This document shows positions 1 through 64,000 of a DNA stretch of 64,000 nt, piece by piece (positions within the stretch are counted from its first letter, which is position 1; the number at the start of each line of letters is the position of its first letter). The notes below the pieces were generated by a model. That model was not told the origin of the DNA, ran no database searches, and was given only the letters and a program-made list of their open reading frames with translations. The translations under genes and the position numbers were made by a program. Location: IMG/VR virus record IMGVR_UViG_3300014202_000529, positions 104,790 to 168,789 of that record. One strand, written 5' to 3'. Source of the DNA: a virus. Its lineage: Duplodnaviria > Caudoviricetes.

Positions 1-171
1 GTCATAAAATTTTTCATGATAAACTTTCTGTTTCTCTGGTGACTCTGCAATCACCATCTGATGTGATACCCTCTGACAAGCTTCACCCCAAGTTTCATCA
101 GGCAGAAATGCATATCGATCTTTGAAAATTTGCAAAGGAAACCCTATGGGTTGATACTTCGGCTCTTGCAT
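1..171 (-). CDS. Ribonucleotide reductase, probably class II (NrdJ-like); N-terminus only, truncated by the window edge
   Basis: Manual translation MQEPKYQPIGFPLQIFKDRYAFLPDETWGEACQRVSHQM... resembles the IF..RY...ETW.E...RV N-terminus of RNRs; it follows thyX. Confidence 0.6.
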   Translation of the reverse strand, partial: MQEPKYQPIGFPLQIFKDRYAFLPDETWGEACQRVSHQMVIAESPEKQKVYHEKFYD

Positions 172-189
172 GATGGTGCTACCCTTTCC

Positions 190-312
190 TTATTTTTTAC
201 CGCAAATGCGCTTCGAGTTCCTGTTGCACCAACAGCCTTTGGGGCATGGACATACATTCGGATTCTCATTGGCATGATTGCAGAAGATTGGTGAATCTGT
301 TTTCTTTTTCAT
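190..312 (-). CDS. Small Cys-rich peptide (40 aa)
   Basis: Manual translation MKKKTDSPIFCNHANENPNVCPCPKGCWCNRNSKRICGKK; ATG overlaps the thyX stop (TAATG). Confidence 0.6.
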   Translation of the reverse strand: MKKKTDSPIFCNHANENPNVCPCPKGCWCNRNSKRICGKK

Positions 313-1001
313 TACTTGTTATGTTCTTTCCATGCATTGATAGCTACTGGGGCAACCGGTTCAATGAGCTGCAACAGAGCTTCAGCATAAACGCGGATTT
401 CATATTGTGCATGACTATGCAACCTCAGTTTAAGAAAATGAAGAAGGTTATGCAAGTCCACTGATGCAAACATATGTGAGTATGTATTCAAACCAAGAAG
501 ACAGCGGGCAAGTTCTCTAGGAACGCCAGCTTCTAGATGCTTACGATATAAAGCAAATCCTTGCTGGGAATGCATCTGTAAATCATTGATGAATGCGACA
601 TCTTTCTGATTCAACCCTGCATTCTCTTCTAACACTCTCATCTGTTTATTGCTGGATGATTGGACACCAACATGTTCAACGGTGGGGATGTAAAATTCTT
701 CGGGGAGTTCTGAATAACGAGCAGACACTTCATTATAGGACCATGTTCTATGACGATGCCACTGCCGAAATACAAATATGGGAGCTTTGATTTCAAATGT
801 GAACTGAACACATTCGAGAGGGGAAGTGTGACGGTTTTTTATTAGATAATTGATGAGCTTTTCATCCTTACCCGCGTCTTCACCAGTTCTCCATTCTGCG
901 TTATAGCTGACGCGAGCAGACCGAACAATAGACAAATCGCTACCCATATGCTCAACCAATCTGACCACCCCATAATCTAATACCCTAATCCCATCACTCA
1001 T
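312..1001 (-). CDS. thyX: Flavin-dependent thymidylate synthase
   Basis: HTSPLE motif and RQWHRHRTWSYNEVSARY ThyX signature. Confidence 0.97.
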   Translation of the reverse strand: MSDGIRVLDYGVVRLVEHMGSDLSIVRSARVSYNAEWRTGEDAGKDEKLINYLIKNRHTSPLECVQFTFEIKAPIFVFRQWHRHRTWSYNEVSARYSELPEEFYIPTVEHVGVQSSSNKQMRVLEENAGLNQKDVAFINDLQMHSQQGFALYRKHLEAGVPRELARCLLGLNTYSHMFASVDLHNLLHFLKLRLHSHAQYEIRVYAEALLQLIEPVAPVAINAWKEHNK

Positions 1002-1011
1002 AACAAGCCTC

Positions 1012-2052
1012 CTATTTTGTTTTTTTCCAGAATGTTAAATGTGTTAGTGCAGCTAACCCACTATAAGTATTCTCTCTAATAATAGTTTGCAATTGCTCTG
1101 GGGTATGACACCCATGTGTCACCATCTTATTGACATCTTTATGTTCAATCCACTCGGGCCATATGCAAACCTTGTGACCCTCACGGATTGCTTTAGTGAT
1201 TTGATCTATATTTTCTTTGTTTCGAGGTTCATTATCAAACACCAGTGTGATATTTTTTGCCGACAATTGTTTGGCAACAAGAATGAGATTGGAGTCTCCC
1301 GATGCAACCGCATTATCTAGAAACAGGGAATCAAGAGGACCCTCAACAACCAGAACCGGCTCATCCTGGTTAACTCTATCTAATCCATAGATGAGTTTTC
1401 TCTCACTTACCTCAACCCTTATCGTTATATATCTAAGAGCATTCTGTTTACCTTGAAGGTCTCGACCACTAATCGCAACAACTGCTCCATATGCGTCATA
1501 ATAAGGAATAACTAAACGCGGATCTTTGGTTACTTCCTTGCCATGAAGAGGAGCAACCTCATCAGCAAAATCCTTAAACGAAGGCGCAAAGTATAACCTA
1601 TTCCAGTATTTCTGTGGGATTTTCCTCTCTCTGACATACGACCGGCAAAAATGAAGCTCTGGTAGATCAATAATCTTTTCAGCATGTTCATAGATAACCT
1701 GATCAACCTTTCCAAATCTAACTGGTGTCTGGTTAAACTGCCCATGTTTTCCGACTGCTACCTTAAATAATCCTGGTCGCTTCTCCTTTAACAGCTCAAG
1801 TGTCCATTCTCTGTGGAGTTCTGTGTTCATCTGTTTGAGAAGATTACCAAACCCCATACTACAATTGCAGTTATGACATTTGTATGCCAAGCTATCCTGA
1901 ACTCGATAAATGTATCCTCTCATTCTGGTTTTCTTCGTCTGCGAGTCACCACATATTGGGCATCTCACATTGAAGAGGTAATCAGATTTCCTAACGAATC
2001 TTTCAAAATGATTCGATAACAAGTTTACATATTTTAAATCTAGGTATAGCAT
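1012..2052 (-). CDS. gp61: DNA primase (T4 gp61-like)
   Basis: Zn ribbon RCPICGDS...CHNC; TOPRIM VEGPLDSLF, FDNEPRN. Confidence 0.95.
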   Translation of the reverse strand: MLYLDLKYVNLLSNHFERFVRKSDYLFNVRCPICGDSQTKKTRMRGYIYRVQDSLAYKCHNCNCSMGFGNLLKQMNTELHREWTLELLKEKRPGLFKVAVGKHGQFNQTPVRFGKVDQVIYEHAEKIIDLPELHFCRSYVRERKIPQKYWNRLYFAPSFKDFADEVAPLHGKEVTKDPRLVIPYYDAYGAVVAISGRDLQGKQNALRYITIRVEVSERKLIYGLDRVNQDEPVLVVEGPLDSLFLDNAVASGDSNLILVAKQLSAKNITLVFDNEPRNKENIDQITKAIREGHKVCIWPEWIEHKDVNKMVTHGCHTPEQLQTIIRENTYSGLAALTHLTFWKKTK

Positions 2053-2060
2053 AGACGAAT

Positions 2061-2089
2061 ATTATACACAGGACATAACAAAAACTCAA
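2061..2089 (-). promoter_or_regulatory. sigma70-type promoter for primase (near-leaderless transcript)
   Basis: TTGAGT-N17-TATAAT on the minus strand; -10 box ends 8 nt before the ATG. Confidence 0.6.
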
Positions 2090-2092
2090 TAC

Positions 2093-2605
2093 TTAATTTG
2101 CACTGAACAACTGCAACAGAACCTTTACGTTTATATGTTCAATGATCCATGATAGGATAACGGCAAGGGTAATAAGAAAATACTTCCACCTATCCAAATC
2201 TTTCAGTATATCTGTAACTTTCCTAGACCTGACTGACTCCCCATCAATCTTATGGGAATATGTACCGAACGCATCCCTTCTGAGGGTTTCCATTTTACCA
2301 TACAACTCAGTCTTCAGTCCATCAAGTTTGTCTTGTGTCGCTCTGCTTTCTGTTGTTATCCTAGAATGCAAATCCTTGATATCATCATCCATATCCTCTT
2401 CGATCTTGTCATGCGTCTCATGCTTTTCCTCATGAATCGCAAGCATTCTCAAGAGATTAGTATTAACTTCCTGAATCTTTTCAATACCTTCGGTCAATTT
2501 GTCAATAACTTTCTCCTGAGTCTTTACCTCAGTTTTGACAACTTGGACCTCTAGCTTAAGATCATGAAATCCTTCTTTGCAATCCGGTAGAACCTCGCCA
2601 CTCAT
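2093..2605 (-). CDS. Coiled-coil protein with C-terminal transmembrane segment (possible lysis accessory)
   Basis: Heptad-like helical body, then hydrophobic RWKYFLITLAVILSWII. Confidence 0.6.
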   Translation of the reverse strand: MSGEVLPDCKEGFHDLKLEVQVVKTEVKTQEKVIDKLTEGIEKIQEVNTNLLRMLAIHEEKHETHDKIEEDMDDDIKDLHSRITTESRATQDKLDGLKTELYGKMETLRRDAFGTYSHKIDGESVRSRKVTDILKDLDRWKYFLITLAVILSWIIEHINVKVLLQLFSAN

Positions 2606-2607
2606 GA

Positions 2608-3147
2608 TTATCCCCTATCCTTATCGCGGGGATACCTAACCTCGTCTTTCGCCCTGGACCCTGCAGAAGAACCAAAGTAATAACCAAGCACAAGACCCAA
2701 AGCGGCATCTAACATACCAAGTGAACGGAGCACAAAGTCTTTCATTGTAGGATCAATGGTACTAGTGAGCAGATCGACTTGAACAAAGATATACAACCCA
2801 ACCACACATGCAGCTAGAACCTTTGGAGTGTGGTCTTTTACTTGGATCTCTCGTTGACGAGCAGAATCCCGGTCCTGGGCATAGATTTTCTCAATATCTA
2901 TGTCAAGTTTCTTCATTTCAACTTTAAACTCTTGCTCTGCTTTCTTAATTGCTAATAGCTGTTCTGGTGTTGCACCAAGTATTGCCTGCTCCAACTCCTC
3001 TTTTGATGCATCTGGTGACATACCAAGCGCACCAATAAGTTTCTGTGTTGCAAGACCTGCCAATGGACCACCAAACGCGGATGCAACTGTTGGGGCAACT
3101 GTTGCGAGCAACCCACCTGCTTCTTTGAAAAAATCTCCCATGCCCAT
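2608..3147 (-). CDS. Membrane protein, holin-like (3TM holin type)
   Basis: N-terminal APTVASAFGGPLAG, DRDSARQRE, two hydrophobic helices, GYYFGSS motif. Confidence 0.6.
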   Translation of the reverse strand: MGMGDFFKEAGGLLATVAPTVASAFGGPLAGLATQKLIGALGMSPDASKEELEQAILGATPEQLLAIKKAEQEFKVEMKKLDIDIEKIYAQDRDSARQREIQVKDHTPKVLAACVVGLYIFVQVDLLTSTIDPTMKDFVLRSLGMLDAALGLVLGYYFGSSAGSRAKDEVRYPRDKDRG

Positions 3148-3156
3148 GACTGCCTC

Positions 3157-4026
3157 CTACTTTAACCCTTGTCTTAATTGTTCTAATGTCTTTCTCTTTA
3201 ACACCTGTGGCTTATTCTTCTTACTAGGATGTATACCAGGTTCACCCTTTGGTCCAAACCCCATTCCTTCGACTGCACCAGACCCAACAGAATTCACTGG
3301 AGCTTCCTCATTTTTGAGGGTTTGATGATATTCTGGTGTGTTTTCCTTTTTCATCTTTTCCCGTAAAACATTAATCTGTTGCTGAATTTCTTTTTGCTTG
3401 GGTGATGAAGGGAATGCTCTCAGTGCCATATTCTGCAATTTAAGTAGCTTGAGAGAATCAGAATCGGTACTCTTTACCCCCTCTTCAGCAAGTTCAACAT
3501 GAGAAGTGGGTCTCATTGGATCGCTACTCAATCCACCCTCTTGATATGAGGGCGCTTGAAATCTGTCCACAGTGACACCAGAGTTCTCTAATGATCCCTG
3601 TGCCGCACCAGGATTGCCCATATCTTCTAAGGTGTCATCAGATTCAATGTCTGTTGCATCATACAATTCTGGATGTAATTTATTATACTCCCTCATGATC
3701 ATTCCAGCTATCGCATTCGCCTCATACTCCAACTCTTCCAATGAACACTCCGGTTGACCATGAAGATGCTGTGATTCATGGACTAGTTCATGAGCAAGAG
3801 TCCTAAGAATATCCGCAATATGTCTACCATCTGTTGCAATGGTGATAACTTTTGTACTGATGTGATAGTTACCGAATGAGGAGCTACCAGTCTTCGACAC
3901 CAATTTAATTGGTGGACAATCGTTGATTCCTAGTTTTTGGCAGGCAAAGTATGAGAAGTGTTGTATGTAGTCTTGAAGAATGTGTCCATTAGATTCAATC
4001 AGAAGTGGTTTCATTATCCGTACCAT
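3157..4026 (-). CDS. Modular protein with zincin HExxH metallopeptidase-like domain; probable head-internal protein
   Basis: LRTLAHELVHESQH...EYEANAIAG; modules separated by LIE, LAEE, KNEE. Confidence 0.6.
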   Translation of the reverse strand: MVRIMKPLLIESNGHILQDYIQHFSYFACQKLGINDCPPIKLVSKTGSSSFGNYHISTKVITIATDGRHIADILRTLAHELVHESQHLHGQPECSLEELEYEANAIAGMIMREYNKLHPELYDATDIESDDTLEDMGNPGAAQGSLENSGVTVDRFQAPSYQEGGLSSDPMRPTSHVELAEEGVKSTDSDSLKLLKLQNMALRAFPSSPKQKEIQQQINVLREKMKKENTPEYHQTLKNEEAPVNSVGSGAVEGMGFGPKGEPGIHPSKKNKPQVLKRKTLEQLRQGLK

Positions 4027-4420
4027 TAACCTTGATCTTTTTTAGTGCTTCTATGATGGTGTTATCAAGTTCGATATCATTAGAGAGTATCGTCTTTCCC
4101 TGAATCCCATGCACCGCAACTGGCATATAGTTCAGAAAAGACAAAAATGTTTTGAGTATCCTATAATCATCTGGACGTATATGGTAAAACAACAATCGAG
4201 TGGCTGCCGGTACACCAAATAGGTTGTAAACGATAATCAAATGATTGAGGATGAGTCTTTCCCTCAATTCACCATATTGTGTGTAGCGACGAAACAACCG
4301 ACGAAGATAGCTAAAATGCTTCATGTCATCGGCAAGTTCACTTCGTACATATGCTGGTTTATCATATGCCTTAACGGCATATATCATAACCGTTTCAGGC
4401 GTCAAATTCAAAGTTTGCAT
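3995..4420 (-). CDS. Conserved T4-like phage hypothetical protein
   Basis: YLRRLFRRY...ELRERLILNHLIIVYNLFG, a motif typical of T4-like myophages. Confidence 0.75.
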   Translation of the reverse strand: MQTLNLTPETVMIYAVKAYDKPAYVRSELADDMKHFSYLRRLFRRYTQYGELRERLILNHLIIVYNLFGVPAATRLLFYHIRPDDYRILKTFLSFLNYMPVAVHGIQGKTILSNDIELDNTIIEALKKIKVNGTDNETTSD

Positions 4421-4815
4421 TATTCATCTTCATTAAAAAGTTCTTCTAATTCCTCTTCTGTCATTACCTCTGAAAGAATTTCGGTACCTCTTAGATCTGT
4501 TGGACCATGACCAAAATAAAAATAGACCCCCTCATCACCCTCATGAAGTAGAATAGAAATGATACGTTCATCGGAAGGGTACATCATACCCAATTCATCA
4601 AAGTGAGGTAGTGTGTATCCAGCTTCAGAGAAGAGACCGCGTATCTCAGCGTATGCCATACCAGGATGGTTAGCATCAATGGTGACATCATCGAGTAGAG
4701 AATTAAAATCATCGCGGGCGTCTGCATCATGGAAGTTCACCGCATGTGATGAACCAACAACGAGGAGATTGGCGACAACCTCCCCGTCATTCATATCATG
4801 TGATGTGCTATCCAT
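4420..4815 (-). CDS. Acidic hypothetical protein
   Basis: 131-aa ORF coupled to both neighbours by TAATG overlaps. Confidence 0.7.
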   Translation of the reverse strand: MDSTSHDMNDGEVVANLLVVGSSHAVNFHDADARDDFNSLLDDVTIDANHPGMAYAEIRGLFSEAGYTLPHFDELGMMYPSDERIISILLHEGDEGVYFYFGHGPTDLRGTEILSEVMTEEELEELFNEDE

Positions 4816-5384
4816 TATGCACCGAATACTGAGTCATCATCTGAATCGGCTGCAATGTTTCCGCTTGCGAGAATGGTTTCATAAGTGATACGACCTGCGC
4901 GACCACCCATGACAACACTAAACACTGCTGCTTCGTCGTATGTGGTATTCGCATTTGCCGTAACTGCTCTTGTGTTGAAACTGTTACCAGAGTTATTGAG
5001 CACAACGTTAGCAACGTTCCCTGTGTCGTTCACATAGTATGTTGCATTTGCGCCGACTCCACTGCCAACACTACCAAACTCAATGAACCCAACTTCTGAG
5101 GGGGTATACCCAGCACCACCACTAACAACATCGATACGCTGCACGCCTCCGGTGTGTTGTGTGCGCAAGACCCAACCTGCATGTGTTGTGTTCGCTCCTT
5201 CTCTTGTTGTATTCTGTGCTTCACCAGAAGAGATACCGAAAACTCCTAGTGCAACACCAGTCTTGAAGGCATGAACCTGTGTGTTGTTATAAAGAACTCT
5301 GCCGTTAGCCGACACTCCCAATCCACCAGCCACAGCGTACTTTGGTGCACTCGTGTTTGCGTCTGTAGTATTCCACAATGACAT
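4815..5384 (-). CDS. Probable virion structural protein, G/N/T-rich
   Basis: MSLW...HAGWV...GGRAGRITYETI pattern of T4-like virion proteins; GGAGYT beta-repeat; SD AGGAG. Confidence 0.7.
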   Translation of the reverse strand: MSLWNTTDANTSAPKYAVAGGLGVSANGRVLYNNTQVHAFKTGVALGVFGISSGEAQNTTREGANTTHAGWVLRTQHTGGVQRIDVVSGGAGYTPSEVGFIEFGSVGSGVGANATYYVNDTGNVANVVLNNSGNSFNTRAVTANANTTYDEAAVFSVVMGGRAGRITYETILASGNIAADSDDDSVFGA

Positions 5385-5405
5385 TTCAGTCTCTCCTTTT
5401 AGATG

Positions 5406-5909
5406 TTAATAGTATCCTAATTCTTTCAATCTCAAAATAGTCACTTTGGCGCTTACATGGTGAATACCAATTCCGCCTGCTGACTCAAACTCTTCTATAT
5501 TGTGTGGATGATCGTCTATGAGTATATTTCTTATATTTCCATTGACTGCGAATAACTGTTTGTCTCTTCTGTGAACGACATGGATACGTGATTTTGGAAG
5601 TGAAGGAATATGCCTTCGATACCATTCTTGTTTCCCCCGTTCTACTTCGGAAAAGTTATGATCCCATCCAGGAACGGCTGTCAAGATATGGGGGGAATAC
5701 TTCTCAATGTGCCCCCAATACAGTTTCCAATCTCTCATAGGGGGTATGGTTTCCCAAAATTCCTCATGTCTATTGAGGATTAACCCCTGCTCATGCTCAC
5801 TCAGCTCATGGCTCCACTTCCTACCTAGGACCTTTTCTGCTTGAGCATAAAAATCACAGATAACACCATCAGAATCACTATAAATTATAGCTTTAGGGTC
5901 CCTTAGCAT
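5406..5909 (-). CDS. HAD-family 5'(3')-deoxyribonucleotidase-like protein
   Basis: DSDGVICDF motif I and ILIDD...NIEEF..AGGIGIHH. Confidence 0.85.
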   Translation of the reverse strand: MLRDPKAIIYSDSDGVICDFYAQAEKVLGRKWSHELSEHEQGLILNRHEEFWETIPPMRDWKLYWGHIEKYSPHILTAVPGWDHNFSEVERGKQEWYRRHIPSLPKSRIHVVHRRDKQLFAVNGNIRNILIDDHPHNIEEFESAGGIGIHHVSAKVTILRLKELGYY

Positions 5910-5920
5910 ATTTATGGTTT

Positions 5921-6589
5921 TTAACCTTTCGTGTAAGCTGTAGTAAGTGGTGTCACAACAGGATCTTTCTGAAACCTATCCTCTGGTCCAGGACCCTTAA
6001 CTTCAATTTTCTCACCGTTACCCTTTTGATCCTTTGAAGGACTTTTCTTCTTCTTTGCTTCCTTGAACGCTTCCTGCACTACCTCTCTATTAATGCCAGT
6101 ATGCTTACGTTCCGATAGTGGGAGGTGGGGTTGTATCTCGTTCGGATGTACAACTGCAGACCCCAAACGATACTTGACTGCTGTTGTCGGTATTCCCTTT
6201 GGACGGATATTTATCTGACCGTTTCCATGTAGGTGGACAACCTCATGTGGTACGCCAACATGGGGCCCCTTATCCGGGACAACCACATCACCCACCTTGA
6301 ACCCACCATCCTCATTGAATGCCACATTAAACGCTTCTTGAATCTTCTTATTGGACGCTTTTATGAGCTGCTTTCCACCTTTCTTTCGAAACGCAATAAT
6401 GGACGCAGCATCATTGACCTGATCCGCATACTTACCTGCAGCTTTCTGGTCATGGGTACCAATAGCAGTCATCGCCTCATGAGCATCCTTTGCGATGTAA
6501 TGCAACTCCGCATCACTCTTATAGTGATAATCATGTCCCTTTAGAGGAGTGTGCAACCTAGCTTCCTTAATCTGTTTATACTTTTTCAT
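5921..6589 (-). CDS. Basic, His-rich modular hypothetical protein (probable head-internal protein)
   Basis: N-terminal MKKYKQIKE; internal IQE, LSE, VQE; KOW/SH3-like GFKVGDVV module. Confidence 0.65.
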   Translation of the reverse strand: MKKYKQIKEARLHTPLKGHDYHYKSDAELHYIAKDAHEAMTAIGTHDQKAAGKYADQVNDAASIIAFRKKGGKQLIKASNKKIQEAFNVAFNEDGGFKVGDVVVPDKGPHVGVPHEVVHLHGNGQINIRPKGIPTTAVKYRLGSAVVHPNEIQPHLPLSERKHTGINREVVQEAFKEAKKKKSPSKDQKGNGEKIEVKGPGPEDRFQKDPVVTPLTTAYTKG

Positions 6590-6598
6590 GTGGTCCCC

Positions 6599-7708
6599 TT
6601 ATGACTTCTCTTCTTTTACTCCTGCAGCATCAAAGAAACGCTTCTTATCGAAACGTGGGTTAGCTTTAGTGAAAATCTCGGAGTGATGTGATGCTAACTC
6701 ATGTCGTTTCTTTGGATCTGGGTGTGACTTAATGATATCTGCAACCTGTCTGAAATGGCGACGAGTGAATGCAGCTTCCTTAATTAGCTCTTTTACAATT
6801 GAGAGAGTTGACCCCTCTTCATTTGTTAGTTTCTTTGTTGCCATATTAACCCCCTTTGCCCTCTTTAATGACTTTTTCATTTGTGATTTTGCTAAAAGAC
6901 TTGACCCCAAACGGACACCACTATCTGACGATTTCGATGCCGTCATGGACAAATCATGTGAGGTTTTTGCATGCTTTGCTGCAGCATCCCCAGCTTTTGC
7001 CACGTATGAGCGAAGTGTGGACTTGTTCAGCTCGTCAATCTGCACACTCTCATCAACTGCAGTATGGGTGACCTGCTTTCTACCATCTGGGGTATCCTTC
7101 TCTGCTATTTTTGCATGAACCAAATGATGTTTGCTTTTTGGTGTGTTTGCCTTTTTACGAATTTGTGTGACTGCAGAATAAAGAGAATCGGCTTCAACCT
7201 CATGCCGAGTTCCCTTATGATCAAACCCAACAAAACCATGTTCATTTAAGGAGTGTTCATGATCATGTATCTGCTTTTTCGTCCACCCCATTTTTGCAAG
7301 GTGTGCTCTCGCTTCATCTTTGCTCATACCACCAGCAACCGCTGCTGCAGCATCATGCATGCGCAAAGTCTGTCTAGCAACATGAGTCTGGTGACGGTGA
7401 AACACATCACCAACCATTGGTCTACCTTCTTCTAGGGTGTCTTGTGAACTAGAGTTTTTGTTTTCTTCATGCATATTTCCACCATGAACCTTTTTTATAT
7501 GTGAATGAACGGCATCAATTTCCTGCTTAGAGAAATCTGGATTGTGTTTAGCAACATGCTCCCTAGATGTGATGGTCTCATCGCTGTGAGCCTTATGGTA
7601 GTTTGTTGCGTAGATGTCAACCTTACCATGAGGGACAACAAACGTTTTACCATTAATTTTTCCAGTATACTGGTGTGAACCTTTGAATGCATCGGTGATA
7701 TGTGACAT
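6599..7708 (-). CDS. Basic, His-rich modular hypothetical protein (probable head-internal polyprotein)
   Basis: Short modules separated by LEE, LNE, VDE/IDE, IKE; includes IDELNKSTLRSYVAKA. Confidence 0.65.
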   Translation of the reverse strand: MSHITDAFKGSHQYTGKINGKTFVVPHGKVDIYATNYHKAHSDETITSREHVAKHNPDFSKQEIDAVHSHIKKVHGGNMHEENKNSSSQDTLEEGRPMVGDVFHRHQTHVARQTLRMHDAAAAVAGGMSKDEARAHLAKMGWTKKQIHDHEHSLNEHGFVGFDHKGTRHEVEADSLYSAVTQIRKKANTPKSKHHLVHAKIAEKDTPDGRKQVTHTAVDESVQIDELNKSTLRSYVAKAGDAAAKHAKTSHDLSMTASKSSDSGVRLGSSLLAKSQMKKSLKRAKGVNMATKKLTNEEGSTLSIVKELIKEAAFTRRHFRQVADIIKSHPDPKKRHELASHHSEIFTKANPRFDKKRFFDAAGVKEEKS

Positions 7709-9819
7709 TACTTCTTCTCCGTTCGCAAATCTCTGAATGTTTTCTTGGGTCCTGTTGTTGCTTTGCCTCCACTTAAAGGAGAAATAACTTCCTTTTCGCC
7801 CTTATCCATACCAAGTATGGGTCCACCCTCACCACCCAAATCAAGAACAGGTTCACCCTCAGTAAGTAAATTAGCGAATGCATCATCAAGGGATTCTTTA
7901 ACTGGCTGCTTAGCAACTTCTTTTGGTTTCTCCATAACCTTCTTCTTCTCAACCAGCTTATCATGTAATGAGAAGTGAGTGATTCGACCACCCTTACCAT
8001 AGCGACCAAACCCATAATACTGCAGTCCCATCTGCTGTGCTTGCTTTGCTGCTTCAGATTGGTCATTTGGTGGGGTTACCGAACTTTGCTGCTTCTTATT
8101 GCCAATTGGTTTTTTAGCAAGCTTGCCCAAATTGCTCTGAATCCATTCTTGTGCTTTCGGATGTTTTGGTTCCGACTGGCTGAACTTCTTAACTGTTTTG
8201 AATAGATCTAGTAGCTCTTTACTCTTTGCCTTATGTACCTCTGGATCTAAATTAGTGCGCAAATCCTCATCATTTTTGAACTCATGATAGTGCTCAGTTC
8301 CAAAGATCTTTGAGAATTCTACGCGGGCATCCTGTGCCTCCTTCCACTTGGAGGAACGAAGCTTTTCAGGAACTAAACGTCCGCCGCGTTGTCCTCTTTC
8401 AACATTCCTCTGACGAGACACATCATCACTTGTATCAACAAACAACATCTTAGAATCGTATCCCAACTCATCAAGAACACTCTTAATCTTTCCTATTTTC
8501 TTTGCATCTGCACCTGTGGAGTTGATAATAATCCCATTGCGACCCTCAAGAGCGAAACGATGTCTGAGTTCAGTGACGGACTTAGCCTTAGCTCTTACTT
8601 CGTCTCGTCTCTTCGTCTCATGCTCTGGCATCTTCATGTCAAGCTTATGTTTGTCCATCAGATACTCAAGAGCCTTATCTGAATTAATTTCTACCAGTCC
8701 ATGCCCATCAAGTGCTTTCTTAAGAACAAAATCTTTTCCCGATCCAGGACCACCAGCTAAAAATACAGCTTTAAAAATAGATGCATCATGTACACCTTCG
8801 GATAGCAATTGTCTCTCTTCTTCTAACATACCCATCGACTTCCTAACATCGTAGAATAATTGCTCTGCGTTATCTAGTGACATGGTGCTTGGAATACCTT
8901 TCTTAAATTCCTGAAAGTTATTATTCTTTGCATGCTCTCTCATTTTACTAGAGGAAACCCCCTCAATCCCCTCTCCATCCGCATCTCTATGTCCTGCTGA
9001 ATGGACGGTGATGGATTTGAAGTGGAATCCATTGCCCGCATCATCAATATGACCATTATACTTATTTAACAAAGTATTAAACTCATCAACTCGGTCATCC
9101 CCCATGACAACATGTAAATGCTTAACCCCAGACTTATGTGCTAAAGTTGCATGGTGAAGTAACGATGGATGTTCCTTTGTTGACCCCATTATCTTGGTAC
9201 CCGGAAACATCGCACTGGTGTGCCGGATCTTAGACTCTTGATCTAAAGGATTCTTGTTTCTATCTTGGGTATGGGATAGGATAACTTTATGATCTGCATT
9301 GTGTTTATGTGCAATCTCATGAACCTTCTGAATCAATTTCTCATGACCAAGTGTTGGAGGATTCATACGACCAAACGTCATGACTAAATGTGGTTCCTGA
9401 ATATGAGAGGTAAATGATTCAACCACAGTTTTAGTGAACGACTTGGGGAATTCTTTTGCAGCGGAGAGAAGATCCAGAATTTTTGCATGGACCACAATAG
9501 CAGGAATCGTCTCTTTATTGTCAATATTGAGCAGAGCAATCCAACGATGATGCCCATCTAAGAGGTAATGATCTCCAGACATGATAATAGGTTTTTTTAA
9601 GTGCTCCCGCTTATCCTTCATCAACTGTCTGATTTTTACTTCATTAAACTCACCCTGAGAAGGATAGAGAGAAGCAACGGGGAACTCGGTATGTGTGACT
9701 TTTATATTCTTTTTGGTCTTGAGCCACTGAATGAAAGCGGACACATCTGTAGACTTGATCTGTGGAAGTTGGGAACGTTGTATATTGAGACCATGCTTAG
9801 GAATGTATAGCGGCTTCAT
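7708..9819 (-). CDS. Three-domain fusion: ParB/Srx-like + cytidylyltransferase-like (HIGH family) + Zeta-toxin-like P-loop kinase
   Basis: LLDGHHRW; TFGRMNPPTLGHEKL...SSSKMR; KAVFLAGGPGSGK...RNVERG. Confidence 0.8.
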   Translation of the reverse strand: MKPLYIPKHGLNIQRSQLPQIKSTDVSAFIQWLKTKKNIKVTHTEFPVASLYPSQGEFNEVKIRQLMKDKREHLKKPIIMSGDHYLLDGHHRWIALLNIDNKETIPAIVVHAKILDLLSAAKEFPKSFTKTVVESFTSHIQEPHLVMTFGRMNPPTLGHEKLIQKVHEIAHKHNADHKVILSHTQDRNKNPLDQESKIRHTSAMFPGTKIMGSTKEHPSLLHHATLAHKSGVKHLHVVMGDDRVDEFNTLLNKYNGHIDDAGNGFHFKSITVHSAGHRDADGEGIEGVSSSKMREHAKNNNFQEFKKGIPSTMSLDNAEQLFYDVRKSMGMLEEERQLLSEGVHDASIFKAVFLAGGPGSGKDFVLKKALDGHGLVEINSDKALEYLMDKHKLDMKMPEHETKRRDEVRAKAKSVTELRHRFALEGRNGIIINSTGADAKKIGKIKSVLDELGYDSKMLFVDTSDDVSRQRNVERGQRGGRLVPEKLRSSKWKEAQDARVEFSKIFGTEHYHEFKNDEDLRTNLDPEVHKAKSKELLDLFKTVKKFSQSEPKHPKAQEWIQSNLGKLAKKPIGNKKQQSSVTPPNDQSEAAKQAQQMGLQYYGFGRYGKGGRITHFSLHDKLVEKKKVMEKPKEVAKQPVKESLDDAFANLLTEGEPVLDLGGEGGPILGMDKGEKEVISPLSGGKATTGPKKTFRDLRTEKK

Positions 9820-9851
9820 ATCCCCTCTACAGGAATGTTATGTTATGGAAT

Positions 9852-9859
9852 TATTTATA
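9852..9859 (-). promoter_or_regulatory. T4-type late promoter
   Basis: TATAAATA 32 nt upstream of the 703-aa fusion gene; overlaps the upstream TAA stop. Confidence 0.75.
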
Positions 9860-10316
9860 AGATTAGATCGTTTACGTAGTCAGAGCATACACCAAACACA
9901 TTATGTTTTGCAAGATAATAAGAAACACCATCAGTGAATCTTTCTGGCATAACAACAATGGAGTTTTTTCTTGCTGGGGTTCGCTCCGGGTAGCACCAAA
10001 GATACCCCCTGCTCGTTAAGGTGTAGTCATCAGAATCATGGAAGAAATAATGTGCACCAGGAACAAATTCATTAAGTATGTCAATAGCTTCTACATTTTT
10101 ACAATGGCATACGAATTTATCTTGGTGTTCGATTATGTAGGGTGGGTCTATTTTATGGACCGGTTTATCATGACCTAACCACAAGGTTCCATCTTTACCC
10201 CAAAGATCGATTTCAACATGAAACCCATATCCCAGTGCAACCTGTATGTGTTTGGGGGAGTTCTCTAGTTCTATCGACGGACCTGAAATATTACCACGGT
10301 GTGCAATATATAACAT
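9855..10316 (-). CDS. GDPD/PI-PLC-like phosphodiesterase
   Basis: IAHRGN...ENSP...VEIDLW...LGHD...HCKN...GVCSDY. Confidence 0.8.
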   Translation of the reverse strand: MLYIAHRGNISGPSIELENSPKHIQVALGYGFHVEIDLWGKDGTLWLGHDKPVHKIDPPYIIEHQDKFVCHCKNVEAIDILNEFVPGAHYFFHDSDDYTLTSRGYLWCYPERTPARKNSIVVMPERFTDGVSYYLAKHNVFGVCSDYVNDLIL

Positions 10317-10338
10317 AATCAACCACTTACGAAATTGT

Positions 10339-10393
10339 GGGCGTTTGGTGTGTGGGTGGACTCAGGTTTTTATTATAACCCTCTCAAACGCCC
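10339..10393. repeat. Intergenic inverted repeat
   Basis: GGGCGTTTG (10339-10347) / CAAACGCCC (10385-10393), with an inner GGGT/ACCC pair. Confidence 0.6.
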
Positions 10394-10412
10394 GTTTTGT
10401 TGCATTATGGAG

Positions 10413-11099
10413 CTATTCTGTGGGTTTCTGTACTCGAACCCAAATCCATTGGGGATGAACGTCATGACAGGGTTCCGTCAAAACATAATCAAACCCCACA
10501 AACCCCTGATCTTCAAGATCTTTCTTAAGAACTTCCACATCCTCAACCCTCGTATCCCTATGGGATGTATCGGTTTCATCATAATTGTGAAAGTAATCAA
10601 CCGATATGGGGTGTCCAGGACCAAACCCCATCTGAAAACAGAAATAACCACCAGGCACCAAAACTCTATGGATCTCTCGATAGAGTTCCAATCTCCAATC
10701 CCTGCAACCAATATGTTGCATACAAATGATGGAGAAGACCACATTGTAGATTGAAGAATTAATCATACTCAGAGAATGACCATTCGTATGATAAAGATTG
10801 GGCACTTGAACCTGTGATTCTGCTAGATTCGCTGGAAGTTTAGCAAGAATTTCGCTTGAAATATCTACACCATCAATGCGACCAAACCAATCTTTAAACT
10901 TGATGATGTTTCTACCTGGACCGCACCCATATTCCAAAGCATGAGACCCAATGTGAGTTTGAACCCCTCGGAACAAAAGCTTCCCCTCTTTCTCATCAGC
11001 CATATGTTCATTGTACCATCCAACTAATGGATTTTTATTTTGCAATGACCAACGAGAAGCTTCTTCACCCCAAAACTGACGCAACATTTCATCTGCCAT
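10413..11099 (-). CDS. Class I SAM-dependent methyltransferase (paralog A)
   Basis: LEYGCGPGRN, GVDIS, RVLVPGG. Confidence 0.9.
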   Translation of the reverse strand: MADEMLRQFWGEEASRWSLQNKNPLVGWYNEHMADEKEGKLLFRGVQTHIGSHALEYGCGPGRNIIKFKDWFGRIDGVDISSEILAKLPANLAESQVQVPNLYHTNGHSLSMINSSIYNVVFSIICMQHIGCRDWRLELYREIHRVLVPGGYFCFQMGFGPGHPISVDYFHNYDETDTSHRDTRVEDVEVLKKDLEDQGFVGFDYVLTEPCHDVHPQWIWVRVQKPTE

Positions 11100-11130
11100 G
11101 ATATTCTCTTTCTAATTTAAAATTATGATA

Positions 11131-11868
11131 TTATGGTTTACGACACTGGACCCAAATCCACAATGGATGCTCGTCTTTGCAGGTACGAGTAAGTTTGTGA
11201 CCCACCCACTCAAACCCCACATCAACAAGATCCTTGCGAAGATGCTCAACATCTTCAACCCGAACGTCCTTGTCCACAAATTCTGATTCGGTGTTAAAGG
11301 AATCTGTAAAATAGTCCACCGAACGGGGATGCCCAGGACCAAACCCAGTTTGGAAACAGAGATATCCACCAGGCTTCAACACGCGCAAAAACTCACTATA
11401 CAAATTCAACCTGACTGAACGAGAAGTGATATGTTGGTGACTGATAACCATGAACACCAAATCGTAACCGGGGAACTGGCTAGAATCATATGGATTGGTA
11501 CCCGCTGAAGGAATCATATCCAACGACCGACCATCATTAACCCATAGATTAGGCTCAGGTAGTCTCTCTGCTGCAAGATGCAACTTCGCTTTTTCAATAC
11601 ACTCAGGAGCAATATCAACACCATCAATGCGTTGAAATTTCTTATGCCACTTGATAATGTTTCTTGCAGGTCCGCAACCATATTCCAAGACAACTTCATT
11701 ACCCGTCAATGGAAGATCTCGGAACAATACACTATCATACTCCGGGAATGCCATGTGCTCATGATACCAACCGACAATAGGATTCTTGTTTTGTAGACTC
11801 CATGTCTTCGCAATGTCATTCCAGAAATTGGATTGTCTCTTTAAAAAATCATTATCACTTACACTCAT
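11131..11868 (-). CDS. Class I SAM-dependent methyltransferase (paralog B)
   Basis: LEYGCGPARN, GVDIA, RVLKPGG; collinear with paralog A. Confidence 0.9.
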   Translation of the reverse strand: MSVSDNDFLKRQSNFWNDIAKTWSLQNKNPIVGWYHEHMAFPEYDSVLFRDLPLTGNEVVLEYGCGPARNIIKWHKKFQRIDGVDIAPECIEKAKLHLAAERLPEPNLWVNDGRSLDMIPSAGTNPYDSSQFPGYDLVFMVISHQHITSRSVRLNLYSEFLRVLKPGGYLCFQTGFGPGHPRSVDYFTDSFNTESEFVDKDVRVEDVEHLRKDLVDVGFEWVGHKLTRTCKDEHPLWIWVQCRKP

Positions 11869-12019
11869 GATTATCCTCCGGTAAATCGATTAGATGAACA
11901 GTTAGGTCTTCTTTCCCTTGCCGCATTGCCCGCTGTCTCCATAGAGATTCATGAATGACCTGCTGAATGATGGACGCATCAACTTCATTCTTCACATCAA
12001 CATAAATCCTATGTGGCAT
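11855..12019 (-). CDS. Small hypothetical protein (54 aa)
   Basis: MPHRIYVDVK...; SD-like AAGGGG upstream; fills the operon gap. Confidence 0.5.
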   Translation of the reverse strand: MPHRIYVDVKNEVDASIIQQVIHESLWRQRAMRQGKEDLTVHLIDLPEDNHECK

Positions 12020-12021
12020 GA

Positions 12022-12816
12022 CTACACCCCTTTTAAATATTTCTTTGTGAACCAAGGATACCAATCTATTTCAGTTATCATAGATCCAAATGCAAGATCA
12101 ACCCTAGAAATGGGACCGCTGCCATTTAACATATGACCCCATTTTGCACAGTAGTGGGCTTGCGAGTGCTCAAGTATGCTATTTCTCCCACCCATCTTCG
12201 CAACAATTTCCTCATGCTGATTTATATAGGTCTTATCGCAAGCCTTCGATTGAATATGTGTTGGTATGTATCGTTCCACCCCAATTGAATTATGACGAAA
12301 TCCCCAGTCATGACTTTCTGAGATAGACAACCGGTTCGCATCCCACTGTTGCCAAATCCTCTTCAACCAATCAGCATCCCCACAGTAACAACCAAGATAC
12401 CTCTCATCGAAATATCCCACTTGAGCAAGAAGTCTCTTCTTCACATAAAAGAATTGATCTCCTGCAGGACCCCATATCAAATCATATCGGTCTTTGTTCG
12501 CAAGAATTAAATTTTGGAATCCAACCGGATCGATAATGTGTGTATCATCCTGTACACAAATAATCTCTTCTTCTGTCTTGAATGCCTTTATAAAAATGCT
12601 ATTCCAACTGCGAGCACACCAAGAATTTGATTCATTATCGGACAGGGTATTGTTCATAATTTTAATCTTCTGTTCGCCTGCCAACTTATAGTTCTCTTCA
12701 GATAACCCAACTTCAGAATGGTTGGTAAAAACATGAACATCAGTCCATGATTTAAATGTATCAATTTGTCTATTCAGTGCTGTGGGTCTGTTGAATGTCA
12801 AAATCCATGTCTGCAT
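12022..12816 (-). CDS. GT-A fold glycosyltransferase (GT2-like)
   Basis: ILTFNRP, VQDD, VGYFDERY...GDADW. Confidence 0.8.
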   Translation of the reverse strand: MQTWILTFNRPTALNRQIDTFKSWTDVHVFTNHSEVGLSEENYKLAGEQKIKIMNNTLSDNESNSWCARSWNSIFIKAFKTEEEIICVQDDTHIIDPVGFQNLILANKDRYDLIWGPAGDQFFYVKKRLLAQVGYFDERYLGCYCGDADWLKRIWQQWDANRLSISESHDWGFRHNSIGVERYIPTHIQSKACDKTYINQHEEIVAKMGGRNSILEHSQAHYCAKWGHMLNGSGPISRVDLAFGSMITEIDWYPWFTKKYLKGV

Positions 12817-12819
12817 AAT

Positions 12820-13350
12820 CTACCTCCGAAAAGTAATATCAACCACACCGACACCAACATAAATGATGTCTGTGTGAAAGGTGAAGTCATGATCAATTAA
12901 CCACTGCAATACATCTTGAGAATGCTTGTCATACACCCTAACCCTACCCTCTTTTACTATTCTATAATGATCCCCCAAACTATCGAGACAAGCTTCCTCT
13001 GAAAATGGAGCATCAATCCTCAAATAGTCTATACTGGATATGCCATACATTTCAATAAACGTATCCAATCGCATAGTCCAAGACATGGTGAACTGTTTGC
13101 CGAATGTTCCTCCAGAGGGGTTAAGAGAATCCTGTGCATCGTTCTCATCATGGAATAACGGTTCCTGATTGTCCCCCCAGTTAATAGCGAATGGAAGGGG
13201 ATATAGACGAGGATTTTCCTGGGATAACTTGAATAGGTCCTTAAATCTGCGGATATTCGGTTCGAACGCATACACCTTTACATCTGGACTTGCCAAAAAG
13301 TGTTTAGTTTCTACACCAGCATGCGCACCAATTTCAATGATGGTTCTCAT
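12820..13350 (-). CDS. FkbM-family methyltransferase
   Basis: IEIGAHAG, YAFEPN, RLDTF...IDYLRID. Confidence 0.8.
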   Translation of the reverse strand: MRTIIEIGAHAGVETKHFLASPDVKVYAFEPNIRRFKDLFKLSQENPRLYPLPFAINWGDNQEPLFHDENDAQDSLNPSGGTFGKQFTMSWTMRLDTFIEMYGISSIDYLRIDAPFSEEACLDSLGDHYRIVKEGRVRVYDKHSQDVLQWLIDHDFTFHTDIIYVGVGVVDITFRR

Positions 13351-14720
13351 TGCTTATGAGACTCCAAAAAGGTTTTTAAATCTTCTGGTGTACCAATCCC
13401 CCACATCTTCTGAATGTCCTTGACACGAACCACTTTACCATCCCCGATTGCTTCATTGAACACTGGGCAGACATAAAATTCATTATTCGTCCTAATATTC
13501 TTCTCGATCATCTGCTTTGCGTACTTGACATAATCGGAGCCCTTCTTCCAATAGTAAATACCCACTGTAGCATGGTCTGAAATCGGTTTCTTTTCTGCTA
13601 CCTCTTCAACAAACCCCCTCTCATTAATCTTCGCATAGGACCATTTGGGATGAAGGGAGTGAAATGTCAAAATGCCCGCATCAATACCATCTGCAGTAAA
13701 TGCGTACAAGCATTCATTCGAATCCCATTCTACATACTGGTCAGAATTCGCAATCAACAGCGGATCATCATTGTTGATAAATTTTTCTGCAAGGAGAGTT
13801 GTGCAGGCAGCCCCTTCAGTAACACCATCAACTTGAACGATGTCGCATCCAGGAGCAATCATATTCAACATATATTTTAGCTGATACTTCTCATAGTGTT
13901 CCCTTTGTACCAAGAAAACATAGTGAGCTTCAATATTCAGGTTCTCTACCACTACCTGAATCATAGGTTTACCGTTCACTTCGATGAGAGGCTTGGGGAA
14001 TGAATATCCCGCTTGTGCGAACCTCGAACCATGCCCAGCCATAGGAATAACCACATTCATCTTATTGTTCCTCCAAGGTACGGTAACCAACTTCCCACCA
14101 TCCAAATAATGTATGGCATTATCAATAACAGCTTCCGTCAAATCTTCGGGTCCACCTATGGGGAGAAGGTGTGCTTTGGACGCAAGAGCTGCTTGTCTTC
14201 CAATATGTGAATCCTCTATGATAACGGTTTTCTCTGGAATGGAATTGAGGGCAGTCATAACCTTCCAATACATATCAGGAAAGGGTTTAGCTCTTTTCAC
14301 ATCTTCATTTGAAACCATATAGTCAACATATTCCATAATTCCCTTTCTTAAAAGGGCAATCTTCATAGTAGCACGTATGCTATTTGAGGCAACCGCAATC
14401 TTAATTGCATTCATTCTGAGTTTTTCACACAAATATTGTGTGCTCTCATCTACATCGATATTACCATACAACTCAACGGTATAGTCTTGTTTTCTTCTCC
14501 AAATGGAATCATACAGACCGGTAGGTAATCCTTTTTCCTTGGTAAGCATCTGTAACTTCTTGGTGGTGGGTAGTCCATCATACTTTGAAAGGTGTTCATC
14601 CCAGGAAATCACAAACTTTGGGTTACAGTCTAATAGGGCGCGATTCAATGCCTCAAAATGGATCTTCCGAGAATCAACTAACACCCCATCAAGATCAAAA
14701 ATTACTAGACGATTAATCAT
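13347..14720 (-). CDS. HAD phosphatase / sugar-phosphate nucleotidyltransferase fusion
   Basis: FDLDGVL...KPFPD...EDSHIG, then IPMAGHGSRF...PKPLI...NEFYVCP...GIGTPEDL. Confidence 0.9.
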   Translation of the reverse strand: MINRLVIFDLDGVLVDSRKIHFEALNRALLDCNPKFVISWDEHLSKYDGLPTTKKLQMLTKEKGLPTGLYDSIWRRKQDYTVELYGNIDVDESTQYLCEKLRMNAIKIAVASNSIRATMKIALLRKGIMEYVDYMVSNEDVKRAKPFPDMYWKVMTALNSIPEKTVIIEDSHIGRQAALASKAHLLPIGGPEDLTEAVIDNAIHYLDGGKLVTVPWRNNKMNVVIPMAGHGSRFAQAGYSFPKPLIEVNGKPMIQVVVENLNIEAHYVFLVQREHYEKYQLKYMLNMIAPGCDIVQVDGVTEGAACTTLLAEKFINNDDPLLIANSDQYVEWDSNECLYAFTADGIDAGILTFHSLHPKWSYAKINERGFVEEVAEKKPISDHATVGIYYWKKGSDYVKYAKQMIEKNIRTNNEFYVCPVFNEAIGDGKVVRVKDIQKMWGIGTPEDLKTFLESHKQ

Positions 14721-15390
14721 AATTCAACATCCTCTTATACCAGTCAATATGAAAATGGGTTGTTTGTTGAAATGGAAACCCAACTCTACCCATGTCTCTG
14801 TGCTGTTTATTATGTATGACAAGTGCCGCGGGGTTGCATGCAATCATTGCCTTATCGCGTATTCGCAAGGACCATTCCACATCTTCTGTAGAACCAACTG
14901 GCAATTCTTCGTTCAGGGGATTATCAAGAAGAAACTGCTTCTTGACCAAGAAAAACCCACCACTAATATATTGTTTTTTGGTGTAACTCCAATTGGTGTA
15001 CTCTATGGAAGTATATTGAACGGGTGGCTTTTCATTGTACCACATGACCCAATCTGTGAAATGTCGGTTCCCATCCATAAGGAACTGAGGGTTTGAACAC
15101 ACATCCCACTTATCACCAAATTCTTTGTAAGCTTGATACCATCGCTTATCAAAGGTAAAATAATCATGCAGGAGAACAATGACATCATGGGAAGCTTGCC
15201 TTGCGATGGCATTTTTCTTGTCTGTGAGCCACACACCACTCGAACAGTCTGCAGTAAGAATTTCAACATCAGGGATGTTAAGACTCTTTATACTCTCAAT
15301 AGTAGTATAGTAACTACTTAGATCATTGTGTGGTGGGCGAGACTTATGCCTCACATTGCCACTGGTACATATTCCAAACGTCATCTTCAT
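14713..15390 (-). CDS. GT-A fold glycosyltransferase-like protein
   Basis: TFGICT, KKNAIA, LLHDY, YISGGFFLVKK, EDVEWS. Confidence 0.7.
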   Translation of the reverse strand: MKMTFGICTSGNVRHKSRPPHNDLSSYYTTIESIKSLNIPDVEILTADCSSGVWLTDKKNAIARQASHDVIVLLHDYFTFDKRWYQAYKEFGDKWDVCSNPQFLMDGNRHFTDWVMWYNEKPPVQYTSIEYTNWSYTKKQYISGGFFLVKKQFLLDNPLNEELPVGSTEDVEWSLRIRDKAMIACNPAALVIHNKQHRDMGRVGFPFQQTTHFHIDWYKRMLNYD

Positions 15391-16415
15391 TACTGAATAA
15401 TCCTCAAGATGTCGGCAACTGTGTGTGATATCTGATGTGAAGAAATAATATAATTCTGTGCTGTCACTAGATCTTCATGGGGAACGCCAATGAACCCCGT
15501 CATGTATTTTACCAACTCTTCTTGGGTTGTATAGGTGACCCCATATTCACGTAGCGTTTCAGCTCCAGCAATGTTTCTTGCGACCCAGGGAGTGCCATTC
15601 AACATCGCCTCTAACAACACCAACCCAAACCCCTCAGACGTTGAATTCAATACATACAAATCAGCTTCTCGCAATGCGGAGAGCATCATAGATCTGGTGT
15701 GGAGCAAGAGACTCTTCACCCTTTTTGTGGTCTGAGGCATGATGTTATTTCGGTTGTCATACCCTGTCAATACAAGGGTTACATCATCTCGATCAATAGA
15801 GTTAAATGTTTCGACCAACTCATCAAACCCCTTGTTTGGCCAAAACCCACCAGAAGAGAGGAACATATACTTGGTGGTAATGCCATATTTTTCTCTAAAA
15901 CCAAGAGGACCTATGGACTGATTACAATTGATTCCATGACGAACGCGAACTGCCTTATGTTGGACATTATACCCCTTAACATGACGATAATCCGCTAAGG
16001 TGGAGCACCCCAGGTAGGAAGCTTTATACAATGCAGAAATGCAAGTGGGGGAATTTGATGGAAGAATAAGAAGATAAAGAACAGGACCCCCAAACTTATC
16101 CGCATTAGACAACACATAATTTTGCATAGACACATCACCACCATGAACAACGATTAAATCCCAACTGTTCATGAGGATGGAAGTATCAGAGGTAACAGGA
16201 ACACCATTATGATTTCCCTTGTGCTCACCCGCAAGCACTACAACATCATGACCCCTGAAATATGCCGTTTCTGCCATATCTTTCACGTAATTTTCCGACC
16301 CACCTGGAAATGGAGCATACCTATGAACGACAAACAACAACTTACGCTTAACAAACTTCACCGGAACACCTGCTTGTGTTGGTTGTGCTGGTTTAGTGGG
16401 TTCTTCAAAAGCCAT
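15390..16415 (-). CDS. GT-B fold glycosyltransferase (GT4-like)
   Basis: YAPFPGGSE, NKGFDEL, STSEGFGLVLLEAM. Confidence 0.88.
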   Translation of the reverse strand: MAFEEPTKPAQPTQAGVPVKFVKRKLLFVVHRYAPFPGGSENYVKDMAETAYFRGHDVVVLAGEHKGNHNGVPVTSDTSILMNSWDLIVVHGGDVSMQNYVLSNADKFGGPVLYLLILPSNSPTCISALYKASYLGCSTLADYRHVKGYNVQHKAVRVRHGINCNQSIGPLGFREKYGITTKYMFLSSGGFWPNKGFDELVETFNSIDRDDVTLVLTGYDNRNNIMPQTTKRVKSLLLHTRSMMLSALREADLYVLNSTSEGFGLVLLEAMLNGTPWVARNIAGAETLREYGVTYTTQEELVKYMTGFIGVPHEDLVTAQNYIISSHQISHTVADILRIIQ

Positions 16416-17308
16416 TATACATATCTCCTCTCAACAAATTTACGAACTTCAGGAACTCGGTCCCATTGATGAACGATAGCATACGGTTCACCAACTGGTG
16501 TAACAACAAGACCCTTATCAGTGTCTAGACATGGACCAGTGGTTTTTAAAAAGCTACGATACTTATTAATTTTAGAAGGGTCTGCAGTGGTGCCCAATTG
16601 AGCCGCCCAAGCAGTGTCATGATCTGTATGTAGCGTTATGTTTTTGTATGCAGCGGTATCGAGTAATAGATTATAGGCTGCTTGATCTGGACCACCGCCA
16701 CCAGGAACAAATTGGGGGGCACCTGCAGAAGTGAGGTAAATTGTTTTGCACAAACCAAGAAACGTATGGAACTTACCGGCAATCACTCCAGCATTGTATA
16801 TTGTATTTGTTTTGTGTCGTTCATAGAAAATTGTTCCATACGACTCAATCATATTATTCTTACCCCAATCTTCATGTTGGTATTCCAACTCTTCAGAAGA
16901 CGCAATGATGGAGCAAGCTTTCTCAGACCCCAACAAATCACATGAATCAAAAAAGAGACTTGGATTCTTTTGGAATATTACATCCTTCACATCAGTGGAA
17001 AGGATGTATCTTATATTGTAGCGATTTTCTTTGCTATAGAGAAAGAGGTAATAATGAAGGAAACGCTCAACGACGATGGAGAATTTTGGTTTGGGGTAAT
17101 GGAGTGAATTTGTTACAGAGTCCTTCTCAAATCCAAGAATGATGTACCCGCGATCTGAAAGTTCTTTGACCCCCTCAGCATCCATATTGTATACCACAAG
17201 AGCTTTCATTCCCTTGAACCCGGATGCATCGAGCGAGTTGACCCAAGGAGAGATTTGTTCAAATTTATATCCAGTGACAGACCCAATCACCAAATCCCGT
17301 TGTTCCAT
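16415..17308 (-). CDS. Glycosyltransferase-like protein (GT-A)
   Basis: TDVKDVIFQKNP, YNAGVIAG, DQAAYN, IVHQWDR. Confidence 0.7.
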   Translation of the reverse strand: MEQRDLVIGSVTGYKFEQISPWVNSLDASGFKGMKALVVYNMDAEGVKELSDRGYIILGFEKDSVTNSLHYPKPKFSIVVERFLHYYLFLYSKENRYNIRYILSTDVKDVIFQKNPSLFFDSCDLLGSEKACSIIASSEELEYQHEDWGKNNMIESYGTIFYERHKTNTIYNAGVIAGKFHTFLGLCKTIYLTSAGAPQFVPGGGGPDQAAYNLLLDTAAYKNITLHTDHDTAWAAQLGTTADPSKINKYRSFLKTTGPCLDTDKGLVVTPVGEPYAIVHQWDRVPEVRKFVERRYV

Positions 17309-17324
17309 TATATCTCCAGTTCAA

Positions 17325-18557
17325 TTATTTTTTCCAACTCCTGGACACTTTAAAGTTCTCATGACTGAACTCAAGACGATCAACAAGCTTTACCGCATTG
17401 CCAAGGATATCCACTGCAACAAATCCTTCGGGTCTTGTCACTTTGTACCCAGACTCCACCCGTATAAAACTCTTCGTACTCTCCGCTTTTGATAATTTAT
17501 CCAGGATCAATAGTTTAGCAGAAACAATAGCATTTTGCAAGTCAAAAAGAATCCTAATATCATTGCTATGAACTTGAAAGAAACCAAGTATGTTCGACTT
17601 TTCTTTGAACCGCTTCGTTTGTGTCTCCACCTTCTTAGCTTCAAGGACCTTTGCCGACAATCTCTTGTCTATCCAACGGATCAGACCATTAGTATGGACG
17701 ATGGTATCTTTTATCGACTGACCCTCTCGTATAACAGAATTGTTGTACATCTTAACAAGATCTCGATACACAGTGTTCATGGAAATCTGTTGTAAGACCC
17801 TAGTGTTAATGCTTTTAAATTTACGGTTGACTTCTACCAACTTGGCATCCATCAAGTCAGTCTCAACCTCCGTGAATGTTGCTGTGCCAGACTCGTCAAT
17901 AAAACTAGCATCCCTGAACCACACATCCTTTGTGTTATGAAGATAACCAAGATCAACGTTAAATGAGGTTTTTAATGACTCCATTGTCTTTCCGCTGTAC
18001 TCGGTATGAAAAACAATACCAAGCTTTGCTTTACCAATTCTATCCGCTAATTTTGTAAGAACTGGAATAGCATAGGTGATGGTATTGGGGGTAAAAGTTA
18101 TATAATCGGTACCAGAAATTTCCTGTACCGTTGGCTCATCCTCGGTAAACAAAATATCACCCTGCAAAATACCTTTGATGCCAAGCTTAGGAAGATAGCG
18201 TAAACAGATTTTTAATTTATCTTGGAGTTCTGGGGATTCATGGTTGGTGATGATATCCTGCTCAGTGTAATTAATTTTTGGGTTCTTGGAAAAGACGCTC
18301 TTGGTACCAACAAAAAACTTACCATTGTCTGGGTTAATCCCAGCAACCACAGAAGGTGCACCATCCCATTTGGTGGTGACATTCATCTTACTGAACCTTG
18401 AATGACCAGAAAGCATATCACGAAGCGATGTGAGGAAGTTTAAAGCACCTACAACACCATCAATCCCATCATTGAACATCAGATCTTCAATATGTTCAAG
18501 ATGTATGTTTTTCGGCTCATTGTCTTCTGTTAGATATGTCTTAAAATCTGTTACCAC
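17325..18557 (-). CDS. Conserved T4-like protein (DUF6267-like)
   Basis: NIHLEHIED, TTKWDGAP, FTPNTITY, PEGFVAVD...KLVDRLEFS; N-terminal FKTYLTE. Confidence 0.75.
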   Translation of the reverse strand: MVTDFKTYLTEDNEPKNIHLEHIEDLMFNDGIDGVVGALNFLTSLRDMLSGHSRFSKMNVTTKWDGAPSVVAGINPDNGKFFVGTKSVFSKNPKINYTEQDIITNHESPELQDKLKICLRYLPKLGIKGILQGDILFTEDEPTVQEISGTDYITFTPNTITYAIPVLTKLADRIGKAKLGIVFHTEYSGKTMESLKTSFNVDLGYLHNTKDVWFRDASFIDESGTATFTEVETDLMDAKLVEVNRKFKSINTRVLQQISMNTVYRDLVKMYNNSVIREGQSIKDTIVHTNGLIRWIDKRLSAKVLEAKKVETQTKRFKEKSNILGFFQVHSNDIRILFDLQNAIVSAKLLILDKLSKAESTKSFIRVESGYKVTRPEGFVAVDILGNAVKLVDRLEFSHENFKVSRSWKK

Positions 18558-19468
18558 GGATCACCCATAAGTTTTAAAGATGATGCTAACTTTTCAGAAC
18601 TATACTTTGCTCGAATCTTCATCACTCTCTTATCCGAACCACTGACCCCAACACTCGCCCAACCATACTTTTCAATATATATCAACCCCTGAGACAACGA
18701 GCGAACTTTATCATTATCCAGGGGATGTTCAACCCTTGCTCGAATGGACCCTAATTTCTTACCTATCCCAGTAACCTTAATGTATGGTGGATATTTATCG
18801 ACTGATGCATTTAACCAGGTATCAAGAATATAACACTTTAGATACTCATCGTCAAACTCTTTTAGCTTATCAAATAGAATATCCCGAACCTTTTCTAGTA
18901 TTTGGGTACCTGCTTGTCTCGTCAACGACCTAATTTCAGGATTGCTGCGTATAAAGGTCTTCCTCTCTTCCATCTGCACCGGAAGCCCCAACTGTTTTAT
19001 CACATCATCAGTCATTTGGTTTGTCGCTGAACTGATATCTATTTGTAAGTCAGTCTCGACTGAACCAACTCCTAGGTTTTTGAAACTGATATCAGAACGA
19101 CCGCGAGTTGATTTTGCAGACATCCCCAAATACCCATCCGATGGTCCGTCAGTAAACTGAACCAATATATCTGTTGGGTTCTTTCTCTGATCGATATTGA
19201 TCTGGAAAATACTTTGAAGTGTTCCGGGTCTACCAGTCCACCAGACATTTTTTATAGGTGTCAGATATCCAGCTTGTTCTGCCCAGGAAAGGAATGCTTG
19301 GACCATGAACCGCGCTCTCTCTAATTGCAATGAAGCTTCTTCTTCCCCTATGGATTGATATTTCTTATCAAAGATATCCTTGACTTCCTGGGAAGACCAA
19401 GTTTCACTGGAAAGGAGAAATAGTATGAAAAGTTCATTGACATCAGATAAATCTGTAAGATTTGGCAT
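18551..19468 (-). CDS. Hypothetical protein, PD-(D/E)xK nuclease-like
   Basis: DVNE near the N-terminus; PTDILV...GMSAK catalytic-like motif. Confidence 0.5.
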   Translation of the reverse strand: MPNLTDLSDVNELFILFLLSSETWSSQEVKDIFDKKYQSIGEEEASLQLERARFMVQAFLSWAEQAGYLTPIKNVWWTGRPGTLQSIFQINIDQRKNPTDILVQFTDGPSDGYLGMSAKSTRGRSDISFKNLGVGSVETDLQIDISSATNQMTDDVIKQLGLPVQMEERKTFIRSNPEIRSLTRQAGTQILEKVRDILFDKLKEFDDEYLKCYILDTWLNASVDKYPPYIKVTGIGKKLGSIRARVEHPLDNDKVRSLSQGLIYIEKYGWASVGVSGSDKRVMKIRAKYSSEKLASSLKLMGDPW

Positions 19469-19485
19469 ACATAATATTTCGTCAA

Positions 19486-19493
19486 TATTTAGA
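19486..19493 (-). promoter_or_regulatory. Late promoter variant
   Basis: TCTAAATA overlapping the oxygenase stop codon, 17 nt upstream of the next ATG. Confidence 0.5.
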
Positions 19494-20067
19494 GGTAATG
19501 TAAGTAACCAGAAACAATATACTTAGGACCACTAATTGGTTTTTCTCCCCAATGGGGATAGGTCCATAGAGGGGGGAACATGAGGACCCTTCCCTCTACT
19601 GCAGGGACCGACGCAAACGGCTGCGGACAAGCTGGCTCATAACCAAAATTAGTCATACCACCGCGATCCACCGTATTCAAATACCACAAAAACGACAAAA
19701 ATCTTCTCGATGAGGCATAGCTCCCAACATCAGTATGAAATGAAAATTCATCTTTATTGTTTGGTAAATATCTCTTCATCCTGAACTGTTCAAATCCAAA
19801 TGTCTTGGGCCACTGCGAATCAAGAAGTATTTTATGTTCCTGCGCATAAGCGCGCCATAACTGATTCACAGACCTAACCATTGTGTCATTTTCTTTTTCC
19901 CAATTCGTATGGGAAGTGATATTGATTTCTTTGAAGTGTCGGTTTCCCCAATCGGTGTCTTCCTGCTCATGCTCTTCATTCTTCTCAAACTTCTCAATCA
20001 TACCAACACAAAAACTATGGGTAAGCGCACCATCTAATACTGTAATGTAGCTTTTCATCATCTTCAC
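19489..20067 (-). CDS. 2OG-Fe(II) oxygenase (prolyl-4-hydroxylase-like)
   Basis: FHTD (HxD), WYLN, FPPLWTYPH, KYIVS. Confidence 0.88.
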   Translation of the reverse strand: MKMMKSYITVLDGALTHSFCVGMIEKFEKNEEHEQEDTDWGNRHFKEINITSHTNWEKENDTMVRSVNQLWRAYAQEHKILLDSQWPKTFGFEQFRMKRYLPNNKDEFSFHTDVGSYASSRRFLSFLWYLNTVDRGGMTNFGYEPACPQPFASVPAVEGRVLMFPPLWTYPHWGEKPISGPKYIVSGYLHYL

Positions 20068-21480
20068 CTAGAACTTAAATTTAGATAGATCGTCTTTATT
20101 GATCGGTTTTCTCTCAAATGGTTTTCTTTCTTGTGCTACATTGGGTGTGGTTTGCCCAGCATCTTGTAATCCTTGTTGTGCTGTTTGTGAAACGTCATGC
20201 AATCTCATCTTTGGTTTATCCACCCCAATAACAAACCTCTTATTGTTCGCCTTGTCGTTATACCTGTTCTTCAACTGCTTGATCATGTATTGACCCATCT
20301 TTTCTAGATCTTCAGTACTTATGATGGCGGCAAAGAAGTCTGCTGTAGCAGGTAAACCAAACGACTCTGAAGTATCAGTCAACTCAAGATCTGTACTTTC
20401 AAATCCACTTCTTGTTGTCTGCGTAGCGGTAACCAAAGGTACGCAGTACTCGACTGCGAGACCCCGCAATTCTTCTGCTATTGCCTTAACATATTCATAA
20501 CTGTTGGCACCACCGCCCATTTTAATTCTAGCTGATGCACATATATTGATATAATCAACAAAAATCAAATCTGGTTTGAACGACTTCTTAAGTGCAAGCT
20601 CACTCAACAACCCCCTAAAGTGGTGACAAGATGCTGATGCAGTGGGGAATTCCTTAACAATCAACTTACCCTGTGTTTTATTTTTAAATATAGAAAACCT
20701 ACGGTCATAGTCTTGTTTTGAAATTTTCTCCAAATCATCCAATTTAACATTTAGCAAGTTGGCGTCAATTCTCTCAGCTATCTTCTCTTCTGCCATTTCA
20801 AGTGTGATATACACAACATTGTACCCTGCAGAAAGAGCAGCACCAGCTAAATGACACATGAGCAAGGTTTTTCCAACACCAGTTCCGGCGAGGAACACAT
20901 TAAGGGTCTTAACCGAAAACCCACCCTTAGTTATCTTGTTGAAAAATTCAAGATCAAATGGAATCTTTTTTTCTTTCTTATGGTATGCAGCAAACCGATC
21001 ATCAGATTGCAGCATATAATCATGACCCACATGAGGATCAAAAGAAACGGAGAGTGCTTGCTGAAGAATGAAGGGAATGACTTCCCTTGGTTTCTTGTTC
21101 TTCTTGTCCGACTCATCCATGATGGACACTGCTTCAAGGACCGCATTATACAATGCAGAATCTTTACAAAACTTTTCCGTTTGTCCCAAAAGCCAAGGAA
21201 TATCTGTCGGTTCAGCTTTATCCAGGTTGATATCTTTTAGTAGATCAACCGCATCCTTAATCTGCTCTTCTTTGGTATTGGTGGACTCTGTGATTTCAAT
21301 AATTAATGCTTCAAATGTGGGGAGAGATTTAAACTTCTCGATAAAGCGAGAGATATGTGTAAACAGCAACCGTTCTGTTTGTTCTTTAAAGTATTCTGCT
21401 TTGAGAAAGGGAATAACCTTTCTCATATATGATTCATTATAGATGAGGTTCTTTAGAATCGTGCTCTCTAATCGTAGCAT
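20068..21480 (-). CDS. gp41: Replicative DNA helicase (T4 gp41-like)
   Basis: AGTGVGKT, ITLEMAEE, VDYINI, TATQTTRSG, SESFGLPATAD. Confidence 0.96.
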   Translation of the reverse strand: MLRLESTILKNLIYNESYMRKVIPFLKAEYFKEQTERLLFTHISRFIEKFKSLPTFEALIIEITESTNTKEEQIKDAVDLLKDINLDKAEPTDIPWLLGQTEKFCKDSALYNAVLEAVSIMDESDKKNKKPREVIPFILQQALSVSFDPHVGHDYMLQSDDRFAAYHKKEKKIPFDLEFFNKITKGGFSVKTLNVFLAGTGVGKTLLMCHLAGAALSAGYNVVYITLEMAEEKIAERIDANLLNVKLDDLEKISKQDYDRRFSIFKNKTQGKLIVKEFPTASASCHHFRGLLSELALKKSFKPDLIFVDYINICASARIKMGGGANSYEYVKAIAEELRGLAVEYCVPLVTATQTTRSGFESTDLELTDTSESFGLPATADFFAAIISTEDLEKMGQYMIKQLKNRYNDKANNKRFVIGVDKPKMRLHDVSQTAQQGLQDAGQTTPNVAQERKPFERKPINKDDLSKFKF

Positions 21481-21844
21481 ACTCTCCCTTCCCATTATCT
21501 AAAAGAATAGCAGTCAATATATCACCAGCACGTTGTTTGAAATCATCCCCCTTCACCGCACGATGGTCCATACCATCTGGTAGAGAATGAACCCTGTAAT
21601 CAAATGACAGGATTGCTGGTGTTTCAGGAATTTCTGGTGGAATGACCTTCACTCGCCCATAATAATATACCACACCGCTATATGAACCGTCAATGATCTT
21701 TATGGCACTCAGTACATCTTCACCAATAACCAATTCAGTAAAAGTGTAATCAACCTCTTCTTGTGGGAGTGGGTTACTCGTCGCTTTCTTTTGAATCGAC
21801 AAGATCCCCATAAGCCACTTCACAATGCTTCTTAATAAATTCAT
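21437..21844 (-). CDS. Conserved hypothetical protein between uvsX and gp41
   Basis: IKIIDGSYSGVVYYYGRV...GDIL; syntenic position. Confidence 0.6.
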   Translation of the reverse strand: MNLLRSIVKWLMGILSIQKKATSNPLPQEEVDYTFTELVIGEDVLSAIKIIDGSYSGVVYYYGRVKVIPPEIPETPAILSFDYRVHSLPDGMDHRAVKGDDFKQRAGDILTAILLDNGKGEYATIREHDSKEPHL

Positions 21845-22805
21845 TAAATTCTCCATCTTTAAGAAGATCCTTCCAAAATGCCTCTGTTTTTGTCTCCGAC
21901 TCACGAACCTTGTTAGCGGTTCCTTTTTTCACATACCAACCTGGTGATGGTTTTGTGACGAACCCACCCTCAAGAGCCAACTCAAGAAGACCAGAGTAAA
22001 TTTCGATACCATTTTCAAACGTAACAGTTAGTCCAAATTTAGACTTCTCTTTGACATACCTAGATTTCTCAACATTCAACACGAAATTATAACCTGCAAC
22101 TTCACCATCAACCTTATTCTGCTGCCTTCCAACAATCCAAATGGTATCTGCTGCAAAATAACTACCAGTGCCACCACCAACAATATCCTTTGGATACATC
22201 CCAAGCTCTTTATAGGTGTGGTTAATGACCACCATAGGGATATCCTTGATTCTTAGGTGTGGGGTAATCATTCTGAACAAGGACTTGATTGATTTAGCGC
22301 GGGTCATGTCCGCAACTGCTTTACCCTCTAGCGTATCATCAACTTCCTTCGAAGATGCTAATTGACCCAATGAATCGATAACAATAAGGACTTTCTCACC
22401 GCGCTTAAATTCCTTCAACTGAACCATGATGTCATGCTTGAATTGCTCAACATCGACAATTGGACAATGCAAAACCCTGCTCATATCAATTCCAAAAGAT
22501 TTGAAGTATCCCTTTGGGGTACCAAATTCAGAGTCATAGAACAACACCGCACCATCAGGATATTTCTTCTGGAATGACCGCATCATGAACAATGCAATTA
22601 ACGACTTAAAATGCTTCGATGGTCCTGCAATCTGTGTGACACCAGAAGTGAGTCCACCTTGCAAACTACCCTGTAGAGCAATGTTTAAAATTGGAATTTC
22701 TGTGGGGATAACCTGACGATCACTAAAAATGTCAGAATCATCTAGTGCATTAGCAATATCAATTGTTGTCTGTTTTTTCATACGATCCATCAATGACATA
22801 ATCAA
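21774..22805 (-). CDS. uvsX: RecA-like recombinase UvsX
   Basis: AGPSKHFKS, FYDSEFG, DMTRAK, GGGTG. Confidence 0.96.
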   Translation of the reverse strand: MIMSLMDRMKKQTTIDIANALDDSDIFSDRQVIPTEIPILNIALQGSLQGGLTSGVTQIAGPSKHFKSLIALFMMRSFQKKYPDGAVLFYDSEFGTPKGYFKSFGIDMSRVLHCPIVDVEQFKHDIMVQLKEFKRGEKVLIVIDSLGQLASSKEVDDTLEGKAVADMTRAKSIKSLFRMITPHLRIKDIPMVVINHTYKELGMYPKDIVGGGTGSYFAADTIWIVGRQQNKVDGEVAGYNFVLNVEKSRYVKEKSKFGLTVTFENGIEIYSGLLELALEGGFVTKPSPGWYVKKGTANKVRESETKTEAFWKDLLKDGEFNEFIKKHCEVAYGDLVDSKESDE

Positions 22806-22809
22806 TCTC

Positions 22810-23001
22810 CTATTCTTCTGATGTAACTATGGGGAATATGGATGCTCCCCAACTTCCCCTGCAACCTTCTGACGGACATATCCAATTACCAAGATCAATC
22901 AACAATAACTCAGTGGGGTGATACTCACCCCCACAACGAATACAATGAACCAACGACACCGGACGCCAATTTGTTTCAGCATAAATTTCATGTGGTGTCA
23001 C
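22810..23001 (-). CDS. Small Zn-finger protein
   Basis: CIRC...CPSEGC; start overlaps the polymerase stop. Confidence 0.55.
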   Translation of the reverse strand: MTPHEIYAETNWRPVSLVHCIRCGGEYHPTELLLIDLGNWICPSEGCRGSWGASIFPIVTSEE

Positions 23002-25544
23002 TTAAAGAACCCCTCTAATGTACTGGTTTTCTCTGTGTGCCAATTTATCTTATCTAGGACAATTCGCAATGGTTCAATAAAACTCTTTTCAAATTGGTAT
23101 CGATAATCCACCATAGACTCTAAATTCAATTCCTTTGGAATACGAGAAAGAAATGCGATAACAGGAACACCAAGAGGATTTGGACTCTTGAGGGAAATGA
23201 ATTTGATCTTCTCGCCACTCTTGATCAACTCATATGTCCCATCGAGGTTTTTTTCTTTAATGAAGTTATTATAGACCAAAGCAGCTTTCACATGCATGGG
23301 CGACCCTTTGATGTATATATCCTTCATGTCTGTATATTCTTCTAACTTATTGACAGTTCTGGGAAACCCAATCTCAGATAGTGGTAGAGTGTTAAACTCC
23401 TTTCTGAACTGATAGATGAAGTCTATAACATTCTCTTCTGTCCCCGTCATAATAATCTTAAGTGCTTCTTTAATTTTATCTCTGCATGCGGAAGGAGTAG
23501 ATGACTTTACAGCTTCCAACCCCTTAATTTTTAAATCTGGTTCTTTATAACGAACTCCTTCTTGATCCCAGACATTCAGAATGTATCTCTTCTTGGCAGT
23601 CCATATTGCCGTGTCAGCAAGACACTCCCTCTTCATCCTCATCTTCTGCTTATAGGCTCGAACATACACAGCAAGTTCTTTGTATGACTTTTCTATGAAT
23701 AGGTTAATTTTCTGGCAGGCTTTGTCCATCCAATCAATCAACTCTGGTGTACTTGGAAGATTGTCCCCAAACACCATACGAGCTAGACCTTCTAAGCTCA
23801 AATAGATGGAATCGGTGTCTGATGCTAGAACATAATCTTTATTCGTCTTTAACATCTTATTCATAAACTCATTGAGTTTTTTCTCTATCCAACGAATACT
23901 CAATTGACCAGCAAGGGTGACTGCTTCGGCAATTCGCACATCAAAGAATCTAAAATATTCATTACCCATTGCACCGTATGCGGAAACAAGATTGACCTTC
24001 TTGGCAAGCTGAAGGTTCATATACCTAGAAATAAGATTCTCCAACTCTTTCTTTCGAGTAGGATCTGTGCAATTTTCTTTTTCTTTTTGAGCCTCTATTT
24101 GCTTTTTCTTATAGATGACGCGGGCATTATACATCGTTTCCATAATCTCAGCAAGAAACCCCTGCTTATCAGTTCTAAACAACTGCCCATTTGGTGTGAT
24201 GGTGCACCCTTCCAACACCGACAAATCTAACTTTTGATCTAAAAAGGAATCAACTGTGATATTCAGTCTCAAAAGTTCCTTCATCGGTTCAGTGTAATCT
24301 TTCGGTTCGATTAATGTTTCAGGTGAAAGATTATACTGCATCATTAAATGTGGATAAAGACTATCTAAGTCAAATGAACCAACTAACCGATGCAACCCCA
24401 TTTGAGGGTCCTTTACATAAGCCCCCTCGTATGCTTTAGTCTTATGATTTTGTTTTTTTGGTGGGATAACGATATTCTTCTTTCGCAGATGGTTGTAGCA
24501 AATTGTATCCCACATGCGAACCTGACTAAACATGTCTTCATAATTGGTCTTGTTATCATATGCGAGGGTAAGTGCCATGTCGATCAACCGACCCTTCACA
24601 TTTAACTTTTCCACCAATTCAACGTCATGAATATTGTACTCAATAAACCGCTGGTAGTTACTCCTGTACAAATCATGAAGGTTGTCATAATCAGAATAGT
24701 CCAGCTTTCTCTCTTTCAGCTCCACATGAGCGATATGATCAAGCTTGTAGGATTCTTGGTTACTCTTGGGGGAATACTTTCTAAAGAGCTGTAAATAGTC
24801 TAGTGTCGATATACCCAGAATGTCAAACACTCGTTGTTCTTTACCATAGAAATGTTCAGTGTTGAGGGTAATCTTACCCCAAGGAGATAACCATTTAGCT
24901 TTCTCCTCACCAAAAAGAGGTAGAGCACAAATACGACCCACAATATAAGGAATATCGAAGGTCTTTACATTCCACCCAGTAATCACATCAGGGTATTCCT
25001 CTTTCCAAAATTCCAAAAACTGCTCAATCAAATCATGTTCATCTCTGCAGCGATGATATTTGATGTCCCCGCGATGTTCTTTATAAGACCCACAACCAAA
25101 CACATCATAGTAAGAACGATTGGACAGCTTCACTGTGATAGCGGTAATTGGGTTTTCACATTTCTCAATATTCGGCATACCATGCTCGGTGCCGACTTCG
25201 ATGTCAATATACGCAACCACAACATCAGAAATGTTCCAATCAATAGTATCTTCTGGATGTTGGTCAGAAATGAAAGTGTATTCGAATTTCGTATTTCCGT
25301 AGATAGTGAACCCATCGACATCTTTGTATTTTGTTAGATATTCCCGCGCTTCATAAATCGAGGAAAATTTGAGGGTATCCACCGCATTGCCATGAAGATC
25401 TTTCCAAGTAGTGGAGAGGGGAGAATGGGAAGGGACAAAAAGAGTAGGTGAGTATTCTTTCTTCAAGCGTACTCGCCGACCGTTATCAACACCACGATAA
25501 TAAATGTAGTTGCCCCTGCAGGCAACATGCGTATAAAATTTCAT
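22998..25544 (-). CDS. gp43: Family B DNA polymerase (T4 gp43-like)
   Basis: DIEV exonuclease, SFDLDSLYPH, KKVNLVSAYG, SDTDS, KKRY; start set at MKFYTHV. Confidence 0.97.
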   Translation of the reverse strand: MKFYTHVACRGNYIYYRGVDNGRRVRLKKEYSPTLFVPSHSPLSTTWKDLHGNAVDTLKFSSIYEAREYLTKYKDVDGFTIYGNTKFEYTFISDQHPEDTIDWNISDVVVAYIDIEVGTEHGMPNIEKCENPITAITVKLSNRSYYDVFGCGSYKEHRGDIKYHRCRDEHDLIEQFLEFWKEEYPDVITGWNVKTFDIPYIVGRICALPLFGEEKAKWLSPWGKITLNTEHFYGKEQRVFDILGISTLDYLQLFRKYSPKSNQESYKLDHIAHVELKERKLDYSDYDNLHDLYRSNYQRFIEYNIHDVELVEKLNVKGRLIDMALTLAYDNKTNYEDMFSQVRMWDTICYNHLRKKNIVIPPKKQNHKTKAYEGAYVKDPQMGLHRLVGSFDLDSLYPHLMMQYNLSPETLIEPKDYTEPMKELLRLNITVDSFLDQKLDLSVLEGCTITPNGQLFRTDKQGFLAEIMETMYNARVIYKKKQIEAQKEKENCTDPTRKKELENLISRYMNLQLAKKVNLVSAYGAMGNEYFRFFDVRIAEAVTLAGQLSIRWIEKKLNEFMNKMLKTNKDYVLASDTDSIYLSLEGLARMVFGDNLPSTPELIDWMDKACQKINLFIEKSYKELAVYVRAYKQKMRMKRECLADTAIWTAKKRYILNVWDQEGVRYKEPDLKIKGLEAVKSSTPSACRDKIKEALKIIMTGTEENVIDFIYQFRKEFNTLPLSEIGFPRTVNKLEEYTDMKDIYIKGSPMHVKAALVYNNFIKEKNLDGTYELIKSGEKIKFISLKSPNPLGVPVIAFLSRIPKELNLESMVDYRYQFEKSFIEPLRIVLDKINWHTEKTSTLEGFFK

Positions 25545-25569
25545 AAATGAAATGCTTTCACAAATGGAA

Positions 25570-25914
25570 TTAACGACCGCTCGGCAACACCAACCCTGAC
25601 GCACCACCAGGAAGAACCAATCCACTACCAAAATTGGTGCTATAGTTATTAACTAGATCTGCCATCGGGGTCAAGACAGAAAGAATATCGTTTGCAGAAA
25701 ACACAACTCCACTTTCCCACTCAACTGTATACTGCATGAATGGGGTGAATGCCATACCCACCTTACCCTGTGCTGCTTCTGCTTCTGTGCGAGGACCAAT
25801 AACCAACTGAACCGGTTTCTTGATTGTCACTTTACCGATGGTAGCATCAACCTCAGTGAATTCACCAACAAGCTGTAGACCATTATTGAAGAGAACCAAT
25901 TTCACATCACTCAT
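25570..25914 (-). CDS. Conserved hypothetical protein upstream of gp43
   Basis: Sm-like beta pattern ending FGSGLVLP, typical of this locus in T4-like phages. Confidence 0.7.
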   Translation of the reverse strand: MSDVKLVLFNNGLQLVGEFTEVDATIGKVTIKKPVQLVIGPRTEAEAAQGKVGMAFTPFMQYTVEWESGVVFSANDILSVLTPMADLVNNYSTNFGSGLVLPGGASGLVLPSGR

Positions 25915-26321
25915 CGCAACCCTCCCTTATTGTTAATATGTGAGACAAACGGAGCATAATCTGGTTTTTCCCAGTTTGATGGCTTCATGATCTTACCTTC
26001 TGAATTTCTCAGCAACTTACCTGTGGTAGGATCTTTCTGTAACTTCGCCATATTTGAACGTGCCAACACCTTCCATGCAGCATCTAAACGATGTCCCTTG
26101 ACGTTACAGAGACCTATGGTCACCCAAATAAGATCCATTGCTTCATTGAGGATGTCTTTCTCAACACCGGACTCAACTGCCGCAATCAACTCTTTGTATT
26201 CTTCTTTGACGAGTTTTAGATAGAGTTCTGGTTTATCTGAAGGAGCTGCAGGATCGTAGAGAGAAAGCTGTTCACTCTTGACTTGAAATTCCCACACATC
26301 ATCAATCATAGAATTAAACAT
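25911..26321 (-). CDS. MazG/PRA-PH-like NTP pyrophosphohydrolase
   Basis: LVKEEYKEL, EAMDL, SNMAK, GKIMKP. Confidence 0.8.
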   Translation of the reverse strand: MFNSMIDDVWEFQVKSEQLSLYDPAAPSDKPELYLKLVKEEYKELIAAVESGVEKDILNEAMDLIWVTIGLCNVKGHRLDAAWKVLARSNMAKLQKDPTTGKLLRNSEGKIMKPSNWEKPDYAPFVSHINNKGGLR

Positions 26322-26347
26322 TACAAACCTCCGTTACAAGTTGAGGG

Positions 26348-26376
26348 AGTATAACACAATCACATAGGTTATGCAA
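26348..26376 (-). promoter_or_regulatory. sigma70-type promoter
   Basis: TTGCAT-N17-TATACT. Confidence 0.6.
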
Positions 26377-26851
26377 GTAGTCTGGGGGTGTAAATGGTTT
26401 TTCCATTCACTTTATGTGCGGTTTTAACTTCCATCTTCTGGTTTCCTGGCACATATGAAACATGTACCCAACCAGAATTAGGTTGTCCTGGGGTGTAGAA
26501 CTCCAATATGACCTGATGGAACTCTGGAATATTCTCAGCACACCACAATGCAACCTCATAATTGGGGACACCATCAATCTCAAAATCAACTGCCTGACCA
26601 TAGCAATGTTTACTGATATTTGATGCAACAGAAGTAAATGGATTCAGCACCTTATTCAGTGCTAGTGAACGATAACCGGAATTGATTCGAACTGGTCTTT
26701 TAAAATGAGCCCTGACAGGTTCAAGAACCTTTTCACAAATAGTGCGCAAATTGGCAATAACTGTATCGTCTGGTGTGTTGTCAATATCCAAACGAGTAGC
26801 GGTTTCTGATCGAGTGAACTCATAGAGAGAAAAATGAGGAGATAGTTTCAT
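26369..26851 (-). CDS. Peptidase M15A (probable endolysin)
   Basis: LSPHFSL.EF, NSGYRS, SKHCYGQAVD, WVHVS. Confidence 0.88.
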   Translation of the reverse strand: MKLSPHFSLYEFTRSETATRLDIDNTPDDTVIANLRTICEKVLEPVRAHFKRPVRINSGYRSLALNKVLNPFTSVASNISKHCYGQAVDFEIDGVPNYEVALWCAENIPEFHQVILEFYTPGQPNSGWVHVSYVPGNQKMEVKTAHKVNGKTIYTPRLLA

Positions 26852-26853
26852 AG

Positions 26854-27450
26854 TTACACCCACATAGAACGACGATGTTTAATGAGCAATTGGAGCATTG
26901 TTTGATCTTCTTCATGATATTTATCTTCCAATTCACCAGCTTCTTTCAATTTTTGACTGTAGATCTTTGTAAATTTACGAGACTTCCCATGTGGTGTGGG
27001 TTCATATCGCTCAAAACTTTCATCTTCTGCAAAATCCCAAGGGTCTTGTCGTTGTGGACGATCATGTTTCCAAAACTTATAGAGTTTATAAAATGCTTCT
27101 GCAGATTCCGATTGAGAGGGGTGTTCATCTTTTAATGACATTTCCCATTTTAATTTAAGAAGACCCTGGAGAGCATTTCTTCGATATGTGTGAGGAATTA
27201 ACCATCTGAGGGTTGGAATTTCATCCAATAGTTCAAAAAGATTCTGTAGTGGAGTATTGAGGTAATCGGGTCCAGCATAGGTGCAGTCAATCTCAACATA
27301 ATCAACAAGGACCTGAAATGCTGCATGAAGAAGTTGATCATCAGGATCATGATATAGTCCGTACCCATAATCCTTATTTTTTATAATAACTTTATGAGAT
27401 GGACATATGAAGTAGTTATGTAGGAATGGTAGAATCTCTTTAAAATTCAT
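26854..27450 (-). CDS. Conserved phage hypothetical protein
   Basis: LLHAAFQVLVDYVE...EDQTMLQLLIKHRRSMW. Confidence 0.7.
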   Translation of the reverse strand: MNFKEILPFLHNYFICPSHKVIIKNKDYGYGLYHDPDDQLLHAAFQVLVDYVEIDCTYAGPDYLNTPLQNLFELLDEIPTLRWLIPHTYRRNALQGLLKLKWEMSLKDEHPSQSESAEAFYKLYKFWKHDRPQRQDPWDFAEDESFERYEPTPHGKSRKFTKIYSQKLKEAGELEDKYHEEDQTMLQLLIKHRRSMWV

Positions 27451-27471
27451 AATATTATTAAGTCCTATATT

Positions 27472-27895
27472 CGCTTCGCGTCTTCGATGTTCTATTTTAA
27501 ATTATTGTGGGTAGAAAGATTCCCTAGAATCCATGACCAGTGACAACTATTGTTGCAGGTCAAGTCCACCAGAAAATCTGGTGACATCATCAAGTGGAAT
27601 TTGATGCCGGGTGCGAGCCGTGGTCTCTATCCACTGATTAAGGACACTCCTACTTATTTGTAGGTAGTTACTTCATGAAGAGACGGTGTTGTGTTACCGC
27701 GAGTAGGTTCCTCGATCACCCCAGTCGGTTGACTGCTCTGTTTCATCCTGGTTGCTTGTAAACATAAACCCAACCACCGGAACGGTAGAATTTAGTGATT
27801 CATGAAGACTTATCCACTAAACCCCTTCACTCTTTTTCAAGTGAGTCACTTAATTTAGAACGGATGACTATTATTCATAATATAAATTATATGAA
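27472..27895. ncRNA. Candidate large structured non-coding element (ncRNA or ssDNA-structured origin)
   Basis: Largest intergenic gap in the window; about 14 short stem-loops in series; no ORF in the sense direction. Confidence 0.55.
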
Positions 27896-27913
27896 ATGTA
27901 TGGGTGGTATTGT

Positions 27914-28213
27914 TTACTCATCAGGAAATGGTGAATTTAATACCTTATCCTCTTCTATTTGTCTCTGTTTTATTATTTTATTTAATGCTTGTTTTTCATA
28001 TTTTTTAATATCTTTTGATATATTTTGACTTTGTATGTTACGAAGCTCTGTTATTTTATAGGTCAGGTCTTTCTGGTTGAGATTATAATCATTTAAAAAA
28101 CTAAACCATACCTTCTGGTCTTTTTTGGGGATAATTTGAAACACCAATGCTTTATAGAATTTCACTTGTTTTTCTGATGGAGGTTTGATCAACCTATGGT
28201 GTATGGTATTCAT
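27914..28213 (-). CDS. AT-rich basic hypothetical protein (99 aa), leaderless
   Basis: PPSEKQVKFYKAL motif; own sigma70 promoter directly upstream; no SD. Confidence 0.65.
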   Translation of the reverse strand: MNTIHHRLIKPPSEKQVKFYKALVFQIIPKKDQKVWFSFLNDYNLNQKDLTYKITELRNIQSQNISKDIKKYEKQALNKIIKQRQIEEDKVLNSPFPDE

Positions 28214-28221
28214 TGCCCAAT

Positions 28222-28250
28222 ATTGTATATTATTAACTAATCAATGTCAA
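28222..28250 (-). promoter_or_regulatory. sigma70-type promoter
   Basis: TTGACA-N17-TACAAT; -10 box ends 8 nt before the ATG at 28213. Confidence 0.75.
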
Positions 28251-28253
28251 GAC

Positions 28254-28652
28254 TTATTTTGGGAGTTTTTTGCCGATGGTATATTTTGCAACAAGTTTCC
28301 AATCTGGTTTTTCCTTGAATGATAGAATCTTGATATGATGCAGGGGACATGTTTCAACAATAACCCCAGTGTTAATGACCTTCACCAACCCCCATTCCTC
28401 TAGAAGCTTTGCAATGGTGTTACGACGCGAGATATCGCTATCACTGATTGTTGATGGTTTTCCATCTAACGCAAAAAGTTCCTTAAAATGGCAGATATAA
28501 TACTTTCCGCGCTTATGGAGAATGTGACATGATTGATAGATGATTTTATCGTTCTGGGATGCAACACCAATTCGACTGAGTGTTTCGCGTACTTTATGGA
28601 AATCATCTGGAGTAGGTAGGGACACTTCTATAAATGTGGAAAGATCAATCAT
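28254..28652 (-). CDS. regA: Translational repressor RegA
   Basis: DDFHKVRETLSRIGVAS...QSCHILHKRGKYYICHFKELF. Confidence 0.95.
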   Translation of the reverse strand: MIDLSTFIEVSLPTPDDFHKVRETLSRIGVASQNDKIIYQSCHILHKRGKYYICHFKELFALDGKPSTISDSDISRRNTIAKLLEEWGLVKVINTGVIVETCPLHHIKILSFKEKPDWKLVAKYTIGKKLPK

Positions 28653-28673
28653 GGTACACCATCCATTACGTCA

Positions 28674-29060
28674 TTATGTTTTTTGATTCCCTCCCTTATC
28701 TGTTACCTTTAGAACCTGCTGTATTTGTTCTCTAGTGAGAGCGCGAAGGATTTCAAATGCTTTCGTATTTGAGCATTCAAATAGGTCTTTGATCGCTTCG
28801 ATCTGCTCATTAGTTTCAGGTTTAACAAACTTATGGTAAGGGCGTTTCTTTTTACGAATTATATTTATAAAATAGTGGAATTGCAGCTTTTTATCTATAT
28901 GATGACTCTTATTCATTTCATTTGCGGGTAAGATACAATCTAATTCGTAGGAAAGTGCTCGATTGGTGATGAATGGAATATATTCCTTCTCCGTTTGGGG
29001 GTCCACCATCACATCTTGCTTACCAGACTGGATTTGGGCGACGAAATCAAATGGTTTCAT
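28674..29060 (-). CDS. gp62: Clamp loader small subunit (gp62-like)
   Basis: YIPFITNRALS, ANEMN, QFHYFINIIRKKKR; start set at MKPFDF. Confidence 0.88.
   Translation of the reverse strand: MKPFDFVAQIQSGKQDVMVDPQTEKEYIPFITNRALSYELDCILPANEMNKSHHIDKKLQFHYFINIIRKKKRPYHKFVKPETNEQIEAIKDLFECSNTKAFEILRALTREQIQQVLKVTDKGGNQKT
28862..28869 (-). promoter_or_regulatory. Late promoter inside gp62, upstream of regA
   Basis: TATAAATA within the FINI codons. Confidence 0.5.
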
Positions 29061-29557
29061 AATGAGAGCCGTTGGGGTTTGGTTGAACCTTTGATGTAAA
29101 GGGGGTGTCTGGGGTACCCTTCCTTGGTGGTCCCCAGGCAATGCAATTCTGCCTGTCTGAGGACGTTATACACTTCATTGGGGAGACCGAGCTTGCAGGT
29201 TTGGTTGGAAACCTTAAATGCACCCCATGCTGCAATGGTTAATTGAGACGATTGAATGGCATTTTGTATGTGCATGGGGTTTTCCCTACCAATAGGATCT
29301 TGGATGGTAAGTAACCCCTTGGGGTCTGTTGAGCGAAGTGCATAGACATTTACGATGATTAACCCACTGTACCCCCAATTTTGAGAAAATGAGATACATC
29401 GCCTGATTGTTGGATCATCTTGGTAAGCATCTGCGGTAGATGGGTTAAGCATAACCCATGTAACTGTACCATTCATTTCAAGTGAAGGCCAAGAGCGGGT
29501 AAGGAGATATCGGTATTTTTCTGTTGGGTCAAATATTGCCGTACCTAGTTGGGGCAT
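29057..29557 (-). CDS. DUF1643-family protein
   Basis: YRYLL.R.W, MLNPSTAD...DPTIRRC, IAAWG, PRHPLY. Confidence 0.85.
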   Translation of the reverse strand: MPQLGTAIFDPTEKYRYLLTRSWPSLEMNGTVTWVMLNPSTADAYQDDPTIRRCISFSQNWGYSGLIIVNVYALRSTDPKGLLTIQDPIGRENPMHIQNAIQSSQLTIAAWGAFKVSNQTCKLGLPNEVYNVLRQAELHCLGTTKEGYPRHPLYIKGSTKPQRLSL

Positions 29558-30495
29558 TATAAAAACTCGCACTGTAACATGAGTTCGGTGAGTGCTGCCA
29601 TCGTATTGATTTCTTGATCTGCAACAAATGCTTGTTTGTACTGATAGTCTGCAATGATAACGACTGCTTGAGGAATAGATTCCTTCTTCAGGACATCATA
29701 GAGACTGTTATAGATTTTACGATAGAATGATTGAGGGTCTAGTTCATGACTTGCAACCCACCTGCGAAGTGAGCCATAGTCTTTATCCTTCATATACTGA
29801 ATAACTTCTGCTATTTCAACGTCCCCTAGATGAGCGAGAATGCCAGTGTCTATCTTACCAAACTGGGAATATCGTTGCAGCTCGTTGATGATTCGCCGGA
29901 AGTCTGGGAAGAATTTCTTAACAAATTCAGCAAGAACCCGTTTATCATATGTGATATTTTCAGCTTTTAGAATGTTCTGGACCCGCTCAAAGAACATTGC
30001 TGCCATTTTCTGTTTCTCATCCCCCTTCAGTGAGAATTCGACAACAGAACAGCGAGAGTGGAGAGGTTCTATGATTTTATTTTTGAAATTACATGTAAAG
30101 ATGAAAGAACAATTTCCAGCAAATTCTTCCATTGCATTTCTAAGTGCTGGTTGGGTGGAGTTTGGATTTAAATAATCCGCTTCGTCAATAATGATAACTT
30201 TTCGTCCACCCGCCAGCGACATAGAAGAAGCATAGTTTTTTATTTTTGTGCGGAAGGTCTCAATCCCCGATTCATCAGATCCGTTGATGACAATAAAATC
30301 ACACCCAATTTGGTTGCACATTGCTTTTGCTATGGTGGTCTTACCGACACCAGCACCACCAGCTAAAAGAAGATTGGGTATGGTAGAGTTTCGAACGTAT
30401 TCAGAGAAAGGATGTTTTAACCTCTCTGGGAGAATACATTCCTCAACAGTTTTTGGACGATACTTCTCTGCCCACAAAATATGTGTGATACTCAT
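29557..30495 (-). CDS. gp44: Clamp loader large subunit (gp44-like)
   Basis: WAEKYRP, GVGKTT, IIDEAD, LHSRC, FPDFRR. Confidence 0.96.
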   Translation of the reverse strand: MSITHILWAEKYRPKTVEECILPERLKHPFSEYVRNSTIPNLLLAGGAGVGKTTIAKAMCNQIGCDFIVINGSDESGIETFRTKIKNYASSMSLAGGRKVIIIDEADYLNPNSTQPALRNAMEEFAGNCSFIFTCNFKNKIIEPLHSRCSVVEFSLKGDEKQKMAAMFFERVQNILKAENITYDKRVLAEFVKKFFPDFRRIINELQRYSQFGKIDTGILAHLGDVEIAEVIQYMKDKDYGSLRRWVASHELDPQSFYRKIYNSLYDVLKKESIPQAVVIIADYQYKQAFVADQEINTMAALTELMLQCEFL

Positions 30496-30514
30496 ATGCT
30501 TCCTTATTTTGAAC

Positions 30515-31177
30515 TTACTTCGTCTTAGCGTCCAAAGCAACCCAATAGGTAATCTTCCTAGACTGATGTTCAAAGGATGAGATTCCTTTTGAGGAAATGG
30601 TTACTTTGTAGGTACCGGGCAACATTTTCCAATTTTCGGTCTTAAAGAGGAAAAACACAGGGTCTCCTGTGTATGTTGCAACCTCTAACGAATCTGCTGC
30701 TTCAGAATCATTGGTTGCATCGTAGGTGTTAATGAACACCTTTCCATTTTCCCCAACAACAGCGATGTTAGGACTCTTGAGGACGGAAGCTGCTCGCATG
30801 ACCCAGTTGAAATCATCCTCAGTGAGGACGAAACTGATATCATCGCTTGGTACTGTTATGCCGTTTGTGGGCACTCCCTTGAGATTTTCTTCCGCACAAC
30901 AACGATAGACGATAGTGCTTCGACCGCCTTGAATAACAATGTTGTTTCCCTTGATGGTGAGTTCTGGTGTAGCTTTATGGAGAGATAGAATAGAGAGGAA
31001 TTGATTCAGTTCATAAATGCCAAAATCTGTAGGGATTTCCTCATCAATGACCGCTTCTGCGAGGATGGACTTTTCCCTATTCATCGTTCGAAGGAGATTT
31101 CCGGTTCGAAAGAATAAGGAAGTGTTAATGGTTGTGAAATTCTTCAGGACGGTTAGCGTATTCTCTGACAACAACAT
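30515..31177 (-). CDS. gp45: Sliding clamp (gp45-like)
   Basis: LSENTLTVLKNF..IN, FGIYELNQFL, YWVALD. Confidence 0.93.
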   Translation of the reverse strand: MLLSENTLTVLKNFTTINTSLFFRTGNLLRTMNREKSILAEAVIDEEIPTDFGIYELNQFLSILSLHKATPELTIKGNNIVIQGGRSTIVYRCCAEENLKGVPTNGITVPSDDISFVLTEDDFNWVMRAASVLKSPNIAVVGENGKVFINTYDATNDSEAADSLEVATYTGDPVFFLFKTENWKMLPGTYKVTISSKGISSFEHQSRKITYWVALDAKTK

Positions 31178-31209
31178 AAATCACCCCACAGGTTAATAAT
31201 AATGTAGAT

Positions 31210-31238
31210 ATTATAAAGGAGCGCCCAACGAATGTCAA
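31210..31238 (-). promoter_or_regulatory. sigma70 consensus promoter for the gp45 operon
   Basis: TTGACA-N17-TATAAT. Confidence 0.85.
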
Positions 31239-31897
31239 TCCCCAAGAGGGGTCTTATCTTTAAAAAAACTCTTAACGAGATAATGAAAATGAAAAAACGC
31301 AACAGCATCCTCTAGATCTTGAAGGGACCCATCATTATAGATGATATGATCCGGTCTAACACCAATCCAATTCCATTCGGAAATATGAATTCCCAATTCC
31401 TTCATTTTTAGTTGAGCTTCAACGTCGCCCTGATTAGCAAGACTTGCTGTATCATACCATTCAGGTAGATTTCCACGCTGAACATGAATGATTATTCCAT
31501 TATTTTCTTTGACTAATTTAATCTCATTTCTAAAACGAACATCGGTAATAACAGTATCTCTGTTTTCAGAACGTTTGAGAAGTGATATGACCCACAGATC
31601 ACTGTGGAATACGTCTCTACCTGCTTCTGTCCCCATGAGCTGCAATGCCAATCGTGGGGTAAATGGTTTGCCAAATTTCTCAGACCAAAATTTATCCGGT
31701 TGCTCTCTCCACTCTCTAGATTCTTTTGTTGCACCCTCAAGTAGAGTTCGGTCCCAGCCAAAAATTTTTGCCACTGCATCCTTCAATGGTGCTGCAAATG
31801 AATCCTGAACAAACCCATACTTTTCAGCAAGGATGTTTCCGACTGTTCCCTTCCCGCAACCAATGAATCCAACAATACCTATGAGCATAGATCGCAT
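31235..31897 (-). CDS. Deoxynucleoside monophosphate kinase (T4 gp1-like)
   Basis: GFIGCGKGT, SFAAPLKD, TPRLALQLMGTE, ITDVRFRNE, HISE. Confidence 0.9.
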   Translation of the reverse strand: MRSMLIGIVGFIGCGKGTVGNILAEKYGFVQDSFAAPLKDAVAKIFGWDRTLLEGATKESREWREQPDKFWSEKFGKPFTPRLALQLMGTEAGRDVFHSDLWVISLLKRSENRDTVITDVRFRNEIKLVKENNGIIIHVQRGNLPEWYDTASLANQGDVEAQLKMKELGIHISEWNWIGVRPDHIIYNDGSLQDLEDAVAFFHFHYLVKSFFKDKTPLGD

Positions 31898-31900
31898 AGT

Positions 31901-32059
31901 TCACCTTGTTACAAGTTTAAATTCGATTTCGGTGGCATCAAATGATTCTTGTGTACGTTCTTTATACTCCTCTAGAAATGTCCATCGTCCCTTGTTTTGG
32001 GCAGTGCCAATTAACTGCCCCCTGTGATAAACTTCAAACATGAGTTGTTTGACCTTCAT
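31901..32059 (-). CDS. Small hypothetical protein (52 aa)
   Basis: Manual translation MKVKQLMFEVYHRGQLIG...EFKLVTR; fills the gap exactly. Confidence 0.55.
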   Translation of the reverse strand: MKVKQLMFEVYHRGQLIGTAQNKGRWTFLEEYKERTQESFDATEIEFKLVTR

Positions 32060-32854
32060 TTATAATCTCCCGGTTAACTCTGCAATCTTTGGCATGTTTC
32101 CGGTAAAAGCGTAGGTCCCAACATGTTGTGTTTGAATCCAAGGACACAACCAAATTTTTCCACCAATTGCCCGCCACCATTGACAAAACATATAATCCTC
32201 AGAAAGATATCGTTCGCTCTGAGGGTCAATGACCGTATCGAAGTACGCATGAATATACCTCGTACCATCAAAGTTCTTCTGCCCAACATGGTCTGGACGG
32301 TATTTCTTATGTGGGTATGCTTCTGCCCATTTCCCAAAGACTTCCCGCTTAATGAGCATATATCCAGTGCCAATTTCCATCACTTCCAATGGTTCTGATA
32401 CCTGAAACTTTTCGGTTCCTTTGACCACATTGAACACATAATCACCAACAAGATTTTCGAGCGCCTTGGGGTCCAGGTCTGGATGGTTGCGAGCTGCTTG
32501 AGCAACGTTGTTCCAATTGATTGCCTTCTTGGGATATGGTGCACCAATGACATCCTTATCTAACGCAAGCATAGCAATGATGTCTTGGGGGTTGTAGTGA
32601 ATGTCTGAGTCAATAAACAACAAGTGGGTGAAGTCACTTCGAAGGAATTCATCAACCAGGTAGTTTCTTGCCCTGGTAATGAGAGATTCGTTGAATATGA
32701 ATGAAAAGCGCGATTGGATTCCATACTGCATAAAACAGGTTTGAAGGTCCAAGCTTGACTTCATGTACATTCCATGACACTGACCACCATACATTGGTGT
32801 TGCAATGAACACCTTATGATTGCGAAGAACATCAAGATTAATTTGAATTTCCAC
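32060..32854 (-). CDS. GT-A fold glycosyltransferase-like phage protein
   Basis: IATPMYGG, NESLITRARN, FIDSDI, GTGYMLIKR, LSEDYMFC. Confidence 0.75.
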   Translation of the reverse strand: MEIQINLDVLRNHKVFIATPMYGGQCHGMYMKSSLDLQTCFMQYGIQSRFSFIFNESLITRARNYLVDEFLRSDFTHLLFIDSDIHYNPQDIIAMLALDKDVIGAPYPKKAINWNNVAQAARNHPDLDPKALENLVGDYVFNVVKGTEKFQVSEPLEVMEIGTGYMLIKREVFGKWAEAYPHKKYRPDHVGQKNFDGTRYIHAYFDTVIDPQSERYLSEDYMFCQWWRAIGGKIWLCPWIQTQHVGTYAFTGNMPKIAELTGRL

Positions 32855-32868
32855 TTCAAACCTCCATT

Positions 32869-33327
32869 TTATAAATTATACCAATAAGGAATCTCTACAT
32901 TTTTCCACACCGCGAAATCTTTCTTATAACGTATATAGTACGACCGATACGATTCCACCACTGATTCAGTTTTACACTCATCTGGCATACAAAGAGGATG
33001 TTGGGTTAACCTGTTATTTTTAAATATTAATTCATCTTTATGCGACGAGCACCACTCAATGACGGATTGAGACTTATGAACCTTACCATACCGGTTGGTA
33101 TACTCTTTACATAAAGATTCACCATGACTGATGAGCCACTGATAATTACCAAGACTTTCCCTTGTCCACACTGAACATGGATGATTATAGTGGGTCCTTT
33201 TGTATGGTGCACTGCTGAACACACTACAAAGCAGTTGAGCGGTTTCTAAGCACATCTTGACTATATGTTTATCGCATTGATATTTGGCAGCTATGGTTGG
33301 ATCGCTATCGAGGACAAAAATATTCAT
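32869..33327 (-). CDS. Pyrimidine-dimer glycosylase (DenV) superfamily-like protein
   Basis: MNIFVLD, CDKHIVKM.LETAQLL, HYNHPCSVW. Confidence 0.7.
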   Translation of the reverse strand: MNIFVLDSDPTIAAKYQCDKHIVKMCLETAQLLCSVFSSAPYKRTHYNHPCSVWTRESLGNYQWLISHGESLCKEYTNRYGKVHKSQSVIEWCSSHKDELIFKNNRLTQHPLCMPDECKTESVVESYRSYYIRYKKDFAVWKNVEIPYWYNL

Positions 33328-33779
33328 TATATTGTCCGTATCCTGACACCCGATTCCTGCAGCATCGATCTGCTAATTTCAGCTTTCTCTTGCCATCTAT
33401 CTATAGTTTCAGCTTGCAAACAAATAACTTCTTTGATACCTGCTTGAATAACCGACTTACAACACTCTGGACAAACGGCAGGAATCATTAGTGTCGGCCA
33501 AACATAAATGGAACAACCGGCGAGTGATTTATTTGAATTGTGAATGGCATTTATTTCCGCATGTACGATTAGTTGGTATTTGAGTTCCCTATCAGAATAT
33601 CTTTGGGGCAAATCTTTTACCCCACGTGGAAATCCGTTGTACCCCATACCGCAAACAATATTGTTCTTATCAACAATGATTGCACCAACTTTTGTGCTGG
33701 GATCTTTGCTCCATGAGCTAATATGCTTGGCGAGTTCTATGAACCGATGGTCCCATTTTCTTATCTCAGATAGTTTCAT
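33327..33779 (-). CDS. cd: dCMP deaminase
   Basis: SKDPSTKVGA, GYNGFPRG, HAEINA, CPEC. Confidence 0.93.
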   Translation of the reverse strand: MKLSEIRKWDHRFIELAKHISSWSKDPSTKVGAIIVDKNNIVCGMGYNGFPRGVKDLPQRYSDRELKYQLIVHAEINAIHNSNKSLAGCSIYVWPTLMIPAVCPECCKSVIQAGIKEVICLQAETIDRWQEKAEISRSMLQESGVRIRTI

Positions 33780-33796
33780 ACTGTTCCTTATGTGAG

Positions 33797-33865
33797 AAAA
33801 CGGGGGCTCATCATTGCAATGAACCCCCGCTGAGGACTGAAACGAACTTTGAAGGTTCGTGTCCT
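33797..33865 (-). terminator. Double hairpin ending in an intrinsic terminator
   Basis: AGGAC-ACGAAC...GTTCGT-GTCCT stem (33833-33865), then CGGGGG...CCCCCG stem (33801-33829) followed by TTTT on the minus strand. Confidence 0.65.
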
Positions 33866-33867
33866 AA

Positions 33868-34140
33868 TTACTTTTGTACCTGAACTCCGCGAGCTTTACA
33901 ACGTTGAACGAAAGAACGAGAAGGGGTACCAAGACGATACACCTTAACCTTACTTCCATCACCGCGGCGGCGGGTGTTCAAGTAAATCGGGAAACCCTCA
34001 GCACGAAGGTCTGAAACGACCTGTGTAATGCCGACGATACCGAAATAGTTACGACCCTGGGCAACACTGAATGTATTGCGACCACTGGTCTTTTTAAGGA
34101 AGGAAATAACGCGGGACTTTGCTGAAGCATTACGAGCCAT
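33868..34140 (-). CDS. Small basic winged-helix-like protein
   Basis: SVAQGRNYFGI...VSDLRAEGFPIYLN...YRLGTPSR; own promoter and terminator. Confidence 0.7.
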   Translation of the reverse strand: MARNASAKSRVISFLKKTSGRNTFSVAQGRNYFGIVGITQVVSDLRAEGFPIYLNTRRRGDGSKVKVYRLGTPSRSFVQRCKARGVQVQK

Positions 34141-34208
34141 AAAAACCTCACTGGTGTTAGACTGGGGCACAGATAAAAAGGAGCGGCCCCTTCCTCCATA
34201 ACGCGAGT

Positions 34209-34237
34209 ATTATATCAAAGTCAATACCCAATGTCAA
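34209..34237 (-). promoter_or_regulatory. sigma70 consensus promoter
   Basis: TTGACA-N17-TATAAT. Confidence 0.85.
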
Positions 34238-34240
34238 CAA

Positions 34241-35449
34241 TTAAAATGTAGGAATTTCTGTTTCTGGTGGTGCATCCTTAGATTCCACCGGTTCATTCGC
34301 CGACACTACACTGGCATCGATCTTCGAATACAGATCCAAGAATGATTTCTTTGTCTGATCATCGAACCGATTTAAGCAATATGTGATTGCTTTCAATCGA
34401 CTGGAGAAAATTGGGTACGCTCTTGCGATATGCACCAATCTCCTAGTTGAAATGACTTCTGATGCAGCACCATCAATAAACGCTTTCCTGATGGTAGTTG
34501 CCCAGACAATCAAGAAGTTTCCAAACTCATCATCTTGCTTTCCTGCGTACTCCAATTCTTTCTTGATAATTTTCTTTTCGATGTTGTTTGGTGGCCATTC
34601 CTGTTCGAAGGTGATAGGAAACCGCTCAAGAAATGCCTCATTCAACACATTGGTATAGATGTAGCGCCCATCTTCTGATCCTTTTCCCTTTGTGTTTGCT
34701 GTAGCAATGATTTGAAATCCTTCCTTGGGGTGAATAATTTCACCTTTCTTCTTAAGAAGGAACGGTTTCCCTTCAAGAACTCGCTGTAACGCTGAGAGGT
34801 TCTGTGCCCCATAGTCAATTTCATCGACACAAAGAACAGCACCCCGGCGAGCTGCAACCGTTACCGGACCATCTTTCCACACCATTTCATTGTTGATCAA
34901 GACAAACCCACCAAGAAGGTCTCCCTCATCGGTATCCGATGTCATGCTGTAGCAAATAAATTCCCGGTTAAGTAATGCACAGACCTGCTCAACCGACATG
35001 GATTTGCCGTTTCCTGATGGTCCAGTAATGAGCACAGGGTAAAATTGCTTCGATGCAATGATTGATTTGAGATCGTCAAAGTTTCCGAATGGGACATAAT
35101 TCCGGTATCGTTCCGGCACAATACCCTGTTCCTCCATATCAGTCACCACAGATCGGATATGGTTCCTTTTTGAAGGTGCTGCAACTTCCAATACAAGATC
35201 CGCTTCTTCCTCGTTTTCTACATCATCCTCGATGTGTGAAAAACTAAACTCGTCAATGTGTTTGGGAACTCGGTAAACACCACGTTGCAGCTTTACTGCT
35301 TCATTCTTCCTAAACCATTGGGGGACTTTGATTCCATTGACTTCACATAGTTCTCTTAGCTCTGGGGTTGTAATCGTGACTTTTCCTGTTGCAATCAGGA
35401 TTTCAAGAAAATGTTTGCGAGCATCACTATGAACGTTAAAAGAACTCAT
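34241..35449 (-). CDS. MoxR/CobS-like AAA+ ATPase
   Basis: GPSGNGKS, DEID, TANTKGKGS, NVLNEAFLERF, STRRLVHI. Confidence 0.9.
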   Translation of the reverse strand: MSSFNVHSDARKHFLEILIATGKVTITTPELRELCEVNGIKVPQWFRKNEAVKLQRGVYRVPKHIDEFSFSHIEDDVENEEEADLVLEVAAPSKRNHIRSVVTDMEEQGIVPERYRNYVPFGNFDDLKSIIASKQFYPVLITGPSGNGKSMSVEQVCALLNREFICYSMTSDTDEGDLLGGFVLINNEMVWKDGPVTVAARRGAVLCVDEIDYGAQNLSALQRVLEGKPFLLKKKGEIIHPKEGFQIIATANTKGKGSEDGRYIYTNVLNEAFLERFPITFEQEWPPNNIEKKIIKKELEYAGKQDDEFGNFLIVWATTIRKAFIDGAASEVISTRRLVHIARAYPIFSSRLKAITYCLNRFDDQTKKSFLDLYSKIDASVVSANEPVESKDAPPETEIPTF

Positions 35450-35491
35450 GATATAAAGATCCTCCAATTGTTAATGAGTCATTATGTTTTG

Positions 35492-35520
35492 AGTATATAC
35501 CGGCACATTTCATTTGTCAA
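35492..35520 (-). promoter_or_regulatory. sigma70-type promoter
   Basis: TTGACA-N17-TATACT. Confidence 0.8.
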
Positions 35521-35523
35521 CTA

Positions 35524-37950
35524 CTATTCTGTTGCAATCATACCGATGAAGCGATTTACCAATACCCTACTAAACTGTTGTTTTTTCCCAGCTTTTACGA
35601 ATGCTGTCAACAGTCTGCCTGGTGTCCATGATTTTCCAGTGTCCACTATCAACCCATCTGACGCTTCCAGGTCACCAGATCCAGGAATAAAATAAAACCT
35701 ACTATATCCTGGTGTATACGACTCGATAAATTTTTCATTAATGAATCGTTCCCTCATTTTTGTAAAATGAACTGCATGCTCACCACTTGTTGAATCGAAT
35801 GTGAATTTAACTCCATCTTTATTATGATGTAGGTATGTCAGTGCAGACTTTAATTCTGATTGTCCTTTGTCGGTGATATAGAAACCATAGATGCCACTTC
35901 CAGTTGTCATTTGAAACCATCGCATGAGTGCGATGGTAAGACCGCGCCGCTCACCCCTTGGAAGACGAATGGTCAAATTCTCTTTCACATCATGAAGGGT
36001 GACTTGGTTATAACTACTAGATGAACTAAAGGTGTTCCTACTGTTGCGATAGTTGCCGGTATAGTAGCATGCATTCGAATCAGCATCCCCATCATGAATA
36101 ATAATGGTGTTGACGATATCGAGACCATGCTTTTTCTTAAACAGTCTGACCACATCGCGGGTACCAATCAAGGCTTCATGTAGTGGGGTCCCGCCCATCC
36201 CCTCATGATAAGGAATATCAAATTTCTTATACATTCCTAATCCATATGAAACCACCAATTGGTTGATCACAGATTCGGTAAATTTAGCATGGTTCATGGT
36301 GGAGTTGAGAATTTCTCGCAAATCAACATCCCGCGTATCCAGATCGCCCATGTTTTTGGTGAATGGTGTTAGTCCTTTGCGTATTCTATCTTCTCCGAAA
36401 TCATGCTGTTTTGTAGATCCGCTTGTTGATGTGAAAGTGAATGCAATAAATGGGATGTTCACTTTTCTACAGAACAATGCCAGAATTAACGTCTGCTCCA
36501 TTGCACCTTTAATGTGTTTTGCCATAGACCCAGACTTATCCATCAGTAGTACAAGACCATGTGATTTCCCGGCTTGCACCTTCATCATTTTTCTGAAGAT
36601 ATCATCAGACAGTCTATAGAATGGAAGTTTTTTTGTATCAATGTCTCCACTATCAGAGAGCTTGACCCGCTTAAAAGCTTTTGCTGCTTTCCTCATTTCA
36701 AACTCTTTGACGAGGAGCATAATGTAGTCATGATTCTTCTTTTTGAATTTGTTATAGAGATCTATGGCATCATTTCTAACTTCTTGGGTCTTGTAGACCT
36801 CTCGAATACCACTATTAACAGTGTCCGCGCTTGTCAATAGATCCTTTAAATTGACCTGCGGAATGTTCACATCGATATATTCCACATTATCAGTTTCAAT
36901 GAGATCATTTTCTTTTTTTCGAAATTCCTCATCGGTTCTGACCCTAGGGATGTAATCTTTTGTCATACCCCCTTTGGTACCATGATCTAATTCTTCGTTT
37001 TTTCCTTTGTTCTTCTGTCCCTTGTCCGACTCTCCTTTTTTTGACTTCTTTTGATTTACATCCGATTTCTTTTCTTGCGTATCCTCTTCACCGCCACCCC
37101 CATTATCGTTTCCATTTTCATCTTTTTCCCCCTGCTCATCCCCCTCACCCTCTTTACTTGACTTCCCTTCTTTACCATTTTCATCACTGCTTCCATCGGA
37201 ATCTTCTCCACCATCCTCATCAGATTCTTCCCCTTCATCGCCGTACTCATATTCATCAGACTCAACCTCATCAAAATCTTCCTCATCCATCATTTCTTGT
37301 TCTTCTTGTTCAGCTTCTTCAAGAAGTTCTTGCATGGTGCGGCTCATTTGCTCTTGCTTTGAGTTCTCACCCTCTTCTTGTTCCTTTTTTGAATACTCAT
37401 ATAGATCATACGCAAGCTGGGAGACTTCTTCCCAGGTGTGGACGGTCATCATTCTGTTATAAAAGACCTTCTCATGATCTTTGAACCGAATGTCAACAAG
37501 GGTACCCAACTTTGCAGACATGTTGAGCTTATCAATAAGATACATTTCGTTATAATTGTCTATGCTCGATGTACCGAAAAAATCACGTTGCAGGAGACTC
37601 TTATAACCGTTCATCATCGGTTTTCTGATACCAGGAAACTTTTCCTTTAAGAACCGTTCAATCCGAGCATCTTCAACAACATTCAGAAAATTACGGAATG
37701 CTTTGTTCCTGGGTCCCTGTTCGATAACATCATGCCATCCCTCTGGTGGGGTGTGGAGTGCATGTGAAATTTCATGACCCAAAAGAAGGTCATACAAATC
37801 CCCATCCATATCTTTCCAGACTGGACAGGTGAGAGTTCTAGTTTTGAGATTGAATCGAGCAGTGCGAGCTTGTTTATGAACTACATTGATGTTCTCAGTA
37901 GCCATAAGCTTTGCGAGGAGTGTTTTTTCTTCTACAGTGGTGGATTGCAT
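35524..37950 (-). CDS. CobT-like protein: HExxH metallopeptidase + acidic linker + vWA domain
   Basis: LAKLMATENI, GHEISHAL, NVVEDARIE, D/E/G-rich linker, MIDAS DKSGSM, GGTPL, HDG. Confidence 0.88.
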   Translation of the reverse strand: MQSTTVEEKTLLAKLMATENINVVHKQARTARFNLKTRTLTCPVWKDMDGDLYDLLLGHEISHALHTPPEGWHDVIEQGPRNKAFRNFLNVVEDARIERFLKEKFPGIRKPMMNGYKSLLQRDFFGTSSIDNYNEMYLIDKLNMSAKLGTLVDIRFKDHEKVFYNRMMTVHTWEEVSQLAYDLYEYSKKEQEEGENSKQEQMSRTMQELLEEAEQEEQEMMDEEDFDEVESDEYEYGDEGEESDEDGGEDSDGSSDENGKEGKSSKEGEGDEQGEKDENGNDNGGGGEEDTQEKKSDVNQKKSKKGESDKGQKNKGKNEELDHGTKGGMTKDYIPRVRTDEEFRKKENDLIETDNVEYIDVNIPQVNLKDLLTSADTVNSGIREVYKTQEVRNDAIDLYNKFKKKNHDYIMLLVKEFEMRKAAKAFKRVKLSDSGDIDTKKLPFYRLSDDIFRKMMKVQAGKSHGLVLLMDKSGSMAKHIKGAMEQTLILALFCRKVNIPFIAFTFTSTSGSTKQHDFGEDRIRKGLTPFTKNMGDLDTRDVDLREILNSTMNHAKFTESVINQLVVSYGLGMYKKFDIPYHEGMGGTPLHEALIGTRDVVRLFKKKHGLDIVNTIIIHDGDADSNACYYTGNYRNSRNTFSSSSSYNQVTLHDVKENLTIRLPRGERRGLTIALMRWFQMTTGSGIYGFYITDKGQSELKSALTYLHHNKDGVKFTFDSTSGEHAVHFTKMRERFINEKFIESYTPGYSRFYFIPGSGDLEASDGLIVDTGKSWTPGRLLTAFVKAGKKQQFSRVLVNRFIGMIATE

Positions 37951-37977
37951 TATGAATAACCCCCTTGTTATGTGAGG

Positions 37978-38006
37978 AGATTATCATACTAGGGTGGGAG
38001 TGTCAA
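37978..38006 (-). promoter_or_regulatory. sigma70-type promoter (extended -10)
   Basis: TTGACA-N17-TAATCT with TG upstream of the -10 box. Confidence 0.6.
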
Positions 38007-39595
38007 GACTTGGGTTTCTGAAAAATGAAGATAGGTTCGTATTTCCTCCATAACCCATCGACTTTACAGGCATTTTTGAACTTTGGTACCCCATTTTCAT
38101 CAATCCGATTGCTTCCTTGTGACTGGGCAAGGGTCATTTTTAGGGTTTCTAGATGCACCATCCCTAGGTTTTTGAGTATATCGATGGAATCCTGCTCCAA
38201 AGGTAGTGTTTTACCAGAAAACACAACATCAGATATGTTCCAAGCGAGATACCCCCCTTCTCTGAGCCACAGAACCGCTGTTTTAAGCGTTTCTTTTAAG
38301 AATGACTCCTTCCATTGATCGTACTGTGAAAACCGTTTATATGACTGTTGTGCGTCTTCTGAGTATGCTTCCTTAGCGAAGTAGGGGGGACTGGTGAATA
38401 CGAGAGATAGTTTACCTCGGTAGGACTGAAATTCAGGATCAAATTGCATATCCTCAGACCCTTTTTGCCAAAATTTAAACTGGGTTCCGACATAGTTCCA
38501 TTGCTGTTCAAATGGATTAGTGGGAATGGTATTTCGGCATAAATCGAATATTTCATGATATTTTGTTCGTCCTGGTGTGGTGTTATGATCTGTGTTCGGA
38601 TCATTACCCAGGTACACCAAGCGATGTTGGGTTTCGACGGTCATTGCACCAAGTAGGCGACCACCCCAACCACTTGACGGGTCCCATACATAAATTTTTT
38701 CTTCGTTTGTCCATTCCTTGGTATAACGCTCGTAGATATATTTTGCGATAGGGGGCGGAAAGTTGACCGCGTACTGACAGAAAGAAACGCGAAATGCTTT
38801 AAACCCTGCAGGAAATATCCGTTGACCTTTTTTGAAGATACGGATAATGAATGTATCAGACTTAGCAAATGCAATATTGGTCATACAAGAGGGACGAATG
38901 ATTCCCCTGAGGCTTTCAATTTCGTCCTTTGTAACCGTCAGATCGATTTTTGTTTTAATATCCTCATTGTACCCACTGTAGGTAGCGTTGTCTGAATTCT
39001 TTCCACATAACCAATAGTCCCAATGTTTTTTTGTGTTCTTGGATTCAAACTCTCTGATCCAATCGACCCCATTGCGGCATTTTGGTAGATTGCTCCCCTC
39101 TGGTAGATCATCAATGCGAAGGGGAGTAGAGTAGTTATAGAACCCATCTCTCTTGAAATGTCGGTGCGCGTAGTTGTGGAATGATTCAAGAAGTTCTGGT
39201 TTGGAAAAATAATCATAGATTGATTTACCAGCATCAACGTCTGTAGTATAGTTGATTCTGGTTTTCATCATAGTTGGAAAAAATTGGTTGACGGAGTTTC
39301 CTAAACTATTAAACCCAGAACTGAGAACGTCCGTTGAGTTGGTGAGCTGGTCTCTTTTGATCAATTGTGAGGCATTGAATTTTTTAAGATCGGATATTTG
39401 CTGCAGCATTTCGTCTGTAGTGAATCCAACTCTGGGGGGTTGGTTTTCTTCATCCCAAAGTCGTTTGATTTCTGTGCGAAGGTCAACAACCCATTCTCGA
39501 AAGGTTTCTGGTGTCATCCAGAGAACTTGCTCGAATGTTTTATTGATATCTGATTCTAGGAATTTGGTGTTTTTCTCGTAGTACCATTTACCCAT
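38003..39595 (-). CDS. DNA amino-methyltransferase-like protein with large N-terminal extension
   Basis: SAM motif WDPSSGWGGRLLG; catalytic FTSPPYF. Confidence 0.8.
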   Translation of the reverse strand: MGKWYYEKNTKFLESDINKTFEQVLWMTPETFREWVVDLRTEIKRLWDEENQPPRVGFTTDEMLQQISDLKKFNASQLIKRDQLTNSTDVLSSGFNSLGNSVNQFFPTMMKTRINYTTDVDAGKSIYDYFSKPELLESFHNYAHRHFKRDGFYNYSTPLRIDDLPEGSNLPKCRNGVDWIREFESKNTKKHWDYWLCGKNSDNATYSGYNEDIKTKIDLTVTKDEIESLRGIIRPSCMTNIAFAKSDTFIIRIFKKGQRIFPAGFKAFRVSFCQYAVNFPPPIAKYIYERYTKEWTNEEKIYVWDPSSGWGGRLLGAMTVETQHRLVYLGNDPNTDHNTTPGRTKYHEIFDLCRNTIPTNPFEQQWNYVGTQFKFWQKGSEDMQFDPEFQSYRGKLSLVFTSPPYFAKEAYSEDAQQSYKRFSQYDQWKESFLKETLKTAVLWLREGGYLAWNISDVVFSGKTLPLEQDSIDILKNLGMVHLETLKMTLAQSQGSNRIDENGVPKFKNACKVDGLWRKYEPIFIFQKPKS

Positions 39596-39598
39596 AGA

Positions 39599-39985
39599 TC
39601 ACATCAACGTAACAAATTCAGTAATTTCTAATTTTGAACTCACAAGAATAACCTTTGCTCCTCTGGATCTTGCATAGTCTACCATATGCTTTGTTCCTTT
39701 GGAAGAGCTGAGTTTATCATGAAACGCAATAACAAGATCCGGGTTAGACTTCTTAAACATTTCTATGTTTCTGATTGGACCTGCTGCCTTACCATGAGCA
39801 TCCCAGTTTGCGCGGAAAACCTTTATCGGTAAGTATAGTGCTTCTGCTGCTTCGCCGGCAAGGGTATCTGCACCGCGAGCACCACCATGAACGATCAATG
39901 TAGCTTTATTTTGGTATTGTTGTAACGTGGTGTATATTGCGAGAAAATCTGTCCAGTTTCTATCACCACATGCAAGAATGATCAT
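39599..39985 (-). CDS. SLOG-superfamily protein (YspA/DUF2493-like)
   Basis: CGDRNW, HGGARGAD, AAGPIRN, SKGTKHM. Confidence 0.85.
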   Translation of the reverse strand: MIILACGDRNWTDFLAIYTTLQQYQNKATLIVHGGARGADTLAGEAAEALYLPIKVFRANWDAHGKAAGPIRNIEMFKKSNPDLVIAFHDKLSSSKGTKHMVDYARSRGAKVILVSSKLEITEFVTLM

Positions 39986-39992
39986 AATGAGC

Positions 39993-40634
39993 CTATATAG
40001 TTGGGATTGTTCCGTTGTTTGCAGCCTGGGAGAGTGACCCCAAATCAACACATGAAGACACACCAGCTTTATAGAGAGTCATGGCTTCTGAGACATTTGC
40101 ATACAGAGATTTTACACCATGATCTGTTGGGTCCCATTGTACGGTTGATCGAGTTGCGATTCCATAAGATGATCCAGCATGAAATGCATCAATGTTCGCT
40201 CCAAGAAAAACAAACTTCCAGTTATACACTTCTTCCTGGTGTTTAATTCGATCCTTCACATCTGAGAGGGTGTATGTCTTAGAAGAGTTCTCATAACCAT
40301 CAGTGACAATCACCACCACAACCTTATCGGGTCTTTCTTCTTCTGGTTTTTCCGACAACCACTTACCCTCTTCTTCTGTCGCCATACACACTGCATCGTT
40401 GAGTGCTGTCCCTCCGTATGGTGTGTATGATGAACCATTTAATTCAGTGAACACAACCTTTGGTGAGGTTTTTTCGCTAAACTTATAAAGAGCAGTTGTG
40501 AAGTCACCTGGATCTTGTTTCTGTTTATTCACCAACGAGTTAATCCCCTCAATAGTAGCATCCTTAACACCACCCATTGAACCGGACTCATCTAATACCA
40601 AAATCATATGGGTATAATTTTGTTTCATGGTCAT
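39993..40634 (-). CDS. vWA-domain protein
   Basis: LDESGSM, GGTALNDA, VTDGYENSS, FLGANIDA. Confidence 0.88.
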   Translation of the reverse strand: MTMKQNYTHMILVLDESGSMGGVKDATIEGINSLVNKQKQDPGDFTTALYKFSEKTSPKVVFTELNGSSYTPYGGTALNDAVCMATEEEGKWLSEKPEEERPDKVVVVIVTDGYENSSKTYTLSDVKDRIKHQEEVYNWKFVFLGANIDAFHAGSSYGIATRSTVQWDPTDHGVKSLYANVSEAMTLYKAGVSSCVDLGSLSQAANNGTIPTI

Positions 40635-41236
40635 GCTCCCCTTCGCTGTTTATATTCAACAATTCTTTTCATTTTCTTAAATAACTTCTGCTTCTTTTTC
40701 TTTGCCATCTGAAGGGTCAAACTACCAACCATTGTGGTGTATACGTGTCCACAAAGATGGTCATATTCATGTTGAAATACCCTAGCAGTAACCCCAGTAT
40801 ATGTTTCCTCTTGCCGTCTTCCGTCCACAGTATAGAATGCGACCTTTATTGTCTTGTGACGGACCACAGGCAACACAAGTCCAGGGTATGAGAGACATCC
40901 TTCTTTTTCTCGAACGGTTTCATCAGACCGTTCTAGGATGGTCGGATTGATAACAACGATTCCCCCAGCCATAACAAACATTCGACACACTACACCGCAT
41001 TGGTTTGCAGCGAGACCTGCTCCACCATAATGGTTCATGGTAGCGATTAATCGCTCTGCGAGTTCCCCTAAGTCCTTTGGTGCTTGGGAGAAGTCAACTT
41101 CGGGCATTCTTTTTGCAAGAAGGGGATTTGTTTCACTGTAAAGGGGAAGGATTTCCACCTTCTTCTTTATGATTTCGGGTGAGTTTGTTGTGTTGTAGAC
41201 GAACGATTTAGGTTGAACTTCAGGTGTCGTATCCAT
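40631..41236 (-). CDS. def: Peptide deformylase
   Basis: GAGLAANQCG, EGCLS, QHEYDHL. Confidence 0.95.
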   Translation of the reverse strand: MDTTPEVQPKSFVYNTTNSPEIIKKKVEILPLYSETNPLLAKRMPEVDFSQAPKDLGELAERLIATMNHYGGAGLAANQCGVVCRMFVMAGGIVVINPTILERSDETVREKEGCLSYPGLVLPVVRHKTIKVAFYTVDGRRQEETYTGVTARVFQHEYDHLCGHVYTTMVGSLTLQMAKKKKQKLFKKMKRIVEYKQRRGA

Positions 41237-41258
41237 GATTACCCCACAAAAATAATGT

Positions 41259-41287
41259 ATTATAGTAGATTAAGGTACCACTGTCAA
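41259..41287 (-). promoter_or_regulatory. sigma70 consensus promoter
   Basis: TTGACA-N17-TATAAT. Confidence 0.85.
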
Positions 41288-42996
41288 GAAACTATATGAG
41301 AAAAGTTTTGTTGTTTTGCAAATTTCACTACATGACTAAATTTATCCTGCAAGATATCTCCGCGATGAGATATCACAAATACATTTGTGTTTTCGAGGTT
41401 GTGAAGGATCTTCATGAGTTCGTCTGCGCCACTGTGGTCCATTGAAGAATCAAATATTTCATCAAGGATGAGGAGATTTGTATTAGCTGAGTTTTTTAGT
41501 TTAGCAATAGAGCGCCAGGTTAACATGAGCGCCATATCAATGCGTTGTTTCTCCCCCTCGGAAAACGATGCATACGAGAAATCATCCCGATACCTAGATT
41601 TGATGGTTTCTTTGAATGACTCATCTAGGTTGAAATTGACAAAGAAATCCATGCTAGCAAGATATTTATTCACTAGAGTGTTGATGATTGGTAGATATTG
41701 TTTCACAATCTTTGTTTTAATTCCTGTATCTTTAAGAAGAGCATTCGCAACCGTATGATACTCCATCAATTCCAACATTTCCTTTTTCTGCTTCTCTAGT
41801 GACTCTAGTTCATCCGTGTGCTCCTGAAGTCTTTCTTGTTCCCTTTCCGTTGAATCATGTTTGGTTTGAACTGAGGATATCTTATCCTGCAAATTTTTAA
41901 TGGATTTTTTAATATGGTTGATAGCAGTTGTGTGTTCAGCAATTCTAATAGAGTGTGTCGATATGCATTTCTCTACTGATTCAATCTCAGCGAGTCTTGC
42001 TTGATACCCCTTTATCTTCTCTTCTAGTTGCTGTAGTCCCCCCTCACATTCACCAATTTTACCTGATAGACCGTCAAGCTGAGCTGCTTTGAATGCTTCT
42101 TCTATTGTCTGTGCGCATGTTGGACAAGTCTCTTCTGTTTCAAAGAATGATTTTGTTTTCTTGTGTTTTGATAGGTTGTGTTCGATCTGTGTTTCTAATT
42201 GGCTGATTTTCTTTAATGATGTTTGAACCTTTTGTTTGTCAGTGATGGTTGATTGTAGGTCAACAATCGCTTTTTTATCATCGTCCACTTCTTTCTGTAA
42301 TTTAACTATGTCCTGCTTATGGTTGGTGATCTCAGTTTGGTACTCTGAGATTAAATTTTCCACCCCCTGCTGGGCTTCTGAGATATACCTCTTCCGTATG
42401 ATAATTTTCTCCTGTGTGCTATCGATCAATAACCTATTCTCCATTCTCTTGTCATCTAACTCAGCTTGTCTTTTTTTAACTAGGTTATTCATCAAAGAAA
42501 ATATCTGGATATCTAAAAGGTCTTCGATGATGGAGCGCCTGTCCCCTGCAGAAAGCTGCATGAAGGGGGTAAACGAAGCAGACCCCAATATGACAATTTG
42601 AGTAAAGGATTTATAATTTAACTTGAGAATGAATGACTCAAGATATTCTTGGTAATCCTTTGCCTCAGCGTCTTGGTTGAGGAGTTCCGAGTCTTTATAG
42701 ATTTCAAATATGGTTGGTTTTATCCCTCGGATAACCTTGAACTTATGATTTTCAGTGTGAAAGTATACCTCTACTACAGTATCCTTCTGGTTGATGGAGT
42801 TAGTCAATGATGGTTTGTTAATATTTCTGAATGGTTTATTGTAGAGAGCAAAGCATAGGGCATCAAGCATGGTGGATTTACCAGAACCATTTTCACCCAC
42901 TACAAGGGTGTTCTGAGATTTAGATAAATCGATGTCAATCCAATAGTTGCCGGTGCTAAGGAAGTTTTTCCATCTAATTCTTGTAAATACTATCAT
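41284..42996 (-). CDS. gp46: Recombination nuclease ATPase subunit (Rad50/SbcC-like)
   Basis: GENGSGKS, Zn hook CPTC, FSEGEKQRID, LDEIFD, SH. Confidence 0.96.
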   Translation of the reverse strand: MIVFTRIRWKNFLSTGNYWIDIDLSKSQNTLVVGENGSGKSTMLDALCFALYNKPFRNINKPSLTNSINQKDTVVEVYFHTENHKFKVIRGIKPTIFEIYKDSELLNQDAEAKDYQEYLESFILKLNYKSFTQIVILGSASFTPFMQLSAGDRRSIIEDLLDIQIFSLMNNLVKKRQAELDDKRMENRLLIDSTQEKIIIRKRYISEAQQGVENLISEYQTEITNHKQDIVKLQKEVDDDKKAIVDLQSTITDKQKVQTSLKKISQLETQIEHNLSKHKKTKSFFETEETCPTCAQTIEEAFKAAQLDGLSGKIGECEGGLQQLEEKIKGYQARLAEIESVEKCISTHSIRIAEHTTAINHIKKSIKNLQDKISSVQTKHDSTEREQERLQEHTDELESLEKQKKEMLELMEYHTVANALLKDTGIKTKIVKQYLPIINTLVNKYLASMDFFVNFNLDESFKETIKSRYRDDFSYASFSEGEKQRIDMALMLTWRSIAKLKNSANTNLLILDEIFDSSMDHSGADELMKILHNLENTNVFVISHRGDILQDKFSHVVKFAKQQNFSHIVS

Positions 42997-44069
42997 TGTG
43001 CAGACATCTCCGTTAGTGCTTCATTGTAAAGTTCCTGCAGCATCGCTTTGAGCTTATCAACCTCAACCCCATCAGGTACCTTCATCGCGTCAATACAGTT
43101 TCTTATGATGGTGATGGTGTCTTCTGCTTGATCGACTGTGTTAGTTGATTCTAGCTTATTCTCAGTGTAATCCTCAACGATTGTCACATCAATTGGTGCT
43201 GCTTTATAAAGAGCATCCATGACTGTATCAAATAGATAGGGATTTTGTTTTTTCACCACTACAACTTTTACATATGAGTTAGCAAATTTAGAAAGGTCTT
43301 GTGCCTTCCAGTAGTCATAGTTTTGATTCCCATCATCATAGATCAACCGGAAGAATAGACGATAGGGGTTCTGAATGAATGTTAACTCTCTCGTATCGGT
43401 GTCAAATATATGAAACCCTCTGGTGTCGTTGTAGTCTGCCCAGGTGATTTCATATTGGTTACCAAGATAGTAGATGGTCCCGTCGCTTGATTTGTGGTGA
43501 AAGTGTCCACTGATAACCATATCATATTTGTCAAAGAGTTCTTTTGGGTGTCCCTCAAGACAAACATTCCCTCGGTCCATTTCGAATCCAGCAATCTCAA
43601 GGTGTCCAAAAATGATAGGAGCATCGCAGTCAGTGAGAAATTTAAACGCAGCTTCTTTGTTTCCGCTATTGATCCAGGGGACAAGCGCAACAGGAAGACC
43701 GTCATATTCTACTTTACATGGTTCCTGGTAGATCTTAATGTTTGGGTATCTCCCAAGCAATTCACTAAGAGCATTGACCCTGTTGGTGTTTCTGTAGTAA
43801 ACGTCATGGTTACCACAGAGCATATCAATGGGTAAGTTGAACTCTGATTCGATTCTATCAAAGAATTCAGTTTGCCACTTGTGCCATATAGAGAAGTTGA
43901 TAAACTTTCTTCGGTCCACCACATCACCCAAATGAACAATACGATCAATCTTGTGCGTTTTGAGTGCGGGAAAGAACACATTATTCCAGAACCGAAAGAA
44001 GTAATCGTTAATGTGGGGGTTATCACCGCGAGCGCCGGCGTGAGTGTCGTTGATCAAAGCTATTTTCAT
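42993..44069 (-). CDS. gp47: Recombination nuclease subunit (Mre11/SbcD-like)
   Basis: DTHAG, LGDVVD, GNHD, GHLE, SGHFH. Confidence 0.96.
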   Translation of the reverse strand: MKIALINDTHAGARGDNPHINDYFFRFWNNVFFPALKTHKIDRIVHLGDVVDRRKFINFSIWHKWQTEFFDRIESEFNLPIDMLCGNHDVYYRNTNRVNALSELLGRYPNIKIYQEPCKVEYDGLPVALVPWINSGNKEAAFKFLTDCDAPIIFGHLEIAGFEMDRGNVCLEGHPKELFDKYDMVISGHFHHKSSDGTIYYLGNQYEITWADYNDTRGFHIFDTDTRELTFIQNPYRLFFRLIYDDGNQNYDYWKAQDLSKFANSYVKVVVVKKQNPYLFDTVMDALYKAAPIDVTIVEDYTENKLESTNTVDQAEDTITIIRNCIDAMKVPDGVEVDKLKAMLQELYNEALTEMSAQ

Positions 44070-44626
44070 TATCTATCACCCATGAAACGAAGGATTCCGA
44101 TTGACATGGTTTTTGTTGGTTTTTTGATTTTTCTCATCTTTTGTTTCTTGCTCTTCTCGAATGCAATAATGAAGTCATTGATATTTTCATACACTTTGAA
44201 GTTATGATCCTCTTGACCTATCTCTGTGGTATCCCCCTGTTTCACATCCTGCAGGAGACCAAGTTGCTCGGTTGCTTTATATCTAGTGTAGAGCTGCTTC
44301 TTTTCACTACCAATCTTTCTAAGAAAAGCGAAGTAGATGATCTGTGTGAAATATGCAAATGGGTTCTTAGATTTCAGTGGGTTGAAGTTGTCAACAGAGC
44401 GGAGACAATTTTCAACAGCATCAGATATCATATCCTCTCTGAATGTGTAGCTGGCAAAATTTGGTTTCCTGGACAGATTCTCAGCGATCTTGAGGAAGCA
44501 TTGTCCGATATATTCATCAAGTTGAGGAAGAGGTTTCTTTTTCTTCCTCGATTCGGCAACCTGTTTCCTATACTGGATGAGGGCAGCTAGGAAGTTTTTA
44601 TTGTTGATATAGTGATCTTGTGCCAT
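44069..44626 (-). CDS. gp55: Late transcription sigma factor
   Basis: HYINNKNF, YTFREDMISD, NPFAYFTQI. Confidence 0.95.
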   Translation of the reverse strand: MAQDHYINNKNFLAALIQYRKQVAESRKKKKPLPQLDEYIGQCFLKIAENLSRKPNFASYTFREDMISDAVENCLRSVDNFNPLKSKNPFAYFTQIIYFAFLRKIGSEKKQLYTRYKATEQLGLLQDVKQGDTTEIGQEDHNFKVYENINDFIIAFEKSKKQKMRKIKKPTKTMSIGILRFMGDR

Positions 44627-44637
44627 AATTAATCCTT

Positions 44638-45132
44638 TCAATGGGTGACGGTTGAGTCACCCCATGCACTATCTTCTTCGAAGAGCTGTATGAGAGCGTC
44701 GGATAATTCTGTGTCAATTGGTGATTGTGTTTTTCTTTGTTGATCCTTACTTATCTTACTTCGCTTTGCGTAGTTCTCGCCCATTTTGTCTATTTGACTG
44801 TCAAAGAGCCTTTTGAACTCAGTCAACTTATCATTCTCCTCCGCTGCCCAGTGCTTGTAAAATTTACAGAGAGATTTGGAAGGTACCACTTCCCCTACTA
44901 TGAATGACTGCGGGATGATGATGTCAACACTATCTAGTAGCTCATTGGGGAGCCAGGGGTAAAGCATAAATCCCAGTGGTCCGCTCGAACTTCTTTTTGT
45001 GACAACCTCTGCTGGGCTGTTAATATGCACAGAGCTTTCTTTTCCTAGTATTTGGAGTTTACCTATCACAATCACCCCAGACACCAACATAAACATGCGA
45101 ATTTGAGAAGACGTATCTTCCGTTACATCCAT
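44638..45132 (-). CDS. Hypothetical protein between uvsW and gp55
   Basis: Syntenic ORF with a PW motif. Confidence 0.7.
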   Translation of the reverse strand: MDVTEDTSSQIRMFMLVSGVIVIGKLQILGKESSVHINSPAEVVTKRSSSGPLGFMLYPWLPNELLDSVDIIIPQSFIVGEVVPSKSLCKFYKHWAAEENDKLTEFKRLFDSQIDKMGENYAKRSKISKDQQRKTQSPIDTELSDALIQLFEEDSAWGDSTVTH

Positions 45133-46592
45133 TATTCACCCATTTGTATGTGGTAGAGTTTAAAGGAGAGCTTTTCTTCACCATATATTATACAGCGTTG
45201 TTCGAAATGTTTCAAGAGGAAATTTGTGTACGATCCAACTTTAAGATCATCTACGATGTCGAATAGTGTAGCGTGGTCCTTTCCCTGAGCTTTTCTTAAT
45301 CCTCTTCCAATCGACTGAAGGTTTCGTATCCTAGCTTTGGACGGTGCAGCAAAGATAACATTATGTAGGTTCTTGATGTTGATACCAGTACTGAAAGTTC
45401 CATAGGATGCAATGATAATTGAGTTTGAACTTTCCTCAACTATTCCTCTGATTCTCTCCCGATCTTCAGTCTCAACCCCACCATGTACATAGAATACTTG
45501 GTGATCTTTTGAATGGGTGGATATATCTTTATAGAGTTTTTCACCATGCTTTTCCACTAGCTGGAAGAGGATGAGAGTGTTTCCAGGTATAGAGAGAGCA
45601 AGGTTTCGTATGAATTTGGTTCTTGCTGGGTGTGATATGACGGCATCATATTCCACCTTATAGTCAGCTTTTCGATGTATTTTACAGAATTGCTCTGGGT
45701 ATTTCAATACGAGAGCTTTGATCTTTAGAGGGGAAATGATACCCTCGTCCATCAGCTTACGGGTTGTGGTTGGTTGGAATACAGGTCCAAAATGACCCTC
45801 AAGGACTAGTTTATGGGTCTTGGTGCCATCCAGCGTTCCTGTGGTACCAATGCGAACGTCAGCATTGACAAGCCCGTTCATAATTTGTGTGAGGGATTTT
45901 GCTTTGAATTGGTGAGCTTCATCCCCAATAACAAAATCAAACTGTGCAAGGTATTCTGGTTTCATGAGGTAAAGGGATTGCCAGGTAGAAATAGTGATGA
46001 AGTGTTTGGTGGTCTTTTCTTTACCGGCATATAATCTATGCACATATTGTGAGGAGTTCCATCCATAAGATTCAAAGTCTTTGTAGAGCTGTTCGACCAA
46101 TGAAGTAGTTGGAACAACAATAACACCTTTTCGGTGATTTTGCTGCAGGAATCTGACAATAAGATAGATGAGTAGGGACTTCCCTGATGATGTTGGAGAT
46201 AGGATGAGTGCGCGTTTATAGCGGATCGACTTAGCAAATGCTTCTATTTGGTGTGGATATGGGGTAACTGGAAGCTTCAGTGTCCTGCTATAATCCTCAG
46301 CTTCACTGACAGAGAAGTTGGTGGTTAGGAGAACAGATTCATCAATTGCAAGTTGATATTGTCTATCATTCGCAAATTTGGTGATGTATGAGACGAGTCC
46401 AAATGGAAGGGTAGAGAACCTTCTATCAAACAAACGGATCTTACCATCCCATATGCCACTCTTATAGAGGGGTTGATATTGGTACCCTGGTGTGTAGAAT
46501 GAGAAGTAATCGGACAACTCCGATTGCACTTCATCCTCTGAAGACACGTATAACAGCGATTCATTTTTCTTTGTAACAACAATTTGTGGCAT
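45132..46592 (-). CDS. uvsW: SF2 DNA helicase UvsW
   Basis: WDGKIRL, SPTSSGKS, DEAH, TGT, LQSIGRGLR. Confidence 0.95.
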   Translation of the reverse strand: MPQIVVTKKNESLLYVSSEDEVQSELSDYFSFYTPGYQYQPLYKSGIWDGKIRLFDRRFSTLPFGLVSYITKFANDRQYQLAIDESVLLTTNFSVSEAEDYSRTLKLPVTPYPHQIEAFAKSIRYKRALILSPTSSGKSLLIYLIVRFLQQNHRKGVIVVPTTSLVEQLYKDFESYGWNSSQYVHRLYAGKEKTTKHFITISTWQSLYLMKPEYLAQFDFVIGDEAHQFKAKSLTQIMNGLVNADVRIGTTGTLDGTKTHKLVLEGHFGPVFQPTTTRKLMDEGIISPLKIKALVLKYPEQFCKIHRKADYKVEYDAVISHPARTKFIRNLALSIPGNTLILFQLVEKHGEKLYKDISTHSKDHQVFYVHGGVETEDRERIRGIVEESSNSIIIASYGTFSTGINIKNLHNVIFAAPSKARIRNLQSIGRGLRKAQGKDHATLFDIVDDLKVGSYTNFLLKHFEQRCIIYGEEKLSFKLYHIQMGE

Positions 46593-46595
46593 GTA

Positions 46596-47057
46596 TTATT
46601 GTCCACTGATAAACCGTTCCCAGGTAATGATATCTTTCAGTTGGAACGTTCTACTGTTTAATTCCTTAATGATAGATTCGCATGCTTCAACCATCTCTTC
46701 ATGTACTTCAATCACCCTCTTTGCATTCAATACATCAGGGTCACTGTCCATGTATATATTAATATCGGCTTTGAGGGTATAGGGAAACGGACTCCAATTG
46801 TACTTTTTTAGTGCTTCTTGATCGAGTCTCCCAGAGTAATACTCGTATTTTATCCTCTTTAGCTTTGCAAATGTCCGATTAGATTCCTTGAATGCCCTGC
46901 GATGGGTAGAGAGGATGGTGAGGTATTTAGAATGGAGTGAACCGATCCTCTGGAGTTCCTTTGAAGGCTCCAACCGGTCCATCTTTGAATCTTTTTTCCA
47001 TTCCTCTAAGAGAGAATCAACCTGTGCCTGTGATGGGGTTTTTGTGTCAAGTAGCAT
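46596..47057 (-). CDS. uvsY: Recombination mediator UvsY
   Basis: W..DS, LHSKYL, EYYSG, RTFQLKDII.W..F..G. Confidence 0.88.
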   Translation of the reverse strand: MLLDTKTPSQAQVDSLLEEWKKDSKMDRLEPSKELQRIGSLHSKYLTILSTHRRAFKESNRTFAKLKRIKYEYYSGRLDQEALKKYNWSPFPYTLKADINIYMDSDPDVLNAKRVIEVHEEMVEACESIIKELNSRTFQLKDIITWERFISGQ

Positions 47058-47074
47058 ATCACTCCATAGTATAG

Positions 47075-47608
47075 TTAAATCATTTCAATATCATAGTAAT
47101 CATAACGGAACGTAGCGTCTGATGTGATCGTATCCTCTGGGGTTGATGTGGTTGAGACAACAATATCGCTCAATGATGTTGGAAAACAATTGATAAACTT
47201 AATCCTCAGATTTGGTAGTTGCTTAGTGTTTAAGATGCTCACTGAAATATCTGAGAATTGCGGCATGGGTTTTGCCCATGCATCAGGTCTTGCTCGGAGT
47301 TGACTGTATTGGTTAAAACTTTTAATGAATGTGAGCTGTGCCATCCAATTGAACAGACTAGTCCAGGTTTTTAGATCCTCATCAACTAAAAATGTTATTG
47401 AAAAGGGACCTAGAATTGCTTTGTCACCAGGGGAAAATAGATCAATAAATGGAGTGCTTCGTATCGCTTCACCAATAGAAATACCAGGTAAGTTGACAGT
47501 CTGACACCAATATTGAACGTCTGGAAGTGCTGCCACCTGCAGAGTAAACTTATTGGGTGGTAGAAGATTGGGGTTTGCGGGTGTATTGGTGATACCTGGA
47601 AATGACAT
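47075..47608 (-). CDS. gp3: Tail tube terminator / completion protein (gp3-like)
   Basis: QTVNLPG, PGDK, FLVDED, FPTSLS, ATFRY. Confidence 0.85.
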   Translation of the reverse strand: MSFPGITNTPANPNLLPPNKFTLQVAALPDVQYWCQTVNLPGISIGEAIRSTPFIDLFSPGDKAILGPFSITFLVDEDLKTWTSLFNWMAQLTFIKSFNQYSQLRARPDAWAKPMPQFSDISVSILNTKQLPNLRIKFINCFPTSLSDIVVSTTSTPEDTITSDATFRYDYYDIEMI

Positions 47609-47610
47609 TA

Positions 47611-48126
47611 CTAAGACTCCTTAATCCATTTTAATATAGAAAGTGGTGCATCAATATTCCCTGGGACATGTAGTATTTTATTTAGCGGCATGATGTTTGC
47701 AAGCATATTATTCACTTGCTTGTCTAGTTGTTTTGCTTCTATTTCAGTTTGGTTTCTTCCAAAGTGAGCGTATGGTTTAACTCGTTCAATCACAACAGAT
47801 CGGTTGTTGTAATTGAGAAAAAGATCCCGAACAAGCATATGGAAGGATGCCGGCATAAACCCACCATACACCGACGAGAGAAGAATTGGGCTATCGGTGA
47901 CAATATAGTCAACCTTCCCCATAAGATTGTGGATTCTATGATGCTGCTTAGCGAGAATATAGAGCTGATCGTCTAGTTCTTTCTGTCTTCCTGCCCAGAC
48001 AATATCCTTCGCATACTCAGTAACGAGTTCAACCTTTATTCCATCATTTTTCATCAAGAAAAACAACCCCGCTGCCGTAGTAGATTTACCAGCACCAGGA
48101 CCACCGAATAAATTAATTACGATCAT
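47611..48126 (-). CDS. NadR-like P-loop kinase (AAA_28)
   Basis: INLFGGPGAGKST, ELVTEYAK, TDSPIL, GRNQ. Confidence 0.8.
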   Translation of the reverse strand: MIVINLFGGPGAGKSTTAAGLFFLMKNDGIKVELVTEYAKDIVWAGRQKELDDQLYILAKQHHRIHNLMGKVDYIVTDSPILLSSVYGGFMPASFHMLVRDLFLNYNNRSVVIERVKPYAHFGRNQTEIEAKQLDKQVNNMLANIMPLNKILHVPGNIDAPLSILKWIKES

Positions 48127-48507
48127 TCATGTCTCCGCTTCGATGTCCTCGATAGTTGAGGGGGTGTACTCGTAAGGTTGCGAAAAGAGCGAAGATCCTA
48201 AAAATGTTGAACGTTCAACCCCTCGCATTGGGGATATGAACAAGTAATATGAGAGTATAAGATCATCATGCTCAATGACAACTAAAGCTCTAGTTTTATA
48301 TATGCCTTTATCGTAACCATCTTTGTAGCGTAGTATGGACACAATTTTATAACTGTAATCGTTGCTCACCAGGTTGTATGTTGTCCAAGCTGTAATAGCT
48401 TGCGCATAATTGATATATTGGGAGCTTTGTTTTACTTTTGGTGCATCTGCGTATAGAGGAGTGGTTAAGAGTGTGAGGATTATGATTAATGATGCAAAAT
48501 ATCTCAT
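48127..48507 (-). CDS. Hypothetical exported protein with signal peptide
   Basis: MRYFASLIIILTLLTTPLYA N-terminus; own promoter. Confidence 0.65.
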   Translation of the reverse strand: MRYFASLIIILTLLTTPLYADAPKVKQSSQYINYAQAITAWTTYNLVSNDYSYKIVSILRYKDGYDKGIYKTRALVVIEHDDLILSYYLFISPMRGVERSTFLGSSLFSQPYEYTPSTIEDIEAET

Positions 48508-48532
48508 GTTCCCCCCATTAAAAATGTAACGG

Positions 48533-48562
48533 ATTATATCACATAGGTTAGAAGTGTGTCAA
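48533..48562 (-). promoter_or_regulatory. sigma70-type promoter
   Basis: TTGACA-N18-TATAAT with TG extension. Confidence 0.75.
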
Positions 48563-48596
48563 TAAAAGAAAAGGGGAGCCCTTTCGGACTCCCCTT
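48563..48596 (-). terminator. Intrinsic terminator after gp23
   Basis: AAGGGGAGTCC-GAAA-GGGCTCCCCTT followed by a T-rich tract on the minus strand. Confidence 0.9.
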
Positions 48597-48623
48597 AAAT
48601 TCACAGCACATCCCAGGTGGGTA

Positions 48624-49967
48624 TTAGGCGATGTTGCTGATCTTGAGTGCTCTGTAGTACACGTTTGCGCGGGCGGTAAGTGCACCAGAACCCTGAGTTA
48701 GACCTTCTGCAAATGGGTTGGCAACTAGACCGTAACGAGTCTTGAAACCAATCTTTGGCTGGAAGGTTGCGGTATCGATTGCGCGGACCATCTGTAGGGG
48801 AACGTATGGGCAGTAGAAGATACCTGCGTCAAATGCGTTCTGTCCCTTGTATCCGACAACAGCGAACTCTGAGGACTGTGCTGCTGGGAAGTAAGGATCA
48901 ATGTAAACCTTGTAGCGACCTAGCAAGGTACCTGCGTAGGTGTTCCCTGTGTCGTCAACGTTGAGGTTCACGTTATCCTTCAATGCACCAGCGTAGTCGA
49001 GCAAACCAGCAAGAGCGAATGCACTTGCAACGTCTGACGAGCAGATAACAATGTTACCCTTCCCGCGACGAGTCTGCTTTGCGATTGCGTTAGCTTCACG
49101 CTCGATCTGGTACCCAAGACCCTTGATCTTTTCGACCATCCAACGACCGTTTGAATCGGTGTCGAGGTCAAATGTTCCTGCGGTTGTGGTACCAACCTGG
49201 CATCCGACCTTTGCTACTGTGTAGATGGTGCGGATAACTTCACGGTTGATTTCTGCGAGCACTTCTGCTGAAAGGATGTTTGACAACTCTGTCTCTGCAT
49301 CCAAACCATGAACTGCCTTCAAGTCCTGAGCGAGTTCGAGGGTGTATTCTGCCTTCAAAGCGCGAGTCTTTGCAGTAACAGTTACCTTCTCGATTGAGAA
49401 ACCCATCTCAGCAAATGCCTGTGATCCTGAAGATCCCAAAGCTTCTGCGGTTGCAGTTGCGATACCTGCACCAGTTGCCATGGTTGATGCGAACACGTTT
49501 CCGTTACCTAGTGAGGTATCGGATGCCAAGCTGATTGCTGTCTGTGAGGTCAAATCACCAGCCCATCCTGTGTTAGCTTCGTTGTAGAATGCTTCACCCA
49601 AGCGGTCTGTTGAGCTTGCGTAGTTGGAGCGCATTGCGAAGATTAGTCCTGTAGGACCAGTCATTGGCTGAACTCCGCACACATCGTAAGCAATCAAGTT
49701 AGGAAGTGAACGACGAACCAAGCTGATTAGGATAGGGTCATAACCAGCCATAGGACCTGTTGCTGTTGCTGAACCGGTCAATCCACCACCAGTTGCGTTA
49801 ACTGGCGCTGCTTCGTTGATCATACGAGCTTCTTCCTGCATTGCTTTTGCCTGGTTTTCCAAGACAATAGCAGTCACAGCGCGGCGGTGCTTGTCTGCGA
49901 TCTTAGGAAGGTTCTCATGATCGAGAACTGCGGCCCATTTCTTTTCGAGTTGTTCTGATAAAAACAT
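48624..49967 (-). CDS. gp23: Major capsid protein
   Basis: GVQPMTGPTGLIFAMR, RALKAEYTLELAQDLKAVHG, FYCPYVPL, FQPKIGFKTRYG. Confidence 0.98.
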   Translation of the reverse strand: MFLSEQLEKKWAAVLDHENLPKIADKHRRAVTAIVLENQAKAMQEEARMINEAAPVNATGGGLTGSATATGPMAGYDPILISLVRRSLPNLIAYDVCGVQPMTGPTGLIFAMRSNYASSTDRLGEAFYNEANTGWAGDLTSQTAISLASDTSLGNGNVFASTMATGAGIATATAEALGSSGSQAFAEMGFSIEKVTVTAKTRALKAEYTLELAQDLKAVHGLDAETELSNILSAEVLAEINREVIRTIYTVAKVGCQVGTTTAGTFDLDTDSNGRWMVEKIKGLGYQIEREANAIAKQTRRGKGNIVICSSDVASAFALAGLLDYAGALKDNVNLNVDDTGNTYAGTLLGRYKVYIDPYFPAAQSSEFAVVGYKGQNAFDAGIFYCPYVPLQMVRAIDTATFQPKIGFKTRYGLVANPFAEGLTQGSGALTARANVYYRALKISNIA

Positions 49968-49998
49968 GGTTGAACTCCTTCGTTAATTTACTATCCGA

Positions 49999-51084
49999 TT
50001 ACCTGATGTATTGGCTGATTGCTTTTGCTACTGCGTTAACCTCTGGGTCAACAGCGGCAGTCTTCTTTTCTTCCTGCTGTACAGGTTCCGAAGCTTCTGT
50101 TAGAACTTTTGTATCTAACTTTCTTGGCTCTCCTGCAGGGAAGTAATTCTCACGGATTGTGGTTACTTTCTGAGAGTAATCACCATCTGCGGTGTATTCT
50201 ACACTCTCTGCGAGTGTGCGAACTTTCTCAGCCTGTGTCTGTGTCAATCCTTCACAAACACTCTTCAACACTTCTTCTTTCTTAGCTTCTGTCAACTTCT
50301 TCTGCAACTCAACACCCTTAGCAACTTCCTCGTTCAACTTACCAGTCAATTCTTCAACCTTGGTTGCCAATTCATCAACAACGTCCACCTTCTCAGTTGG
50401 GATGTCGATGTAGTGTTCAGTGAAGAGGTTACGCAAACCAGAAATGAACTCTTCAGTTAATTCTGCACGAATTCCCTTTTCCACTGCCAATTCGTTGTCC
50501 TTCATCCACTGCTCAACAACATAGGACAAGAAATCGTTAATCTGCTTTGTCAACTCTTCTTTGATTTCCAATACGCTGGCTTTGAACTGCTCATCCATCT
50601 GCTTCTTCATTTCTTCTTCGATGGTTGCAACCTTGTCGGTTACGCGAGCTTCATAGATGGTTCCAACTTTTTCTGCAAATTCTTTTGATACGGAAGTTTC
50701 GGATGCGAGGATCTTTGCAACGTCTTCCTTTAACTGACCCTTCCATGCTGAATCATAGATGTGTCCAGAAAGACCTGCTTCAACCTTACCCTTAAGATCT
50801 GCTTGTGCGGCATCTGCGCTATCACCCTCTTTAAGAGGATCTATTTCTGTTGCACCACCCTCAACCTTTTTCAAAGGATCTTTGGTATCACTGTCAGGCT
50901 GCTTACCTGGGGGAGTTGCTTCCTTAGCATGTGGATCAAGCTGCTTGTCAACGTTCTTTTCTGGTGTGCTTCCACCAAGATCCTGAACTTCACCTTCTAC
51001 TTTATGAAGTTCTTCCTTGGGTGCTCCTGCAACACTTTGCTTGAGAAGGTCTGCGGCTGCTTCTAACAATGATGTCTTTTTCAT
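49999..51084 (-). CDS. gp22: Prohead core scaffold protein
   Basis: YVVEQWMKDNELAVEKGIRAEL, LFTEHYIDIP, IRENYF. Confidence 0.92.
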   Translation of the reverse strand: MKKTSLLEAAADLLKQSVAGAPKEELHKVEGEVQDLGGSTPEKNVDKQLDPHAKEATPPGKQPDSDTKDPLKKVEGGATEIDPLKEGDSADAAQADLKGKVEAGLSGHIYDSAWKGQLKEDVAKILASETSVSKEFAEKVGTIYEARVTDKVATIEEEMKKQMDEQFKASVLEIKEELTKQINDFLSYVVEQWMKDNELAVEKGIRAELTEEFISGLRNLFTEHYIDIPTEKVDVVDELATKVEELTGKLNEEVAKGVELQKKLTEAKKEEVLKSVCEGLTQTQAEKVRTLAESVEYTADGDYSQKVTTIRENYFPAGEPRKLDTKVLTEASEPVQQEEKKTAAVDPEVNAVAKAISQYIR

Positions 51085-51114
51085 GAATAATCTCCTTGAG
51101 TAATGCGTAAAAGT

Positions 51115-51122
51115 TATTTATA
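51115..51122 (-). promoter_or_regulatory. Late promoter for gp22-gp23
   Basis: TATAAATA 30 nt upstream of gp22. Confidence 0.85.
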
Positions 51123-51148
51123 ATAATCAGAATTTTGAGAGTAGTTAA

Positions 51149-51802
51149 TTACAACTTTCTCAAAAAATCCTCAAACAACTTAACTGCGGTTTCTTCTATC
51201 TGTGAACGGGATGCTAACTCTATGGTTTTCTTTGCTTTTTCGATGTCCTTCTCAACATAATGGTCTTCGATAAACAACCACTCTTTTCCTTCCATGATAC
51301 CCTGCACAAATGCATCTGGTGCGGAAGGATCTGCAACAATATCTGCAGCGGTTGCTAATTTAAAATCATCTTCAACTAAGTCGATACCATTAGGTCCAGG
51401 AATGACGGACCCCAGCCCGCGAGTTGATACACCTAATGATGCACCGCCATCTAGTAGGTTTCTGACAATCATGCCCATTGGGGTTTCGAGGATAGCAGCT
51501 TTTCCGTAGAAATCATTCCCCTCAGCACGAAGGACCTTGATTAAGTGGGATACGCGATCTAGGTTGATAGATGGGGTGTTTGGGTGTCCGAGTTCACCAT
51601 ACGCACGGTTAGGCTTAATGTACTGTTCATTGTATCGCTGTGATTCTTTAAGAAGAGTTTCGAGACGGTACTGACGCCTGTTCTTGTTGGGTCTTTCCGC
51701 TTGCATGAAGATACCTTCTATAAAGTATCCTCGCTTACCAGTTTTCTGGTCTGCTTCTGTGAGAAACTTTACTTCTGTAACACATTCCTTAATCAGTTTC
51801 AT
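51149..51802 (-). CDS. gp21: Prohead protease
   Basis: IEGIFMQ, GELGHP, GVSTRGLGS, DIVADPSAPDAFV. Confidence 0.96.
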   Translation of the reverse strand: MKLIKECVTEVKFLTEADQKTGKRGYFIEGIFMQAERPNKNRRQYRLETLLKESQRYNEQYIKPNRAYGELGHPNTPSINLDRVSHLIKVLRAEGNDFYGKAAILETPMGMIVRNLLDGGASLGVSTRGLGSVIPGPNGIDLVEDDFKLATAADIVADPSAPDAFVQGIMEGKEWLFIEDHYVEKDIEKAKKTIELASRSQIEETAVKLFEDFLRKL

Positions 51803-51827
51803 CTACGTTCTCCTGCAGGGGTATCCC

Positions 51828-52184
51828 TTAGATCTGTTGTGTATCGACGTTATAGGTTGCTCTTTTAGCAATGGTAATAATAGCAGTTCCACCATTAGTG
51901 ACGGACGCTGTAACACTTGATGTTGATAGGTTCGCAATCGGCATTTCGTCATGCTGCCAATATCCAGAACCAAATACTTTGAGAACTCTCGTAGCTCCCC
52001 TGAATACGTCAACCTGTCCGACTGTAGAATTTGTAGACCACTTGACACTTGTAATGACAAGCGCATTGACATTTTCCCTAGCGGTATTTGCAGAGAAATC
52101 TACTAGGTTTAATGTTGGTGATGCACCATCAATGATGATGAGTGTTGAGGGTCCTTTAAATTTATTCTTAAGTTCGTATGACAT
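51828..52184 (-). CDS. Conserved hypothetical head-region protein
   Basis: Between the prohead core genes and gp21; beta-rich. Confidence 0.7.
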   Translation of the reverse strand: MSYELKNKFKGPSTLIIIDGASPTLNLVDFSANTARENVNALVITSVKWSTNSTVGQVDVFRGATRVLKVFGSGYWQHDEMPIANLSTSSVTASVTNGGTAIITIAKRATYNVDTQQI

Positions 52185-52196
52185 TGTGGTTTCCTC

Positions 52197-52601
52197 TTAC
52201 TTGATTCCCATTGCTTTGCGCTTGCGCATGGTGAGTTTTCTTTTTCGTAACGTCTGCTGCTTATGTGCTCGTCTGAGCCTTGCTGCTCGTTTCTGCTTAA
52301 TCCTATTGCGAATTCTTGTTGCAATAGGTATTCTTTTTAATTTACCAGCGCGAAGAGTAAACCCCTTGACTGCAGATTTTCGTACATTGCGCTGAAGCTT
52401 CCCTCTACGAAACCTTCTACGAATGAGAAGAGTCCTACCCTGTCTAATTACGTTTGCCTCAGAGATAGGTCCGTATACGGATTCTGCAATCTTCTTTTTC
52501 AGCGAGAGAATCCTCTCCTCCACCAATTTATTTAGAGTGGCATGAATCTGCTGCTTTGCCTCCGCTAAATTCTTGGTGATGATGGATACCGCTATGTCCA
52601 T
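52197..52601 (-). CDS. Prohead core protein (gp68-like), very basic C-terminus
   Basis: ISE cleavage-like site, then an R/K-rich tail ending RKRKAMGIK. Confidence 0.7.
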   Translation of the reverse strand: MDIAVSIITKNLAEAKQQIHATLNKLVEERILSLKKKIAESVYGPISEANVIRQGRTLLIRRRFRRGKLQRNVRKSAVKGFTLRAGKLKRIPIATRIRNRIKQKRAARLRRAHKQQTLRKRKLTMRKRKAMGIK

Positions 52602-52602
52602 G

Positions 52603-53391
52603 TTACTTGACGCTCTTCCAAGTAAAATCTAACATCTTATGGAAATGTGGTTTCGACTTCTTTAATAGCAAAGAGAATTTCTTTTTGTTCTCATCATTCA
52701 AAGAATCATGGACAGTGAGAAGCGCATGAGCAGTTGTTGGGTCCACCTTTGTGCTAGAACCATCATCATGTCTAAGTGATTTTGCGGTATGGAATTCTTT
52801 AACTGATCGAAGATGAGAAATAGCATCTTCTTCTAGCACTTCTTCTGTTTGTATCCTAAATTGTTCAAATGATTTCCCTTCATGAACCAAGTTGTGATGA
52901 GGGACATCTGAATGTGAATCATAGCTATTATGTTTCTTGATTGCGCGGTGAACCTGGTTTGCCGACTTGCTACCGAGTTCGTTTAAGTGAACGCCCTTAT
53001 CGCTATGATGCGCGATGCCACTTCCACCCAACCAATTACCATCAAGCTTTTTCCCATCGGTGGAAAGTTTCTTGCTGCCTGGATGTGGCTTCTTGTTGAG
53101 GAATGACTTAATAACTTCATGATCCTTTTTACCAAGGTCAACTTCTAGAATAGTTTCTTGTTCTTCTTTCATCGCTGCAGGAGTGATGAGTGAATCTACA
53201 TCCCCACCAAATGGGACGCTGAAAAACTGATCGAGTTTATCGCTATAGTAGAGTGCGACTAGAGTTTGACCTGGGAAATGACGAATAGACTGTCTGCGAA
53301 GAATGAGGATGTTTGGGGGCAACGCAACACCCGATTCCTGAACAAGTTCAGATTCGTTTAGGTTTTCTCTAAAATCCTTGAAGTTTTTCAT
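52603..53391 (-). CDS. Modular head-internal protein
   Basis: MKNFKDFRENLNE N-terminus; internal KSFEQFR...VLEE; modules bounded by xxE sites. Confidence 0.65.
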   Translation of the reverse strand: MKNFKDFRENLNESELVQESGVALPPNILILRRQSIRHFPGQTLVALYYSDKLDQFFSVPFGGDVDSLITPAAMKEEQETILEVDLGKKDHEVIKSFLNKKPHPGSKKLSTDGKKLDGNWLGGSGIAHHSDKGVHLNELGSKSANQVHRAIKKHNSYDSHSDVPHHNLVHEGKSFEQFRIQTEEVLEEDAISHLRSVKEFHTAKSLRHDDGSSTKVDPTTAHALLTVHDSLNDENKKKFSLLLKKSKPHFHKMLDFTWKSVK

Positions 53392-53395
53392 TTTC

Positions 53396-53707
53396 TTACT
53401 CTTCTAGCCCCGATGACACTGCTGGTGAAAACAAGCTCTGCGCAACAGTTTTCTTATAGTTATCAAGTGCTCCAACAACCCTCTGATTCAATAAATCAGT
53501 GACGATTTCTGTTGCACCAGAATATTCCTTATTTGCAACAAGACTAACGAGAGAACCTAGATGATCCTGATCTTCCGACATGGTTTTCTTTTTTGCTGCT
53601 GCGGCAGAGTCAAGCATAGCTTTTCCCTTTTTAGTGTTGGCTGCTGCATCCAATTCTCGCTTAGCTTTCAATGATCGTTCTCTTACTGCATCTGGTGAAA
53701 GGGACAT
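53396..53707 (-). CDS. Prohead core protein (gp67-like)
   Basis: Directly after the portal; C-terminal KKTVAQSLF. Confidence 0.6.
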   Translation of the reverse strand: MSLSPDAVRERSLKAKRELDAAANTKKGKAMLDSAAAAKKKTMSEDQDHLGSLVSLVANKEYSGATEIVTDLLNQRVVGALDNYKKTVAQSLFSPAVSSGLEE

Positions 53708-53735
53708 GATTGCCTCCGTTGCAAGTCTATAAATC

Positions 53736-53743
53736 TATTTATA
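53736..53743 (-). promoter_or_regulatory. Late promoter
   Basis: TATAAATA between gp20 and the gp67-like gene. Confidence 0.85.
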
Positions 53744-53745
53744 AT

Positions 53746-55449
53746 TTAGCGTTTACGAGCAAAACTCTTAGAAACTTCCCTGTCCAACCCAGGGGTCATG
53801 GATTCTGTTGACTTCTCTTCTCCGTCTGTGGTGTTATCCACAGGGGTTGGTGTGGGTCCGGTAGGTGTCGCTCCGTCCTGTCCACCCTGTTCCAATCCAT
53901 TCTGCTGGCTTCCGTCTGGTCCCATCATAGGGAGAGGAAGTTCCCCACTTTCCTTTTCTTCATCTATTTCCTTCTTCATCTGGTCAACTTCTTCTTCGCT
54001 CAAACGGAGAATGTTTCTCTTGACCCATGAATTTGAGTAATAGATGCCGATATATGGTTGCACTTGTGTGAGTAGGGTAACACGTTCACGAACCAACTCA
54101 GCATCGCGCATTTCTGCAAAGTTGTTATCGTTTTTGAATGTGTAGGAAATATGTTCCCTAAACTTCTCCCATTCCTTGATTGAGCAGACACCCTTTAGGA
54201 CAAGCTCTTGCTTCAGTGCTTCATCAAAGATACGACCAAACTTACTGCGTAAACGACTGATAAACTTAAAGAATTTGACCTCATCCCTAGTGATCTCAGT
54301 TACTCGACCCAGACCCACAATACCACCACCAGCGGATTGTGAATCCAAGCGACCAATAGGAACGTTTAGTGACTTGTAGAGAGCTTTCTGGAAGTACTCA
54401 ACATCTTCCATCTTTCCAAGATTTTCACCACCAGGAAGGGTTGTAATTTCGGTTCCCTTTGACCCTTCTCGGCGAGGAAGCCAGAAATCTTCCAGCATGG
54501 AAAGGTGCTTTCTTTCGTCTCTCAATTCACCAGTGTTTGCATCATACACAAGCTTATTGCGATACTTGGTCATGATGTCTTTTACATATTGCTCTGCTTT
54601 TTGTTTTGGAAGGTTACCAACGTCGATATAGAATATCCTTCTCTCTGGTGCGCGGGAAAGACGATAAATGACAACAGCATCTTCAATCATGCGTAGCTGG
54701 TTAAGAGGTTTAATTGCTTTGTGCAACCAACCAATAACCATTGTTGATTTTGCATCCAGGAGTCCAGAGGGAACAAAAATTACAGAATCCGGTGAAATGC
54801 GGGTTCCTTGATTGACCTGTGCGGTATATGCTTGCGCGGTTAACCCACGGTCATTGTACACATAGTACTCTGTGGTTGCTTTGATAACCTCAACCCCACT
54901 CTTAGGATCTCTGTCCTTCATGATTTCACGAACTTTGCGAATTTTACGCGGGTCAATGTATCGAAGTTCCTGAATACCATCTTTAGGACTATCTGTATTC
55001 ACTACTACTTGAAAATACATTCGTCCATCAACGTACCATCGCTTGAATAGGTCTTCTCCTGCATCTTGGAAAGAGAGCATGCTTTTGATTTTTATAAATG
55101 CTGATTCGATGCTCTTCTTGATGTTTTCGGATACGTTTAATTGGGAGAGATTGATGTCAACAATGTTTCCATCAACATCCTGTGTGACTGCTTCGGTGAC
55201 GATTTCTTCGATAGCTTCTGAGCATTCTGGATGGAGAGACATTTCGCGGTAGCGGGTAATAAGTTCAAGTTCATTGCGAACAGAACCTTCCAAGTCCACA
55301 TAGGTGCCGTAATAGGACCCTTGTGTAATGGTGACTGCGCCATCATCAATTTGGTGTTGGGGGATTACGAGAGTTTGTTGATTTGGAGGTTCTACCTTCG
55401 TAACATCTGGTGTTTTGCCGAACGTATAACCAAAGAGAGACCAAGCCAT
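53746..55449 (-). CDS. gp20: Portal vertex protein
   Basis: WYVDGR, YIDPRKI, NQLRMIEDAVVIYRLSRAPERRIFYIDVGNLP, EDFWLPRREG. Confidence 0.98.
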   Translation of the reverse strand: MAWSLFGYTFGKTPDVTKVEPPNQQTLVIPQHQIDDGAVTITQGSYYGTYVDLEGSVRNELELITRYREMSLHPECSEAIEEIVTEAVTQDVDGNIVDINLSQLNVSENIKKSIESAFIKIKSMLSFQDAGEDLFKRWYVDGRMYFQVVVNTDSPKDGIQELRYIDPRKIRKVREIMKDRDPKSGVEVIKATTEYYVYNDRGLTAQAYTAQVNQGTRISPDSVIFVPSGLLDAKSTMVIGWLHKAIKPLNQLRMIEDAVVIYRLSRAPERRIFYIDVGNLPKQKAEQYVKDIMTKYRNKLVYDANTGELRDERKHLSMLEDFWLPRREGSKGTEITTLPGGENLGKMEDVEYFQKALYKSLNVPIGRLDSQSAGGGIVGLGRVTEITRDEVKFFKFISRLRSKFGRIFDEALKQELVLKGVCSIKEWEKFREHISYTFKNDNNFAEMRDAELVRERVTLLTQVQPYIGIYYSNSWVKRNILRLSEEEVDQMKKEIDEEKESGELPLPMMGPDGSQQNGLEQGGQDGATPTGPTPTPVDNTTDGEEKSTESMTPGLDREVSKSFARKR

Positions 55450-55506
55450 AAACAATCCTTTATTTCACAAGTGGATAATCGGTATGGAAGTATATAGTGT
55501 GATTAT

Positions 55507-55528
55507 GTGGGGGTGGTTAGACCCCCAC
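55507..55528 (-). other. Perfect 8-bp hairpin after gp19 (no U-tract; weak terminator or stabiliser)
   Basis: GTGGGGGT-N6-ACCCCCAC. Confidence 0.65.
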
Positions 55529-55538
55529 GGTGATCCAC

Positions 55539-56093
55539 TTATAGAATGACGGTGTTATCTTTTCCAACAGAAGTCCAAGTCTGGTACGCAAGTGTGACGT
55601 TGAACTCTTCGATGGTATCGTTGCTGCCCCAATCCAAATCGATTGGAGAAAGATCAACAGGAAAACAACCATCAAAGGTATACTGTTTTAGAGTATCACC
55701 AGTTTTTCCATACTGCTTAACGATTGCCTGTGTGGTGTATCCTAGAGAATTTCTTGCCCACAGGTCTCGGATGTTGCTGACATGGCGGTTGATACCATTC
55801 ATCCATTTTTCGAATGCGTTACGAACTGAGAAGTCTTCATCGTTGATAATAGAGATATTCCACTCTGGGAATGTTCTGTTACCTGCAAGCTTTGTTTCAC
55901 GACCAAAGTAGAACACCGGCACCTGTCCGATGGTAGACCCAGGTAGTGATGCAGTCTTACACATGAAGGTTAGTTTTCTGTTTGCGTTTTGTGGGTTGAT
56001 AGCTGTCGGAAATACCATTTGAACTTCAAATAGATTTGGACGCGCACCATCACCCTGCAATTGTGATCTAAATTCAAATACGTTGAATGGCAT
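55539..56093 (-). CDS. gp19: Tail tube protein
   Basis: GARPNLFEV, FGRETKLAGNRTF, NDEDF, IEEFNVT. Confidence 0.95.
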   Translation of the reverse strand: MPFNVFEFRSQLQGDGARPNLFEVQMVFPTAINPQNANRKLTFMCKTASLPGSTIGQVPVFYFGRETKLAGNRTFPEWNISIINDEDFSVRNAFEKWMNGINRHVSNIRDLWARNSLGYTTQAIVKQYGKTGDTLKQYTFDGCFPVDLSPIDLDWGSNDTIEEFNVTLAYQTWTSVGKDNTVIL

Positions 56094-56122
56094 AGTAACT
56101 CCTTGTAGATTCTTCCCCTACC

Positions 56123-58018
56123 TTAGAATTTTCCAACAATTTCATCAAACGAAACGCCGGTCCTGACTGCAATAAAGTTCAACTGAATGAAGTTGATACT
56201 GCGAGCAGGCTTGATGTAAATGTCACCGACGAAGCGGTTGCTGTCAATGACTTCTGGTGTGTTGTTTGTAGTATCACAGACAACTCGGAAGTCAAAGATA
56301 CCTCTGCGACCCTGCACGTCTCTTAAGAATGGTTCGACAAATGCAACGAACTGTGCGCGGGTAAATTCATCGTTGAATTCAAACAAGCTGAACTTGGATG
56401 CGCGAGCAATTGCTTTTTCTAGAACAATGAACAAACGACGAACATTGATTCTATCGAATGCACTTGGTTTGCTCTGTAGGGTCTTATCTCCATAAAGAAC
56501 GGTTCCATCACCAGGGAAGGTAACCACTGGGTTGATGCCTGCCTTATAGAGAACATCTCGCTGAGCTTGTGTTGGGTTCCAAGCAAGCTTGACAATGTTT
56601 TTGATCTGTCCACGGTCATAACCTGCGATGGAGAACCAAGGATCTCTTGTGGTATCGGTTCTGACTGCACAACCTGCAATGTCACCATTGAGTGGCAAGT
56701 AACGGAACACATCATTGTACTTGTCGTACTGATATTTCCAGTTACCATCCATGAATGCGTAGCTGGTTGAAGTGATTAAGTTTCTGAAATCGACAACATC
56801 ATCCTGTTCACTTCCTGCATTGTTTACCACTGATGCGCGGGAAGGTGAGAAGAATGCGATAGCGTCTTTGCGAACATTGACCACATTATCAATGACATAG
56901 TTGATAACTGTTGAGCTTGCTTCTCCAAGTGGGAGTAGAGAGACATCAACAACGTCTGCATTGACGTAAAGGTCCCAACCTCGTAGCAAGTCTGCGTCAG
57001 CTACGGCGACATCAAGACCACCACCAAGAGACAAGCTGCGCTTCACAGTTACGTTGGTAAATGTGGTGCCGGGTGCGGTGTTGCCCCAGTTTGTTCCTGC
57101 TGCGTCATGATCTCCCCAATAGATGTAATCAGACTTGTTGAACAACACTGTTGGGTAGTAGATGCTTGATCCGTCGCTGCTCTTTGCGTCGGATGCTTTT
57201 GAAACGAATGCATATTTTTCTAGGACTGTTCCTGGTGTCCCTGCAATATAACCATCCTCATCGATAACAATGATATGGAGTTCGTCGTTGCTACCAAGTT
57301 TTCCTGAAGTGTATGGGGAAGTTCCTGGAGCACTATCAAACTGGTCTGCGAATTCCCACTTACGTAGGATTGATGTGCTTGCACTGACTGCAACGGTCAA
57401 TGCGGTGTTGACAACAATTGCGGTTGCGTTAACTGAGTCAACCTGAACATATGGGTTTGTTCCAACCTTAACATAGTCGCCCTGCTGGACGTATGCCATT
57501 GTGTTTCCGGTTGTGTTGATAACCAAGTCACCAATTGCTGCTGCGTTTGCGGTTGCGCTTGCTTGTGAGGTAACGTTGCTTGCGAATACGTCGGCACTTC
57601 CGCATACCCCAACCTTCAAACTGTTACCAAGGTAACCAGGGTAGCGAGCTGCAAATTCACCAAACGATCCAGCACCAGACAAGTAGCTGTTCTCATATAC
57701 AGTTTCATTTTTAATCTGTAGTGCTGCTTCAGAGTTTGCGGTTGCATTGAATGAACCGGTGTTTGCTGCGCGGGTAACGCGGAGGTTGTTACCATATGCC
57801 AAGAAGTTAGCAGCGGTGAAGAATGATGTAAAGGTATTGGAATCAGGCTTTCCAAACTGTGTTGCTAGCTGTACTTCCTGATCAATAAGAACACGGTCTT
57901 CGACTGGACCCCACTGAAATTGACCTACAAACGCACCACCTGTTGTGGAAACGGTAGGAATAACTGTAGATGCATCGATTTCCGAGATATTTACGCCTGG
58001 TGATAACTGAAATGACAT
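56123..58018 (-). CDS. gp18: Tail sheath protein
   Basis: SPGVNISEID, FQWGP, YDKYND, PWFS, FDRINVRRLF, KPARSINFI. Confidence 0.97.
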   Translation of the reverse strand: MSFQLSPGVNISEIDASTVIPTVSTTGGAFVGQFQWGPVEDRVLIDQEVQLATQFGKPDSNTFTSFFTAANFLAYGNNLRVTRAANTGSFNATANSEAALQIKNETVYENSYLSGAGSFGEFAARYPGYLGNSLKVGVCGSADVFASNVTSQASATANAAAIGDLVINTTGNTMAYVQQGDYVKVGTNPYVQVDSVNATAIVVNTALTVAVSASTSILRKWEFADQFDSAPGTSPYTSGKLGSNDELHIIVIDEDGYIAGTPGTVLEKYAFVSKASDAKSSDGSSIYYPTVLFNKSDYIYWGDHDAAGTNWGNTAPGTTFTNVTVKRSLSLGGGLDVAVADADLLRGWDLYVNADVVDVSLLPLGEASSTVINYVIDNVVNVRKDAIAFFSPSRASVVNNAGSEQDDVVDFRNLITSTSYAFMDGNWKYQYDKYNDVFRYLPLNGDIAGCAVRTDTTRDPWFSIAGYDRGQIKNIVKLAWNPTQAQRDVLYKAGINPVVTFPGDGTVLYGDKTLQSKPSAFDRINVRRLFIVLEKAIARASKFSLFEFNDEFTRAQFVAFVEPFLRDVQGRRGIFDFRVVCDTTNNTPEVIDSNRFVGDIYIKPARSINFIQLNFIAVRTGVSFDEIVGKF

Positions 58019-58080
58019 GGTGTTGACTCCTTAAAAGTGAATAGGCGAGAGCAATCAGATTGATTCGCGTATCATGTGTT

Positions 58081-58088
58081 TATTTATA
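58081..58088 (-). promoter_or_regulatory. Late promoter for gp18-gp19
   Basis: TATAAATA in the gp17-gp18 gap. Confidence 0.85.
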
Positions 58089-58092
58089 TTTT

Positions 58093-59838
58093 CTAGAAGT
58101 TGTACCCTCTTCTGGAGTATTCCTCTAAAAGCTGATCAAGATCTTCTCTTCTGGACCCCTTTGCAGTAACCCAAATGTCTCCGTCCTCGACAAATACCCC
58201 ATCCTCAATACCAGTATCAATGAATCCTGCAGGAACAAGGTCATCCTCGACCATCTGATTCTGTTCTTTTTCTAGGATCTTTCGAAGGTCCATGTTATTA
58301 GGTTGTAAATGACGGATGTATTGTTGCGTCATTAACCATCCAAACATGACCAAACACATCACAAGGTCATCATGGAATCCCTCGTCTGCTTTAAATGTTT
58401 GATTTTGTTGGGTAAATGTGGAGAATTCCGATATGGTTTCGAAATCATTTATGATTAATTTTTTACCTTCTATGAGTAGTTTGAGATTTTGGCATCCAAT
58501 TCTCTTTACCACTTCAGTCATCCTCAGACCAATGCGGATGGACTTCTTATAACCTGAGCTGATCTTTGCTCCATTTTTCGTTGAAGTATCCAATTTAAAG
58601 ACATTTTCATACTCAAGATCGTTGTGCAACATGTCCACAACTTGCTGTCCGTTGTCATTGATTTCGACAAGAACAAATGCTTTATTATACCTGTTCGCTG
58701 CGTTGTAGATAATGTTGGGTAGGATGATTGGTGATATGGTGGAACTCTGGTACCTCGCAACCCCCCTGTACGGCATAACACTAATGTCAATGACCCAAAA
58801 TGCCGATGCGTCCTTGTCCAATCCTCTTGAAGGATCTACGGTGATGATGTAGGTGTGATTTTCCTCTGGGTTCTCATAGACCTTCCAACCCTCTTCCTCT
58901 GCAATGGGTTGCTTCATCGCCATGGTTGCGAGTGTTGCACCATCAATGAGGGTGTCACTAGATCCCATGAATTCACAGAGAACTTCCTGTCTAAACTTCA
59001 TTGAACCAAGTGCTCGTTGTTGTTCCTTGAGCCAGGCTTCATCGCGTCCAGGCATACGGTCCCACTTAAAGAACACTGGTATAAAGTCATTAGACTTAGA
59101 TTCAGCTTCGGTCCAAAATTTATAATAATGATTCATGCCATTCGGTGTCGAAGCAATAAGAATTTTGGTGTGCTTACCTGATGAAATTGTAGGATAGATG
59201 GATGTAAAGAACTCTTCTGCGATGTTGTTGGGCACGTGCGCAAACTCATCCAAGAATACCAAGGACAATGAATAACCTCGAATGGCGCTTGAAGAGGTTG
59301 CGGCAGCAAGAATGCGCGATCCATTCTCTAAAGTGATAGATCGTTTGTTCCATTCAATGATTCCCTGCTGAATCCAGAGGGGAAGGTTTTCGTACATAAG
59401 TTTAACGCGCCCAAGAATTTCTTGAGCTGTGGGAGCTTTGTTTGCCATGATGGCACAGACTTTGTTGTCATGGAATAGCACATACCAAAGGAAGAACCCT
59501 GCTGTGGTGGTAGTTTTTCCCATCTGACGAGGAAGGCGGACAATGACCTTTCTTTCCTCTTGATATATCTTGATAACCTCTTCTTGGTAATCAAACATTT
59601 CAAAATCAATCATACCTCTATCGACATGAATGATCTTGCAGTACTTCTTGATAAAATAAACTGGATCTTTAGAACACTTCAGCCACTCATCAATTTCAGT
59701 TTGACCGAAAGCGTAGTTCACCCCCACAGCCTTCAATCGAGGGTTGTTGAGATAAAACCGTTCGTTAACGGGTTTAATCTTATACGCTGTCGATTTCTTT
59801 TGTTTCGTCTTTTTTGCTGCCGGCACTACTGTTGTCAT
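58093..59838 (-). CDS. gp17: Terminase large subunit
   Basis: RQMGKTT, LDEFAH, STPNG, VDPSRG, HDDLVM. Confidence 0.97.
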   Translation of the reverse strand: MTTVVPAAKKTKQKKSTAYKIKPVNERFYLNNPRLKAVGVNYAFGQTEIDEWLKCSKDPVYFIKKYCKIIHVDRGMIDFEMFDYQEEVIKIYQEERKVIVRLPRQMGKTTTTAGFFLWYVLFHDNKVCAIMANKAPTAQEILGRVKLMYENLPLWIQQGIIEWNKRSITLENGSRILAAATSSSAIRGYSLSLVFLDEFAHVPNNIAEEFFTSIYPTISSGKHTKILIASTPNGMNHYYKFWTEAESKSNDFIPVFFKWDRMPGRDEAWLKEQQRALGSMKFRQEVLCEFMGSSDTLIDGATLATMAMKQPIAEEEGWKVYENPEENHTYIITVDPSRGLDKDASAFWVIDISVMPYRGVARYQSSTISPIILPNIIYNAANRYNKAFVLVEINDNGQQVVDMLHNDLEYENVFKLDTSTKNGAKISSGYKKSIRIGLRMTEVVKRIGCQNLKLLIEGKKLIINDFETISEFSTFTQQNQTFKADEGFHDDLVMCLVMFGWLMTQQYIRHLQPNNMDLRKILEKEQNQMVEDDLVPAGFIDTGIEDGVFVEDGDIWVTAKGSRREDLDQLLEEYSRRGYNF

Positions 59839-60262
59839 GATTATCTTTCATCATTTGTGCGAGTTCTGAGGTTGACCCCACAAATACCGCTTTTTCAATA
59901 TGATTATGAACCTCACCTGGTTGGGTTTCTTCTGTTTGTGTCAACGACTGCTCGTCCGCATGCATCTTCATTAGATCATGGTTAAGTTCTGCAACGGTCT
60001 TAAGAAGGTTAGCAAGTACTTCGTAGGATCTTGGTGAGTTTGATGTTTTTGCAACGACCATCAAATCTGTTATCGCGTTGGTGCCTTGTGCAAGAAGCTG
60101 TCTGATGTTGTTCCTAGAATCTTGTGCGTCCTTTGAAACTGTGTTATTCGCAAGATGAGTGACATCTGGAACAACATCAACTAGTTGTAGGGCTGTGTTG
60201 CTTGCAACATTCGCTTGTGGTACAGGTAGATCTACTTTAAGTATTTCATGTAGTAAGTCCAT
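59780..60262 (-). CDS. gp16: Terminase small subunit
   Basis: SPRSYEV, VFVGSTSEL. Confidence 0.88.
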   Translation of the reverse strand: MDLLHEILKVDLPVPQANVASNTALQLVDVVPDVTHLANNTVSKDAQDSRNNIRQLLAQGTNAITDLMVVAKTSNSPRSYEVLANLLKTVAELNHDLMKMHADEQSLTQTEETQPGEVHNHIEKAVFVGSTSELAQMMKDNHDNSSAGSKKDETKEIDSV

Positions 60263-60277
60263 TGTTCACCTTTCACA

Positions 60278-61330
60278 TTATGATAGTGTATCTGGGAATT
60301 CGGTTATGTGGGTTGTATAACCATAGTCATCTTCTGCTGTTGCAGTGATTGGATTCTGATAAATTCTAATTTCTACATCTTTTTGGTTGACGATTTCTAG
60401 AGAATCGACCACCCAATGTGCAGAGGTATCCAACCCCCATACGTTTGCATTTTGTTTGAGAACCCCGGACATCTCATTGAGATAGAGTGTATTTGAGGTT
60501 GGATTCCATTGATACACAGTTCCTAAGATGCCCAGGTCTGGTTCTCTGATTCTCTCCCCCTCTTTAAAACCAACCACTCCACCACTGACCACAACTTTCT
60601 GTATTTTTTTGTTGTTTGTATCCTGGTAGATATTGACGTAAATACCACCAGTCACGTTCGCATATGAATTTGCACCAGGATCAGAAGCATTCGCAGAAAT
60701 GCTTGTTCCCATGATAATAGATGAGTTGGACAGTGGACCAAACAAGAAGCTTTTCATGGTAAATTGGAAGTCCCACAACACCATACGAGTGCTGCCTTCC
60801 ATCTTACCGTCATATTGATTGTCTTCTGTAACTGACGTTAGTACGACTGGTACGTCTTTAATGACTCCAATTTCTTGTGAAAGGGTCGCCGTAACTGTAT
60901 AATCTGGTTGGAAGAATGGAAGTATCTGCTCGACAACCTGAAGTCCATCTTCAATGTTCCTGACATATAGCCCCAATGAAAAATCAAAATTATATGGGAT
61001 TCCGATGTATTGGGACTGTATCGTAGAGGAACTACTTGTGCCCCTATGTCTAATGGTGCTCTGCTGTCTCCTCGTCGGATCATATTGAAAGGACAGGAGT
61101 TCAAATGACATTCTTGGTAGAGTTGTTTGTACGGATTTGGTTAAGGTTGGGTCCTGATTTAACATCCGTATAAATTTCTCTTTTGGAGAGTAGCTTAGTG
61201 GGACCTTTATCCGTTCTTTCTTTTCGCCGGCATAGGTTTCCCTTACAATGAATAAATCATTGAACAGTGACCCAAACAACACAACATGTTTTCTAATTGT
61301 TCTATGATAGAACGGTTGATGTCCAAGCAT
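60278..61330 (-). CDS. gp15: Tail sheath stabiliser / completion protein
   Basis: FGSLFND, VPLSY.PKEKF, TLPRMSFE, VEQILPFFQP. Confidence 0.92.
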   Translation of the reverse strand: MLGHQPFYHRTIRKHVVLFGSLFNDLFIVRETYAGEKKERIKVPLSYSPKEKFIRMLNQDPTLTKSVQTTLPRMSFELLSFQYDPTRRQQSTIRHRGTSSSSTIQSQYIGIPYNFDFSLGLYVRNIEDGLQVVEQILPFFQPDYTVTATLSQEIGVIKDVPVVLTSVTEDNQYDGKMEGSTRMVLWDFQFTMKSFLFGPLSNSSIIMGTSISANASDPGANSYANVTGGIYVNIYQDTNNKKIQKVVVSGGVVGFKEGERIREPDLGILGTVYQWNPTSNTLYLNEMSGVLKQNANVWGLDTSAHWVVDSLEIVNQKDVEIRIYQNPITATAEDDYGYTTHITEFPDTLS

Positions 61331-62229
61331 TATGGGTTACCAAATGGGTTTTCTTCTGTAAAATCTAAGATCTGATTTGATTCAGTTTCTATAATCTTGT
61401 TATCTGCAGGATCTTCAAATTGGTCTGCAAGTGGTGTATTCGTATCGACGGTGGATACAACCCAAACCGCACCACTGTTTGCACCTATAATATTTGCAGT
61501 GTTGCTGAGATTTCCATTGACCATACTTAAACCAAGTACGAGGTTTGCGGAATCCCATTTGAGAACGGTACCGAATGCGTTTGCTGAACCAAGTGAGCTA
61601 CCTTGGTATGCGATTTCATTGTTAGCTAAGTCGAAATCTCCACTACCACCAGCTTCCAGGGTCAAGAATGTCATTTGGTTTACATCCTCAATTTGACCAT
61701 CAATTTCATCGATGCCAGTATTGATATTCTCATGGGAGAATACGTACTGTTTCATACGAAGGGCAAATACGTAAATGTTTCCGCCGCGCCCCCTACCTAA
61801 TGTGTGGAACATTGCTTGGTTGTTTTCATGCTCCACAAAGGTAATTTCGAAAAAATTCTTCATCATTGGAATGTAGATGATGTCCCCTTCCCTGGGTCTA
61901 GCTAAGGAAGGTAGGACAAACCCAAATCTTCTGCGGGAAACGAGAAGGGTCATTTCGTCTCGTATCTCAAGACCAAATTTAGTGATAAGATCTCCCTCAC
62001 CATCCATTGTGGTGGTGTTTTCAAGATACATTTCTATTGTGTATGCGGAAGTAAACTCTTTAAGCTGTTCTTCGCCCATCAATGGATCGATCTGGTCTCT
62101 GGATTCTCTTGGAAGATAGTAGACATCCATTGAGTGAATCTTGAGGGATTCAATAACAAGATCTTCAACAAGAAGCTGCTCCTGTGTGACGTTTGGTGGG
62201 TAAAAGTTAAAATAGTGATTAGTTGGCAT
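61330..62229 (-). CDS. gp14: Neck protein
   Basis: LVIESL, YYLPRE, KFGLEIRDE, RPREGDIIY.P, DFTEENPFG. Confidence 0.92.
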   Translation of the reverse strand: MPTNHYFNFYPPNVTQEQLLVEDLVIESLKIHSMDVYYLPRESRDQIDPLMGEEQLKEFTSAYTIEMYLENTTTMDGEGDLITKFGLEIRDEMTLLVSRRRFGFVLPSLARPREGDIIYIPMMKNFFEITFVEHENNQAMFHTLGRGRGGNIYVFALRMKQYVFSHENINTGIDEIDGQIEDVNQMTFLTLEAGGSGDFDLANNEIAYQGSSLGSANAFGTVLKWDSANLVLGLSMVNGNLSNTANIIGANSGAVWVVSTVDTNTPLADQFEDPADNKIIETESNQILDFTEENPFGNP

Positions 62230-62233
62230 CAGA

Positions 62234-63199
62234 TTACCCCATCATCATGTCGCCAGGGAGGGTGTTGTAGTTTATAAATTCTTGTTTCATTTTATCTATC
62301 TCTGCAACAGCTTCATCGTAAATTTGCTGCCCATTGAGGGTGATTCCACCTGGCATTTGAACACCATTGAACTTCTTTAAATTGTTCCCCCACTGTCTCT
62401 TGATGTACGCGCAAGCAAGTTCCTTCAGTACGCGGTCATTCCATACATCAGGATTGCTTTCTATATAGGAGCTTGTTGGGGTTTCTTCTACTGCCCAGGT
62501 GGTGGAAACATTCATGCCGTTGTTTGCATGTATTCCAGTGACTATTGTATCATACGTTCCGTTCGCAGTCTCGAATGTCACCACATCGTCTTTGATCAAC
62601 TCTGCATCAAATGATGTGCCAACACCAGTAACCGTATTTGCGCCACCCGTTAAAGTGATGGTTCCAGTCAAAGGAATCCTATCTGGATTGATGAACCCAT
62701 AACATTCGATGATAACATAAGAACCAACTTGAATATCAGACCCCCATTGAACATCCAACATGAGACGGTTTTTATGTCGGTGAAATCTCATTTGTGGACT
62801 ACCGGAAAATAACATATTGAGGGTTCTCAAGTGTTGCATGGTGATGGTATATGGGACATAAGAAACGGATGTGAAATCGTAGAGGTCATGCAACCTGAGC
62901 TGGTAGCGAAGATCGAACATATTAGCGGATGCCCCAGAACCGTCAAAGTCCAAGACTCCAGTTACACCAATGATTCGATCAGGAATCAGGATGTAGCGTC
63001 TGGTCATATCTTGTTCGGTGATCTGGTGCTTGAGATAGATTTTTTCTGTGCCATCATAGTGGTAATCTTGCCACAGTTCTAGGGCTTCATCAACTCGATC
63101 ATTTGCTTGATCATCGTCAACGTTTATTTCAATGACTGGGTGCCCAAGTTGTCTCTTGCAATATTCTATAAATTGCGCTCTTGTTCTAGGTATTGACAT
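62234..63199 (-). CDS. gp13: Neck protein
   Basis: LGHPVIEINV, YHYDG, KRQWGNNLKKF.G...PGG..LNG. Confidence 0.93.
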   Translation of the reverse strand: MSIPRTRAQFIEYCKRQLGHPVIEINVDDDQANDRVDEALELWQDYHYDGTEKIYLKHQITEQDMTRRYILIPDRIIGVTGVLDFDGSGASANMFDLRYQLRLHDLYDFTSVSYVPYTITMQHLRTLNMLFSGSPQMRFHRHKNRLMLDVQWGSDIQVGSYVIIECYGFINPDRIPLTGTITLTGGANTVTGVGTSFDAELIKDDVVTFETANGTYDTIVTGIHANNGMNVSTTWAVEETPTSSYIESNPDVWNDRVLKELACAYIKRQWGNNLKKFNGVQMPGGITLNGQQIYDEAVAEIDKMKQEFINYNTLPGDMMMG

Positions 63200-63216
63200 A
63201 GATTCCTCAAAGTGTG

Positions 63217-63351
63217 TTATCTTAACGTAATAACAATCGCATCATTTTGACCACTAGAAACACTCCTAGCAATCACTGTTTCGGGTCTACTGCCCCTAGC
63301 TTGAACAATCACTTGGGGTGGTGTTACGACGATAACTTTATAAGGAGTCAT
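63217..63351 (-). CDS. Small hypothetical protein (44 aa)
   Basis: Manual translation MTPYKVIVVTPPQVIVQARG...ITLR; TAATG coupling to the upstream gene. Confidence 0.5.
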   Translation of the reverse strand: MTPYKVIVVTPPQVIVQARGSRPETVIARSVSSGQNDAIVITLR

Positions 63352-63680
63352 TATTCCGTAACTCCAGGGTTTACAACAATAATACCCTCTATGACCCTCT
63401 GGACAGACCCATCAAGAGACAATTTGACATCATAGACATACCTGCCGGGAACTAAGTTCGCGGTATTTGTGGAAGTCATACTTAATGTTATGACACCATT
63501 TGGAGCGTCTGTGATTGTCGTATCTACGGTGTTTGCAGAGGTTGAGTAGTAGGATCTCTTCATAGATGTATTCGCAACCCCACCGACCAAATTCTGGATT
63601 GCGCCAGTAGCAGTCTTGAGAACAATTGTTCTTGAGAAAGTTGCGAACTGCTCGATTTCTAAGGGAAGATAACCTGCCAT
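63351..63680 (-). CDS. Small virion structural protein (Ig-like/BppU-like)
   Basis: IEQFATF, GRYVYDV, RVIEGIIVVNPGVT. Confidence 0.75.
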   Translation of the reverse strand: MAGYLPLEIEQFATFSRTIVLKTATGAIQNLVGGVANTSMKRSYYSTSANTVDTTITDAPNGVITLSMTSTNTANLVPGRYVYDVKLSLDGSVQRVIEGIIVVNPGVTE

Positions 63681-63712
63681 AATACACCTTTCTTAGGATA
63701 AGTGGTACCGAG

Positions 63713-63720
63713 TATTTATG
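63713..63720 (-). promoter_or_regulatory. Late promoter variant
   Basis: CATAAATA 32 nt upstream of the 109-aa gene. Confidence 0.55.
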
Positions 63721-63723
63721 TGT

Positions 63724-63999
63724 TTAGAATCTAATGCTTGTGATGTAGTATGACTGACCATTGACTGCAATGGTGGTTGCCTCTCTGGCAAGCATCACCT
63801 GTAGATCCGACAAATCAATTTCTGGTGTGATGAACAATTGCTGCTGTCTGGACTCTTCTGGATAGAATGGTCTCAGTGGTGCATAGGTGATTGCACCTGT
63901 AAGTGCAGAAAAGGTTATAAATGGTGTGTATCTGACCAAATCGGCATTACAAATAATACTGAATCTTGCTAAACATGGAACTGGGGGGACTGTGTTTTT
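63724..63999 (-). CDS. C-terminal part of a hypothetical protein (truncated by the window edge)
   Basis: Reading frame stays open to the window end. Confidence 0.55.
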   Translation of the reverse strand, partial: KNTVPPVPCLARFSIICNADLVRYTPFITFSALTGAITYAPLRPFYPEESRQQQLFITPEIDLSDLQVMLAREATTIAVNGQSYYITSIRF

Positions 64000-64000
64000 C

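Follow-up and report, generated by a model that had tools for sequence, protein, structure and literature searches.

The window is a stretch of 64,000 nucleotides from a complete T4-like phage genome. It carries on its minus strand an ORF of 703 amino acids with an ATG start, for which a longer start is blocked by an in-frame stop. The features of the locus are as follows:

9852..9859, minus strand, TATAAATA, a T4-type late-promoter-like motif 32 nt 5′ of the fusion ATG
9822..9827, minus strand, GAGGGG, a Shine-Dalgarno-like site (direct reading of the letters)
7708..9819, minus strand, ORF: ParB/Srx, nucleotidyltransferase (NTase), kinase, small beta module, tail
9421..9819, minus strand, ParB/Srx-fold domain, residues 1-133 (model pLDDT 88.8; fold searches)
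9544..9558, minus strand, D88-G-H-H-R92 motif; D88, G89 and H91 invariant, H90 and R92 at least 90% (43 sequences)
9391..9420, minus strand, junction 1, residues 134-143, ESFTSHIQEP; pLDDT <50 at 134-139, E142 in 76/87
8830..9390, minus strand, HIGH-motif NTase domain, residues 144-330 (PHROG, VIA, cyanophage homology)
9343..9354, minus strand, T156-L-G-H159, the (H/T)xGH motif; G158 and H159 invariant, T156 at least 90% (87 sequences)
8938..8955, minus strand, S289-S-S-K-M-R294, second NTase motif; S289 and R294 invariant, S291, K292 and M293 at least 90%
8794..8805, minus strand, junction 2, L339-S-E341/G342, candidate prohead-protease site (a slash marks the candidate cut) in a disordered linker; pLDDT <50 at 333-343
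8080..8787, minus strand, P-loop kinase domain of the Zeta_toxin/AAA_33 class, residues 345-580 (Pfam, VIA, Foldseek)
8731..8754, minus strand, Walker A, G356-G-P-G-S-G-K-D363; G356 and G359-D363 invariant
7933..8055, minus strand, small beta module, residues 589-629 (GLQYYGFGRYGK..TH), four short strands in the model
7855..7866, minus strand, junction 3, L652-T-E654/G655; E654 in 42/87, G655 in 69/87
7711..7932, minus strand, disordered C-terminal tail, residues 630-703; pLDDT <50
7723..7752, minus strand, conserved C-terminal basic motif G690-PKKTFRDLR699; GPKKT[FL][KR] kept in the ParB clade

The initial annotation had described three nucleotide-handling domains within one 703-aa ORF behind TATAAATA, and the ORF, the motif position and the domain searches agree with this description. 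The window contains five copies of TATAAATA against 2.55 expected, with at least five in 17 of 100 shuffles. The count by itself is not significant, and the informative part is the placement. Every copy lies on the coding strand; four precede a start codon by 28-62 nt, namely those of the sheath, the scaffold, a post-portal gene and the 703-aa ORF. The motif was found upstream of the fusion in 25 of 71 loci (35%), compared with 30 of 1438 other genes (2%), at a spacing of 29-43 nt. A late sigma factor of the gp55 type is also encoded by this phage (44069-44626). We conclude that the 703-aa ORF is a genuine gene of this T4-like phage, expressed late. The genes concerned are flanked by gp41 and gp61, both of them replication genes.

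The N-terminal domain was matched by Pfam ParBc_2 at an E value of 0.23 only. After the domain was modelled separately, the best eight matches in the VIA fold search all belonged to the ParB/Srx superfamily (Z 7.3-5.7), and the next one had a Z of 3.2. Foldseek against the PDB gave ParB-CTPase, Noc and sulfiredoxin (best E 2.4e-3), and the BFVD matches were "ParB/Sulfiredoxin domain" proteins (TMt 0.86). The DGHHR motif occupies what we take to be the NTP-binding loop position of ParB/Srx proteins. The nearest relatives of the domain are standalone phage proteins of ~150 aa with no assigned function, from Ackermannviridae and Aeromonas T4-likes. In phage DLP6, an N-terminal CTS-like (capsid-targeting-like) peptide and the NTase are followed by a C-terminal ParB-like segment, so the link between ParB and NTase recurs in a different domain order.

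In the case of the NTase, Pfam CTP_transf_like scored 16.3 bits, under its cut-off of 21, and the PHROG "cytidyltransferase" matched at 3.7e-64. VIA-align of residues 142-333 placed PPATs at the top (Z 13.9-12.4, with 145-157 residues aligned, nearly whole chains), and NadM-type NMNAT gave Z 13.2-12.4. By fold, PPAT, NMNAT and NadD are tied. The S289-R294 motif is presumably of the ISxTxxR type. A profile search against the PDB matched PPAT at E 0.5 only, and no sequence-level match between the fusion and solved enzymes was found. The kinase was matched by Pfam Zeta_toxin with 45.3 bits (cut-off 22.3) and by AAA_33 at 1e-10, and the same class match was found in 41-42 of 43 relatives. Its VIA-align score against the putative kinase 2rhm was Z 12.3, and Foldseek returned adenylate and UMP-CMP kinases together with the Pnkp kinase. 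A conserved D381 follows strand 2, as we assume is the case in hydroxyl-kinases of the Zeta/AAA_33 class. The kinase of the core is a P-loop hydroxyl-kinase that probably acts consecutively with the NTase. In the small beta module, G603, G605 and G608 are invariant and Y607, K609 and H615 are kept in at least 90%; the S-T4 homologue has a similar motif close to its N-terminus.

Relatives accounted for 2221 matches among 8000 scored candidates and were encoded by 473 of 500 IMG/VR candidate stretches, and in the ESM Atlas rows 99-100% of the kinase family is viral. The core of NTase and kinase forms a large family that is confined to viruses. ParB is missing in 64 of 71 IMG/VR fusion members, and these start with MKFxDFLxE; 35 distinct ParB-less fusions begin in this way, 19-20 aa ahead of a GRxNPPT motif. 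This start resembles the capsid-targeting sequence of T4, which reads MKTYQEFIAE/A in IPII and IPIII and MKTFKEF...ITE/A in IPI. A regular expression for the peptide matched 111 of 1622 true N-termini and 2 of 10092 internal Met positions, which makes it 300-fold commoner at N-termini; it was composed after the family had been inspected, a bias that the internal-Met control mitigates but does not remove. Fusions account for 52 of the 111 matches, DUF6267 proteins for 39 and other neighbouring genes for 20. Under the strict motif, no ORF was found in the phage genome of the window. In 82 of 88 standalone kinases, [LIVMFT]xE[GAS] stands directly ahead of a conserved G(V/I)(H/Y/N)D, and the peptide lengths peak at 10 and 12 residues.

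Both junctions beside the NTase align with T4-type capsid-targeting peptides, which in ParB-less fusions and standalone kinases stand at the true N-terminus. Junction 1 aligns with the MKFxDFLxE and MLSFQEISE/AA starts of ParB-less forms; it is followed by Pro, and is degenerate in the closest relatives of the window (P0001-P0006). It is an eroded relic of the N-terminal CTS-like peptide of the family. The 703-aa protein itself starts with MKPLYIPKHG..., which is not CTS-like, and the ParB domain, which sits first, stands in place of the tag. Junction 2 coincides with the end of the N-terminal peptide in the same 82 of 88 standalone kinases and is strongly conserved (E341 in 87/87, L339 in 77/87, G342 in 70/87), although E341 might be kept for the structure of the kinase instead of cleavage. 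Across the family, the tail varies from 55 to 436 aa, and ParB-less forms end in ...KKGISLTTFKKRNY. All peptides quoted in the initial annotation were found (IQE 140-142, LLSE 338-341, LLTE 651-654, KKTFRDLR 692-699). Of the candidate sites, that of junction 2 (LxE/G) is invariant in the family, that of junction 1 (IQE) is eroded and that of junction 3 (LTE/G) is half conserved. The number of [LI]xE sites in the protein is at chance level (7 vs 7.3-7.4 expected from shuffles), and the motif takes its meaning solely from comparison with relatives.

Related features were found elsewhere in the same genome:

17325..18557, minus strand, DUF6267 gene with a probable GTG start (Pfam DUF6267 1.7e-102), beginning MVTDFKTYLTE/D (CTS-like)
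49999..51084, minus strand, scaffold, gp22 homologue (phrog_237), with its own TATAAATA
51149..51802, minus strand, prohead protease, gp21 homologue (phrog_207 1.7e-68), the presumed processing enzyme
52603..53391, minus strand, ORF of the head module, placed between portal and protease, with the CTS-like start MKNFKDFRE

The DUF6267 family is functionally linked to the NTase: phrog_455 is common to both, and the two adjoin each other in HTVC008M, DLP6 and S-SZBM1. The 39 DUF6267 homologues start with MKFxE[YF]LTE. The scaffold contains 12 [LI]xE sites against 6.2 expected (z 2.6), and when 71 window proteins were ranked by [LI]xE excess, scaffold and protease were among the top four.

Homologues of the NTase have been detected by mass spectrometry in virions. 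The cited sections report ORF154 in S-CREM2 (PMC10665884) and S-SZBM1_140, with 2 peptides, in S-SZBM1 (PMC9146016); the two detections rest on few peptides, and the S-CREM2 authors warn of a possible co-purification of abundant late proteins. ORF154 (homology to the NTase at E 7.7e-28) starts with MKNFSSFLTE/A and S-SZBM1_140 (E 3.6e-28) with MRFRQFIIE/A. In T4, as far as the sections cited describe it, the CTS is the sole common feature of the internal proteins and gp21 cleavage falls after Glu (PMC3012670, PMC5694885). The injected enzyme Alt is trimmed at ITE-6 and LTE-619 (PMC5694885), cuts that parallel IQE142 and LTE654 in the 703-aa protein.

We favour, with a probability of about 0.5, a reading of the fusion as late cargo of the head that is tagged, cut after Glu, injected and active in two consecutive nucleotide-cofactor steps. 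Fusion-family genes would be transcribed from gp55-type late promoters. The T4-type capsid-targeting peptide M-K-x-aromatic-x-acidic-F-[IL]-x-E would dock on the scaffolding core, the prohead protease would cut the cargo after Glu, and the products would pass into the host together with the DNA. The enzymes are probably injected with the DNA, because relatives carry the head-loading address tag of T4. The linker between NTase and kinase is, on this reading, the one-time N-terminal tag of the kinase, with LxE/G kept invariant, and a cut there would set the two enzymes apart inside the head. Addition of the putative NTP-binding ParB/Srx domain in front would have turned the first tag into an internal, partly eroded linker; the tail retains the LTE/G site and the conserved basic C-terminal peptide. 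The pair might phosphorylate first and adenylylate or cytidylylate second, or work in the opposite order. The earlier proposal of a head-loaded, cleaved and injected enzyme set is supported at the family level (conserved late promoter, CTS-like peptides, homologues in virions, Alt parallel), mostly through evidence to which the initial annotation had no access, but less well for the 703-aa protein, with its missing N-terminal targeting peptide and eroded junction 1. The roles that it suggested in rebuilding NAD or degrading immune signals are possibilities, with the NTase fold tied between PPAT and NMNAT. The domains, the conservation of motifs and promoter and the published detection of homologues in virions are shown. 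With ParB in the position of the N-terminal tag, an eroded junction 1 and a half-conserved junction 3, the packaging of this variant is inferred, as are its cleavage and the chemistry.

As for location, it is possible, if somewhat doubtful, that the fusion is an unpackaged late enzyme of the cytoplasm, for example one supplying a cofactor or activated precursor to the adjacent sugar-nucleotide/glycosyltransferase/methyltransferase island. The N-terminal peptide of relatives would then be a folding helix, a partner-docking or an expression signal, and the virion detections carry-over. The seven upstream ORFs include a HAD and sugar-1-phosphate nucleotidyltransferase gene in 45 of 71 loci, with a GDPD-like gene in 19 and GT4 in 12; the untagged 703-aa variant, its chance-level [LI]xE content and the co-purification caution (PMC10665884, section cited) point the same way. 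Such a location leaves unexplained why one peptide, 300-fold commoner at N-termini and matching the CTS of T4 itself, is common to the fusion, DUF6267, standalone kinases and other neighbours, which are unrelated to one another, and why a homologue appears in two independent virion proteomes (PMC10665884, PMC9146016, as cited). A late promoter would also be unusual for a metabolic enzyme.

As for chemistry, a NadR-like NAD+ salvage is unlikely; in it, the kinase would phosphorylate nicotinamide riboside and the NTase adenylylate NMN, upholding NAD+ against NAD-depleting defences together with NAMPT-like and PRPP-synthetase-like genes. This reading is compatible with a packaged or a cytoplasmic location. 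The two-domain NadR structures 1lw7 and 6gyf were matched by Foldseek (E 3e-6 to 6e-6) and NadM-type NMNAT by fold, but PPAT scored as high or higher, and no sequence-level match to NMNAT, NadR or RNK was found in Pfam, NCBIfam or the PDB. NMNATs use HxGH, whereas the NTase has TxGH. The genome encodes adjacent NAMPT-like (504 aa; NAPRTase 1.6e-43 and NAMPT_N) and Prs-like (275 aa) genes elsewhere, but NAMPT is present in only two of five complete fusion-bearing genomes and absent from HTVC008M and S-T4, and the pair is not an obligate partner of the fusion. Such a pair, as Osterman et al. reportedly stated in 2024, could yield NAD+ without any NMNAT. The cyanophage protein is called an NMNAT homologue in the cited part of the S-CREM2 paper (PMC10665884).

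Distinctly unlikely is a pair of phosphopantetheine adenylyltransferase and dephospho-CoA kinase, ordered as in bifunctional CoA synthase, or an ATP-sulfurylase/APS-kinase-type pair that adenylylates and then 3′-phosphorylates. PPATs head the VIA matches, the top two-domain Foldseek matches are ATP sulfurylase with an APS-kinase-like domain (1i2d, E 1.6e-7) and 2gks, and T-x-G-H and S-S-S-x-x-R, invariant or nearly so, are in our view PPAT variants. Several relatives are labelled PPAT or dephospho-CoA kinase by source pipelines, which are automatic names only. However, the Z gap to NMNAT is below 1, a tie, the PDB profile search reaches PPAT only at the E of 0.5, the rmsd exceeds 18 Å in the two-domain matches, and a biological rationale for injecting a CoA synthase is not established. 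It is more improbable still that the fusion heals or modifies DNA or RNA ends just after injection, with a T4 Pnk/Pnkp-type polynucleotide 5′-kinase, a DNA-binding ParB/Srx domain and a ligase-like DUF6267. The location between gp41 and gp61, the Pnkp kinase domains 4jt2 and 4gp7 (Foldseek E 7e-5 to 1e-4, TMt 0.61-0.64), phrog_505 "polynucleotide kinase" (7.3e-6) and the association of DUF6267 with the NTase would suit this role. In DUF6267, moreover, K-W-D-G is invariant and an E-G-F-V...K pair lies in the C-terminal part, and we take these to be similar to the ligase motifs I, IV and V, but the DUF6267 profile matched no ligase in the PDB. A HIGH-type NTase has no clear part in end healing, adenylate and UMP/CMP kinases match the kinase equally well, and the genome already encodes RtcB, DNA ligase, RlaP and RNA ligase.

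Compared with known systems, the 703-aa protein shares with Zeta toxin and AAA_33 kinases the Pfam match above cut-off and the Walker A, but the epsilon-type antitoxin context is missing around the fusion, its family is virus-only, and nothing indicates toxin activity. It has the fold of the ParB/Srx superfamily (ParB-CTPase N-domain, sulfiredoxin, SerK/SbnI serine kinases, KorB) and the conserved DGHHR loop at the NTP-binding motif position, but lacks the HTH and dimerisation domains of partition ParB and the Cys of sulfiredoxin. NadR (HTH, NMNAT, ribosylnicotinamide kinase) has a similar three-part layout of nucleic-acid-type N-domain, HIGH NTase and P-loop kinase, and is a two-domain Foldseek match with no sequence-level relationship; its N-domain is HTH where the fusion has ParB/Srx, the fusion motif is TxGH, and NadR is a regulatory protein of the cytoplasm. 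Bifunctional CoA synthase and ATP sulfurylase-APS kinase also place an NTase before a P-loop kinase for consecutive steps, and among single-domain structural matches to the NTase that to PPAT scores highest (Z 13.9), a likeness at the fold level only and tied with NMNAT; in contrast to these enzymes, the fusion family is virus-only and carries targeting peptides and long disordered tails. The cyanophage "cytitidyltransferase" (cytidylyltransferase) is homologous to the NTase (34-42% identity), has a CTS-like N-terminus and is encoded between gp41 and gp61 or beside gp55, but lacks the kinase and ParB domains of the fusion. In HTVC008M, kinase and NTase are two adjacent genes in the order opposite to the fusion. 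None of 1026 matching phage records covers at least 80% of the query, so the fusion form is rare among isolates.

The fusion family shares with the T4 internal head proteins and Alt the late promoter, a short N-terminal peptide of one pattern on unrelated proteins (MKTYQEFIAE in T4, MKFxDFLxE in the family), Glu at P1 with a small residue next, and variable neighbouring genes with the same tag. Alt, in the section cited, is likewise an enzyme trimmed at both ends, and the phage of the window encodes the T4-like gp21, gp22 and gp55 homologues. T4 cargo consists of small basic proteins or an ADP-ribosyltransferase, whereas the fusion is a multi-domain nucleotide-handling enzyme, with ParB/Srx where the N-terminal tag would be in the 703-aa variant. 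It also has possible internal cleavage sites between its enzymes, a polyprotein-like arrangement. The experimental evidence on the family is the virion mass spectrometry of two homologues.

The initial annotation had described a 703-aa ORF with three domains behind a late-promoter motif, and this was confirmed by ORF analysis, by the position of TATAAATA and by domain searches. The source genome is complete (168,789 bp, with terminal repeats), and the T4-like core genes found in the window (gp55-type late sigma, gp21-type prohead protease, gp22 scaffold, gp23, portal, terminase, gp43 and others) lie almost all on the minus strand. A GAGGGG ribosome-binding-like site was read from the window ahead of the fusion start codon, and an in-frame stop excludes a longer N-terminus.

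7708-9819, minus strand: fusion ORF, ATG start, 703 aa
9852-9859, minus strand: late-promoter motif TATAAATA, 32 nt ahead of the fusion ATG

The motif occurs five times in the window against 2.55 expected, a count that is not significant because 17 of 100 shuffles reached five or more. Its placement, unlike its count, is informative: every copy lies on the coding strand, and four of the five sit 28-62 nt upstream of the starts of the sheath, the scaffold, a post-portal gene and the fusion.

An AlphaFold model of the whole fusion, based on an alignment of 87 relatives (mean pLDDT 76), showed four folded units (residues 1-133, 144-330, 345-580 and 589-629). The linkers between them, at 134-139 and 333-343, are of low confidence, and the tail (630-703) is disordered. 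In the case of the N-terminal domain, the ParBc_2 Pfam score was 12 bits (E 0.23; cut-off 23.6 not reached), and only 3 of 43 relatives gave a ParB match at E <= 0.01. Modelled alone, the domain reached a pLDDT of 88.8, and fold searches of the model revealed the ParB/Srx alpha-beta fold. The top eight VIA-align matches (Z 7.3-5.7, the next at 3.2) all belong to the ParB/Srx superfamily and include sulfiredoxin, pNOB8 ParB-N, PadC, KorB, SerK, Atu1540 and SbnI; the best was 6ky4 (Z 7.3, rmsd 3.5, 82 residues aligned). Foldseek returned ParB-CTPase, Noc and sulfiredoxin (best E 2.4e-3), and the BFVD matches were ParB/Sulfiredoxin proteins (E 3e-12). The D-G-H-H-R loop, in which D88, G89 and H91 are invariant and H90 and R92 are kept in at least 90% of sequences, is the predicted NTP-binding loop (GxxR-type motif). 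Partition ParB, a CTPase clamp, has a central HTH DNA-binding domain and a C-terminal dimerisation domain; both are absent in the fusion, where the nucleotidyltransferase (NTase) follows directly after residue 133. Standalone ParB/Srx homologues of ~150 aa, e.g., Salmonella phage pertopsoe gp064 (L002:3956-4405), were seen in about 490 other phage records; they are widespread in Ackermannviridae and in T4-like phages of Aeromonas and Vibrio, and are annotated as hypothetical.

The NTase matched the PHROG family 'cytidyltransferase' at 3.7e-64. Its CTP_transf_like Pfam score (16.3 bits) is under the cut-off of 21, and 34 of 43 relatives match this family at E <= 0.01. The motifs T156-L-G-H159, of the (H/T)xGH type, and S289-S-S-K-M-R294, of the ISxTxxR type, are invariant or nearly so among 87 sequences. 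The modelled fold is Rossmann-like (VIA-align Z 13.9 to the PPAT 3otw, rmsd 2.9, 148 of 157 residues aligned). By Z score PPAT (13.9-12.4), NadM-type NMNAT (13.2-12.4) and NadD (12.8-12.5) are in effect tied as fold matches of the model, PPAT being on top by less than one Z unit over NMNAT. The kinase exceeded the Pfam cut-offs for Zeta_toxin (45.3 vs 22.3 bits) and AAA_33 (42.6 vs 27 bits, 1e-10), families matched by 41-42 of 43 relatives, and its P-loop (Walker A) is invariant. The closest fold was that of the putative kinase 2rhm (VIA-align Z 12.3), and Foldseek returned adenylate kinases, UMP/CMP kinases and the Pnkp kinase domain. No antitoxin-family match, such as the epsilon-type antitoxin of a Zeta module, was found among the genes neighbouring the fusion. 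For NTase and kinase together, Foldseek found ATP sulfurylase with its APS-kinase-like domain, and NadR, at high rmsd. Sequence searches for a specific function were negative: NCBIfam, Pfam and PDB sequences gave no match specific for NMNAT or NadR; NCBIfam gave sub-threshold matches only (cyt_tran_rel 5e-4, SerK 0.004); the whole fusion matched only weak adenylate and UMP/CMP kinases among PDB sequences (E >= 0.013), and the NTase alone only spurious antibodies; the family profile found nothing significant in PDB (PPAT at E 0.5); PADLOC gave zero matches.

A single-protein scan of IMG/VR found only two loci, and the search was redone with an alignment; relatives were then encoded by 473 of 500 candidate stretches. 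Of 8000 candidates scored in the full-length search, 2221 were matches; many of these cover 93-100% of the fusion with 50-80% identity, and their contigs are as long as 178 kb. The initial annotation had proposed a survey of domain architecture as a check. In the best 80 loci we found 71 fusion ORFs, of which 7 carry ParB (L005, L008-L012 and L067) and 64 start at the NTase. This makes NTase plus kinase the core, with ParB as an accessory in the subclade of the window. In the flanks examined, a local HMM search found no separate ParB-like gene in the ParB-less loci. Among isolate phages, none of 1026 matching records covers at least 80% of the fusion, and megablast of the fusion region gave no match. 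Other arrangements are adjacent kinase and NTase genes in reversed order (pelagiphage HTVC008M) and one 722-aa protein with an N-terminal NTase and a C-terminal ParB-like segment (Stenotrophomonas phage DLP6). The ESM Atlas yielded nothing beyond the fusion's own viral families, and among the matches listed there the kinase family is virus-only. Within 80 nt upstream, TATAAATA precedes the fusion in 25 of the 71 loci compared with 30 of 1438 other genes, and ATAAATA in 38 of 71 compared with 91 of 1438. The spacing of the late-promoter motif to the fusion start is 29-43 nt across loci. The conservation of this gp55-type motif indicates that late expression is a predicted trait of the fusion family.

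Synteny around the fusion is conserved. The window contains the following neighbours:

5921-7708, minus strand: two K/H/E-rich proteins of no known family, downstream of the fusion
9855-10316, minus strand: 153-aa gene just upstream of the fusion, with an IAHRGN...EIDLW...LGHD pattern
10413-17308, minus strand: upstream island with two SAM methyltransferases, an FkbM methyltransferase, a beta-phosphoglucomutase-like HAD fused to a sugar-1-phosphate nucleotidyltransferase, a GT4 glycosyltransferase and several unknown genes
17325-18557, minus strand: DUF6267 gene with a probable GTG start at 18557 that gives the CTS-like peptide MVTDFKTYLTE/D (the slash marks a cut after Glu)

The sugar-nucleotide, glycosyltransferase and methyltransferase island is kept upstream of the fusion in many related phages, its HAD + NTP_transferase gene in 45 of 71 loci. 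The 153-aa gene gave no Pfam or NCBIfam match; its type adjoins the fusion in 19 of 71 loci, and we take its pattern to resemble that of glycerophosphodiester phosphodiesterases. Downstream lie variable low-complexity proteins; beyond these come an N/G-rich protein of 189 aa (42 of 71) and DUF7207 (34 of 71).

The ParB-less relatives share an N-terminal peptide that is similar to the capsid-targeting sequence (CTS) of T4. Thirty-five distinct ParB-less fusions open with MKFxDFLxE, 19-20 residues ahead of GRxNPPT; in T4 (NC_000866), the internal proteins IPII and IPIII start MKTYQEFIAE/A and IPI starts MKTFKEF...ITE/A. In the loci examined, a regular expression for the tag matched 111 of 1622 ORF N-termini and 2 of 10092 internal Met positions. 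The 111 matches consist of 52 fusions, 39 DUF6267 proteins (MKFTEYLTE...) and 20 other neighbours (e.g., MKTYKDFILE), and the proteins sharing the tag are otherwise unrelated. The published accounts of T4 heads describe the T-even internal proteins as diverse, with the CTS as their only common feature, and in T4 the CTS as the means by which all internal head proteins dock on the core; gp21 cleaves after Glu, and for the injected enzyme Alt the trimming sites are ITE-6 and LTE-619 (PMC3012670, PMC5694885). Besides the 52 family members, the feature is present in the S-T4, DLP6, S-CREM2 and S-SZBM1 homologues. In DLP6, DUF6267 starts MMKFTQFLAE/S and the NTase-ParB protein MKNIKDILE/A. The S-T4 cytidyltransferase ORF, read from its first ATG, starts MKNFLAFITE/A. 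The annotated start of this gene (NC_048049, L092:4755-5867; annotated start at locus 4815) is probably 20 codons too short, and its CTS-like peptide is followed by a copy of a small G..YY..G...T motif module. Of the 120 best short homologues of the kinase, 88 are standalone proteins, and 82 of these carry [LIVMFT]xE[GAS] directly before G(V/I)(H/Y/N)D, the lengths of the N-terminal peptides peaking at 10 and 12 residues (e.g., MITYEQFIKE/G). The linker that joins NTase and kinase in the fusion is therefore what was once the N-terminal peptide of the kinase.

The window also encodes the gp21-type protease (phrog_207) and scaffold (phrog_237), both of which rank in the top 4 of the window's 71 proteins by excess of [LI]xE (8 vs 3.6 and 12 vs 6.2 expected, respectively), from which we infer that the phage's prohead protease would have [LI]xE specificity. 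Within the fusion this motif is at chance level (7 vs 7.3 expected), and its count was dropped as evidence for cleavage. The initial annotation had placed protease-type sites at each domain junction. Junction 2 (L339-S-E341/G342), in a low-confidence linker, is strongly conserved (E341 in 87, L339 in 77 and G342 in 70 of 87 sequences). Junction 1 (F137...I140-Q-E142/P) aligns column by column with the N-terminal peptide of the ParB-less forms and reads SF..[IL]TE/AA-EKH in most ParB-bearing relatives; E142 is kept in 76 of 87 sequences, and the site is eroded in the window's nearest clade, being degenerate in the fusion with Pro next. At junction 3 (L652-T-E654/G655), E is found in 42 and G in 69 of 87. 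Such sites are best read as putative T4-type targeting and cleavage peptides, either relics or still working. The tails vary from 55 to 436 aa and end with a conserved basic peptide, GPKKTF[RK]DL[RK] in the ParB clade and ...KKGISLTTFKKRNY in others.

Two homologues of the fusion NTase have been detected in virions. In the reported mass spectrometry of S-CREM2 virions, the cytidylyltransferase ORF154 was found with the nearby ORFs 155, 156 and 160; kinases and cytidyltransferases are often detected in cyanophage virion proteomes, and the authors mention co-purification as a possible source (PMC10665884). The S-SZBM1 virion data list 'one enzyme (cytidylyltransferase)', gene 140 (2 peptides), together with the neighbouring hypothetical gene 139 (PMC9146016). 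By tblastn both are homologous to the fusion NTase (E 7.7e-28 and 3.6e-28, respectively). The S-CREM2 protein starts MKNFSSFLTE/A and its gene has TATAAATA upstream; the S-SZBM1 protein starts MRFRQFIIE/A, and S-SZBM1_141 is a DUF6267 protein. We consider that the fusion family is packaged in the capsid, with a probability of roughly 0.6. The earlier proposal that the fusion is head-loaded, cut apart and injected is partly supported; the family tag and the two virion-detected homologues favour the loading. The window's own variant lacks an N-terminal tag (it starts MKPLYIPKHG, with no CTS-like peptide ending in [LI]xE). Its ParB-first N-terminus, a genome in which no ORF matches the strict CTS expression, and the degenerate junction 1 before Pro argue against its packaging, although DUF6267 does open with a CTS-like peptide when read from its probable GTG start. 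Packaging plus cleavage of this ParB-bearing form is a tentative reading, which we hold to be somewhat doubtful.

In a relaxed scan of the window's genome, 14 of 222 ORFs had CTS-like starts where about 9 were expected, so there is no clear enrichment. The clearest such start is that of a head-module ORF:

52603-53391, minus strand: ORF between portal and protease, starting MKNFKDFRE

The probable GTG start of DUF6267 lies 26 codons upstream of the first ATG. In the DUF6267 family K-W-D-G is invariant and the C-terminal part has an E-G-F-V...K pair, both reminiscent of ligase motifs; searches of PDB with the protein and with its profile found nothing, and the ligase idea is therefore only a motif-level lead. 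The two K/H/E-rich proteins downstream of the fusion are possible additional capsid cargo: one starts MKKYKQIKE/A, and the other has five [LI]xE vs 2.0 expected. Their homologues range in length from about 180 to 1431 aa.

With regard to chemistry, two features of the kinase, a conserved Asp (D381) that follows strand 2 and an invariant block of R471/R475/G476, point in our view to hydroxyl-kinases (Pnk, dephospho-CoA kinase, Zeta, chloramphenicol phosphotransferase) rather than to NMP kinases. NadR, CoA synthase and ATP sulfurylase-APS kinase are all laid out in this way, with a HIGH-motif NTase ahead of a hydroxyl-kinase-type domain. Other parts of the same genome (stretches L088-L090) encode:

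L089:13525-15863 (genome 67525-69863, outside the window): NAMPT-like gene (504 aa; matches NAPRTase at 1.6e-43, and NAMPT_N) next to a PRPP-synthetase-like gene (275 aa)
L088:7431-11752 (genome 43431-47752): RNA/DNA repair cluster of RtcB (1.4e-125), an ATP-dependent DNA ligase and an RlaP-family nucleotidyltransferase
L090:11765-15100 (genome 83765-87100): cellulose-synthase-like GT2 with a PilZ domain (650 aa) and autoinducer-synthase-like GNAT (215 aa)

The first two genes could be an NAD+ salvage or reconstitution pair. NAMPT was found in 2 of 5 complete fusion-bearing genomes (this one and G001), and is therefore not an obligate partner; it also occurs in DLP6 and is absent from G002-G004, HTVC008M and S-T4. 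The pair is followed by an RNA ligase, an RF-1-domain protein and another phosphoribosyltransferase; RtcB, the DNA ligase, RlaP and an RNA ligase are thus all encoded in this genome. The GT2-PilZ and GNAT genes are unusual auxiliary genes for a T4-like phage.

More broadly, T4-like phages of aquatic and soil bacteria might carry an injected kit of CTS-tagged NTase and kinase (often a cleavable polyprotein), ligase-like DUF6267, ParB/Srx NTPase domains and variable neighbours. It would act before phage gene expression, perhaps as a counter-defence packed in advance that rebuilds a nucleotide cofactor such as NAD+ or CoA, or that heals or modifies the ends of nucleic acids. This scenario as a whole is speculative, and we regard it as rather unlikely. 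In the literature searched, neither the NTase-kinase polyprotein nor the added ParB domain was described, nor was the shared tag in phages other than the T-even group. If the shared tag is a true CTS, injected cargo could be listed by a simple rule, from sequence, for T4-like phages that number in the thousands and have not been cultured, among them the globally weighty cyanophages and pelagiphages. The T4 CTS-cargo system and virion-associated cytidylyltransferases are known already. Injected proteins act before any phage gene is read and are therefore prime candidates for first-strike counter-defence, as exemplified by IPI* and Alt of T4. If our reading is true, injection would deliver whole metabolic enzymes, not just small inhibitors, some of them as cleavable fusions.

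Follow-up and report, generated by a model that had tools for sequence, protein, structure and literature searches.

A hairpin-rich non-coding spacer downstream of an early promoter in the replication module of a T4-type virus, possibly the tail of a shuffled cassette

What is the stretch of DNA without genes that separates regA from the next conserved gene in the replication module of a T4-type virus: a structured RNA, part of a message, a DNA element or filler? The question was raised by a sequence-only reading of this locus, which described a hairpin-tiled element of ~430 nt and proposed that it is either a large ornate RNA or a replication origin. Here, we call window the whole stretch of DNA that was analysed (64,000 nucleotides, bases 104790-168789 of a virus record that is 168,789 bp long and has a terminal overlap of 91 nt); positions refer to the window, except where they are given as positions of the record.

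The genome is that of a T4-type virus (168.8 kb, 42.8% GC) with a pronounced coding bias, since ORFs of at least 150 aa cover 117.8 kb of the minus strand and 10.8 kb of the plus strand. Its 28 tRNA genes, identified with ARAGORN at 49-61 kb of the record, are all on the minus strand, and near-consensus sigma70 promoters are interspersed among the genes of this cluster (record 49172-61252). An apparent ORF-free stretch of 1.3 kb at record 1-1336 is probably not non-coding: the record was assembled as a circle (91-nt terminal overlap), and its arbitrary start probably cuts through a long gene of the minus strand. The DNA polymerase, gp43, is at most 49% identical to that of any cultured phage, with T4-type cyanophages as best matches, which indicates an uncultured, deep-branching T4-type phage.

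The spacer lies in a slot between regA and gene 43 (Table 1), and its neighbours are replication genes, in agreement with the placement in a replication gene cluster made from the sequence alone. In one T4-type cyanophage, the regA-to-polymerase interval is occupied by other small genes. The gene into which the spacer leads, ORF198, codes for a conserved phage protein of unknown function, without Pfam or PHROG family and with only viral hypothetical clusters retrieved from the protein atlas. Two observations concern the other side of regA: the DUF1643 ORF, also on the minus strand, overlaps, when taken from its first start codon, the listed gp62 start by 85 nt, and a TATAAATA late-promoter word is present inside gp62 (28862-28869, minus strand), 217 nt before the regA start, and may be a late promoter of regA.

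Table 1. Coordinates of the genes and sequence elements around the spacer
Feature	Position	Strand	Remarks
gp44 clamp-loader	29557-30573	minus	
DUF1643 gene	29057-29572		between gp44 and gp62; Pfam E 9.6e-40
gp62	28674-29141	minus	
regA	28254-28652	minus	
sigma70-type early promoter	28222-28250	minus	TTGACA-17-TACAAT; 11/12 consensus matches
ORF99	27914-28213	minus	
Gap (spacer)	27451-27913		between ORF99 and ORF198
ATTCATAATAT, 11-nt direct repeat	27445-27455 and 27873-27883		first copy overlaps the ORF198 start codon; the pair brackets the gap
TTCATGAAGA, palindromic motif, copy 2	27799-27808		in the TTTAGTG/CACTAAA loop
TTCATGAAGA, palindromic motif, copy 1	27672-27681		minus strand reads TCTTCATGAA; ~231 nt before the ORF198 ATG
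Four-hairpin block	27518-27606		~90 nt; read on the minus strand, 68-156 nt before the ORF198 ATG; GATTC/GAATC, TGACC..GGTCA with inner CAAC/GTTG, CACCAGA/TCTGGTG and CATCAA/TTGATG
GACGCGAAGCGAA, anchor	27470-27482	minus	~30 nt before the ORF198 ATG; counterpart in relatives GCGAAGCGAA, 40-90 nt before the ATG
ORF198	26854-27450	minus	
Genes past ORF198		minus	in this order: M15 peptidase/endolysin, MazG-like pyrophosphatase, DUF6561-like ORF, then gp43
gp43, family B DNA polymerase	22998-25631	minus	

Over its 463 nt, the spacer has no ORF of at least 40 aa in any frame, with the exception of a 77-aa plus-strand ORF (27795-28028) that runs antisense into ORF99, and each of the six frames contains many stops; bar this antisense ORF, the element is thus as free of ORFs as had been claimed. 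It is also, as had been noticed, the largest ORF-free gap of the window and, taken as 463 nt, the largest of the genome once the gaps accounted for by tRNA genes are set aside. The described contrast in GC content with the flanks does exist (0.44-0.475 in the spacer and 0.26-0.37 in the flanks), but the spacer is not a GC-rich element, since its value equals the genome mean of 0.428 and the AT-rich flanks are the unusual part. A decayed protein gene was considered and rejected, as the six frames read through stops without a Pfam match and with a best E-value of 0.32 against PHROGs; minus frame 2, the one compared with 5.8 billion proteins, had no match there. We also rejected the bracketing 11-nt repeat as a target-site duplication, because an 11-mer repeat arises in 22% of shuffles and the ATTCATAATAT pair alone is not significant. 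Inspection by eye gave no convincing terminal inverted repeats around the gap. Other ORF-free gaps of the genome not related to tRNAs (195-378 nt) are located at record 94205-94533, 96646-96840, 36575-36952, 61477-61851 and 80162-80484.

The spacer matches no known RNA family; the sequence-only reading had found by eye no match to tRNA, tmRNA, RNase P or group I/II introns. Rfam 15 gave no match at gathering threshold in the whole window and, with E-values up to 10, only three chance matches in 27300-28100 (14-18 bits, against cut-offs of 40-47), the models covered including group I/II introns, RNase P, tmRNA, 6S, GOLLD, ROOL, OLE, HEARO and riboswitches. ARAGORN, which detected the 28 tRNAs elsewhere in the genome, found no tRNA or tmRNA gene in the window. 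A group I intron was likewise rejected, since ORF198 homologues align from residue 2-3 onward, regA is complete and there is no Rfam intron match.

The conservation in related phages that the sequence-only reading had suggested looking for was not found, as the nearest relatives carry other sequence in the slot and the DNA searches were blank. No DNA homologue of 27300-28100 was retrieved with blastn from 50,697 phage records, collections that may omit this genome and very near ones, and neither blastn nor nhmmer gave a homologue of the gap in 82 loci; in five related virus records, only 14-17-nt chance words were matched (E 0.25-0.86). A 20-mer of the spacer had no match in the viral contigs, and a stem-only pattern of two hairpins had no match in viral contigs or genome contigs. 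A covariance model built from the single sequence of the four-hairpin block recovered only itself, both in the five virus records and in 31 of 92 other loci (close relatives and the longest loci).

The hairpins themselves are real. All 14 stems that had been described as tiling the gap are in place, one of them (CGGTG/TACCG) by means of a G-T wobble, and two hairpins gain G-U pairs on the plus strand only, as had also been remarked. Counting perfect hairpins (stem of at least 5, loop of 3-20) in 27500-27900, we obtained 10, against 4.59 ± 1.63 in shuffled sequences, and only 1 of 500 shuffles reached 10. Genome-wide, the mean count is 4.88 over 842 windows of analysis, five of which reach 10; one of the five overlaps the spacer and one is in the tRNA cluster. 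The heptamer GCGAAGC, which we take to be the sequence of an unusually stable DNA mini-hairpin, was given no weight in the analysis.

Comparison of the folding energy with shuffled controls, which had been put forward as a check, showed that the 463 nt fold better than shuffles, with a z-score for RNA of -3.42 on the plus strand, equalled by 0 of 100 shuffles, and of -1.96 on the minus strand, equalled by 4 of 100; with DNA parameters, the z-scores were -3.00 and -2.67 on the two strands. For the core (27500-27800) we obtained -3.07 and -2.11, against mean z-scores of -0.58 (sd 1.03, minimum -2.92) and -0.39 (sd 1.08, minimum -2.55) in 30 random 301-nt windows of the genome. The signal is uneven along the spacer: 27512-27612 reaches -3.40 on the plus strand, a value equalled by 1 of 200 shuffles, and -2.24 on the minus strand (5 of 200), whereas 27612-27740 and 27740-27850 give only -0.7 to -1.3, which 21-47 of 200 shuffles attain. 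The solid feature is therefore the four-hairpin block and not an ornate fold of 430 nt. Stem density, which the sequence-only reading took as its signal, is thus in excess, but the excess of folding is confined to ~90 nt instead of being spread over 430 nt. In a composition-adjusted minimum-free-energy scan of the whole genome, the windows of the spacer rank 45-50 (plus strand) and 114-341 (minus strand) of 2248, which places the fold in the top 2% at best and not as an outlier. In the same scan, windows at 94.2-94.4 kb and 96.6-96.8 kb of the record are among the 25 best-folding of the 2248 strand-windows, on both strands, and these gaps may be better candidates for structured RNAs than the spacer.

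The promoter that had been placed at 28.2 kb is also real and reads along the minus strand, as do 22 of the 23 near-consensus sigma70 promoters of the genome, this one included (28250-28222). Its -35 hexamer begins 4 nt past the regA stop and its -10 hexamer is followed, 8 nt downstream, by the ATG of ORF99, so that the message would have little or no leader; a Shine-Dalgarno sequence is not apparent for ORF99 (28213-28227). ORF99 (26-29% GC) is the first gene of the lineage-specific segment and is an ORFan, without Pfam or PHROG family, without relative in the viral contigs and matching only itself among 5.8 billion proteins. From base composition (an order-of-magnitude estimate and not the output of a tool), the chance of an open frame of 99 codons in such AT-rich DNA is ~1e-4. 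The 50 nt upstream of the promoter, which are the end of regA, fold with only -3.6 kcal/mol and form no stem-loop; an upstream stem-loop is present at 8 of the 22 minus-strand promoters of the genome. There is no plus-strand promoter with at least 9/12 matches to the left of the hairpins, no TATAAATA late promoter in the gap (10 on the minus strand genome-wide), no promoter-like copy on the ORF198 side, no known leader motif in the spacer and, in the gap, no U-run after the hairpins of the kind seen in the clear terminators of this genome.

The same slot was then compared with that of relatives. Homologues of ORF198 (60-62% identity) were identified in two viral contigs and four metagenome contigs, where regA is 82-86% identical, and these relatives represent three types of sequence (L002/L005/L092, L003/L004/L090 and L089/L091). 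None of them has an ORF in the 350-450 nt that separate regA from the gene after it, and blastn alignments of the window with the three types end at the regA stop and restart at the ORF198 ATG. Only two short anchors are common to the window and the leaders of the relatives: GACGCGAAGCGAA, with its counterpart, and a palindrome (TCTTCATGAAG), which the relatives carry as TCTTCATGAAGA 240-283 nt before the start of the next gene. This palindrome is present in 2 of 80 regA loci, exactly the two that also carry ORF198. Beyond the two anchors, homology of the 233-nt leader with those of the relatives was rejected, as global alignment gave z-scores of 1.5-2.6, with 5-28 of 300 mononucleotide shuffles as good. 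The motif TTCATGAAGA was also rejected as a genome-wide regulatory motif, since there are only 4 copies in 168.8 kb, two in the gap and two, judged by eye, in coding sequence.

The intergenic modules of the relatives (L003:2575-3000, L002:2645-3000 and L089:2300-2745) are 75-82% identical among themselves, about as conserved as their coding flanks. They contain short, iteron-like direct repeats (TATCCATTGGTTACA twice, CTTAAATGATA two to three times, AGATTAGAAT twice and GCGAAGCGGA twice) as well as an ATAAATA word resembling a late promoter and, around TCTTCATGAAGA, a block of strong conservation, and they fold with z-scores of -2.3 and -2.0; the three loci gave no Rfam match with E-values up to 1. 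This module could be a regulatory region or an origin and, with its iteron-like repeats, conserved palindrome and three diverged versions, is arguably a better target for follow-up. In L089 and L091, an 86-aa GIY-YIG ORF (L089:2745-3005; Pfam E 6.8e-12) has additionally been inserted immediately upstream of the ORF198 homologue; its product is probably a free-standing homing endonuclease. This insertion singles out the slot as one that mobile DNA targets and, together with the different modules, indicates that the DNA taken up there varies between lineages.

A closer relative is known as fragments, in Logan contigs of DNA run X2 (depth 2-6). Compared with the window, the segment formed by promoter, ORF99 and gap is 95-99% identical in X2, whereas the adjacent regA is 79-91% identical. 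The pieces over the gap have 2/90, 3/81 and 1/81 differences and the piece over the gap end and the 3' part of ORF99 has 7/158, against 23/190, 11/125 and 11/77 for the regA pieces; at this depth single differences may be errors, and the contrast between regA and the segment is nevertheless found within a single contig. This boundary-spanning contig has 2 listed differences in 28197-28253 (ORF99 start and promoter) and 15 in regA (28254-28324). Strains could be mixed in these low-depth contigs, apart from the one crossing the boundary of regA. In ORF198 there is a piece of 39 nt, the flanks of which are dissimilar. The two runs labelled RNA (X3, X4) contributed no contig here, which carries no information on expression, and parts of the spacer region left uncovered by contigs in X1 and X2 are equally uninformative. 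By manual count, third codon positions account for 21 of 26 listed differences in regA and for 2 of 6 in ORF99. Since ORF99 is equally alike and its differences bear no mark of coding constraint, the likeness is better explained by a recent exchange of the segment than by selection, and the mosaic identity points to a recent cassette exchange.

Considering these data, we tentatively read the spacer, with a confidence somewhat short of even, as the minus-strand intercistronic leader of the downstream gene, with the hairpin block acting on the mRNA, and as the tail of a shuffled early cassette. The lineage-specific segment of ~800 bp, composed of the promoter, the ORFan ORF99 and the spacer, would have replaced an earlier content of the slot that regA and ORF198 enclose in the T4-type replication module and that is prone to recombination. 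Read-through from the early promoter would transcribe the spacer on the minus strand, via ORF99 into ORF198, and its transcript would serve ORF99 as the 3' untranslated part of its message and ORF198 as a 5' leader. The block may then act as a barrier in the stability or processing (decay) of the mRNA, or in attenuation or translation control of ORF198. We infer the strand, the transcription and the hairpin role of the spacer; the leader reading draws on the long ORFs and the 22 of 23 sigma70 promoters that are on the minus strand, one of which is upstream of the gap. Against it are the lack of a U-run after the hairpins and of a known leader motif, and the better fold of the plus strand, together with its plus-only G-U extensions, favours what would be the wrong strand for a leader.

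Those same plus-strand features, the wobble-extended stems and a block fold equalled by 1 of 200 shuffles, speak for another reading, a new class of structured non-coding RNA that would stand by itself, measure perhaps 100-250 nt with the four-hairpin block at its centre, come from either strand and be carried as cargo of a mobile early cassette. The hairpin density (1 of 500 shuffles), the lack of both a coding remnant and a known family, and the fact that selection on an RNA would also give near-identity despite the 9-21% divergence of regA are in line with such an RNA. Nevertheless, we regard it as unlikely, because homologues are found only in near-identical strains, and hence provide no covariation, no promoter or terminator frames a discrete RNA, the genome-wide rank of the fold is merely in the top 2%, and the adjoining ORF99 is equally conserved without third-position bias (2/6), which favours recent transfer over selection. 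A more specific version appears quite improbable to us: a new small structured RNA, made up of the block and possibly of its flanks, would travel on an early cassette moving between T4-type phages, for instance as a decoy or regulator of host or phage RNA machinery, and both selection and transfer would account for an identity of 96-99% between lineages with 9-21% divergence in regA. As for the large RNA of 430 nt originally proposed, it is not supported: folding beyond chance is restricted to the ~90-nt block, and the element is absent from the nearest relatives.

That two thirds of the spacer fold no better than shuffles is also compatible with filler that has no function, either the scar of a recombination or what is left of earlier cassettes after long decay, and whose hairpins would be relics or chance. 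The sequence is unique to the lineage, in a demonstrably plastic slot, the 11-nt repeat that includes the ORF198 start brackets the gap, and Comeau et al. (2014) describe, for hyperplastic regions of T4-type phages, degraded promoter/stem-loop copies near indels (PMC4122927). Filler seems rather unlikely, however: the hairpin count and the fold of the block are above shuffles, no protein remnant was recognized, whether with Pfam and PHROGs in all six frames or with 5.8 billion proteins in a single frame, the bracketing repeat is not significant, and 463 idle bases would be unusual given the tight packing of T4-type genomes. An element acting as DNA, either an origin made of a promoter and an unwinding region or a group of palindromes bound by proteins or of sites for recombination, would fit the location within the replication module, the strong promoter reading into a stretch of 26-29% GC, the near-equal DNA folds of the two strands, the palindrome TCTTCATGAAGA, which all four lineages have conserved at the same distance from ORF198 and which the remaining 78 of 80 regA loci lack, and the iteron-like direct repeats in the modules of the relatives. 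In the window, however, we found no iterons, the palindromes are all unlike each other, the AT-rich stretch is an open frame of 99 codons, the promoter appears to be of the early sigma70 class rather than of the MotA-type middle class, and the cumulative GC skew has no turn at 132 kb of the record, just a local blip. A GC-skew turn is not obligatory at origins of T4-type phages. We consider a DNA-level element very doubtful, and the origin proposed in the sequence-only reading received no positive evidence, as there is neither a skew inflection nor, in the window, any iteron.

No known family can be tied to the spacer, and nothing yet makes it a family of its own. With GOLLD, ROOL, OLE and HEARO it has in common a structured, ORF-free stretch of several hundred nucleotides in a phage genome; it differs from them in that no model matches at E-values up to 10, only ~90 nt fold beyond chance and there is no family of homologues. 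A discrete RNA from the hairpin block would matter more than a leader, because, to our knowledge, few structured RNAs besides tRNAs are encoded by T4-type phages. The T4 origins ori(uvsY) and ori(34) are R-loop origins, in which a promoter is followed by an AT-rich unwinding stretch, and they use MotA-dependent middle promoters and a DNA unwinding element. The present locus, also in a T4-type genome, resembles them in having a promoter followed by an easily unwound AT-rich stretch (26-29% GC) and differs in its sigma70 early-type promoter and the lack of a skew signal.

Structured leaders and operators of mRNAs are represented in T4 by the gene 43 and gene 32 operators and by stable intercistronic hairpins. 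As in these, short local hairpins precede a start codon in what would be an early transcript of the replication cluster. However, the spacer has its four hairpins in tandem and at a distance of 68-156 nt from the start, instead of one operator at the ribosome-binding site, there is no sequence resemblance to known operators, and no binding protein is known for it.

The closest resemblance is to the promoter-early stem-loop (PeSL) cassettes, which Arbiol et al., in 2010, are said to have found to mediate modular shuffling in T4-type phages. The spacer segment shares with PeSL units an ORFan that varies among close relatives and immediately follows a near-consensus sigma70 early promoter, the location in a plastic slot between core genes, and a mosaic conservation with its boundary at the regA stop. 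Modular shuffling of the PeSL type in T4-type phages is also described by Comeau et al. (PMC4122927). Strict membership fails and only a resemblance is left, since there is no stem-loop just upstream of this promoter, no second alignable copy was found on the other flank, where there is only the non-significant 11-nt repeat, and the cassette carries 463 nt of non-coding sequence, which is absent from PeSL units. If the reading as leader and cassette tail is true, the locus would be a further case of early-cassette swapping between core replication genes of T4-type phages, of interest for phage genome evolution and without surprise for the specialist, its unusual point being the long, hairpin-rich non-coding tail.
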